Assembly (NCBI GenBank): GCA_043732185.1
Contig: JAYTHY010000019.1
Location: 1-41,324, forward strand
Direction of reading: 5' to 3'
Source: Fibrobacteria bacterium
Lineage (GTDB): Bacteria; Fibrobacterota; Fibrobacteria; UBA11236
DNA length: 41,324 nucleotides
Below, in pieces: positions 1 to 41,324 of the stretch. Position numbers and translations under genes: made by a program. The notes under the pieces were generated by a model. It was not told where the DNA came from, made no database searches, and worked only from the letters and a program-made list of their open reading frames with translations. How positions within the stretch are numbered: the first letter of the stretch is position 1; each line of letters opens with the position of its first letter.

Positions 1-97
1 AACAAGTTCCATCAGTACGCTGTGTTTTCAAACCGTTAAGGGTAACCTACAAGTGACTAAATTGGCTAAAATCACCCACTCGATCGCCCGAAGAGCC
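1..97 (-). mobile_element. Probable terminus of an ISL3-family insertion sequence (partial, runs off the window)
   Basis: The minus strand from 97 reads GGCTCTTCG..., resembling ISL3-family ends. It begins exactly where the U32 protein loses homology and abuts AT-rich TTAAAATT (105-98). An ATG at 12 (MELV...) may be the transposase start. Confidence 0.6.
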
Positions 98-835
98 AAT
101 TTTAAAGGAATCGATACCTATGTCCATCAATTTTGGAATGTCATCAAGGCCGCATAAATCCTTGGGGGAAACCAAATAACGCAGAGAGCCTAAGTCCTTT
201 CGTTCACCATCAACGATAAGGTCATATTCCATTCGGCAAGATTGCGCGCATTGCCCACGATTGGCGGAACGTCCGCCGATTCCTTCGCTGGTCAGGCATT
301 GTCCCGAGTAAGAGACGCAGAGCGCTCCATGAACAAAGACTTCTAGTTCTTTTTCAGTGTGTTTACGGATGATCCGCATTTCATCCAAGGAAACTTCCCT
401 ACCCAAAACATAGCGCTGCATCCCCAAATCTTGGGTAAGAGCGATATGTTCATGGTTGGTCACGGTCATTTGCGTTGAGCCATGAAGCACTTGATTCGGG
501 TTGAAGAAATGAATCAACCTGGCAAGTCCCGGATCTTGTACAATAATGGCATCCGGATCCATGGCTAGGGCTTTAGGCAGCTCCTCCAACAATTGACGGA
601 GTTCTTTTTCGAAGATGAGGATGTTGAGCGCCAGAAACACCTTGACATTATGACGGTGACAGAAAAGAATCATCGCATCTAGGTCTTCCCAAGAGTGATC
701 GAGAGTACGGCCACGGGCGTTGAATCCCGGAAAACCGACATAGATGGCATCCGCTCCGTTATGGACGGCAGCCTGGCACATTTCCATATTGCCTACAGGG
801 GCTAGGAGTTCGGAAGGCTTGGGGGGGATTGTCAT
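47..835 (-). pseudogene. Peptidase U32 family (RlhA/TrhP-like Fe-S RNA hydroxylase), interrupted after ...DSFKI
   Basis: Motifs ELLAPVG, GADAIYVG, HGSTQM, EVFVHGALCVSYSGQC and SANRGQCAQSCR are present. The conserved KIEGR is replaced by KIGSSGDR... and a stop follows 16 codons later. Confidence 0.8.
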
Positions 836-936
836 ACGTTCTGAAAAGATAGCAGGGAAATGCGTATGTTACGGCATTTGAGGCGTAAAAGAGATAAAAT
901 TGACCCAGTATTTTCAAGTAGCCAAAGGAAGGACAC

Positions 937-1401
937 ATGGGCGTAACCATACATTTTCGTGGCAGAATGAATCCGAAGATTAAAACCAAGGAATTCTACA
1001 TACTGTCCAGTTTAATCTGCAGGGAATTCAAATGGTGGATTTCCGACTATACGGAGACGGAGCAAGGGGGCCATTTATTCGAAATCCGCCCACATGACAA
1101 TTGTGAACCCTTAATTTTCCGACTCAATCCTGAGGGAGATTTCGGGGATCATTGTAAAACCCAATTTGCACCTATCGAAATTCATAAGGGAATTGCTTCG
1201 CTTTTCGACCAAGTGAAAATCAAATTGAGCGAATTGGTCATTCGCGATGAAGGGCAATATTGGGAAACACGGAAAGATGAAGTTTTACTCGAGAATATCC
1301 AAAATTGCTTCTTGGCAATTGAAAAGTCCAAGGAAGAGGATTCGGATTTTTACGGTCCGGTAAAAAGTGAGGATGGGCGGATTGCAGATCTTGTAAAATG
1401 A
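937..1401 (+). CDS. Hypothetical protein (154 aa)
   Basis: ORF with an AGGAAGG RBS, divergent from the U32 gene; no family recognised. Confidence 0.75.
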   Translation: MGVTIHFRGRMNPKIKTKEFYILSSLICREFKWWISDYTETEQGGHLFEIRPHDNCEPLIFRLNPEGDFGDHCKTQFAPIEIHKGIASLFDQVKIKLSELVIRDEGQYWETRKDEVLLENIQNCFLAIEKSKEEDSDFYGPVKSEDGRIADLVK

Positions 1402-1445
1402 AAACTAGCATACATTGCAAACTCGATCCCAAAATAAAAATTGCG

Positions 1446-2807
1446 TTAGTTTTCCTTGAGTTCCGCTAAAATCTTTTCGGCATCCGGATCTTTTTGATCT
1501 GCAGCCTTGAGAAACCATTTAAAAGCCGTTTTCTGATTCTGAATCACGCCCTTACCGTTCTGGTACATTCTACCTAGCTTGACTTGGGCTTTGGGAAGCC
1601 CTTGATCCGCGGCGGCTTGGAACCAACGCACCGCCAGGTAGCTGCTGCGATGAGTGCCCTTTCCTTGTTTGTACATTCCTGCGATTTTGAATTGCGCTTC
1701 CGCCAAACCACGTTCGGCGGCCTTCTTGTACCATCGAAAGGCTAGCGAATCACTTTGCTCCAAGCCTTGACCAACTTCGTACATTTGAGCAACATGCAAT
1801 TGTTCGGCCGGTGAACCCTCCATGGCATGCCGGATTAAAATTTTCAAGGTGTCCGTATCATCCATGAGCACTACCGTCGCATTGACTGCAGCATTGGTCG
1901 TCACAGTAGGATTACTAACTGGAGCATCCGGCGTCGTTGAATCGGCGGATGAAATGGGAGATTGAACTGTCGATTCCACTATTGGAGCGTTACTGTGCAG
2001 GTTAGAATTGGAAACCTGGCTGACGCTTCCTTTTGGCAAGGCTAGTGAAAAGGAAGTTTTGATGAACGGAAGATCGTGAAATTTTATGAGTAGAAGGCCA
2101 GCTACTGCAAAGAGAAAAAGCAGGAATGCAAAGGTTTTGCTTCTCAGTAAAAAAGCGGACTTGCGCTGGCGGTAAGGTGTAGACAATGCTTTTTGTAAAA
2201 TAGGAATAGTGCGCGTTTGACTTTCCTGGATTTGTTCGACTGCCATTGAGCCAGTGAGCAACGGTGACTTTCTAGTAATTGAGCCTTCTGATTTGTAACG
2301 GCTTTTTATTACTCCAGAACTATTTTCCAACCCATTGTCTTGGATCAATTGTGAAAGATCTGTCACGATAAGATTTACAAGTGAAGATGTATCGGTAAAA
2401 TACTTAGGTGCGATTTGATTTTGCAATTTTTCTTTAAACGCCTTAAGTTGACCGGCGCGTATAGGATCTCTTTCAAAGCGACCGGGGTTGCGTTCCTCTT
2501 TTTCATCGCGGAAATAGACGAGTATTTTTTTTCCTTGGTCCAAGGCCTCCTGGTATTCCGCCTCGCCATAGGTGATACTCTGGCCCGGGACCATCACGCC
2601 TTGCAAGTGCCCGACAATTATGATGAGCAAGTCAGAATGCCGAATTTCTTCTTTACAGGCTTCCAAGGGTTGGATGGATCGGGGACAAAAAAATGTAAAG
2701 GTGGGAAATTTTAGGCTTAGGTCACCCATGCCCTCTAAAACGGCGTTGCGTTCACTGAGTAGATCGCGATATGTGCTACCCAAGTAAATATGGAAGGATT
2801 TTTGCAT
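1446..2807 (-). CDS. DUF4062 (TIR/NDT-like) domain + TM helix + Sel1-like repeat protein
   Basis: N-terminal IYLGSTYRDLLSER...SITYGEAEYQEA; TM FAFLLFLFAVAGLLLI; Ser/Thr/Pro linker; Sel1 repeats (AFRWYKKAAERG, AVRWFQAAADQG, AFKWFLKAADQ). Start taken at MQKSF. Confidence 0.8.
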   Translation of the reverse strand: MQKSFHIYLGSTYRDLLSERNAVLEGMGDLSLKFPTFTFFCPRSIQPLEACKEEIRHSDLLIIIVGHLQGVMVPGQSITYGEAEYQEALDQGKKILVYFRDEKEERNPGRFERDPIRAGQLKAFKEKLQNQIAPKYFTDTSSLVNLIVTDLSQLIQDNGLENSSGVIKSRYKSEGSITRKSPLLTGSMAVEQIQESQTRTIPILQKALSTPYRQRKSAFLLRSKTFAFLLFLFAVAGLLLIKFHDLPFIKTSFSLALPKGSVSQVSNSNLHSNAPIVESTVQSPISSADSTTPDAPVSNPTVTTNAAVNATVVLMDDTDTLKILIRHAMEGSPAEQLHVAQMYEVGQGLEQSDSLAFRWYKKAAERGLAEAQFKIAGMYKQGKGTHRSSYLAVRWFQAAADQGLPKAQVKLGRMYQNGKGVIQNQKTAFKWFLKAADQKDPDAEKILAELKEN

Positions 2808-2923
2808 GAGAGGCCTCAAAAACTACTATCAGCCATTGGGCTGGTCAAACCAAGTTACACGACTAGGATGAAATATGGTTTTTGGAGATTTTTAAATATC
2901 CGGAACGAATGGCCCCATGCGAT

Positions 2924-3802
2924 TCATTTCAAAATTTCGCTGATTCTGGTCAAATTTATGGAGGCGGGGTTGTTCACTGAATCGCCTTTAACCGCTTCCG
3001 ACAGTTTTATTTTCGCCTCCTTGAGCGAGCCAAGTAAAAGTAGCGCTGCACCTTGATTGCTCAAGGCTTCCGGGAATCCGGGAATTGCCTCTTCCGTCAA
3101 TTGGTATTCCATTAAAGCGTATTGCATGTCACCGCGGGAACGATGGGTATTTCCCAAATTGAACACCAATGCGGCCAAACCCTGCTTGGGTTCTGCATCC
3201 ATCAAAGTATACCAAGGACGTTGGTTTAAGAAAAATTCTTGGCGGTAGAATGCATCGCTACGCGCCAAGCCGTGCCGCAAAGTTTCAATATTGCATGTGT
3301 AAGATGCTGAATGAAAGCGCACAAAGATATGCCCAGGTAAAAAAACCGGATAGAGAGGCAGTCCCAGCGTTTGGCCAAAGGCCAGGTACAGCAAAGTAAG
3401 ACCGAGGCAGGAGCCTTTATGATCCGTCAAAACACGCGACGGAAGGGAACGCGATAAGCTGGTGGAATCGGAACTTGGGGCCATGGACAGGGTATCAAAA
3501 ATCCACGCGTTCAATATACCGACCTTTTCTGAATCGGATCCCGCACTTTTTAATAAAGGTTTTAGCTGAGCGGATTGTCGGTAAAGTTCATTCACCCAAG
3601 GAACCGGAGGCAGTCCGACTTCAGCTGAAGCCAACGCATCCAAGGCTGTCAAGGCAGCTAGAAAATCAGCTGGGTGTTTATGCAGTATGGCTGCGGCAGC
3701 GGAAGCGGGATCCGGTCTCTCGAGTTTACATCCAGACAGAGTAATGACGGCAAAAAATAAAATAGAAAATGGCGACAATCTGCTTTGCCAATAAAGGGTC
3801 AT
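2924..3802 (-). CDS. Transglutaminase-like (SirB1/Transglut_core2) TPR lipoprotein
   Basis: Lipobox-like LSGC; LPSRVL..KGSCLGL, LPGHIFVR, NIET; C-terminal TPRs. ATG at 3802 overlaps the upstream TGA (ATGA). Confidence 0.75.
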   Translation of the reverse strand: MTLYWQSRLSPFSILFFAVITLSGCKLERPDPASAAAAILHKHPADFLAALTALDALASAEVGLPPVPWVNELYRQSAQLKPLLKSAGSDSEKVGILNAWIFDTLSMAPSSDSTSLSRSLPSRVLTDHKGSCLGLTLLYLAFGQTLGLPLYPVFLPGHIFVRFHSASYTCNIETLRHGLARSDAFYRQEFFLNQRPWYTLMDAEPKQGLAALVFNLGNTHRSRGDMQYALMEYQLTEEAIPGFPEALSNQGAALLLLGSLKEAKIKLSEAVKGDSVNNPASINLTRISEILK

Positions 3803-5835
3803 TTGATGGACCACTCTCCCGGGTAGACGAACACATCCCGTGCCGACATGATCCAAATGACCAGACGTTTACTTTTCAAATACGCCTCGCCACGCTTGCG
3901 CAATTTATCAGGCGCTTCTGGTCCACCGCCCCATCCCATGATAAGGTCGACGGGTGCGCCTAATCCACGGGCAAGATGTGCAGTAACTCCGGCGTGACGA
4001 CAGCCAACGGATTGAAAAACTCCAGTATAACTATCACCTAATACTAAAACGGAAGAGGAGTCTGAATCCTGGTAAGGCGTCCCATTGGGCTCCAATACCT
4101 GGTGGCCCAGCACTTGTTCCGGAGGCACACCAGCCTTCTTCGCGTCGGTTAGGCGGGCTTGAATATCACCTAAATTACCAAAGACAGAATCGCGCAGACG
4201 ATAGTCGCGTTTGTTTGGAAATTCACTTTCATACCACGAATAGAGGCGGATACGTTCTGCCAATAATTGGGCGGTTGTTTCCAGGCCCACTGTAGTCCAA
4301 TGCGTGTCTTGGCGTTGATACAGGGCACGCTTACCCACTTCACTTGCGTACTTGAGTTTGAGAAATGGTTCAAGCAGGTCGATCGTTTCCACGCGTGCCT
4401 CTGCCAGGTCTAATAGCAGTTTGCGAAAATAAGGCTGGGCAATATGCCCCGGCAACGAATCGGCGTTTGCAGCGATGAGTTCGGGATAGACATCTAACTT
4501 CGTAGGAACAGGGACAAAGAGAAAATCAATTCCTCTTGCGGCCAGATAATCCTTGAATTCTGCAATACTGGCAACGGGATGCTGGTTGGAGGTCGAGTGT
4601 TCCAAATCCCCGGCGAGTAAATATTCTAATTCCCGGCGGAATACCAGGTCATTAGTTTTTAAAGCCAGACCCTGCACATCATTGGCTTCGGTTTGTGAAA
4701 ACTGCCTCACTTCATTTTGGAATGGCGCCAACCTTTTTATCCATTCCGGCCATTTCCCTTTTCCGTTGAGTTTAAGCTCCGCCTGCACGCGAGATGTGAT
4801 GGCCTCTAATCGTGGACTCAAACCTTTATCAATTCCGCGGTGCACCACTGCTCCTTCCTTCCGCTGTTGATCGGCAGTTTTCAATTGGCCCATGCCTTCA
4901 ATCTCAAATACGTTGAAAAGACTGTCTTCAAAGGGCCGGCCCTTGAGGATAAAAAAGGGATTCGCAACCCAAAGGCCCGACATCTCAGATTTAACATTCA
5001 AAGGCGAATTCTCATACGGCCATGCATTTCCCGGTTCCAATTCCATTAAGTCGGTATTATAAGAGGGGTACCAACGCGAGGCAAGGTTATTGGCCCAATC
5101 CAATACTTCCGCTTCCCTCAATCGTTTATTGGAATACTCGCCGTTGATTTCATCCACCATGTCGGGCGAAAAGAGGCTGGGTTCAAGACGCGCAAAAACC
5201 TCCGGATACCCATCCTTGTCCTGATCGGGAATGCCATCCATGAAAGAGTTCAGCCATGGTTTGAATTCAAGTTCAACCCATATTTCTTTAACGTTTCCGC
5301 GAGTATGGATATAGACGGCCCCAAATTCCTGAAAGGGTTGGGAAATATCAGTGGTGTCACCCCATTTTTCGGACGTGATTCCCGCGTAAGCATTGACTAG
5401 GGAGGACGCTTTCACAAAATTCCATTTCAGTAAGTGTTCCAAAACGGGCGTCCAGGCTAAGGGACGGTTTTTTTCCGAAGCGGTCAAGGAAGTGAAATCC
5501 AATAACGGTTTGATCTCCACTAATTTGCCTGCAAAGTCCAAAGAGCCAAGTCCGATTTTTTTGGTAGGATGGACGGCATGCCATTGGGGATCCACCAGCA
5601 TCACATTTTTGGCGTAGGCGGCATAATCCAAAAATCCTTCCGAGGGGATTTTGACGTGGCGAACCAATACATGGGAATGGAGGCGGTTGTAATTTGCATT
5701 CAGCGTGGTTACGGCAGGTTCCGTAGTCACCTTTTCTTCCACTTGACATCCCAGAATCTGGAAGAGGACTATAAACGCACCAACACCCAGTCGTATTGAC
5801 CCGCCCTGCCATAAAGAGGAAAATTGAATCAACAT
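3799..5835 (-). CDS. AlgJ/AlgX-family SGNH-like O-acetyltransferase with long N-terminal extension
   Basis: FLFVPVPTKLDVYPE, LYQRQDTHWT and VLVLGDSY motifs; signal/lipobox ILGC. Start taken at MLIQF, because the longer ORF would overlap the divergent gene. Confidence 0.8.
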   Translation of the reverse strand: MLIQFSSLWQGGSIRLGVGAFIVLFQILGCQVEEKVTTEPAVTTLNANYNRLHSHVLVRHVKIPSEGFLDYAAYAKNVMLVDPQWHAVHPTKKIGLGSLDFAGKLVEIKPLLDFTSLTASEKNRPLAWTPVLEHLLKWNFVKASSLVNAYAGITSEKWGDTTDISQPFQEFGAVYIHTRGNVKEIWVELEFKPWLNSFMDGIPDQDKDGYPEVFARLEPSLFSPDMVDEINGEYSNKRLREAEVLDWANNLASRWYPSYNTDLMELEPGNAWPYENSPLNVKSEMSGLWVANPFFILKGRPFEDSLFNVFEIEGMGQLKTADQQRKEGAVVHRGIDKGLSPRLEAITSRVQAELKLNGKGKWPEWIKRLAPFQNEVRQFSQTEANDVQGLALKTNDLVFRRELEYLLAGDLEHSTSNQHPVASIAEFKDYLAARGIDFLFVPVPTKLDVYPELIAANADSLPGHIAQPYFRKLLLDLAEARVETIDLLEPFLKLKYASEVGKRALYQRQDTHWTTVGLETTAQLLAERIRLYSWYESEFPNKRDYRLRDSVFGNLGDIQARLTDAKKAGVPPEQVLGHQVLEPNGTPYQDSDSSSVLVLGDSYTGVFQSVGCRHAGVTAHLARGLGAPVDLIMGWGGGPEAPDKLRKRGEAYLKSKRLVIWIMSARDVFVYPGEWSIK

Positions 5836-5947
5836 TGAGACCCCTTGATTAGTATTTGGCCACAGTACGGCAATCGATTTACACGGATTGCAAATAATTC
5901 GCAACAATGGGAAATATAGGAAGATGTAGATTTGCAGTGGGAGCGAC

Positions 5948-7606
5948 ATGCAAACGGATCGACAGGATAAATTTTTACTCTGCACTGGGATGGCCATCCT
6001 GGCTCTTTGGATTTTGGCGTGTGTCTGGTATCCACTGACGGATACGGATATTTGGTGGCATCTGGCCTCGGCCAAATGGATGTGGGCACGGTTGGACTTT
6101 TTACATGCGGATCCATTTTGTCAGGTTTCATTGGGAGTGCCTTGGACCGATCTGCACTGGGGTTTTCAGTTAATGGCCTATGGCTTATGGAAATGGGGCG
6201 GCGCCACGGCTCTTATTGCGGGAAAATGCCTCGCAATATTATCAGCTGTGGCTTTGATAGGGTGGCCAAATTGGAATCGACGTTCCGGCTATTTGCTCTT
6301 GCCTTTCCTGGCATTGGGTATTTACCTAGCCCGTTTTTACTTGGACGTGCGACCCCTGGTGGTAACTTTGTTTGTGATTGCAGCGCAGTATGCAATTCTT
6401 CAAATGCATTTTCAAGATCGATTTCAACGGCCATGGCTCGTGGTCGTTCCTTTGCAAATTGTTTTGGTGAATGTGCAAGGCCTATATCCACTTGGCGCCT
6501 TCTTGGTGACCTGTGTCATTTTCGAAAGGGGATTCAACGGGCCTCGATTGAATGGTAAGGCTTGGCATGTCTCACAAGGCTTGATGCTTACGCTTGCACT
6601 GGTTTGGCTAGCAAGTGTGGCCAATCCATATGGATGGCGTGGAATTGCTTTACCGTTCAACCTTTTTGGGCGCATTATTCCGCTTGCCGCCAATATTTTT
6701 TCGGTTGGAATCGCCGAGAATGCTCCGTTCTGGAACGTGCTTCAAAGCCATCCCTCCCAAGCATGGCCTTGGATAGTCTATGTGGCGATGGTTCTGGCAA
6801 CGTTTACTATTTCTCCACTGAAAATAAAGTTCGGTCACCTGATTATTTTTCTGGTGTTTACAGCTTTGGGTTTGATGGCGGTACGGAACCTTCCGCTGGT
6901 TTTTTTGGCAGGTTTTATGGCGGTTTCTGGAAATCTGAAAGAAGCCCGATTTTCCTTTCCTCAAAGTGCTGGATTGGTCCCATTTATTCTTCTATTAGGT
7001 TTTCTTGGACCCAATCTGAAAGAAGCGTGGACCTATGAGTTGCCTGGAAAATTGGAAACACCTTTTCGCTACCCATCTTTGGCTGTCGATTATTTAACTG
7101 ACCATCCCATCGCAGGAAATATTTTTAATGATCTTCGCTATGGTGGCTATTTGGACTTTCGAATGTTCCCGAACAAACTTGCCTTTGTTGATGGACGTAT
7201 GATTTTGCGATCGGAAGCATTTTATCGCAACTTTCTGGAGGTCGTTGACCATCCTGCCGGATTTTCGAGGTATTGTCTGGGGTACGGTATCACGCATGCT
7301 TTGCTTCCCATTTCAGAGGATCGTCGTTTTCTCCCCTTGGCGAGTTATTTGTTAAGCACGGAAGGCTGGAAACTTTTGCATTGCGACGGTGCCAGTGCAT
7401 TATTGGCAAAGCCCGGCTCCGCCGATGAATTTGCATTACCTCTTGACTCACTACCGCCGCGACATCCCATCCGAATTGAATTGCGACGGCGCTTTGGCGA
7501 AAACTTCCGTCTAGAGGCTCTGGCATGGCGCAATGCTGCGGATTTCTTAGCTGCAGCAGGATGTGAAGGGGCTGCGAGAGATGCAAGGAATGCTTCACTT
7601 CCTTGA
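5948..7606 (+). CDS. Polytopic membrane protein, probable GT-C-fold glycosyltransferase
   Basis: DTDIWWHLAS...DPF loop after TM1, RP motif, ANPYG, AVRN, FNDLRYGGYL...FVDGR; many TM segments. Confidence 0.65.
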   Translation: MQTDRQDKFLLCTGMAILALWILACVWYPLTDTDIWWHLASAKWMWARLDFLHADPFCQVSLGVPWTDLHWGFQLMAYGLWKWGGATALIAGKCLAILSAVALIGWPNWNRRSGYLLLPFLALGIYLARFYLDVRPLVVTLFVIAAQYAILQMHFQDRFQRPWLVVVPLQIVLVNVQGLYPLGAFLVTCVIFERGFNGPRLNGKAWHVSQGLMLTLALVWLASVANPYGWRGIALPFNLFGRIIPLAANIFSVGIAENAPFWNVLQSHPSQAWPWIVYVAMVLATFTISPLKIKFGHLIIFLVFTALGLMAVRNLPLVFLAGFMAVSGNLKEARFSFPQSAGLVPFILLLGFLGPNLKEAWTYELPGKLETPFRYPSLAVDYLTDHPIAGNIFNDLRYGGYLDFRMFPNKLAFVDGRMILRSEAFYRNFLEVVDHPAGFSRYCLGYGITHALLPISEDRRFLPLASYLLSTEGWKLLHCDGASALLAKPGSADEFALPLDSLPPRHPIRIELRRRFGENFRLEALAWRNAADFLAAAGCEGAARDARNASLP

Positions 7607-7632
7607 CACTAGCCCAGATCATTAGATATACT
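7603..7632 (+). promoter_or_regulatory. sigma70-type promoter TTGACA-N18-TATACT
   Basis: Perfect -35 (7603-7608) and 5/6 -10 (7627-7632); the predicted TSS falls at about the ATG at 7640. Confidence 0.65.
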
Positions 7633-7639
7633 TCGACCT

Positions 7640-7807
7640 ATGAAGTTGTTCTCCGTCCTGAATATTTCCTCACACGCGCCAGCAAGGGTAGCATGCGATG
7701 TCGCTGCCGTTTCTGTTACTGCGGTTACTGCTGACACCGTGGCGGCTATGCATTGGCTAGACATTAAAGCCATTCTAAAAGGAAATACCGCGGGCGGACG
7801 CGACTGA
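7640..7807 (+). CDS. Putative leader peptide (55 aa, Ala/Val/Thr-rich core)
   Basis: Translated by hand: MKLFSVLNISSHAPARVACDVAAVSVTAVTADTVAAMHWLDIKAILKGNTAGGRD*. It lies between the promoter and the terminator. Confidence 0.55.
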   Translation: MKLFSVLNISSHAPARVACDVAAVSVTAVTADTVAAMHWLDIKAILKGNTAGGRD

Positions 7808-7830
7808 TTCGATAACTCAACCGAATCCAG

Positions 7831-7868
7831 AAAAAGCCCGCTCTTCCAAGAGTGGGCTTTTTTGTTTT
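7831..7868 (+). terminator. Intrinsic terminator / attenuator upstream of the EamA gene
   Basis: AAAAA-GCCCGCTCT-TCCA-AGAGTGGGC-TTTTTTGTTTT. Confidence 0.85.
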
Positions 7869-7901
7869 GGTACAAATTGAAGGTGGAAAGTAGGCGAATT
7901 T

Positions 7902-8885
7902 ATGTCGAATAACAATAGTGGAAGTACAAAGTACGGATATGTGGCCGTGGCGGTTTCTGCCTTACTCTTTTCGGCAAAATCGATTTTTATCAAAATGTGC
8001 TATTCCCATGGAGTGACACCCATCGTCTTAATGACTTTGCGTACCGGTTTCGCCTTGCCTTTCTTTTTGGGTATGGCCATGGTGCCATGGTTTTCCCGAG
8101 CACCCAAACCTATGGCCGTGAGCCGTATGGATGGTATTGCCATACTGGGCTTGGGACTGCTGGGATATTATGTCGCCAGTGTGCTCGATATAGTTGGCTT
8201 GCTGTACGTTTCCGCCGGAACCGAAAGATTGATTCTGTATGTCTATCCAAGTTTGGTGGTTATGCTTTCCGCCTGGTTTTTTGGAAAACCGATTCCTCGT
8301 TACTTGCTGATGCCTTTGCTGCTTTCCTTTGTCGGCATTGCGCTGTCCTTCGGTGGAGAATTGGCGAAAGCTTCTGGAGGTAGACCGTTGCTGGGCGGCG
8401 GACTTATTTTCCTCAGTGCCTTGAGCTATGCCCTGTTTTTGGTGGGCCATGGCCGAATGGTGCATCGAATAGGACCGCAAAGGCTGGGTGCATATGCGAT
8501 GTTGTCAGCCAGTGCGGCGGTAATGATCCATTTTGTTATGACGCAGCCTATTTCAGCTCTGTCCCAGTCCACCAATGTCTATGTGTTGGCAGGATTAACG
8601 GCGGTTTTTTGCACCGTTATTCCGGTCTATCTTTTTGGATATGGCGTGCAGCTCATAGGTTCCGGACGCGCCGCGATCGTGAGTAGCTTGGGACCAGTTT
8701 CAACGTTTATTCTGGCTGCGGTTCTATTGGGTGAAGGGACCGGTATTCTGCAAGTTACGGGACTCGGTTTGGTTTTGCTGGGCAGTTTATCCCTGGTTGG
8801 CGGTGGGGAAAGATCTTGGATGCGACGGTTGTATTCAATGGGGCTTGAAATAGCGGCGCCACGAAAATCCGGTCCAGGCGCCTAA
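7902..8885 (+). CDS. EamA/DMT family transporter
   Basis: Two EamA halves, about 10 TMs; FSAKSIFIK, ERLILYVYP, IGSGRAAIVSSLGPV. Confidence 0.9.
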   Translation: MSNNNSGSTKYGYVAVAVSALLFSAKSIFIKMCYSHGVTPIVLMTLRTGFALPFFLGMAMVPWFSRAPKPMAVSRMDGIAILGLGLLGYYVASVLDIVGLLYVSAGTERLILYVYPSLVVMLSAWFFGKPIPRYLLMPLLLSFVGIALSFGGELAKASGGRPLLGGGLIFLSALSYALFLVGHGRMVHRIGPQRLGAYAMLSASAAVMIHFVMTQPISALSQSTNVYVLAGLTAVFCTVIPVYLFGYGVQLIGSGRAAIVSSLGPVSTFILAAVLLGEGTGILQVTGLGLVLLGSLSLVGGGERSWMRRLYSMGLEIAAPRKSGPGA

Positions 8886-9173
8886 GCCACCGATAAGTCC
8901 TCCGAGTAATGCCGTGCTGGCCACCACGGCGGTTACCGAAGGCAAATGGAAAAGTAGGGCGATCCGAGTTGCCAGGATGTGATGGTTTTGCCAATCCCGG
9001 TAGACGGCAAAGACCAACCAGGCCAATGCAGCACCGAGAAATCCAGTAACAAAGGCGCTACCGGGTCGTTTAGCCATCAGAAATCCAAGTGTTAAGCCAG
9101 CCACTGCAGGCCACCACCATGGGAACAACCATCCGCCAAGTAGGGAAAAGGTGAACATGAGCAACAGCTGCAT
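8835..9173 (-). CDS. Small membrane protein (112 aa)
   Basis: Hydrophobic, with a PWWW motif. ATG overlaps the acylase stop (TAATG); the 3' end overlaps the EamA gene convergently by 51 nt. Confidence 0.75.
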   Translation of the reverse strand: MQLLLMFTFSLLGGWLFPWWWPAVAGLTLGFLMAKRPGSAFVTGFLGAALAWLVFAVYRDWQNHHILATRIALLFHLPSVTAVVASTALLGGLIGGLGAWTGFSWRRYFKPH

Positions 9174-11710
9174 TATTTTCCCCTCAACTGCAGGTTGTAC
9201 ATTGCGCCTGGATCGCCGGGACCAGATTGTAAGGTTAAGGGATAATTGCGACCGCCAGCCCAATCGTTTATGAACTCGTCGTAATGCACGGATCCTGGGT
9301 TTCCACTTTGGCCCCCAGGGTAAATGCCAATGGCTTGCGGCTCCTTACCAAGTGTGACCACCATACGCCAGGAAGGTCCATGGGAAACTTTTTGGGCATT
9401 GACGCATGTACCGCAACCACCGGTGGATATGTGCAAAGCACTGAAGGCGTCAATATGTGCCAAATGCCGGATTTCCACGGGCCGGAAGGCACTCCACGAG
9501 GTTGCCTGGTGGCCTAACAGCTGTCCCGCCTCATGTAAGGATCGGGCTAACAGAAAATCCAAAGTTTCTTTGGCAGGTGTGGTGATGTCATCAAAAAATT
9601 CGGATTGGCTTTCTTCCAGTACCAACTGGCGTGTCCGGTCCTGGGAGGGCCACTGATACCGGACACTGTCCTCGCCGAACTCATCATGCCAAATGGAATG
9701 ATAAAACTGCTTCCACCATAAATCAAACAGAGCGGGTTCCGAAGCCCCCGGCGTATGGCGATAATCCCAATGGGCCAGTGCTTGTAGAGCCGCTGAGTCT
9801 GCACGTGTTACTGCGATGCTCTTTAACTTTAAAAGCATGAAGGGTAAAACCTCTGCGGCGTGGAGATCATAATTGTCCAATAATATTCCAAAAGCCTGAT
9901 CCGCCGTGATGGCCTGTGCCGAATCCAGTATTTGTCCCAGGCGCTTGGCCCGCTCCCCATTTTTGAAATTGCTGCCAAGATAATAGGGATAAGTGCTGTC
10001 TGTCGGGTCCTGGTTAGCGGAAAAAAGTCGATTATTGGCCGGGTTGTGAACCTGGGGTGCCTGACTTTGGGGAATCCAACCGGACCAGTCATTTCCTGGC
10101 TCCGTACCGTCAAGGATGAAGCGCCCTTGTCCGCGCCACTTTTGGGGAAAGCGTCCATTGTGGAACATGGCGATATCTCCGCGCACAGATGCAAAAGCAA
10201 AGTTTTGGGAAGGACATTGAAAATCCTGTAAAGCTGTGGAAAATTCCTCGAAGTCCGTAGCCATATCAATTTTGAGAATGGAATGCAATTCATCGGAAGG
10301 TTCAAATGCCAGCCAATGCAAGGCATGCAAAGGTGGGACATCGCGATTCATCGTTTGTTCCTGGCTCTTTTGTACAATCGGGCCCTGATGTGTATAGAGT
10401 ACCGTATCAAATATCGTAGACTCTCCACGAACCTTTATGGCCTGAATATCCTTGCGCACTGGTTTCCATTTTCCGTCGTACAAATATTCCGAAAGGGTGC
10501 TATCCCGATAGGCAACTCGATACCAGTCAAATACATCGTCGTATCCATTTGTCATACCCCAGGCTATTTTACGATTGAAACCGATCAAGACGCCCGGCGC
10601 TCCAGGTAGAGAAACCCCGTACACACTCATTGAGGGTGCGGACAATTGCACCTCATACCAAAGTGAAGGCAAACCCAAATCCAGATGCGGATCATTGGCT
10701 AGCAAGGGGTAACCGCTATGTGACTTGGATCCGGAAAGGACGAAATTATTGCTGCCGTTTCCAGGATCAGGGTTTTTTTCAAGTGTCGGGGTCGGGAACT
10801 TGCTTGGCACCATGGGAAGTATCGGCAGATTGGGCATGCCCGGGAATAGGGGAGGAATACCCAGAGAATCCTGAAAGGGTAGTGCAGGAACGGAGGCTAA
10901 GGAATCCCATCGGGTACCAGTTGGAATGACTGGTTCAACTCCAGGTTCGTGTAGAGGATAAAACTTCCGTACAAATTCAGGTCCGAATTTTTTCAAAGTG
11001 TTCGTCAGGGGCAAATCATCACCCCCACCAGATAAAGTCCACTGCATATGTTTGATGAGCAATGCCGTGTTCAGGGCCGTCCAGTGCCTGGGAGCGTAAT
11101 CCATCAGTTTATATTCCAAAGGGTAGTCTGACTTTTTGAGCGAACTGATGTAGGCGTTCACGCCTTCGGAATACGCGGAGGCTGCCTCCCAAGAATCCGG
11201 ATGCCTAAACATAAGGTCGAGATCCCGTTCAGCTCCTTGCGGGATTCCCAATCGACGTTGGAATCGATCGTGCGCCACCATGGAGGGGCCGAGAATTTCA
11301 GCCAGACGACCAGCCGCCGACATCACCTGAATCTCCATCTGCCACAGCCGGTCTCGCGCAGTAACATAACCCTGGGCCAGAAAAAGGTCGTGGTTATTCT
11401 GGGCAAAAATGTGTGGAACGCCCCGCTTGTCAAACACCACGGTTACGGTTTCATGCAATCCGGGAATATGCAAATTCTGATCTTTGAAAATACCGGACTC
11501 CGCGTTTTTCCAAAAGCCGGAGAAGGGGTTACAGAATTTACCCAAGGGGGGAAGTGGCCCTAAGCGGGAGTTTCCCGAAAGGAGAATCAGCAGAAGAAAA
11601 GCTGTCAGTAGGGTAGGCTTGATCCAGCCAAATATGGAGGGTGAGTTGATCGTGGTGTCCGGGTTATTTCTTTTTTTGGACGGACAGATCGGACTCACGC
11701 TTTGCAGCAT
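9173..11710 (-). CDS. Penicillin acylase family (peptidase S45, Ntn hydrolase); start uncertain
   Basis: DKRGVPHIFA, AQGYVTARDRLWQME, GSNNFV (Ser nucleophile), LLANDPHL, PGGQSGNP. Confidence 0.92.
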   Translation of the reverse strand: MLQSVSPICPSKKRNNPDTTINSPSIFGWIKPTLLTAFLLLILLSGNSRLGPLPPLGKFCNPFSGFWKNAESGIFKDQNLHIPGLHETVTVVFDKRGVPHIFAQNNHDLFLAQGYVTARDRLWQMEIQVMSAAGRLAEILGPSMVAHDRFQRRLGIPQGAERDLDLMFRHPDSWEAASAYSEGVNAYISSLKKSDYPLEYKLMDYAPRHWTALNTALLIKHMQWTLSGGGDDLPLTNTLKKFGPEFVRKFYPLHEPGVEPVIPTGTRWDSLASVPALPFQDSLGIPPLFPGMPNLPILPMVPSKFPTPTLEKNPDPGNGSNNFVLSGSKSHSGYPLLANDPHLDLGLPSLWYEVQLSAPSMSVYGVSLPGAPGVLIGFNRKIAWGMTNGYDDVFDWYRVAYRDSTLSEYLYDGKWKPVRKDIQAIKVRGESTIFDTVLYTHQGPIVQKSQEQTMNRDVPPLHALHWLAFEPSDELHSILKIDMATDFEEFSTALQDFQCPSQNFAFASVRGDIAMFHNGRFPQKWRGQGRFILDGTEPGNDWSGWIPQSQAPQVHNPANNRLFSANQDPTDSTYPYYLGSNFKNGERAKRLGQILDSAQAITADQAFGILLDNYDLHAAEVLPFMLLKLKSIAVTRADSAALQALAHWDYRHTPGASEPALFDLWWKQFYHSIWHDEFGEDSVRYQWPSQDRTRQLVLEESQSEFFDDITTPAKETLDFLLARSLHEAGQLLGHQATSWSAFRPVEIRHLAHIDAFSALHISTGGCGTCVNAQKVSHGPSWRMVVTLGKEPQAIGIYPGGQSGNPGSVHYDEFINDWAGGRNYPLTLQSGPGDPGAMYNLQLRGK

Positions 11711-13424
11711 AACGGCAACGTTTGTCTTCCGGGTCCGAAGCGCAATCTGAGAAGCGAACAAATCGATCCCAGGCAGTTAGCACACCAGTTAAAAATTCCG
11801 GTTTTTGATCGATGTAACTATACTGCGCGTCCAGCGAATTGGCGTAGGCATACAAGGCATCTCTCTGGAAATCATTAGAGTTGAAGTAGGGAGAGTTCCG
11901 TAAGATTGTAACCTTTGGGGAGTTTAAAAAGGCTTCTAGCCGATCCTTGGCTTCCAAATAAAGCGCCTGAGAGTAATACAGCTGGCCCAGATACGCATCG
12001 ATGGCGGGGTCGTCATATTGCCTACGCAATTGTTCCAATACGGATCGGGCTTTGGTCAATTGATCCTTATGTCGAAAATAAATTGCCGCCGTCCGCAATT
12101 GGGCTTCCAAATAGGCGAGACGATCGCCTCCTTTATCGGGTGATGGCACAAGTTCATAGGTGGCCAAGGCCAGTGAATAATCCTTGGACATTTCCGCATC
12201 TATGCCCTTGCCCAAAAGAGTGGAAAAATAGGCTTGTAACTGTGGGGCGGAATTGAGTACGTGATACGCGCGTATAAATGTTGCGCCAGACAATGCTAGG
12301 GCGATGAGGGAGGAAATCAGCGCAATAGTTGGGTAACTCTTTCGAATGGAAAATGGAATTCGAAAGTTCTGTCCGATGCTCCAGGCACGGAATGCATGCA
12401 AACTGGTTTGTACCGACTCTTGGATTTCCGCCGTACTGGAAGGGCGATGTTGCTTCTCTTTAGCCAATAGCTTTTCGATCAACTCTTCCGTCAAGAAGGA
12501 TATTGATGGCCGTAATTTTCGGACACGAACATAGGTGCAGGCATCAATTTTCCAAATCAGGGCAACTAGGTTTTCCGCCTCAAAGGGACGATGCCCGGTA
12601 CACATTTCATACAGAATGACACCTAAGGAGAAGAAGTCACTGCGGACATCCAGTGGTTCCCCGTTGATTTGTTCCGGCGACATATAGTAGGGGGTTCCCA
12701 CTACCGTTCCCTGTGCTGTGTGAGTGTTCAAGGTCATGCCCTTGGCGGCACCAAAATCCATCAACTTAACCAAACCGGCGCTCGTGATCATTATGTTTTC
12801 AGGCTTGATGTCTCGATGGAGAATTCCCTGAATGCTATCGCCCTCGGCAGTTTTGATCTGGACATTATGAGCGTAATCCAGAGCGCCAACAATTTGAGAG
12901 GTTATCCCGAGAATATCCACTTCACGAATATGGTTATGGGCCGACATATACGTGCGCAAAGACTGGCCCTGCACAAATTCCATTTCGATGTAAAACTGCT
13001 TACCGATTTCCCCGGTATCGAAAACCCGTAAAATATTGGGATGGTCCAGGCGTGCGGTGAATTGGGCTTCCTGTTTGAAGCGTTCAAAATTTTCGCCGTC
13101 ATCGACCAAGGTTGGCCGAAGTATTTTGATAACCCGGTCGAGATTGAAGGTTAAGTTGTGTGCCCGATAAATCAGGGCACTTCCACCTTCATTTATTTTT
13201 TCCAGTATCTGACAGTTGCCAACCATTTGGCCAACAAATGGATCTCCAGAAAAGGGGTCGGCGGGCATTCCACCCGCGAAAAGGGACGGATCCGCTTGGA
13301 CTTCAACAAATGGGGCAGATACTGCATTCATCTGGATTTTTTGAGTGCCATCCGGTGGAAAGGACCCAACACCCTTGCCTAACGACAAAGTTTTCATGGT
13401 GGTAATGTTTTCATCCGATGACAT
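11664..13424 (-). CDS. Hanks-type Ser/Thr kinase with TM helix and extracytoplasmic TPR-like domain
   Basis: VIKIL, HPNIL, HRDIKPEN, DFG, GTPYYMSPEQ, DFFSLG; TM IALISSLIALALSG. Confidence 0.92.
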   Translation of the reverse strand: MSSDENITTMKTLSLGKGVGSFPPDGTQKIQMNAVSAPFVEVQADPSLFAGGMPADPFSGDPFVGQMVGNCQILEKINEGGSALIYRAHNLTFNLDRVIKILRPTLVDDGENFERFKQEAQFTARLDHPNILRVFDTGEIGKQFYIEMEFVQGQSLRTYMSAHNHIREVDILGITSQIVGALDYAHNVQIKTAEGDSIQGILHRDIKPENIMITSAGLVKLMDFGAAKGMTLNTHTAQGTVVGTPYYMSPEQINGEPLDVRSDFFSLGVILYEMCTGHRPFEAENLVALIWKIDACTYVRVRKLRPSISFLTEELIEKLLAKEKQHRPSSTAEIQESVQTSLHAFRAWSIGQNFRIPFSIRKSYPTIALISSLIALALSGATFIRAYHVLNSAPQLQAYFSTLLGKGIDAEMSKDYSLALATYELVPSPDKGGDRLAYLEAQLRTAAIYFRHKDQLTKARSVLEQLRRQYDDPAIDAYLGQLYYSQALYLEAKDRLEAFLNSPKVTILRNSPYFNSNDFQRDALYAYANSLDAQYSYIDQKPEFLTGVLTAWDRFVRFSDCASDPEDKRCRYAAKRESDLSVQKKK

Positions 13425-13602
13425 CTACCCTCCTGGAGAGCAACATGGTATTTAGCCGGTCGCTCGGAAAGTTAACAATCCCGAATAGAGTAGTTTAGGC
13501 TGAATCGGCCAGTCTTCCGCGTTTTATGTGTGAAATAGTTCGGTTTTTTCATCAGGTCGGTCTTGACTTCCTACTTTTTAAATCAATCCGAATGGAAACA
13601 AC

Positions 13603-14547
13603 ATGATGATTTTGGTTACCGGAGGCGCCGGTACTTTGGGTATGCGGTTGTCCTTGGAGTTGGCCCAAAAGGGCTACCGGGTTCGCGTATTATGTCTACC
13701 GGGTGATACTGCTGTGGAAACGCTCAAAGCCCAAGGTCTGGAAATTGTACTCGGCGACATTCGAGTTAAAGACAGTCTATTGGCCGCTGTAGCAGGCGTG
13801 CACACGATTTACCACCTTGCCGCTGTGGTGTTAGCGCCTGGTCGCGAGGATATATTTCATTCGGTCAATGCCGTGGGATCACGGAATCTGGCATTGGCCG
13901 CGAAGGCGGAAGGCGTTCAACATTTCATCTATGTTTCCTCCATCTCTGTTCTTTATAAACGGACCAATGCGTATTCCCTTTCTAAACTCCAGGGAGAAAA
14001 TTGGGTGAGGACAGCAGGACTCAAAAACTTCACCCTTGTTCGGCCAGCTTTGGTTTATACGGATGGAGGCGCGGAAGAATTCAATCGATTTGTCGCGCAT
14101 CTGCGGAAGTGGCCCATTGTCGCATTGCCTGGAGGTGGGAAGGCTAGGAAAAGCCCCATTCACCTGGATGATGTGGTAGCGGCGCTGTTGTCGATGCCAA
14201 ACAATTCGAAAACTTTTGGGAAAACATATTTGCTGGTTGGGGGAGAAATAGTCACGTTACGGCAGATGGCAAAAATGGTGACTGAAAAAATGAGAATGCG
14301 GAAGGCTGTGGTGGGTGTTCCTGTTTGGATGTGCCGGATTGGGGTTTCGGTGGTTGCTTTTTATTGCCGGATTACTGGTGCTGAAAATCCATTTACGTGG
14401 CAGACCTTTACTGGCTTGGTTGAGGATGCGATTGCATCGGGTAATTCGGCTGTAGATTATTCTGCGGAGGAGGACTTGCAGTTTCAACCACGGAAGTTCC
14501 GGGATGGGCTGGCGGGCTTGGTATCGTTGGACAATTCGTCAACTTAA
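13603..14547 (+). CDS. NAD-dependent epimerase/dehydratase (extended SDR)
   Basis: ILVTGGAGTLG, YVSS and YSLSK motifs. Confidence 0.88.
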   Translation: MMILVTGGAGTLGMRLSLELAQKGYRVRVLCLPGDTAVETLKAQGLEIVLGDIRVKDSLLAAVAGVHTIYHLAAVVLAPGREDIFHSVNAVGSRNLALAAKAEGVQHFIYVSSISVLYKRTNAYSLSKLQGENWVRTAGLKNFTLVRPALVYTDGGAEEFNRFVAHLRKWPIVALPGGGKARKSPIHLDDVVAALLSMPNNSKTFGKTYLLVGGEIVTLRQMAKMVTEKMRMRKAVVGVPVWMCRIGVSVVAFYCRITGAENPFTWQTFTGLVEDAIASGNSAVDYSAEEDLQFQPRKFRDGLAGLVSLDNSST

Positions 14548-14570
14548 TTAGTGAATATTCAGTAATAAAA

Positions 14571-15323
14571 ATGGCCAACTTTTCTCTAAGCATCTTCATT
14601 CCAGCTTTCAACGCAGAAGCAACTATCGCTGCTGTTTTGGTCCGTATTCCTAGTGAACTCTGGACCAATATTCTCGCCGTTATCGTTGTGGACGATGGAA
14701 GTCAGGACAAAACCGCCTCCATCGTTCTCTCAATGGTTGAAGAATTCCCTCAGCTTAAACTTTATCGTTTTAAACAGAACCAAGGCTACGGAAACGCAGT
14801 ACGCCAGGGGTTAGCCTTATGCCGAGAAACCGGCAGCGATTTTTCAGCTTGCATCCATGCCGACGGCCAGTACCCACCCGAATTTCTTCCCCAGTTTCTA
14901 GCCCATATGCAAAAGCACCAAATCGATCTTCTGCAAGGATCCAGACATAAATTGGGAACAGCCCGCGATGGCGGCATGCCTCTTTACAAAATCGTAGCGG
15001 GCCAAGCATTAACCTGGTTGGAAAACCGCTGCTTTGGCCTGGCTCTCACAGACTTCCATTCAGGCTATCTAGTCTACAGTCGACGGGCACTCCTTACCAT
15101 TCCATTTATGGAGTTGAGTGGTTATTTCGATTTCGATTTGGAGGCCATAGCCTCGGCCGTGGCCTTGGGGTTAAAAGTGGACGAAATGGGTATTCCGACA
15201 CGGTATGCGGGGGAAAAGTCCCACTTACAACCCATCCATTATGGATTTCGGGTATTAATGGTATTGTATCGTTATCAACGAGGCCGGTATGCCGCAAAGC
15301 CAGAAGCAAGGAAGGCAATTTGA
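14571..15323 (+). CDS. GT2 glycosyltransferase (polyprenol-phosphate glycosyltransferase-like)
   Basis: IPAFNAE, VVDDGSQD, NQGYG, HADGQY, GSR and TDFHSGY motifs. Confidence 0.9.
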   Translation: MANFSLSIFIPAFNAEATIAAVLVRIPSELWTNILAVIVVDDGSQDKTASIVLSMVEEFPQLKLYRFKQNQGYGNAVRQGLALCRETGSDFSACIHADGQYPPEFLPQFLAHMQKHQIDLLQGSRHKLGTARDGGMPLYKIVAGQALTWLENRCFGLALTDFHSGYLVYSRRALLTIPFMELSGYFDFDLEAIASAVALGLKVDEMGIPTRYAGEKSHLQPIHYGFRVLMVLYRYQRGRYAAKPEARKAI

Positions 15324-16330
15324 ATACAGATAAAATCCGCGCGGCGCTTTGTTCAAATGACACTAAGCATATCGACCGGGTTTTCGCGCAAGGCCGTCGG
15401 GAGCGGCTGGGAATGTTAACGCAATTGCTTCCTCAAACAGTAACCTATTCCAATTTTGAGAGTGTGGCAGAACAGTTGCAAAACGTCGAAGTTTTTTTCT
15501 CCACGTGGGGAATGGATGCAGGCCTTGCGGAAAAAATTTGCCGATTGCCAAACCTAAAAGCCTTCTTTTACGCCGCAGGAACCGTACAACATTTTGCCCG
15601 ACCCTTGCTGGACCGTGGTGTGACAGTTGTCAGCGCCTGGTCCGCCAACGCTGTGCCTGTAGCCCAGTTCACGCTTGCGCAGGTTCTGCTTTCACTGAAG
15701 GGTTATTTCCACAATGTCAGGGAAACACGATTGCAAGTCAACCACGGCAGGGCGGTTGAAGTTCACGTTCCTGGAATTTTTGATGCCACTGTTGCATTAC
15801 TCGGATGTGGAATGGTCGGTCGTAAAGTTGCCGAATTGCTCCGTCCCTTTGGACTGAAGGTTATTGTTTACGATCCTTTCCTCACTGAAGTAGAAGCTGC
15901 CACTCTAGGCGTGCACATCGTCTCCCTGGAAAATGCTTTTAGCACCGCACAGATAGTATCCAATCACTTACCGGACCTTCCAACCACGCAGGGTCTACTC
16001 AATGGCCGACTTTTTTCCAGCCTCCAAACGGGCGCAACCTTTATCAATACGGGCCGCGGAGCTACCCTGGTTGAAGCCGATCTTGCGGAAATTCTTGCGC
16101 AGCGCCCAGACCTCACTGCTCTCCTCGATGTGACCTATCCCGAACCGCCCGCACCAGGGTCGCCCTGGTATAAGTTGGAAAATGTCCATTTAAGCTCTCA
16201 TATCGCCGGTTCCCAAGGCCAGGAGGTTTTGCGTTTGGCCGATTATTGCTTGGAAGAATTTGAACGGTGGCGGAAAGGCGAACCCTTAAGATATCAAGTG
16301 ACCTTGCCCATGCTTGAGAAGCTGGCTTAA
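15320..16330 (+). CDS. D-isomer-specific 2-hydroxyacid dehydrogenase family
   Basis: LLGCGMVG, FINTGRG, LDVTYPEP and SSHIAG motifs. Confidence 0.9.
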   Translation: MNTDKIRAALCSNDTKHIDRVFAQGRRERLGMLTQLLPQTVTYSNFESVAEQLQNVEVFFSTWGMDAGLAEKICRLPNLKAFFYAAGTVQHFARPLLDRGVTVVSAWSANAVPVAQFTLAQVLLSLKGYFHNVRETRLQVNHGRAVEVHVPGIFDATVALLGCGMVGRKVAELLRPFGLKVIVYDPFLTEVEAATLGVHIVSLENAFSTAQIVSNHLPDLPTTQGLLNGRLFSSLQTGATFINTGRGATLVEADLAEILAQRPDLTALLDVTYPEPPAPGSPWYKLENVHLSSHIAGSQGQEVLRLADYCLEEFERWRKGEPLRYQVTLPMLEKLA

Positions 16331-16381
16331 TCCTTGGTACAATTCAGCATGTTCGAATTTAGTTCCAACGGCTGAACGAAA

Positions 16382-16909
16382 ATGCTGATGAATCGCATCC
16401 ACCCCTGTAAGCTTTGGCTAGCTTGGAAACTCTTAGCCCTATCGGTTTTACTCATCGGCTGTTTGTTCTCCAGTGGTGGTGAACTGGACAAAAGTCGCCC
16501 GGCGTCGTTAAGTGAAACAAGGTTGGTGGGTGCCTATTCTCTTGTCGATTACCTTTTCGAATATGGGGATGGCCAGAAATTTACACCCGCCATTATCAAG
16601 ATAACTGGCACCTTATCGATGACTCCCGATAGCCTCTATCTTGAGCGAATCTGGGTCGGGACAACACCGACGCCTACGGACACCAAGGGCAAAATCACCA
16701 AAGTGGAACTGATTGGAAGTGGAAACGCGAAGGGTTTGATCACGATGACTTTGGATCAGGTAGATTCGACCCAAACCAGTTCAGGGGCTTTTTCATTTCG
16801 GGCGGACACCTTGGTGCTAATCATCGCGGTCCCCAAAGAAAGGGATGCCCTTAAAAAAGGATACAAAGAAACCATTTATTGGCTGCCCGACTCAATACCT
16901 AAGCTTTAA
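16382..16909 (+). CDS. Putative lipoprotein, lipocalin-like
   Basis: Lipobox LIGC, LVGAYSL motif, beta-rich sequence. Confidence 0.55.
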   Translation: MLMNRIHPCKLWLAWKLLALSVLLIGCLFSSGGELDKSRPASLSETRLVGAYSLVDYLFEYGDGQKFTPAIIKITGTLSMTPDSLYLERIWVGTTPTPTDTKGKITKVELIGSGNAKGLITMTLDQVDSTQTSSGAFSFRADTLVLIIAVPKERDALKKGYKETIYWLPDSIPKL

Positions 16910-16924
16910 TTCATTGCCAAGGCT

Positions 16925-17497
16925 TTACCACACGCCCACATAGTCGGGATGCACCAGATTCCATTCCTTGGAATAGGTGTGAATCCGGTTCGTGGCCACC
17001 ATTGCCCCTTCTGAATTGCGAGTGAACAATTCGCCCCCCGCAAAACTCCACGCCAATATGCCCCCTTCCAGATTCTCGGATTTGATGCCTTGCCTGGCCA
17101 AGGTCTCGGCGTATTTTCCGCTGCGAAAGCCTATAGTGCAGTAAACGACGATCCGTTTGGCGGATGGAATTCCTTTTCGAAATTGTTGCGCAAATTGGAA
17201 GGTGGACAGGGCATGCGGTAACATGGAGATTACCTGTTCTTTTGGCTGCCGGATATCGATGAGAACCAAATCGGTATCGTCGATAATTTTCTTAAGCTCC
17301 GCTGCTTTTAGTACCGGTACGTGGATTTCCAGGGTGGCCTTGGCGTACTCCACGCGCAGGCGGGCTTCGATTTTTTCTTCGCGGGACAACCCTTGGGCTT
17401 GGCAATGAGTGCTGCCCATAAGTCCCATCAAGAGGAATGGCCAAGAAAACAGGGCAACTCGGAAAGTACCCATGATTTTAATTGCCATTCCAGCCAC
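16925..17497 (-). CDS. Exported rhodanese-domain protein
   Basis: LIDIRQPKE, VVYCTIGFRS and NLEGGILAW motifs; N-terminal signal. Confidence 0.85.
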   Translation of the reverse strand: MAGMAIKIMGTFRVALFSWPFLLMGLMGSTHCQAQGLSREEKIEARLRVEYAKATLEIHVPVLKAAELKKIIDDTDLVLIDIRQPKEQVISMLPHALSTFQFAQQFRKGIPSAKRIVVYCTIGFRSGKYAETLARQGIKSENLEGGILAWSFAGGELFTRNSEGAMVATNRIHTYSKEWNLVHPDYVGVW

Positions 17498-17505
17498 AGG
17501 CAGTC

Positions 17506-18690
17506 TTACGACTTGGCCGTGTCCGCCGGGGCTGCTACGGTGGGCGCCGGCTTGAGTGCTTCCTTGAAACCGATTTTTCCATCTTTGATTTGCATGATGG
17601 TTGCAGGCTTGATGGCATTGCGGTTTTCATCGAGGGAGATGGATCCGGTTACACCGTTGAAGATTTTGGTATCGGCCAAGGCCTGACGGATATTATCCGG
17701 GGTAGGGGCAGCCGCGCGCTTGATGGCATCGAATAGGAACATGGCGCCGTCATAGCCCAGTGCAGCCATAGCGTCGGGTGTTTCCCCAGGGTAAGTGGTT
17801 TTGAAGTTTGTGACGAATTGTTGCAGCAAGGGATTCGGGTCTTCTACAGCAAAATGTGTAGCGAAATAGCAATCGTTGAGGGAGACGCCGCCGATTTCCA
17901 GAAGCTTGGAGGAATCCCAGCCGTCTCCGCCAAACAGGGGAACGGTGATTCCGAGTTTGCGGGCCTGCAGGGCTATCAAGCCTACTTCGGTATAATATCC
18001 TGGAATAAATATCGCCGAGGGATTTTTGCTTTTTAACGACGTCAATTGAGCTGTGAAATCCTTGTCGCCTTGGCTATAGCTTTCTTCTGCCACCACCTTA
18101 CCGCCCAACTTCAAAAATCTTTTTTCGAAATACCCCTTAAGCCCAACAGAATAATCTGTTTTCACGTCGAAGAAAATCGCAACATCCTTGATCGCAAGAC
18201 TGCTGGCGGCGAAATCGGCAAGTACTTCACCTTGGAACACATCGGTAAAGCACACTCGGAAAATGCAATCGCCGACTTGGGTGACTTTAAAATTCACTGA
18301 TGAGGAAGAAAGCATGGGGATGCGACTGGCTTGGCATACTGGCGCGGCGGCCAAACTGTTGGAGGATGCGGATCCTCCCATGACGACTACCACCCTGTCC
18401 TTGTTGATCAATTTGGTGACCACGGTTTGAGCTTCTTCCGGCTTGCCTTGATCGTCTTCAAGTACAATGCGGATAGGCCGTCCGGCAATTCCGCCTGCTT
18501 TGTTTATTTCGGTCAGGGCCATTTTAATACCCTTGGTTTCGCTTTGCCCAAAGGTGGCGATAGAACCGGTTAAGGATGCGAACTGACCAATCACGATTTC
18601 TTCCGCCGCTGGAGCCGCGGCCTCTTTTTTCTGATTGCATCCGGTGAGAAATAGAGCCAACGCGGGTAGGATCCAAAATAAAATTGCCAC
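17506..18690 (-). CDS. ABC transporter substrate-binding lipoprotein, LivJ/LivK-like (orphan here)
   Basis: Lipobox LTGC; SLTGSIATFG, EDDQGKPEEA, FRVCFTD, DFTAQLT. Confidence 0.9.
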   Translation of the reverse strand: MAILFWILPALALFLTGCNQKKEAAAPAAEEIVIGQFASLTGSIATFGQSETKGIKMALTEINKAGGIAGRPIRIVLEDDQGKPEEAQTVVTKLINKDRVVVVMGGSASSNSLAAAPVCQASRIPMLSSSSVNFKVTQVGDCIFRVCFTDVFQGEVLADFAASSLAIKDVAIFFDVKTDYSVGLKGYFEKRFLKLGGKVVAEESYSQGDKDFTAQLTSLKSKNPSAIFIPGYYTEVGLIALQARKLGITVPLFGGDGWDSSKLLEIGGVSLNDCYFATHFAVEDPNPLLQQFVTNFKTTYPGETPDAMAALGYDGAMFLFDAIKRAAAPTPDNIRQALADTKIFNGVTGSISLDENRNAIKPATIMQIKDGKIGFKEALKPAPTVAAPADTAKS

Positions 18691-18779
18691 TGAAGCCTTT
18701 CTGGGTCGGTTGGTTTTGTGACCGATCCCGTTGCATAAACCGTCGCTGCCTAGGTGCTCCCCAGCCAGCGTAGTCCACG

Positions 18780-18848
18780 GCTTTTTATTTAATCCGCGGA
18801 CAACAGCAGTAAAATAGTTTGCCGCAGACCGAACCCGGAGGGATTTTT
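18780..18848. repeat. Direct repeat A, copy 1 (upstream of the SBP gene)
   Basis: 58/69 ungapped identity to 19791-19859 (counted by hand); perfect 22-nt core AACAGCAGTAAAATAGTTTGCC. Confidence 0.9.
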
Positions 18849-18875
18849 TTGAAATTGCGCCATCGAGGACTAGGA

Positions 18876-19781
18876 TTATTTGCCGAAGGGTGGGCTGCGT
18901 CCGGACAAATCGAATTCAGCACCATTTGGATTCCACCATCGCCACATCACTGTAGGATACAAGAGTCCGTAATCAGAATTAGGTCCGGGGCTGCCGGACT
19001 TGGCGCGATATGGAAGTGTAGTCATGGCATCACTCCATCTGGACACGCGCACCCAATCAAAGGACGTCTCGGCAGGAAGAAAGGTATTGTCCGTGATTGG
19101 CCAGTTTCCATCCCAACCACCCATTTGCGTGTACAAAATCAAGTATTGCGCCGTCAATTGGCCGATGCTGGCGGCATCCGCGTACTTGGCGCGCTGCACG
19201 CCGTCTATTTCCCACATGATGGAATCGGGTGTCCATACCACCGCGTAGTTATGGTAGGCGAGCGAGTAATCGAAGGTGCCGTCCCAATGGGTGGAACTTT
19301 GTTGATGGGTGGCGGAGCTATTGCCCCAGTGGTAGGTCATGTAGAGGCGCTGAGGAAACAAACCCAAGGTTTCAAAAATGTCGACTTCCGGCGGCCACCC
19401 GCCTGCATCCGACAAAGTCCAGAAGGCGGGCCAAATACCTTTGCCTTTCGGCATTTTTGCACTAGCCTCGATGCGGATTTTTCCGCCGTAATTATTAGGA
19501 TGGAACGCATGCTTATGCTGTGACTCGATGCCGCCGCTGGTATATGCATAGGTACCACTGGTTTGCACCTTTGTGGTAATGACGAACTTTCCGGACCGGA
19601 TGGAGACATTGGCCGGCAGAAATTGTGCATAGTCGCGGCCGTTATCGGATATGTTCCAATCCTTGGTACTGAGTGAATCGAAGTTGTCCTCGAATACAGT
19701 TTGCCACGCGGCGTGCGCTACGCCGATAGCCATGCAACACAGGTACAGGCAGAAATAAATCGGATAAAAAGCACCTCGCAT
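18876..19781 (-). CDS. Secreted GH16 glycoside hydrolase (laminarinase-like)
   Basis: Signal peptide; YTSG, GIWPAFW, catalytic EVDIFE, YAVVWTPD; C-terminal FDLSGR. Confidence 0.9.
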   Translation of the reverse strand: MRGAFYPIYFCLYLCCMAIGVAHAAWQTVFEDNFDSLSTKDWNISDNGRDYAQFLPANVSIRSGKFVITTKVQTSGTYAYTSGGIESQHKHAFHPNNYGGKIRIEASAKMPKGKGIWPAFWTLSDAGGWPPEVDIFETLGLFPQRLYMTYHWGNSSATHQQSSTHWDGTFDYSLAYHNYAVVWTPDSIMWEIDGVQRAKYADAASIGQLTAQYLILYTQMGGWDGNWPITDNTFLPAETSFDWVRVSRWSDAMTTLPYRAKSGSPGPNSDYGLLYPTVMWRWWNPNGAEFDLSGRSPPFGK

Positions 19782-19790
19782 AGCTTAACC

Positions 19791-19859
19791 GCTTTCCATT
19801 TAATCCGTCTAGAACAGCAGTAAAATAGTTTGCCACCGACCTAACCCTGAGGTATTTTT
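19791..19859. repeat. Direct repeat A, copy 2 (between GH16 and the dehydratase)
   Basis: See copy 1; offset 1011 nt. Confidence 0.9.
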
Positions 19860-19902
19860 AGTAAAATTGGAAACAATAGGAATTGGGTAGAAAAGGATCC
19901 TT

Positions 19903-21006
19903 ATGAAAATCAAGCGCATTTCAATATTCAAGGTCGAACTTCCCCTAGTGGAAGGGCAGTACAACTGGTCAGAAGGTAAAAGCGTCAGCGCCTTTGATTC
20001 TACTGTCGTCAAAATGGAAACGGACGAGGGCATTACCGGGTACGGAGAAATCTGTCCCTTAGGTCCCGTATACCTGCCCTCCTTTGCCGCCGGAGCTAGA
20101 GTGGGAATCGGGGAAGTGGCCCCGCATTTAATTGGCGAAGATCCCCTTCAAGTCGGCGCGATCAATCTCACCATGGACCGCGCCCTAAAAGGCCATGCCT
20201 ATGTGAAATCGGCTTTGGACGTAGCTTGCTGGGACATTTTGGGCCAAAAAGCCGGAGTGCCAGTTGCAGTATTGCTCGGTGGAAAATTCGGTGAATCCGT
20301 ACCCTTGTATCGCGCCATTTCCCAGGACACACCCGCCAACATGGCCGGCAAGGTCAAGGGGTACAAAGCGGAAGGCTACAAGAAATTCCAACTCAAAGTA
20401 GGTGGAAATCCGGACACGGATATAGAGCGCATTAAAATGGTCGCCCAGCAATTGGATGATACGGATACACTCGTAGCCGATGCCAATACCGGATGGTTGA
20501 TGCATGAAGCCCTGCGAGTGGTCGCCGGCGTGCAAAACATTAAAGTGTATATCGAGCAGCCCTGCTTATCCTATGCGGAATGCCTTTCCGTCCGTCAGCA
20601 TACGTCCTTACCTTTCGTTCTCGACGAATGCATGGATGATATCCACGGGATTATGAAAGGTGCTCAAGACAAGGCCATGGATGTGGTCAATATCAAGATC
20701 AGCAAGCTGGGCGGACTGACCAAGGCCAAGCAGGCCCGTGATCTATGCGTGTCCTTGGGGATAGGCATGACCATTGAGGATACCTGGGGCGGCGATATCG
20801 TAACAGCCGCCATTGCCCATCTCGCGCATAGCACGCCCTCACGGTTCATGTTTTCCAGTACCGACTTCAACAGCTATGTGACCAAGAGTATCGCTACCGG
20901 TGCTCCCAAGAGAATCGCAGGTCGAATGAGTGCCGGGGACAAACCTGGACTTGGCATTCAGCCCATTGTGGCTGCGCTTGGGGATGCTGTCGGCGTGTTC
21001 AGCTGA
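19903..21006 (+). CDS. cis-3-hydroxy-L-proline dehydratase (enolase superfamily)
   Basis: [50 protein letters not shown] and TDFNSY match the c3LHyp dehydratase group as I recall it; hydroxyproline gene context. Confidence 0.8.
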
Positions 21007-21103
21007 GACGCGGATATTGCGGCGGGGGGCGAAGCACCAATCCCCGCTAACTATTCTCATGTGTATTTAATATCGCCCGGAACCCATATGGAGGGCGTGT
21101 GTG

Positions 21104-22006
21104 TTAGGGAGGTTCAACGGATTTTTCAAATTGCACCGCCAAAATCTTTTGGTAGAACTTGTTCGTGGCAATCCAAATAAGCAGAATGAGTATGAATAGA
21201 GTGGCCGAATAATCGACTACCCGGTATTGGAATTCTTCAAAAAAACTTTTCCAAGGAAACGCTGCGTTTTCAAAATAGGCATGCAGCATTGTAGGTGGAG
21301 AAGGGAAAATTGGGTTTTGCCCAAAACTTCCAGCTGTGTAGTAAAAGCCTACGAAAATCAGAAAATAGGCGGCAACCAACACTAAGCGGAGTTCAAATTT
21401 CCTGCCTTGGTTATCGGTTTCCACCCGCGTTCGATATGGTTTTCTTTTGATCGTATGGATAATTCCGAAGAGTGAAATTCCGGAAACTAGGACAAGGAAA
21501 GAAATATTTCCGAGGGCCCTTTTCTGTGACAGCGCTTCCGAAAAATATCCAAATCCGTTAAGCGACAATGCAGTTAGTAAGATTGCGAATAGCGGTAATA
21601 GGGACCAGAGGGAAAGAAAACGAAAAGTGGAACGAGGCACCAAAGGGGCCCGTTGAATGGAATCTTTGGGAATCCGTATCCGAACCTTTTCTTCAATTTT
21701 TCCAAAATAGAGAGCAAGGACAATTAACAGCAATACAAAAACAGGAATGTGAACTGCGAATAGGAGCCAGTTAGACCCGATGCTTAACGCTAATACCAAT
21801 ACCAGTAAGGAAATTAAACAGGCCAGGCGAAGTGGTGCAAGGGGAGCTTTACGATGGGTGGCTATGAATTCAGGGTTGGAAAATACCCAGGCTGGATTTC
21901 GGGAAAGCGTTCGTTGCCTTTCAGCCTGAACCAACTTTGGACCTGCCACCATAAATGTGAGAATCATCTGCAAGCTATACAGGACCGCTTCTATATAGAG
22001 ATTCAT
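21104..22006 (-). CDS. Polytopic membrane protein, unknown function
   Basis: About 7 hydrophobic segments; ATGA-coupled to the GntR gene. Confidence 0.75.
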   Translation of the reverse strand: MNLYIEAVLYSLQMILTFMVAGPKLVQAERQRTLSRNPAWVFSNPEFIATHRKAPLAPLRLACLISLLVLVLALSIGSNWLLFAVHIPVFVLLLIVLALYFGKIEEKVRIRIPKDSIQRAPLVPRSTFRFLSLWSLLPLFAILLTALSLNGFGYFSEALSQKRALGNISFLVLVSGISLFGIIHTIKRKPYRTRVETDNQGRKFELRLVLVAAYFLIFVGFYYTAGSFGQNPIFPSPPTMLHAYFENAAFPWKSFFEEFQYRVVDYSATLFILILLIWIATNKFYQKILAVQFEKSVEPP

Positions 22007-22392
22007 TCGACTTCCTTTTGTTTATGAATTTTAAAAGTGCGGCGAAATATTTCTTGGAGATTGTCGGCAGAAAGTCCGCGGTTTTTCCAATAGGATAAGA
22101 GTTCTTGAATTTGTTCAGCCGCAGCCTTATCCATCGTTTCTTTTAGGTTTGGTTGGGCATTTGCATGGACGAAGGTTCCACGCCTGCCCGCAGTGTGGAT
22201 GATTCCGTCTTTGTCCAGTATTTGATAAGCCTTTGCCACGGTGGCGGGGTTCACTTCCAAATCCGAGGCCAATTGACGAATGGGCGGAAGCGGATCTCCA
22301 ATGGTTAACTCCCCACCAGAGATGGCCTTGCGTATTTGCAGAATAATTTGCTCGTAAACCGGAAGTAAGGAGCGGGCGTCGATTTCTATCAT
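22003..22392 (-). CDS. GntR family regulator, YtrA subfamily
   Basis: 129 aa; PVYEQI, GDPLPPIRQLA, VNPATVAKAY, GRRGTFV. Confidence 0.9.
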   Translation of the reverse strand: MIEIDARSLLPVYEQIILQIRKAISGGELTIGDPLPPIRQLASDLEVNPATVAKAYQILDKDGIIHTAGRRGTFVHANAQPNLKETMDKAAAEQIQELLSYWKNRGLSADNLQEIFRRTFKIHKQKEVE

Positions 22393-22434
22393 ATTGTACT
22401 AGTTCAATATAGTACAATACTTTTAAAAAGTCAA
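22392..22434 (-). promoter_or_regulatory. Promoter TTGACT-N17-TATATT overlapped by the palindromic operator TATTGTACTA-N8-TAGTACAATA
   Basis: -35 at 22434-22429, -10 at 22411-22406; perfect 10-bp inverted arms at 22392-22401 and 22410-22419, resembling YtrA-type boxes. Confidence 0.8.
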
Positions 22435-22437
22435 CTG

Positions 22438-22457
22438 TTTCTGCTGGCTGGCAGAAA
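22438..22457 (-). terminator. Possible terminator hairpin after the ALDH genes
   Basis: TTTCTGC-N6-GCAGAAA inverted repeat; weak U tract. Confidence 0.35.
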
Positions 22458-22478
22458 TAAGTCCTTAAAGCGAAGTTT

Positions 22479-24050
22479 TTACCACTGCCACTCTCCGTTG
22501 ACCATGCGCCAAATCGCGAGCGGATTCTGCATTTGCAATTCCACCGGTAAAAGTGCATCCGGCAAATCCTGATAACACATGGGTCGCGTAAACCTATAAA
22601 TGGCGTTAATCCCGACTGAGGTAAAATGTTCAAATGTGGACGCAGGAAAGGGTCCCCCGTGATGCATTGAGGGGCAAACCTCCACTCCGGTGGGAAACCC
22701 ATTTACGATAAGCCGTCCCACCTTTTGTCGCAAAGTCGGGAAAAGTCCGGAAAAGCGAAGTAAATCCCCCTCCGTTCCATGAATAGCGCCAGCAAGGTGT
22801 CCTTTTAAGGACTCGGCTACTTGTTCCATTTCCCTTGCGTTTTCGCAAAGCACCAGCAAGCAGGCGGGCCCAAATACCTCTTCACCCAATTCCGGTTTTT
22901 GGATTATATCTAATGCCCGCATCTGCAATAGTGCGGGCTGCGCATCCGTATCTTGATGTGCTCCAGTACTCTTGCTCTTGAAAAGAAGTTCGACCTCTGG
23001 GTGCTTTAGTTTGGACTGTAAGGTGGCTTCGTAACCCGATTTAATGGATGCATTCACCATGGTTCCAACCGGGCTTTCCCGTAACTTTTCAAGGATAAGT
23101 GCAAAAAAGCTTTCTGTTTCCGGGTTTCTTAAAGCGATGACTAGTCCCGGGCAAGTGCAAAATTGGCCCGCGTACATGGTCAGAGATTGCACCAGGCCGG
23201 TCGCCAAATCTCCTCGGTTGGCGGCTACGGTTTCTGGTAAAAAAAAGATGGGGTTGGACGAACCCATTTCCGCATAGACAGGGATCGGGTCCGGCCTCTG
23301 AGCGGCGACGTCGAAAAGGGCGCGGCCACCTCGGTAGGATCCGGTAAATCCCACGGCGCGGATATTGGAATTGCGAACCAGCGCTGTGCCAACGGAGTGC
23401 GAGACCCCGTGAAGCAAGGAAAAAACACCCTCTGGCATACCTGTTTTTTGCGCAGCTTCAAGTATGGCTTCGGCATAAATATCCGAGGTCCCGGGATGGC
23501 CAGGATGGGCCTTGACAACTACTGGACAACCGGAGGCCAGGGCAGAAGCCGTATCGCCACCGGCAGTGGAATACGCTTGGGGAAAGTTTGAAGCGCCGAA
23601 AACCGCCACGGGCCCGATAGGAATTTGATATTGTCGGATATCCGGTTTGGGAATGGGCTTGCGTTCAGGTTGGGCTGTATCAATGCTGGCCCGTACCCAG
23701 GAACCCTCTCGTAGCATTGCCGCGAACTGACGCAATAGGTTTACGGTTCTGTCCCGCTCACTCAAGATCCTGGCGGGCAGGTAGGCGGTTTCTTGCGACA
23801 AACGCATCAGCAAGACTGCCTCGCGTGATAGAACCGATTCGGAGATGGCCTCCAAGAATTCGGCGCGACGGTGGCCGGGGAGTAGTCTGTACGTTTTGAA
23901 AGCTTCTGCAGCCTTTAGACAGGCCGATGCTATCTCACCGGCCGCTGCTTCTTTAAATTGACCGGGAAGCGCATCACCCGTTGTCGGATCAAGCGCTTGG
24001 AACCTAGCGTTTTCTGAATATTTTTCCGAAATAGGAACGCTTTCTGCTAC
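22479..24050 (-). CDS. Alpha-ketoglutaric semialdehyde dehydrogenase-like ALDH, copy 2 (no canonical start codon)
   Basis: FGASNFP, GFTGS, EMGSSNP, GQFCTCPG, EEVFGP. The frame is open and homologous to copy 1 upstream of the ORF-track start (RFQALDPTTGDALPGQF), and stays open back to the TAG of copy 1. Confidence 0.8.
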   Translation of the reverse strand, partial: VAESVPISEKYSENARFQALDPTTGDALPGQFKEAAAGEIASACLKAAEAFKTYRLLPGHRRAEFLEAISESVLSREAVLLMRLSQETAYLPARILSERDRTVNLLRQFAAMLREGSWVRASIDTAQPERKPIPKPDIRQYQIPIGPVAVFGASNFPQAYSTAGGDTASALASGCPVVVKAHPGHPGTSDIYAEAILEAAQKTGMPEGVFSLLHGVSHSVGTALVRNSNIRAVGFTGSYRGGRALFDVAAQRPDPIPVYAEMGSSNPIFFLPETVAANRGDLATGLVQSLTMYAGQFCTCPGLVIALRNPETESFFALILEKLRESPVGTMVNASIKSGYEATLQSKLKHPEVELLFKSKSTGAHQDTDAQPALLQMRALDIIQKPELGEEVFGPACLLVLCENAREMEQVAESLKGHLAGAIHGTEGDLLRFSGLFPTLRQKVGRLIVNGFPTGVEVCPSMHHGGPFPASTFEHFTSVGINAIYRFTRPMCYQDLPDALLPVELQMQNPLAIWRMVNGEWQW

Positions 24051-25592
24051 CTATCGCTGCCATTCTCCGTTAATCATCCGCCATATCGCCAAAGGATTTT
24101 GCATTTTCAATTCCTGAGGCAACAGTGATTCCGGCAGGTTTTGGTAACAAGCTGGCCGCGTGAACCGGTAAATTGCCGTTGTGCCCACCGAAGTGAAATT
24201 GGGGAAAGTAGTGGAAGGGAAAGGTCCGCCATGATGCATGGAGGGACAAACCTCAACACCGGTTGGAAAACCATTTATGATTAGTCTACCGACCTTTTGT
24301 TCCAAGATGGAGAATAAGGCGCGATGCTCCGAGAGATCCCCGTCCGTGCCGTGCAGTGTGCCTGTGAGCTGGCCCGTCAGTGATTCCGCCAAGGCCGACA
24401 TTTCGGCTTCGTTTTCGCAAACCACCAGGACAGCGGCGGGTCCAAAAATTTCCTCGCCAATTTCAGGATGCTTTAGAAAGTCCTTTCCCGTGGTGCAAAG
24501 CCATGCTGGCGGCGCTTCCGAATCCGGATGCGCACCCTTGACCTGGCTTAGGTATAAGGTCTGTACGTATGGATGACTGGTTCGTTCTTTGAGCGCTCCG
24601 GCATAGCCTTGTTTGATGGAAGGATGCACCATGGTACCGGTGGCAACTTTTTTCAATTGTGCCGTCACCGCTTGGGCAAAGGCATCGGTAGCCGGGCCTT
24701 TAAGGGCCACCACCATGCCGGGGCAGGTGCAGTTTTGACCCACTCCCATGGTAAGCGAAGCTGCGAAATTTTCCGCGATGGTCTCTCCTCTGCTTTGCAA
24801 GGCTTCGGGCAATAGAAACACCGGATTGGTGGAACTCATTTCTGCATAGACGGGGATGGGTTCGGGTCTGGCATTGGCCATATCGAACAACAACCGGCCG
24901 CCTTTATAAGAACCGGTGAAACCCACCGCTTTGACATGCGGATTTTTTACCAAGGCTTCACCGATGGCATGGGAATTCGCATGGATGAGGGAAAATACAC
25001 CGTCCGGCATGCCGGTTTTTTTAGCGGCCTCCAGGATGGCTTCTGCGTAAATTTCGGCGGTACCGGGATGGGCTTTGTGGGCTTTTACAATTACCGGACA
25101 ACCTGCAGCCAAGGCCGACGCAGTATCGCCGCCCGCCGTAGAAAAGGCCTGGGGGAAATTCGAAGCCCCGAATACCACCACGGGGCCGATTGGAATTTGA
25201 TATTGGCGCAGATCGGGTTTGGGAATGGGCTTGCGGTCCGGAAGGGCCGTATCAATGCTGGCCCGTACCCAGGAACCTTCTCGCAGTAAAGCTGCGAACT
25301 GACGCAATTGGCTAACGGTACGGTCCCGCTCACCTAATATCCTTGCGGGTGGGTAGGCGGTTTCTTGACCCAAACGCGTCAACAAAGCAGTCTCACGGGC
25401 TACAACGGCATCGGCGATGGCCTCTAGGAATTCGGCGCGACGTTTGCCGGGCAGCATTCGGTAAGCACGAAAAGCTTCCGCGGCCTTTTGACAAGTCGTT
25501 TCGATTTGCTCCGTAGTCGCAGCCTGAAATTGACCTGGAAGCAGCGCACCAGTAGTCGGATCCACAGCTTGAAACATTGTTGTGTTGTTCAT
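24051..25592 (-). CDS. Alpha-ketoglutaric semialdehyde dehydrogenase-like ALDH, copy 1
   Basis: FGASNFP, EMSSTNP, GQNCTCPG, HHGGPFP; coupled to the deaminase gene; hydroxyproline pathway context. Confidence 0.88.
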   Translation of the reverse strand: MNNTTMFQAVDPTTGALLPGQFQAATTEQIETTCQKAAEAFRAYRMLPGKRRAEFLEAIADAVVARETALLTRLGQETAYPPARILGERDRTVSQLRQFAALLREGSWVRASIDTALPDRKPIPKPDLRQYQIPIGPVVVFGASNFPQAFSTAGGDTASALAAGCPVIVKAHKAHPGTAEIYAEAILEAAKKTGMPDGVFSLIHANSHAIGEALVKNPHVKAVGFTGSYKGGRLLFDMANARPEPIPVYAEMSSTNPVFLLPEALQSRGETIAENFAASLTMGVGQNCTCPGMVVALKGPATDAFAQAVTAQLKKVATGTMVHPSIKQGYAGALKERTSHPYVQTLYLSQVKGAHPDSEAPPAWLCTTGKDFLKHPEIGEEIFGPAAVLVVCENEAEMSALAESLTGQLTGTLHGTDGDLSEHRALFSILEQKVGRLIINGFPTGVEVCPSMHHGGPFPSTTFPNFTSVGTTAIYRFTRPACYQNLPESLLPQELKMQNPLAIWRMINGEWQR

Positions 25593-26512
25593 TTCGATGC
25601 GGCCTTCGCCATGGTGAGAGAGGGCCGGGTGGCAATGGCTTGTCGCACGATACTCAAAATTCTTTCGCGTTCTTCGCCTTCCAATTTAAGGCGGGGAAGC
25701 CGAACATTTTCCGAACCGTAGCCGCATTCTTTGGCAGCCAGTTTGATGTATTGCACCAGCTTGATGGAAGTATCGAGATGCAGGCAAGGCGTGTACCAGC
25801 GGTAAACGTCCAAAGCTTCTTTATATCGTCCAGCCGTGGCCAAATCCCACAGTAATTTATTCTCGGCAGGAAAGGCGGATACCAAACCGGACACCCAACC
25901 CGTGGCGCCCAGAACCAGGGATTCCAAAGCTAAGTCATCTACCCCGCAAAAGATTTGCATGCGATTTCCCAGGGCATTGAAAATATCCGTGATGCGGCGG
26001 GGATTGTCGGACGCTTCTTTGACGCACACGATGTTCGGCTCACTGGCCAAAACTTTGAGGCAGTCTACGGTAACGTCGACATTATAACTGGGGGGATTGT
26101 TATAGGCCATGATTGGGAGTGAAGTGGACCGGGCGATGGTTTGAAAGTGGTGGATGATTTCACGCGTATCCGCCTTGTAAGCCATAGAGGGCAGCACCAT
26201 AAGGCCGTCAACACCAGCAGCTTGTGCATCTTTGACAAACTGTACGCCACGGACCGTGGTCATTTCCGAAACGCCCGTCAACACTGGGACGCGTCCTTTG
26301 ATATGCTTGACTGCCCCAGTCAGGATAGCCTGCTTTTCCGAGGCTTCAAGGGAATTGTTTTCACCGCATGTGCCCAGCAAAATCATGCCGTGCACGCCGG
26401 CATCAAGCATAATGTCGATGTGTTCCAAAGTTTTACCCATGTTGATGGAAAGGTCATCATTGAAGTGGGTTAAGGCTGCTGGGTAAACGCCCCGCCATTG
26501 AGTAGATGACAT
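25589..26512 (-). CDS. lhpC: DHDPS family, probable delta1-pyrroline-4-hydroxy-2-carboxylate deaminase
   Basis: WRGVYPA, LGTCGE, YNNPPSY, VKEAS, CGVDDLALES, LVQYIKL; AAGGAG RBS before MSSTQW. Confidence 0.82.
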   Translation of the reverse strand: MSSTQWRGVYPAALTHFNDDLSINMGKTLEHIDIMLDAGVHGMILLGTCGENNSLEASEKQAILTGAVKHIKGRVPVLTGVSEMTTVRGVQFVKDAQAAGVDGLMVLPSMAYKADTREIIHHFQTIARSTSLPIMAYNNPPSYNVDVTVDCLKVLASEPNIVCVKEASDNPRRITDIFNALGNRMQIFCGVDDLALESLVLGATGWVSGLVSAFPAENKLLWDLATAGRYKEALDVYRWYTPCLHLDTSIKLVQYIKLAAKECGYGSENVRLPRLKLEGEERERILSIVRQAIATRPSLTMAKAASK

Positions 26513-26655
26513 ACAATTCTCCTTCTGCCGGATAACCGGGATGTTTGGGAAAGAAAATCTACTCAACTTCAGGAAGACTGTCCGCTCTAGTCGGTAAGTT
26601 TTGAAGTCCATGCGCAGTAAATTGTGCTAGTTTTCCTAGGAATCCAGGGGGTAGC

Positions 26656-27630
26656 ATGTCGGCAAGCAAGGTGGATGGATTTTTTCCTGAGAAACTCGAA
26701 GTGATCGATTCGCATACTGGTGCCGAACCCACGCGGATGGTGGTCTCAGGATGGCCCCAACCTATTGGACCGGATATGGAAAGCCGACGCACCTACATGC
26801 GTGAAAACCAGGACGCCTTGCGTCGGGCCAGTATTTGCGAACCCCGTGGACATGATGCCATCGTCGGGGCCATGCTCACTCCGGCCGTTCACCCCGGCTC
26901 AGTGGCCGGTGTGATTTTCTTCAACGATGTCGGGTACCTGGGGATGTGCGGACATGGTTTGATCGGAACCGTAGCCACTCTCAAATTTATGGGGAAGATT
27001 TCTGAAGGCTCTTTGCGGGTGGACACGCCCGTCGGTACCGTGGCCGCGACCCTGGATGCCGAAGGCTTTGTTTCGATTGAAAATATTGCCAGCTATCTGT
27101 ACCGGGAAAAAGTGACGGTGGATGTGCCCCAAGTGGGTCAGGCGGTGGGGGATATCGCCTATTCCGGCAACTGGTTTTTCATGGTGGAAGCCACTCCCAT
27201 AGAACCTCGCATGGAAAACCTGGATGCACTTATGTCATACAGTAAAAAAATTCGCCAAGCGTTGGAATCGGCTGGAATCACTGGACCATTGGGTGAAAAA
27301 ATCGATCACATTGAAATCTACGGCCAAGCCCAGCATGCCCAAGCCCAAAGCAAAAACTTTGTGCTCTGTCCTGGCAATGCCTATGACCGTTCCCCTTGCG
27401 GCACCGGTACCAGCGCTAAAATGGCATCGTTACATAAAAAGGGAAAATTGGCTTTAGGCGAAAAATGGATTCAGGAAAGCATCACCGGTTCCATTTTTGA
27501 AGGACATCTCTTGAAAAGAGGCCAAGACCTGATTCCCGTGATTCGATCCACTGCGCATGTGGTGGCTACGTCTACCCTTTACTTTTCGCCTTCTGATCCT
27601 TTCCGAAAGGGCATACCGAATGCGGTATGA
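26656..27630 (+). CDS. lhpA: 4-hydroxyproline 2-epimerase (proline racemase family)
   Basis: IDSHTGAEPTR, EPRG, catalytic MCGH and DRSPCGTGTSA. Confidence 0.88.
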   Translation: MSASKVDGFFPEKLEVIDSHTGAEPTRMVVSGWPQPIGPDMESRRTYMRENQDALRRASICEPRGHDAIVGAMLTPAVHPGSVAGVIFFNDVGYLGMCGHGLIGTVATLKFMGKISEGSLRVDTPVGTVAATLDAEGFVSIENIASYLYREKVTVDVPQVGQAVGDIAYSGNWFFMVEATPIEPRMENLDALMSYSKKIRQALESAGITGPLGEKIDHIEIYGQAQHAQAQSKNFVLCPGNAYDRSPCGTGTSAKMASLHKKGKLALGEKWIQESITGSIFEGHLLKRGQDLIPVIRSTAHVVATSTLYFSPSDPFRKGIPNAV

Positions 27631-28732
27631 AAGCGATATCCTCATCATCGGTGGGGGAATCGTAGGGGCTGCGTGTGCGTGGACCTTACAGCAAGCGGGC
27701 CAAAAGGTCATCGTGCTGGAAGCGAAGCATCCCGGGACCGGCGCAACCGGGGCTTGCATGGGCCATATCGTAACCATGGATGATAGCGAAGCGCAAATGC
27801 AGCTGACTGCCTATTCCCGCAGTGAATGGGAAAAACTGGCGCCTTCACTTCCGCCGGATTGTGAAGATGAACTGGCCGGAACATTGTGGGTAGCCGCGGA
27901 CGATGAAGAAATGGATGCAGTGTTACGCAAGGCCAAATATTACGGCGAGCACGGTGTGGAAACGGAAGTTCTCGATGCCAGGGCCTTGGGCCGAATGGAA
28001 CCCAATCTCAGGCCGGGACTTACTGGAGGCTTGCGAGTGCCCGGCGATCGGGTGGTATACGCCACCAATTGTACGAATTGGATGTTGCGGCAAGTGGATG
28101 TGCGTCCCAACTGTAAGGTGATTGCTCTGGAATCAGGTGGTGCCCGCGACAGCGACGGAAACATTTTCAAAGCGCGAGCCGTGGTGCTGGCTTGTGGGGC
28201 GGAATCGGTGAATCTGTTGTCGGAGCTTCCGATTGAACCACGCAAGGGGCATCTGTGCATCACTTCCCGATATCCCGGTTTTTGCCGCCACCAAATCGTA
28301 GAGCTCGGATACTTGAAATCAGCCCATCAAATGTCCCAAGAATCCGTGGCCTTTAATTTACAACCGCGACCCAATGGACAAATGCTGTTGGGCTCCTCAC
28401 GGGAATTCGCCGGATGGGATAATTCCATCAATCCAAAAGTTTTGTCAAAGATGATTGCGCGCGCATGCGAATACATGCCGAGCATGGCCGCATTACAAGT
28501 GCTGCGCACATGGGTGGGTTTCCGGCCTGCCACTCGCGACAAATTGCCTCTGGTGGGTGCGTGGCCCGATCGGGAAGGTCTTTACATTGCCGCCGGCCAT
28601 GAAGGTCTGGGAATCACCACCAGCATGGGTACGGCCCGGTTATTGGCCGCAGAAATTCTTGGCTTGACACCTCCCTTTGATCCCAAACCCTACCGGGCAG
28701 GACGGACGTTTGCACAGGAAGTCCATGCCTGA
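27620..28732 (+). CDS. lhpB: D-hydroxyproline dehydrogenase beta subunit (DAO-family FAD oxidoreductase)
   Basis: IIGGGIVG, GATGACMGH, PRKGHL, ELGYL, GHEGLGITT; start at MRYES. Confidence 0.82.
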   Translation: MRYESDILIIGGGIVGAACAWTLQQAGQKVIVLEAKHPGTGATGACMGHIVTMDDSEAQMQLTAYSRSEWEKLAPSLPPDCEDELAGTLWVAADDEEMDAVLRKAKYYGEHGVETEVLDARALGRMEPNLRPGLTGGLRVPGDRVVYATNCTNWMLRQVDVRPNCKVIALESGGARDSDGNIFKARAVVLACGAESVNLLSELPIEPRKGHLCITSRYPGFCRHQIVELGYLKSAHQMSQESVAFNLQPRPNGQMLLGSSREFAGWDNSINPKVLSKMIARACEYMPSMAALQVLRTWVGFRPATRDKLPLVGAWPDREGLYIAAGHEGLGITTSMGTARLLAAEILGLTPPFDPKPYRAGRTFAQEVHA

Positions 28733-28967
28733 TATAAGCCTAAAGATCAATGGACTCGCTATCACAGTTCCGGAAAAGACTTCCGTGGCTGTAGCTATTT
28801 ACAAAAGTGGTGCGAAAGTTTTTCGTTCCTCCATCACCGGACAAGCCCGCGGGCCGGTATGCGGCATGGGAATTTGTTACGAATGTTGTGTTACCGTAGA
28901 TGGGTCGCCCTATATTCGCTCTTGTATGACTTTATGCCGAGAAGGAATGGAAGTGACGACAACATGA
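28725..28967 (+). CDS. D-hydroxyproline dehydrogenase gamma subunit ([2Fe-2S])
   Basis: CGMGICYEC...SCMT; overlaps both neighbouring genes. Confidence 0.82.
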   Translation: MPDISLKINGLAITVPEKTSVAVAIYKSGAKVFRSSITGQARGPVCGMGICYECCVTVDGSPYIRSCMTLCREGMEVTTT

Positions 28968-30193
28968 GAATCGTGGTGGTAGGGGCGGGGCCTGCCGGTT
29001 TGGCTGCGGCTGTTACGGCGGCGGAAAATGGCGCAGACGTTTGCCTGCTGGATGAAAATCCGCAACCGGGTGGACAAATTTGGAGACAAGGAATCAAGTC
29101 TGCTATACCTAAAGCGGCACAGCAATGGTTCCGTCGATTACAAGCACAGAAAATTGAATCCCATTTTGGGATGACTGTTGTCGGCGCAGAACCGGGAGTT
29201 GTGACGGCACTGACTGCCGGGGATGGAACGCGGAAATTTTCCTATGACTCGCTCATTTTGGCTACCGGAGCACGCGAGCTTTTTTTACCGTTTCCGGGTT
29301 GGACACTTCCCAATGTGATGGGCTGCGGAGGTGCACAGGCCTTTCTGAAAGCCGGTTGGCCGGTGAAAGGGCTGCGTCTTGTTGTGGCCGGTTCAGGACC
29401 ACTTTTATTGGCGGTGGCTTCGGCTTTTAAGGACAAGGGAGCGATCGTTGTCGGCATAGTTGAACAGGCCAATACCGGTTCTCTAATCCGTTTTGGAGCA
29501 AGCTTACTCCAGCATCCGGAAAAATTAGGGGATGGCATGCGGTATGGCTGGAAATGTTTTCCAACCATGATGAAATCCGGAACGTGGATAAGTCGCGCGC
29601 GCGGAGGAGAACATTTGCAATCGGTTATGGCCACCAACGGGCATCGCGAATGGGAATGGGAATGCGATGTGCTGGCCTGCGGTTTTGGGCTCATCCCCAA
29701 TACCGAACTGGCTGAATCGTTGGGATGTATTTTGGAAGCTGGCCGAGTCAAAGTGGATGCCGAGCAGCGAACCAGCCAGTCAAATATCTATTCGGTTGGC
29801 GAGAGCACGGGTATTGGCGGCGAGAGCGTGGCACTTCTGGAAGGGGAGATCGCCTCCCTGTCCATTTTAAAATCTGCCAACTTGCCAAGTAAAATTCACG
29901 CACGCGGGCGCTGGAATGGATTCCAACGAGACTTGGAAAATTGCTTCCGGTTGCGTCCGGAAGTTCTCGGATTAGCGGAATCGGATACCGTAGTTTGCCG
30001 CTGTGAAGATGTCACTTTCGGCAGTCTAAAGTCTTTGCCGAATCAACGCACTGCTAAGCTGTACACGCGTTGCGGCATGGGTCCCTGCCAGGGCCGCGTC
30101 TGCGGGCCTGCGTGCCGGGCCATATTCGGTTGGGAACTAAACAAACCCCGTTGGCCATTGGTGCCTGTGGAAATGGGCGCCTTGCTTAGCTAG
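28964..30193 (+). CDS. D-hydroxyproline dehydrogenase alpha subunit
   Basis: VVGAGPAG, GGQIWR, ATGARE..LPFPGWTLP, CRCEDV, RCGMGPCQGRVC. Confidence 0.82.
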   Translation: MRIVVVGAGPAGLAAAVTAAENGADVCLLDENPQPGGQIWRQGIKSAIPKAAQQWFRRLQAQKIESHFGMTVVGAEPGVVTALTAGDGTRKFSYDSLILATGARELFLPFPGWTLPNVMGCGGAQAFLKAGWPVKGLRLVVAGSGPLLLAVASAFKDKGAIVVGIVEQANTGSLIRFGASLLQHPEKLGDGMRYGWKCFPTMMKSGTWISRARGGEHLQSVMATNGHREWEWECDVLACGFGLIPNTELAESLGCILEAGRVKVDAEQRTSQSNIYSVGESTGIGGESVALLEGEIASLSILKSANLPSKIHARGRWNGFQRDLENCFRLRPEVLGLAESDTVVCRCEDVTFGSLKSLPNQRTAKLYTRCGMGPCQGRVCGPACRAIFGWELNKPRWPLVPVEMGALLS

Positions 30194-30198
30194 TTTTC
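30125..30198. repeat. Direct repeat B, copy 1 (3' end of the alpha-subunit gene)
   Basis: 73/74 identical to 34185-34258; the single mismatch is T30151/C34211. Confidence 0.97.
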
Positions 30199-30414
30199 GG
30201 GGATTATAAAAAAAATGTCTTTTTTTGTTTTGGCAAAATGGCAATCCTATTTATTCATCAATTATAAGCCAAAATGACTGCGAGTAACCACGCAAAATGG
30301 TCCTTGTATAGGGCAGGATTTGAAAGTAGATTCCCAATTGTGAAATCTGCTCAAGCCAACTTTTTCCATGAAAGCAGATTATTTGTGGTAATCCTGAAAA
30401 AAATGAGGTAGGTT

Positions 30415-32606
30415 ATGAATATGCGAATGATAAAAATGTGTGGGGGGGGGTACTTCTCCTTGCTAGTGCTCTAAATCTTCAGGCCGCCACGACTAATAGT
30501 TCCGTACCGGAAATAATTTCAACCAGTCGAAGCCGGTACCCACTGACTCATGGAAATGAGGTCGTAGAGGTCCAAAAAGTGTGGAACCCGGTAACCAAAT
30601 CCATTCAAATTGTATCCAACTCTGCTCAAGTTCAAAGTGCTCAAGATCTGGTGCGCTTGGAAGATGAAGAAAAAACTGCTGCAAGAAAGAAAAATGGGGC
30701 GCTTTCTCCAGACTTGTTGGACAGGTTTAATGCAATGGCAGATTCAGATTCTGTGGAGGTCTGGATTCACCCAAATGTTCCATCCATACCCATGATGGAT
30801 AAAACTCTTCATACTGTGTCGGAACTTAAAGAACATGCCCGCATGAACTCGATACAATTGCCGTATTTTTCCATGGAAACCATTTTGCGGCGTCATGGAA
30901 TTGAGCCGCTTTTAAATTCACAATCACAAACTTTAGGACGAAGCAGGGACAGACATTTTCTGAAAATCTCAAAGCGCAATTTGGCACTGCTTAGGTATGA
31001 TCCAGATGTTGTGACGATTGAATCAAAAACCGACTTTGCTCCCCTTACGCAACCCTTTTCATCCCTTGCAGCATCAGCTTACAATCCCGCCAATGGCATA
31101 CCTCTTGCCTGGAGGGGTCAAGGAGTCAATGCCGCGACCTTTGAGATTGGGCTGGCCTGGCATTTACAGTGGTCGAATGGACCGCAAATGGGTGAGTTTT
31201 TGTCTGGAGGGGATTTGGTTACCTGTGCCAATTTGAATACGGCAAATCTTTTGAACACTCACACTCTGATTGATAATAATGGCGGGTGGGTAAATGGAGT
31301 TTGGAAACAAGGTGCTACTCTATCTACATGGAATAACTGGGAACATTCTCAACAAACTTTTCAATGCTTGAGATATGCCGCTCCAAGTGCAAATTTATTT
31401 CACCTTTCTGATGGAGATGGAGTTCCATACTATAGAGTGGATTATATTAAGACCTTACAAATTCAAACTATCAGCCTAAGCTATGCTCGAAATGCCCCCG
31501 CTCCAGGATGTCCCCCCACTTCACAATGGCTAGCGTTACCGCCTAGCACCAAAGAATTCATGGAAATTGACCAACAAGCGTTGGAGTACCCCTTTACACT
31601 GTTTTGTTCCCCTGCAGGCAACCAAGGGCACATATTTGAAGTCAATTGGCAGAATTACAACGGACTCAGTGTAGGAAATGTAAGGCATACGAACCTCAAC
31701 CATTATGAGTTTTCACCTGGCAATGGCAATGTAGATGTTTGCAAAGGAACCGGGGAGGGGACCATGTCCAGAAATCCGCGTGCCATCTACGCTGGGCCTG
31801 ATATTATTCCCGGTGGATACCCCTATTCCTACAACCCCGGTGACCGCGAAATGCCGAGTATTGTTGCGCCGGGTACTATGCCGGATGGACAATCTATGAG
31901 TGATCCTTGCGTTCCACAGCCAATAACAATGGGAACCAGTTATAGCGCGCCCACTTTAAGTGGTATTGCAGCGTGTGTGCTTAGTGTAAAAAATGCATAC
32001 GCCCAAGATTATGTAATGAAGAATTGGCCTGAAAAGGTAAGAGCAGCCCTCTTGGTTACGGCGCAAAATGTTTCTGGGGCGGATTGGGACTCTCGGGTAG
32101 ATGGCTGGGATGGAGCCGGTGTGGTCTAAGGTTCAGAAGCTGTCAATTTTGCGCTTAATTTCCAAACCGTTTTTCCGGGAGATGTCGGGGTTCCCATTGG
32201 GCTTTCATATAGAACGGTATATGGGGACGCAGCTTCTTTTAATGGAACGGACGTTTATAATATCAAGTTATCAAGTACCAAAAAATTGGGATACCACCTA
32301 AGAGTAGTACTGGTTTGGGACAGCAATCCGCTCACGACCTACAGCTCGGCTGGTGTGAGGATGGATGACAATCGACTGAGCGATCTAGACTTGACTGTTG
32401 CAAGCGGCACAGGAACTCCATCCATTGGCACCCATGTTTCCGCGAGCTGGGACAATAGCATTGAAATTGTTGATATCCCTTACTCACAATTGACTGCGTC
32501 GGGAAACTATACCGCTAGTGTGAGAAAGCTTTTAAACCGGGTTCCTACCGGTGCAGTTTTTTACTATTGCATTGCCTGGACCTGGGTAAAAGACCATGCG
32601 AATTAA
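30415..32606 (+). pseudogene. Secreted S8 subtilase-like protease, frameshifted at a G9 tract and with one in-frame TAA
   Basis: AGNQG, IVAPG, GTSYSAP, WPEKVRAALL, GAG; C-terminal LRVVLVWD...SDLDL..SWDNSIEIV domain in the same frame after TAA 32127-32129. The RBS-linked ATG at 30415 is out of frame by one G. Confidence 0.8.
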
Positions 32607-32625
32607 ATTCAGGGGGGAAAATATT

Positions 32626-33285
32626 ATGGAAAATAGGATAGGAAATAGTGCGATCGTCGTATTAGTTCTTGTAATCACATCTGTATCTGCGCAAAGGTAC
32701 TCGAGAGTCTTGGACTGCTTGGGTACACAAGTTTCAAAAGATGCTGACAGCACTGTATACTCCGGCATGCGGCCTTGGATAGACACCGTCCAGGATACTG
32801 CTCACTTCCTAGGATTTGTGGAAGGCTGTGACCCCCCTACATGCAATCCAATTTTTTCAAATTGCAATCCAAATCCTGGATGCAAAATTTATTGGATTGA
32901 AGCTGCTATCGATGCTGATTTAGTGAACGACAGAATTAGTACGCTTGAAAGACATAAAATATACGATACTTGGGCCGCGGACTTGAATGCAAGTTTCAAA
33001 TTAAAAGTGCTATTTCCTTCATTCATTGAAGATAGCGTACCAGTTACGGTTGATTCCTCTACGCATTATGCCATTTGGCCATTTCCCTGGCTTACGAAAG
33101 GGGATATTTTAGCTTTGAGCAAAAAGTGCTATATCAATAAAATTGAATTTCCCTACCAACCCGTAGTTAACCGCGGTAGTCACTCCATCCCCATTTATCC
33201 AAAGGGAGGGAAAGCCTTCAATGGTAAGGGCCAGAAAATGGGCGATGCAAAATCGGGCGTTTATTATTTAAGACCTAAGCCATGA
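32626..33285 (+). CDS. Secreted Cys-rich protein, paralog 1
   Basis: Signal peptide (VSA-Q), CDPPTCNPIFSNCNPNPGC, C-terminal FNGKGQK...GVYYL. Alternative start at 32596. Confidence 0.8.
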   Translation: MENRIGNSAIVVLVLVITSVSAQRYSRVLDCLGTQVSKDADSTVYSGMRPWIDTVQDTAHFLGFVEGCDPPTCNPIFSNCNPNPGCKIYWIEAAIDADLVNDRISTLERHKIYDTWAADLNASFKLKVLFPSFIEDSVPVTVDSSTHYAIWPFPWLTKGDILALSKKCYINKIEFPYQPVVNRGSHSIPIYPKGGKAFNGKGQKMGDAKSGVYYLRPKP

Positions 33286-34077
33286 AATTTGTCTCGATAT
33301 CATTTAGTGTGATTCTTATTTCTTATTGCAGCCTAACCGAAATTATCAAGTCCGTTGGGTAGTAGACGTTGCATTAAGAAGTTCAATAGGAAAATAATGA
33401 AAAATGGAAATGGCATTAGGGTCAGCCTGACACTTCTGCTCGCGACAAACTTGGCAATCTCCCAACAGCACTTACGAGTAGTTGACTGTCTAGGCACTCA
33501 AGTTTTAAAAGATGCTGACAGCACTGTTTATTCAGACATAAAATATTGGATGGATACTGCCCAAGATACCGCGCACTTTCTTGGACTGTGGGGTGGATGT
33601 AATCCCCCGTTGACTTGCAACCCGATTTTTCTTAAAAATCCGATTTATATAAATTGCCACCCTGATTCGGAGTGTACATTTAGTTGGATTTTCGCTAGAA
33701 TAGGCGCTTATTTAGTAAACGATAAAATTAGCACATCCGAAAGAAATAAAATATACGACACATTGGCCGCGGACTTGAATGCAAGTTTCAATTTAAAAGA
33801 GCTGCATCCCACCTTCATAGAAGATAGTGTGCCTGTTACAGTTGACTCTTCAAACCACTATTTCCTTGGGCAATATCCCTGGCTTACGAAAGGGGATATT
33901 TTGGCTTTGAGCAAAAAGTGCTATATCAATAAAATTGGATTTCCTATGCAACCCGTAGTTAACCGCGGTAGTCACCCCATAATAATTAATCCAAAGGGAG
34001 GGAAAGCCTTTAATGGCAAGGGCCAGAAAATGGGCGAGGCAAAATCTGGCGTTTATTATTTAAAACCTAAACCTTAA
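33085..34077 (+). repeat. Highly similar 3' ends of the two paralogs (33085-33285 vs 33877-34077)
   Basis: Ungapped alignment at offset 792. Confidence 0.9.
33397..34077 (+). CDS. Secreted Cys-rich protein, paralog 2
   Basis: Aligns with paralog 1 (DCLGTQV.KDADSTVYS, AADLNASF, PWLTKGDILALSKKCYINKI). Confidence 0.8.
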   Translation: MKNGNGIRVSLTLLLATNLAISQQHLRVVDCLGTQVLKDADSTVYSDIKYWMDTAQDTAHFLGLWGGCNPPLTCNPIFLKNPIYINCHPDSECTFSWIFARIGAYLVNDKISTSERNKIYDTLAADLNASFNLKELHPTFIEDSVPVTVDSSNHYFLGQYPWLTKGDILALSKKCYINKIGFPMQPVVNRGSHPIIINPKGGKAFNGKGQKMGEAKSGVYYLKPKP

Positions 34078-34184
34078 AATGTCTCCAAATATTAATCTCG
34101 TCGATTTTCGTACCGTAAGTCGACATCAAGGCATTATTCAAGTCTAAATTGAATTATCGGCAATACCTTCCCTCTTTTGCAATG

Positions 34185-34258
34185 TTCGGTTGGGAACTAA
34201 ACAAACCCCGCTGGCCATTGGTGCCTGTGGAAATGGGCGCCTTGCTTAGCTAGTTTTC
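34185..34258. repeat. Direct repeat B, copy 2 (directly upstream of rarA)
   Basis: See copy 1; ends 4 nt before the rarA ATG. Confidence 0.97.
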
Positions 34259-34262
34259 CGGC

Positions 34263-36497
34263 ATGCAAAAACCGGATTCCGTCCAAAACCCAGCGGTTGC
34301 AAAAGATTCCCCACTCGCCGCCCGCATGCGACCCCGGACCCTGGATGAATTCATCGGTCAGGAACATATACTCGGAGCGGGGCGATTGCTTCGGCGCGCT
34401 ATCCAAGCGGACCAACTCAGTTCCATTCTATTGTACGGCCCACCCGGCACAGGCAAGACCACCTTGGCCCAAATCATTGCCAATACCACCCGGGCCCGCT
34501 TCTTGGCAATCAATGCCGTCCTAGCAGGCGTTAAGGATATTCGCGAAGCCATTGAGACTGCACGCGAAGCCCGCCAGGAAAGCCAGCAGAAAACCATCTT
34601 GTTTGTCGATGAAGTTCATCGCTTCAACAAAGCGCAGCAAGATGCGTTACTGCCGCATGTCGAGAACGGGACCTTGACTTTAATCGGAGCCACCACCGAG
34701 AACCCCTACTTTGAAGTGAACAAGGCCCTGGTCTCGCGCTCACGCATATTTCAAATGCATGCTCTGGGGGCCGATAATATTCGCGCGGTAATACTAGCGG
34801 CTTTGGCGGATAAGGATCGCGGCTACGGGCGGCAAGCGGTGGAGATGGAACCGCAAGCCTTGGAGCATATCGTACGGGTGGCTTCAGGAGATGCGCGCAG
34901 CGCGCTCAATGCGTTGGAACTGGCGGTGGAGACCACTCCTGCTGGTGCGGACGGAATCGCCCGAATAAGTCTGGAAGTGGCTGAAGAGAGCATACAGCGC
35001 CGGGCTGTGCTTTATGACAAGGACGGCGATGCCCATTACGATACCATCTCCGCCTTCATTAAATCCATGCGGGGTTCTGATCCGGATGCCTCCTTATACT
35101 GGCTTTCCAAAATGGTTTATGCAGGCGAGGATCCCCGTTTTATTTTCCGGCGCATGCTTATACTTGCATCAGAAGACGTGGGTATGGCCGACCCCCATGC
35201 ATTGGGAGTGGTTGCGGCCGCGGCGCAGGCTTTTGATTATGTCGGACTTCCCGAAGGTCAGTTCCATTTGACCCAGGCATGTCTCTACCTGGCCACGGCT
35301 CCCAAAAGCAATACCGCATTGGCCTATTTTGAGGCGCTGGAATCCGTGCGGAGTGAGCAACAGGATCAGGTACCCGATCCTCTTAAGGACAAGAGTCGTG
35401 ATGGGGATGGATTTGGGCATGGTAAGGGATATCTGTATCCACACGCCTACCGGGACCATTGGGTCGCGCAGCAGTACTTGCCCGGAGCCTTGCAAGGTAA
35501 GATTTTCTACCAGCCCAAGGATTCAGGCTATGAATCCACGATTCGGGACCGGGTCTCTCGCAATCGCGAGGCGCAAATGGCGGCGATGGATCAGGTTCAA
35601 ACTACTTTGGAATGGACGGACGTTTCCAAATCTCGAGTCGGAAAAAATAAACGCAATACCTCTTCCACATGGCTGGACAGAGCTGCCAATCAAAGCAGCG
35701 AAGTATTGAAGCAAGTGCGCGATGGCATTTTTCAGCAAGCCGGACTGCGCCAGGATAGTCTGGTGCTCGACTTAGGCGGAGGAACCGGATTTTTGACTTG
35801 GGAAGCCTGTCGGCTCTGTCCTTCGGGTGGCGTATGGTCGCGCTGTGACGATATGGAAAACCTCCAGCGGATGGAGGAATGGGCCAGTCATGTTGAATCC
35901 CTGTCGCGCCCCAGTTTACTGGCCGCGTCTTTGGAAGACTTGCCTGCTACACTGCGGAAGGAAAGCGAACAACCGCGATTCGATGCTTTTGTGGGCATGG
36001 ATCTCATGCGCAAAACCCAAGACGCGCAGGCATGGATAGTGGGACTACGTGATTTTGCGGCCCCGGGTGCAACCCTAGTGTTGGCGGAAGCGAATGCTTC
36101 CCGTTCCCAACGGTTCACCGCATTGCTTTCGAAAAAAAGCATCGACCCAGCCTTGCTTGCTAAAGTGAATGATTTGGAAATTGCCTGGCAAAGCAGCAAG
36201 CCGAAATCGCAACTGGAAAAATTGCAAAAGCAATTGATGGAGCACACTGATTTCCGCCCCAGCTTGGTTCTCGGTGACTTTACCGTTCTAAAACATTTTA
36301 GTCCCGCACAAATACGAACATGGTTCTCACCCGCCGAAGCGAAATCCAAGGATTCCCTTTTGTCCATTGTGTCCGCAGAACTTTCGCGTGGCGAACAGGC
36401 TGCAATCGAGGCAACACTATTGGATCTTTTTTCCGGTCCAGGTGTGGACTGGCGCCAGAGTTATGACTTTTTGACTTTAGCGTTTAGCGCGCGGTAG
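34263..36497 (+). CDS. rarA: RarA/MgsA AAA+ ATPase with C-terminal methyltransferase-like extension
   Basis: PLAARMRP, GPPGTGKT, FVDEVHRFNKAQQD, GATTENPYF, SAFIKSMRGSD, YLYPH; extension carries VLDLGGGTG. Confidence 0.92.
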   Translation: MQKPDSVQNPAVAKDSPLAARMRPRTLDEFIGQEHILGAGRLLRRAIQADQLSSILLYGPPGTGKTTLAQIIANTTRARFLAINAVLAGVKDIREAIETAREARQESQQKTILFVDEVHRFNKAQQDALLPHVENGTLTLIGATTENPYFEVNKALVSRSRIFQMHALGADNIRAVILAALADKDRGYGRQAVEMEPQALEHIVRVASGDARSALNALELAVETTPAGADGIARISLEVAEESIQRRAVLYDKDGDAHYDTISAFIKSMRGSDPDASLYWLSKMVYAGEDPRFIFRRMLILASEDVGMADPHALGVVAAAAQAFDYVGLPEGQFHLTQACLYLATAPKSNTALAYFEALESVRSEQQDQVPDPLKDKSRDGDGFGHGKGYLYPHAYRDHWVAQQYLPGALQGKIFYQPKDSGYESTIRDRVSRNREAQMAAMDQVQTTLEWTDVSKSRVGKNKRNTSSTWLDRAANQSSEVLKQVRDGIFQQAGLRQDSLVLDLGGGTGFLTWEACRLCPSGGVWSRCDDMENLQRMEEWASHVESLSRPSLLAASLEDLPATLRKESEQPRFDAFVGMDLMRKTQDAQAWIVGLRDFAAPGATLVLAEANASRSQRFTALLSKKSIDPALLAKVNDLEIAWQSSKPKSQLEKLQKQLMEHTDFRPSLVLGDFTVLKHFSPAQIRTWFSPAEAKSKDSLLSIVSAELSRGEQAAIEATLLDLFSGPGVDWRQSYDFLTLAFSAR

Positions 36498-37845
36498 TCG
36501 CACGACTTTCCACCGTCGGGTGGATTACACCCTTGACTTTCCAACGCAGGGCATCGGCTACATGCCATTGGTAATAGCGCCTGCGCGTGGGATTCATGGG
36601 GGACTCGTTAATTATGGTTTTACATGAATCTGAATACGCCTTGAGGGTTTTAATCGCAGAGGTGGGGGGCAACTCTCCTTCGCCCAACGTATCTTCGGTT
36701 TGATGCTTAAAACGTAGACCCTCGATCAAAACCGGATAGTAGGCGTAATCCCTTAAATCAAAACTGGAATCTGGGGCCAAGCGCTTTTCTGCTTTGGGAT
36801 TGATCAAGGAGTATTGATAACGGACCAAGTGGCTATAGCGCCTACTGGAAAAGTCAGCCGTCCGAAAAGCCATGATACGGTTGGCCAGTCTTTTTCCATT
36901 GGATTTGGTGTAAAAACTATCTGGATAAAACGACAATTCCTCATCGGTTTTGAGAAAGGTGTAATAGGCATTTTTTGGGAAAGTGGTTTCCAGGCTATGA
37001 AAGATTTGGCGCTTTTCACGAACCAATTCGTCGCCATAGGGTGAAAGAAATTGGATGAGGAAAAGTTGGCTGGCAATGGTGGTATATTGGCCATTGTAGG
37101 CACTCATGCGTAAAGCCGTTAACCCCGGCTTCATGGAAACGCTTCGACCGAATATTTTCAATGTGGCGCGCACAACCAGCGGAGCATTGGCGGCGGTACA
37201 ATTAAAAATACCTGTGCCCAAATAGCTGTCGCGAATGCGGGAATCTTTTTTTCGTGCTCGCTCGAGAAGTTTTAAGGCTTGGAAACCATCACTTAAGGCC
37301 TGGCTTGGATTAGAGTGGATTTTCAAGGTGGCCAAAAAGCCTTGGATTCCACCTTCGATAAGTAGGTAAGTTGACTGCGTGCTCTCTTTATCCAAAAAGG
37401 ATCGGCAAAGACTTAGGCCTTGTTCCGCATCTTCTTCTATGGCTTGGCGCAGGTTCTTTTCCGCGTCCTCATCTTCAAAATCACCGTTCTGGAACAGCAT
37501 CACATCGATGGCTATGGACAGTAGATAACTGAGAGGCGGCAAGTGTTTGGAAAATTCCATATGCTGCAAGGTTGTGAGTGTTTTATGGGCCTTTTGAGGA
37601 TTTCCGGAATAGGCTTCGTGCAAGGCTTGATGCGCCAACTCGTTTTGCTTGTCAGTCAGATCTGGATAGAGGCGGAGGGAAGACTCCGAGTCCAAAGTCG
37701 AGTCCATCCCTTCGATTTCAGGCTCCGACGATTCCCCATGGCTCAAAAGGATAGCTGCAAAGACAAGCAACATTACCAGGGGATTAAACCGCACGGTAAG
37801 CGGGATTTTGATTATTTTCAAAGAGAGAATCCGGAAAAAATTCAC
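36484..37845 (-). CDS. Hypothetical exported, helical (TPR-like) protein
   Basis: 453-aa ORF with a hydrophobic N-terminal segment and DSYLGTGIF; start uncertain. Confidence 0.7.
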   Translation of the reverse strand: MNFFRILSLKIIKIPLTVRFNPLVMLLVFAAILLSHGESSEPEIEGMDSTLDSESSLRLYPDLTDKQNELAHQALHEAYSGNPQKAHKTLTTLQHMEFSKHLPPLSYLLSIAIDVMLFQNGDFEDEDAEKNLRQAIEEDAEQGLSLCRSFLDKESTQSTYLLIEGGIQGFLATLKIHSNPSQALSDGFQALKLLERARKKDSRIRDSYLGTGIFNCTAANAPLVVRATLKIFGRSVSMKPGLTALRMSAYNGQYTTIASQLFLIQFLSPYGDELVREKRQIFHSLETTFPKNAYYTFLKTDEELSFYPDSFYTKSNGKRLANRIMAFRTADFSSRRYSHLVRYQYSLINPKAEKRLAPDSSFDLRDYAYYPVLIEGLRFKHQTEDTLGEGELPPTSAIKTLKAYSDSCKTIINESPMNPTRRRYYQWHVADALRWKVKGVIHPTVESRATTAR

Positions 37846-37906
37846 CTAAAACCAGGCCTGAAGGATTGGATATTGTTTGCGCCTAAAACATAACAATAAC
37901 TATCCT

Positions 37907-39319
37907 ATGGAGTCGCTACAGGGCCGATTGCGCTTGGTTCTAAAAAGGGCCATTGCCCTGGGTCTGCGAATTCTAGCCTCTTTGCACCGAATCGGCATGG
38001 ACCAGGATATCCGTTGGACTCGGAAATTCGCGGCGCGCCTTGTGCGCGTACTTGTCCTGGCCGGTATGAGTGTTCCGGTCAACCAAATTCCTGTTCGGGC
38101 TGGGGCCTTGACGTACACCTCCATGCTTACTTTTGTGCCCTTTGCGGTAATTTTGTCCGCCGTCGCCGGCCACTTTGGCTACCTGGATCTTTTACCACAA
38201 CTGGTGCATTCCTTGGCAGAAACCATGCATCTCGATATTGATTTGGAGCCAATTCTTTCCGTGATTCGCGTCGCTCAAAAGGTGAATTTTCAGGGGCTGG
38301 GGGTAGTGGGGAGTCTAGGCCTTCTATTCACTTTTTTTCTGTCCATGAGCAATATTGAAATGGCTTTGTCGCAGATCTGGGATATTCATAAAGATCGAAA
38401 GTGGTGGCGGCGCATCCAAGCGTTTACACCTTTTCTTATTTTGTTGATCCTGTTAGTGGTCGCTGCTGGCAGTCTCCTGCAAAAATACCGCAACTTTTTG
38501 GAAAGCAAATTTTCCGGTGTGGCCTCACCTGGGTTTTTACATGAAACCATCACCATCATCGGCACAATCGGAGTCATCGGTTTTGTCTGGGTTGCCTTAC
38601 TGATGGTTTTCTATATCATTCCCAACACCAAGGTACGATGGGCTCCCGCCATTTTGGCTGCTAGCCTATCTACCACTGGACTTTACCTGCTTAGTCGAGT
38701 CTTGGCGCATTTCCCGCAATTATTCTTTTCCAAAAGCAATTTCATTTATGGCTCTTTGGCGATTGTACCTGCACTGCTGCTTATGGTATATCTGCTGTGG
38801 CTAATCGTCCTTTATGGGTCGGCGGTCAGCTTTATTTATCAACGACTCTACCATTCCCGGGAAAAAACCTCGGACCCAGGCTCTTCGGAAGCCGCACCGT
38901 TTCATCGCATGGAGCGGGAAGTTTTTGAAGTGCTTCAGGCCATTCATACCCTTTCCGGTTCCAAGGCCATGGGCGGAAAATTGTTTGTTCCCTTGGAAAA
39001 ATTAACCAATGCGCTTTGGGATGACGCAAATACCATTGAGGCGCTCGCAGCGCCTTTGGTCGATTTAGGATTGTTGGCTAAGCGACGAATCCAGTCTGGA
39101 CCCGTGTATGCGCCGCGAAAAAAATTGGCCGAAGTGGATCTGACTGCGCTTCACAACTTGCTGCTCCGTCTGGATCCCGATAATCAAGGGAAGCTTCGCA
39201 CCTTAACGGCATTGGATGAATTGAAACACACCTTGGGCATTCTCTATTCTTCCGGAAAACGGAATCCCCCTTTGTATTTATCTACTGTGCTCGTTGACGA
39301 CACTTCGAATTCGAGGTAA
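37907..39319 (+). CDS. YihY/BrkB family membrane protein with C-terminal extension
   Basis: RAGALTYTSMLTFVP, IEMALSQIW, YIIPNTKV, IYGSLAIVP. Confidence 0.88.
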   Translation: MESLQGRLRLVLKRAIALGLRILASLHRIGMDQDIRWTRKFAARLVRVLVLAGMSVPVNQIPVRAGALTYTSMLTFVPFAVILSAVAGHFGYLDLLPQLVHSLAETMHLDIDLEPILSVIRVAQKVNFQGLGVVGSLGLLFTFFLSMSNIEMALSQIWDIHKDRKWWRRIQAFTPFLILLILLVVAAGSLLQKYRNFLESKFSGVASPGFLHETITIIGTIGVIGFVWVALLMVFYIIPNTKVRWAPAILAASLSTTGLYLLSRVLAHFPQLFFSKSNFIYGSLAIVPALLLMVYLLWLIVLYGSAVSFIYQRLYHSREKTSDPGSSEAAPFHRMEREVFEVLQAIHTLSGSKAMGGKLFVPLEKLTNALWDDANTIEALAAPLVDLGLLAKRRIQSGPVYAPRKKLAEVDLTALHNLLLRLDPDNQGKLRTLTALDELKHTLGILYSSGKRNPPLYLSTVLVDDTSNSR

Positions 39320-39321
39320 GT

Positions 39322-40107
39322 GTGCTGCTTTCCCATTTGCAATCCACTACTGGGTATGCGGCTTTATTCGCAACTGGAATTGTTGTCTCCTTCATTAATT
39401 CAATATCAGGAGGCGGGTCGGTTCTCAGTCTTCCAATTCTAATTCTTCTTGGCTTGCCCGCAGCCGTGGCCAATGGAACCAATCGAATTGGTGTACTGTG
39501 TGGCTCATTGGGCTCCCTCATCGGATTCCGCTCGCATGGAAAAATTCTGCCTAAACTGACCTGGCAAGTAGGTTGGCCGGCGGCCATTGGGGCGCTAGTC
39601 GGTTCCCTCCTGGCGGTGCGCCTTCCTGATAAATTTTTCAATCCCATTTTAGCCGTTGTCGTGCTCTTTGTCGTTTTTATGACGATAAAGCGACACCAAG
39701 TATCGGCACCTTCCACTGAAGTACCGATTTTAAATCATGGATGGGTAGCACTCCTGGCGTATACGGGTATCGGTTTTTACGGCGGATTTATTCAAGCCGG
39801 TTCGGGACTCATCATGATTTATGTATTTGGAAGGCTTAGCAATCTGGATATTTTTCATATCAATGCCTTAAAGGTTTCCAATACCATTCTATTCATTTCT
39901 GTTTCTCTCTTGACCTTTGCTGCGGCAGGTAAGATTGCTTGGCCAATGGCATTGGCACTCGGTCTGGGAAATGCGGTGGGCGGTTGGCTCGGCAGTCATT
40001 GGCAAATCAAGCAAGGGGAGGCTTGGGTCAAGCGCTTCCTAATGCTGTCTGGCATTGCCTTGGCTCTAAAACTGTTGTGGGATACGTGGTGGGCTTGGAC
40101 GAAGTGA
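39322..40107 (+). CDS. Sulfite exporter TauE/SafE family
   Basis: INSISGGGS, ANGTNR and GFYGGFIQAG motifs. Confidence 0.9.
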   Translation: MLLSHLQSTTGYAALFATGIVVSFINSISGGGSVLSLPILILLGLPAAVANGTNRIGVLCGSLGSLIGFRSHGKILPKLTWQVGWPAAIGALVGSLLAVRLPDKFFNPILAVVVLFVVFMTIKRHQVSAPSTEVPILNHGWVALLAYTGIGFYGGFIQAGSGLIMIYVFGRLSNLDIFHINALKVSNTILFISVSLLTFAAAGKIAWPMALALGLGNAVGGWLGSHWQIKQGEAWVKRFLMLSGIALALKLLWDTWWAWTK

Positions 40108-40143
40108 AGTGTCTGGAAAGGGCTAACTAACCAGTTTGTTCGA

Positions 40144-41324
40144 CTAATAATGTAGACTTGTTTCTATTCCCGCTATCGGCGATTGAAGGCTAAGGCCCGG
40201 TCGACTTTTCCAATTGTCAACGGCTCCATAACCAAGGAGCAACCTAATTTTTGCAAAGCGTCGCCATCGATACGCGGCACTGGCGATCATTTCATGGCGG
40301 GATTCCACTGTGCCGCCCAAAAAAGTTTTACGGGTTCCTTCTGTGGCGGAAAAGTGGTAATCGAATATGGAACTGCCTCTAGATGTGACATCCCTCTGCA
40401 TAAAAGCGTATTCCAGTCGGAGATCCAAATTCGAAATCGTTTGCTCTTCCCATGCCGCATGCAAGGCATGGGAATTGGGCGGCAGAGCACTACCGATTAG
40501 GCTGCCAAAATGTTGAAACTGATTGTCCTGCCGCAGATGTGAAAAAACCCAGGGTTCTACACGGGCATATTCCAGTTGCAGTAGAGAATTGTGAAATGGA
40601 AAGCCGACTGCTTCACCTCCTAAAGAAAAAGCAAATTTATTACCCCAGAATTCCATATCGTAACCGCTGAAATCGTCCAGTAAGAGTTCTCCAAATACCC
40701 GGTAGTGTCTGCCCATCAGCGCTTCCATGTCCATGCCTATGGCGATGTTGTCCCGATCGCCAAGTTGATGCTCCGCATATTTTAGTGGAACAAAAGGAAT
40801 AGCATAGGTCCAATCGAGTGCCCGACCCGCCGTAACCACCAGTTCTTCCACACCTAATCCAAGGAAAGCCCAGGGCCGGTATTCCAACCGATGCGCGACA
40901 ATATGGGCTAAAGAATCCACCCATAGGCCAGTTCTTTCTGCAATGATTTTGGTATAGGTAATTTGCCCCATCCGTACCGCCATTCGTAGCTGGGTCATAG
41001 GCGCTGCTTCACCCGGTCTCCGGTACCCTAGACGATACCCCCTTTGTGCCGAGGCTCCCGTAAACCCAACAGAATCGCTGGCGGGTAGAGAGTCTTGTAC
41101 CCAGAACCAGGGTGTTTGAGAAATAGCGGCATGCTGCCAAATACCCGGACCCCATTGATTCCAATCTGAACCGAATTCCAATCGGATGGCCTTTTCCTCA
41201 AAGCCGACAACCGTGCGGAAAAAATCCAGTGAACTGGCTTTGCGCGGGATTCCGGATTTTCCGGTTCGATCCGTATTGTATGGCATGCCGCGTTGTGGAT
41301 TGTAATTTTCAGTAAAGCGAGGAT
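40144..41324 (-). CDS. Capsule assembly Wzi-family outer membrane protein (5'-partial)
   Basis: HRLEYRP, DRDN, GELLLDD, EYARVEPWVFSH, C-terminal aromatic residue; frame open to the window edge. Confidence 0.7.
   Translation of the reverse strand, partial: PRFTENYNPQRGMPYNTDRTGKSGIPRKASSLDFFRTVVGFEEKAIRLEFGSDWNQWGPGIWQHAAISQTPWFWVQDSLPASDSVGFTGASAQRGYRLGYRRPGEAAPMTQLRMAVRMGQITYTKIIAERTGLWVDSLAHIVAHRLEYRPWAFLGLGVEELVVTAGRALDWTYAIPFVPLKYAEHQLGDRDNIAIGMDMEALMGRHYRVFGELLLDDFSGYDMEFWGNKFAFSLGGEAVGFPFHNSLLQLEYARVEPWVFSHLRQDNQFQHFGSLIGSALPPNSHALHAAWEEQTISNLDLRLEYAFMQRDVTSRGSSIFDYHFSATEGTRKTFLGGTVESRHEMIASAAYRWRRFAKIRLLLGYGAVDNWKSRPGLSLQSPIAGIETSLHY

Follow-up and report, generated by a model that had tools for sequence, protein, structure and literature searches.

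Insertions with long target duplications and no mobility genes in the genome of an uncultured Fibrobacteria bacterium

Insertion sequences (IS) and transposons leave target duplications of 2–14 bp and carry terminal inverted repeats together with a transposase. In the cis-mobilizable elements of streptococci and the mobilizable genomic islands of Vibrio, integrase-less cargo lies between direct repeats at a gene's 3′ end; these elements use the att sequence of a resident, integrase-bearing element. A third pattern, insertion with long target duplication, was reportedly described by Nobusato, Uchiyama, Ohashi and Kobayashi in 2000 (Gene 259:99). It was taken up by Furuta, Abe and Kobayashi in 2010, whose screens, in the passages that set them out, demanded restriction and modification genes within the insert; the same passages leave the mechanism open, and the authors suspect DNA breakage by restriction enzymes as the driver (PMC2853133). 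In publications to date, such long duplications of the target have been linked to restriction-modification genes and to the breaks these cause in DNA. Two other lines of work concern recombination at short homologies. In Escherichia coli, where homology was provided on one side only, 56 of 60 selected recombinants are given as single crossovers of a circular molecule, and in the 14 recombinants that were sequenced, the homologous segment was duplicated over 109–950 bp (PMC3240628). Homology-facilitated illegitimate recombination was suggested, in the account available for these loci, for the T6SS orphan immunity-gene arrays of Vibrio cholerae and for strings of orphaned Rhs 3′ ends (PMC5361080).

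In this study, we analysed a stretch of 41,324 nucleotides (“the window”; contig JAYTHY010000019.1 of assembly GCA_043732185.1) from a Fibrobacteria genome, referred to as G000, which is a metagenome assembly of 139 contigs. The host is an uncultured sediment bacterium, and its cassettes, which are without a mobility gene, have flanking duplications of ~70 bases. The features of the two cassettes and of their resident neighbours are the following:

17506..18690, minus strand: resident periplasmic solute-binding protein, SBP (Pfam Peripla_BP_6, E 1.2e-64)
18777..18848: repeat 1 copy A, intergenic and upstream of SBP, whose start codon is 86 nt away; it matches copy B over 72 nt at 83% identity
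18876..19781, minus strand: cargo 1, GH16 glycoside hydrolase of 301 aa with a hydrophobic N-terminus (Pfam Glyco_hydro_16, E 6e-21)
19788..19859: repeat 1 copy B, upstream of two genes: the GH16 start is 6 nt away and, on the opposite strand, the enolase-superfamily gene 43 nt
19903..21006, plus strand: resident enolase-superfamily enzyme (Pfam MR_MLE), divergent from SBP
28859..30193, plus strand: resident FAD-dependent oxidoreductase (Pfam Pyr_redox_2, E 1.4e-30), its 3′ end inside repeat 2 copy L
30125..30198: repeat 2 copy L, the last 23 oxidoreductase codons, the TAG stop and 5 nt
30199..34178, plus strand: cargo 2 island of 3,980 bp, 43% GC against 49% for the genome, not at the same site in the genomes G002 and G008
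30438..32606, plus strand: S8-family peptidase gene, broken by a single in-frame TAA at 32127–32129
32596..33285, plus strand: orphan, putatively exported protein, paralog 1, 229 aa, no Pfam family
33355..34077, plus strand: paralog 2 (240 aa), likewise an orphan and putatively exported; a tandem duplicate of paralog 1
34185..34258: repeat 2 copy R, a displaced, non-functional 3′ end of oxidoreductase; 4 nt separate it from the rarA start codon
34263..36497, plus strand: resident RarA/MgsA AAA+ ATPase with a C-terminal extension of ~300 aa (Pfam MgsA_C, E 3e-61)

Each cassette keeps one common orientation, with copy B–GH16–copy A–SBP on the minus strand in cassette 1 (insert of 939 bp, barely more than the GH16 ORF) and copy L–S8 peptidase and paralogs–copy R–rarA on the plus strand in cassette 2 (3,980 bp). 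Repeat 1 (18777–18848 versus 19788–19859) matches over 72 nt at 83% identity, or over 81 nt at 82% when extended by BLAST. Repeat 2 matches over 93 nt at 91% identity (30119–30211 versus 34179–34271) and has a sharp core of 74 nt with one mismatch (30125–30198 versus 34185–34258). Whole-genome BLAST E-values of 1.5e-15 for repeat 1 and 3e-32 for repeat 2 in the 4.46-Mb genome exclude chance matches, and both repeat pairs, reported in a preliminary description as ~70-bp copies flanking co-oriented cassettes, are confirmed as real. In agreement with that description, the two repeats are unrelated in sequence. Each is limited to its own two copies genome-wide; a BLAST search of the 4.46-Mb genome gave no further copy of either repeat or either cargo. 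Secretion of the cargo proteins is putative, being read by eye from hydrophobic N-terminal segments.

The view that the cassettes hold no recombinase gene likewise stands. Pfam scans of the 37 window ORFs, which were also the sole coverage of serine recombinase families, returned no integrase or transposase family, the window contains no tRNA, and the cargo ends carry no terminal inverted repeats. Seven matches to the tyrosine recombinase family (PF00589) were found in the genome, none of them on the contig of the window (C19). Thus, the marks of an IS or transposon are missing—there is neither a transposase family nor a terminal inverted repeat, and the duplication amounts to 72–74 bp—and so are those of a site-specific element, with no integrase in or beside the cassettes and no att sequence in common with an integrase-bearing element. 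As regards an integron, the contig has no tyrosine recombinase match and the cargo ends show no inverted-repeat structure.

Cassette 2 is a proven insertion. In the congeneric genomes G002 and G008, oxidoreductase is followed directly by rarA with a single repeat copy (94% identity at this site in G002, 81–89% in G008), which supplies the empty-site alleles for which the preliminary description had asked. At the DNA level, the island was not found in the 31 other genomes of the family, and a metagenome scan with the S8 protein yielded 17 pattern matches and no relatives. A 711-aa homolog encoded in a Fibrobacteria genome aligns collinearly with both ORFs of the S8 gene (48% and 53% identical); nine consecutive G (30442–30450) put an upstream ATG (30415) out of the S8 frame, and the gene has its own upstream region of 240 nt. 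The two paralogs are 76–78% identical in DNA, and a search of 5.8 billion clusters gave just two relatives of paralog 1 beyond the window.

Cassette 1 has the same layout and, judged by it, is probably an insertion as well. Together with both of its repeat copies it is common to G000 and G002, and the A copies of the two genomes group together. Among 32 family genomes, the GH16 gene and the enolase-superfamily ortholog occur in G000 and G002 only. No empty site was found, the sole relative with the locus, G002, already having the cassette; the G008 contig with the SBP gene stops within this gene. In 80 metagenome loci with enolase-superfamily genes of 63–69% identity, neither SBP nor GH16 was found beside them. 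Given that cassette 1 is present with both copies in G002 and cassette 2 is not, the two events are of different age, as had been supposed.

The earlier interpretation that a promoter is duplicated along with the cargo fails on the nature of the repeats. Repeat 2 corresponds to the 3′ end of the upstream coding sequence, and the TAnnTTT element said to lie in every block reads TAGTTTT in both of its copies, its TAG being the oxidoreductase stop codon. In repeat 1, the element occurs in copy B only (19853–19859), with no exact match in copy A. Across the window, TAnnTTT has 96 matches versus 104 ± 9 in shuffles, i.e., chance level. Sigma-70-like matches in repeat 1 were found on the plus strand only, facing the enolase-superfamily gene at 19903–21006 and not GH16 or SBP; that of copy B is TTGCCA-17-TATTTT at 19830–19858.

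The scan for more cases that had been called for gave 27 direct-repeat rows in 19 loci of the genome, of which 14 loci were looked at, leaving out C36, two loci of C46, C112 and C113 (243–295 bp, 77–84%). It brought three further insertions with verified empty sites, carrying duplications of 61 bp (C13), 195 bp (C26) and 297 bp (C128), as well as one nested hot spot. Their single-copy empty sites are in G002 and G008 for C26, in G002 for C128 and in G008 for C13, which makes four insertions of this genome whose empty site has exactly one repeat copy. The cargo of the three comprises a hybrid histidine kinase with a GSDH-type dehydrogenase, an 11.6-kb enzyme cluster (aminotransferase/AMP-ligase/MMPL), and 485 bp of AT-rich DNA without an ORF. 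The hot spot, at the end of a FeeM-like gene (C15), carries a toxin-antitoxin pair; G008 has different genes there, and G002 has two nested 3′ fragments of 447 and 153 bp with the same right boundary at the stop codon. A secretome cargo as the rule, as first proposed, is at odds with these contents.

In cassette 2, C15, C26 and C128, what is duplicated is the upstream gene's 3′ end; in C13, the block falls just within the 3′ end of its upstream ORF. All repeats are unrelated in sequence and unique in the genome, with lengths from 48 to 297 bp, to which the 447-bp fragment of G002 is to be added. In total, the empty site was verified for four insertions, and two others have the same layout; none of these has restriction-modification genes or a recombinase, and not one of 63 ORFs in and around 11 candidate loci matched an integrase or transposase family at E ≤ 1e-5. 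C89, with a fragment of an MFS gene beyond an SDR-TetR pair, has the appearance of an older case in decay. The structure of C101 is shared by G002, and the G008 contigs break there; C63 and C118 gave no clean comparison with relatives. The loci looked at also included C66 and C49. C10 and C35 were rejected as insertions, being members of a dispersed repeat family.

What these data show is the polarity of insertion, single-copy empty sites, the lack of mobility genes, and the recurrence with unrelated repeats of 48–447 bp. The likeliest mechanism, to which we would assign an even chance, is that incoming DNA with a short stretch of the target on it was circularised and integrated by a single homologous crossover. 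The host's homologous recombination would suffice for this, with no dedicated enzyme. In the incoming DNA, the cargo would adjoin a small part of the target locus, typically a gene end with some following bases; this DNA would circularise, and one Campbell-type crossover within the common part would leave that part on both sides of the insert, so that the left copy preserves the upstream gene and the right copy the bases ahead of the downstream gene. The same product would come from a linear variant if homology anchored one end and an illegitimate join were made slightly upstream at the other. Unrelated repeats of varying length fit recombination that depends on the length of homology rather than one site-specific enzyme, while the crossover itself, the circular intermediate and the source of the DNA are what we infer.

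One of the two repeat copies often has the look of an import. At C26, the identity between the two copies (88.7%) does not exceed that between copies from different species (89–92%), and a quartet count leaves them unpaired (1 : 1 : 3). At C128, four sites split the left copies (G000, G008) from both right copies and the empty-site copy. In an 80-nt alignment of the cassette 2 repeat, the three differences are all at third codon positions. The flanks of C128 are 97–100% identical to G002 far off and 81–94% within ~1.5 kb of the insertion, a mosaic that shows homologous exchange to be active in this lineage. Private changes over three loci (18 in left copies, 10 in right copies) are only suggestive. 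Ku was not found in the genome, which argues against end-joining capture; ComEC is present, but it is near-universal and hence says little on competence. A donor tract beside the left copy of C26 was considered and rejected, the raised divergence being common to all three lineages; in the flank of this copy, divergence in G000 is no higher than in other lineages, and no donor tract was detected.

Several points count against the crossover. In the material studied, neither a donor arrangement nor a circle nor an excision product was seen. The contigs of four public runs over 17000–36900 contain no oxidoreductase–rarA join and no circle junction, which, with rare variants dropped in such contigs, carries no weight either way. 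Furthermore, the two copies of the cassette 2 repeat are mutual closest relatives with one informative lineage-specific base in common, and as apparent sisters they give no sign that either was imported. Finally, the crossover pushes the first event back, since some molecule must earlier have joined the cargo to the target piece.

One of the other explanations is site-specific integration; elements of this type classically enter the 3′ end of a gene and restore it with a copy. The cassettes might be decayed or trans-mobilised members of this class (CIMEs, mobilizable genomic islands), with the repeats as attL and attR of a tyrosine-recombinase element that targets gene 3′ ends and brings a replacement end, its integrase being lost or acting from elsewhere. 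Site-specific recombination is named as one class of flanking direct repeats in the corresponding passage of Furuta et al. (PMC2853133), one of the seven tyrosine recombinase matches lies ~3.6 kb past the right repeat of the C101 pair, and nested fragments with one right boundary, as in C15, are what tandem accretion at an att site would give. We nevertheless consider this origin rather unlikely: at least five unrelated repeat sequences would demand as many specificities, no cargo includes an integrase and none of the seven matches is on the contig of the window, the repeat sequences occur nowhere else in the genome and involve no tRNA, and duplications of 195–447 bp are long for att identity blocks.

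It is quite improbable that a trans-acting machine makes true target-site duplications, as first suggested, by sequence-independent staggered cuts 40–300 nt apart, ligation of foreign DNA and gap filling. Sharp repeat boundaries, unrelated sequences and recurrence within one genome would suit such a machine, as would the near-identical copies of cassette 2 with their shared base, and the literature, in the passages on long target duplications, leaves their mechanism open (PMC2853133). Against this, no candidate enzyme and no Ku were found in the genome, the length of the duplication varies about ten-fold, the copies at C26 and C128 are not sisters although fresh duplicates should be, and a simple recombination route with experimental precedent yields the same product.

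We regard as very improbable a tandem duplication and, after it, homologous recombination with a diverged allele that replaces the inner part, a route drawn for rRNA operons, as an alternative, in the scheme of Lim, Furuta and Kobayashi 2012 (PMC3457768). The recombination mosaics around C128 speak for it; however, it takes two rare steps per event and a donor allele with the cargo already at the same place, and the cargo of cassette 2 was found neither in the 31 family genomes nor in the metagenome scan. That the repeats are assembly artefacts is hardly credible: while the genome is a 139-contig metagenome assembly and contigs (k=31) from an independent assembly of run X1 break within a 47-nt identical stretch of repeat 2 and do not span the link from copy L to the island, one X1 contig over 17000–30181 covers all of cassette 1 with 0 differences and this cassette is also in G002, substitutions distinguish the repeat copies, which is not something that a graph artefact produces, and the C128 cargo with both its repeat copies is also in G008. 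The linkage of cassette 2 rests on the original assembly and on equal depth (11.1 for the island, 10.8 and 10.1 for the flanks), which counts against an artefact as well. In a contig of run X3, the paralogs appear as one merged copy with 792 nt skipped.

A further reading goes beyond the insertion itself. Any gene block that has entered with a long duplication might act as a recombinase-free mobile unit that host RecA loops out as a circle with one repeat, and that is transferred and, by the same homology, re-enters the empty site of a relative, providing environmental bacteria with a general, cargo-independent route of cassette exchange. We offer this as a tentative and, on balance, doubtful extension. 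It is favoured by runs in which the flanking genes diverge by 1–6% and contigs nevertheless contain pieces of the island with 0–1 differences; such a “virus-like cycle” has so far been proposed for restriction-modification systems only.

More generally, the loci point to an ordinary host recombination route that could add any gene beside an intact resident gene, harmlessly. Such a route helps explain why small “islets” pile up at gene ends in bacteria without obvious mobile elements, and it offers a signature to look for in metagenome-assembled genomes—the 3′ fragment of a gene, repeated a few kilobases downstream.

In comparison with the known systems, the pattern in the window is the known insertion with long target duplication, named in 2000 and 2010, and not a new kind of system; the preliminary description retains its recombinase-free insertions with unrelated duplications and loses promoter, secretome and novelty. 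As in the definition used in the described screens of Furuta et al., direct repeats of more than 30 bp (here 72 and 74 bp), variable in length and unrelated in sequence, flank inserts below 20 kb (here 939 and 3,980 bp), the repeat aligns once in a related genome and frequently overlaps a gene's 3′ end, and the window has neither multi-copy repeats nor mobility-related genes within or next to the insert (PMC2853133). Of the two window cassettes, only cassette 2 has contiguous flanks with a single repeat copy in a related genome. In contrast to those screens, no case checked here has recognisable restriction-modification genes (the window cargo being GH16, or S8 and two orphan proteins), which there served for screening and not as part of a mechanism; the cargo is a peptidase, GH16, a kinase, an enzyme cluster or a toxin-antitoxin pair, and the host an uncultured Fibrobacteria genome (PMC2853133).

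As in IS and transposons, a direct target duplication flanks the insert; unlike in these, it measures 72–74 bp and comes with neither inverted repeats nor a transposase. Unlike the integrase-less elements that use a resident att sequence, each repeat here is unique in the genome. With the E. coli conjugation experiments on truncated homology, the cassettes share, as far as the reported products go, an insert flanked by a duplicated segment, with no site-specific recombinase, whereas that case is a laboratory plasmid construct under selection and a circular intermediate and its origin are inferred here (PMC3240628). In the T6SS and Rhs arrays, as portrayed in the account cited above, new DNA is likewise anchored in a conserved upstream gene and older material is pushed downstream, and their serial remnants resemble the nested 447-bp and 153-bp fragments at C15; however, those arrays are polymorphic toxin loci in which part of a gene is displaced, whereas here the anchors are metabolic or housekeeping genes and the displaced material is a short 3′ fragment (PMC5361080).

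Two cassettes in the window, which is contig C19 of the 139-contig, 4.46-Mb assembly G000, are built as copy, cargo, copy and resident gene. This layout, with cargo co-oriented with the resident gene, had been proposed in a preliminary description; the Pfam gene map therefore shows it to be correct for both, with cassette 1 running on the minus strand. Both repeat pairs are likewise present as described, and no further copies of either repeat or either cargo were found in the G000 genome. The unpublished genome G011 underlies none of the conclusions.

Features of the two cassettes and their surroundings (genes assigned by Pfam)
17506–18690, minus strand, solute-binding protein (SBP)
18777–18848 and 19788–19859, repeat 1, copies A and B (72 nt, 83% identity)
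18876–19781, minus strand, GH16, cargo of cassette 1
19903–21006, plus strand, enolase-superfamily enzyme
21104–28732, 300-aa ORF with no family match, GntR regulator, catabolic enzymes
28859–30193, plus strand, FAD oxidoreductase
30119–30211 and 34179–34271, repeat 2, copies L and R (93 nt, 91% identity)
30125–30198 and 34185–34258, sharp core of repeat 2 (74 nt, one mismatch)
30438–32129, plus strand, S8 peptidase, cargo of cassette 2
32596–33285 and 33355–34077, plus strand, two paralogous ORFs without any family, cargo of cassette 2
34263–36497, plus strand, RarA/MgsA (744 aa, with a fused C-terminal extension of ~300 aa without Pfam family)

The enzymes at 21104–28732 resemble a catabolic cluster of the hydroxyproline type; they comprise two aldehyde dehydrogenases, one enzyme each of the DHDPS and proline racemase families, and a DAO oxidase. 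In contigs from the public runs X4 and X5, 21006 is joined to 22476, omitting the family-less 300-aa ORF and the GntR regulator; this segment of lower GC (0.447), for which the repeat scan gave no flanking repeats, is another small indel polymorphism.

Cassette 2 is an insertion. In the congeneric genomes G002 (94% identical) and G008 (81–89%), the oxidoreductase gene is directly followed by rarA and an 80-nt stretch of the repeat is single-copy, so that the empty-site alleles sought in the preliminary description do exist. The island has a GC content of 43% versus 49% for the genome and was not found among 31 other family genomes; for one cargo protein, the closest named homolog is from a Fibrobacteria genome. 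The rarA start codon lies 9 nt past the oxidoreductase stop in the empty-site genomes, a spacing suggestive of co-transcription, which the island would now break in G000.

Two lesions appear to inactivate the S8 gene: one in-frame TAA (32127–32129), at the serine position of a 711-aa homolog, divides it into ORFs of 563 and 106 aa, and a nine-G run (30442–30450) puts the upstream ATG (30415), together with a normal signal peptide, in the wrong frame. In a contig from run X3, belonging to another study, four extra bases (GGGT) in this run would restore the frame, and the run may thus mediate phase variation by slippage. A run X3 contig also lacks 792 nt (33111–33904) and encodes the orphan exported protein just once rather than as two paralogs, which indicates that the tandem paralog pair is polymorphic in nature.

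Cassette 1 occurs as a complete structure also in G002 (90% identity), and copies A and B each cluster with their own G002 counterpart, which dates the event to before the G000/G002 species split. No genome turned up in which the region between SBP and the enolase-superfamily gene is uninterrupted, and it is from the layout alone that we infer an insertion. The G002 GH16 gene (L147, G002:C404:11796-12695; 87% protein identity) contains an internal TAG and seems to be decaying; for the adjoining enolase-superfamily protein, 100% identity is reported.

The duplicated blocks had been read as copied host promoters with a TAnnTTT element, of which we see no sign, though promoters of this phylum may look different. 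Repeat 2 copy L, considered as intergenic, had to be rejected as such, being the last 23 codons of the oxidoreductase gene, its TAG stop and 5 nt; copy R ends 4 nt ahead of the rarA start codon. The window has 96 matches to TAnnTTT where shuffles give 104 ± 9, a chance-level count; in repeat 2 the match reads TAGTTTT, with the stop codon in it, and in repeat 1 only copy B matches exactly. All sigma-70-like matches in repeat 1 point toward the enolase-superfamily gene and none toward GH16 or SBP, and the S8 gene has a separate upstream region of 240 nt.

The layout recurs, as a proposed scan for further cases of the 50–100-bp type had anticipated. Self-comparison of G000 (pairs of 40–300 bp, spaced 0.3–20 kb) yielded 27 direct-repeat pairs at 19 loci versus 2 inverted pairs under the identical filter, and three loci besides the two cassettes have verified empty sites with one repeat copy.

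Further loci with verified empty sites
C26, 35800–35994 and 39669–39863, 195 bp; hybrid histidine kinase and GSDH-type dehydrogenase; empty in G002 and G008
C128, 10127–10423 and 22067–22363, 297 bp; 11.6 kb with aminotransferase, two AMP-ligase, MMPL and LolA-like genes; empty in G002
C13, 11192–11252 and 11738–11798, 61 bp; 485 bp at 33% GC, no ORF; empty in G008

Secreted proteins are not preferred among these cargos, contrary to the proposed secretome bias. Locus C15 is a hot spot, with a 153-bp duplication around a toxin-antitoxin pair. In G002 a further, 447-bp fragment from this gene end stands before that cargo, with a GH43 gene in front of it, and G008 has other genes there. Both fragments end at the stop codon. 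The duplicated block takes in the upstream gene's 3' end in cassette 2, C15, C26 and C128, and lies just within that of the upstream ORF in C13. A dispersed repeat of ~80–120 bp at short-contig ends, 5' of unrelated genes (C10, 1–188 and 6308–6429; C35, 63–140 and 4433–4510; C76, 11121–11203), was rejected as a flanking duplication; it is a different phenomenon and probably breaks the assembly.

Host recombination is probably the mechanism of these insertions. Most likely, a circular molecule with cargo and a short segment homologous to the chromosome would, by one crossover, give exactly the observed product. In an E. coli experiment that aimed at events with one-sided homology, 56 of 60 recombinants were such single crossovers, with duplications of 109–950 bp in 14 sequenced ones (PMC3240628). 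ComEC is present in G000, and Ku was not found in this genome, scored 100% complete.

The small numbers are compatible with one repeat copy having come in with the cargo. The C26 copies (88.7% identical) are no nearer to each other than copies of different species, and quartet counts of 1 : 1 : 3 do not support pairing them; at C128, four sites set the left copies of G000 and G008 apart from the two right copies and from the single copy at G002's empty site; all three differences between the cassette 2 copies are at third codon positions. Contrary to import, the cassette 2 copies are mutual nearest relatives with a common lineage-specific base. A candidate donor tract at C26 was discarded, its signal having vanished once all three lineages were compared. 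The C128 flanks (G000 C128 7501–23779 set against L040 of G002), 97–100% identical to G002 far off and 81–94% within ~1.5 kb on either side of the insertion, form a recombination mosaic, evidence that such alleles also travel as a whole via ordinary flanking recombination. G008 is 96–99% identical through flank and cargo, and this allele seems to have been passed between lineages as a unit through homologous recombination in its flanks.

Individual cases are possibly decayed or trans-mobilised att-site elements, foremost C101, which lies near an integrase; this would need many specificities, and no integrase is left in any cargo. As the preliminary description had stated, the window has no tRNA, and its 37 ORFs gave no integrase or transposase family; the 63 ORFs scanned in the recurrence loci likewise gave none. 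Terminal inverted repeats are absent from the cargo ends, and the seven tyrosine recombinase matches in G000 are all on other contigs. The dedicated, sequence-independent insertion machine envisaged earlier is improbable: it has no candidate gene and predicts identical fresh copies, unlike those of C26 and C128. An assembly artefact is ruled out for cassette 1, which both an independent contig and the second genome contain. For cassette 2 it is unlikely, because island and flank depth are equal and the copies differ by substitutions, even if the k=31 contigs stop within a 47-nt identical stretch.

The pattern itself is already known as insertion with long target duplication. Its founding paper is reportedly that of Nobusato et al. 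in 2000. Furuta, Abe and Kobayashi (2010; PMC2853133) define it by an insert <20 kb, a duplication >30 bp that varies in length, the absence of other mobile elements and alignment of the repeat to a single place in a related genome. Among their cases are repeats overlapping gene 3' ends; they note that naturally competent species account for most cases, and state the mechanism as unknown, suspecting restriction-enzyme breakage. Lim et al. draw, as an alternative route, tandem duplication followed by recombination (PMC3457768). The window cassettes agree with the Furuta definition in everything but restriction-modification cargo, which is absent here and was a screening choice of that study (PMC2853133); a relative with a single repeat copy was found for cassette 2 only. 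The nested C15 fragments resemble homology-facilitated illegitimate recombination as portrayed in a further paper (PMC5361080).
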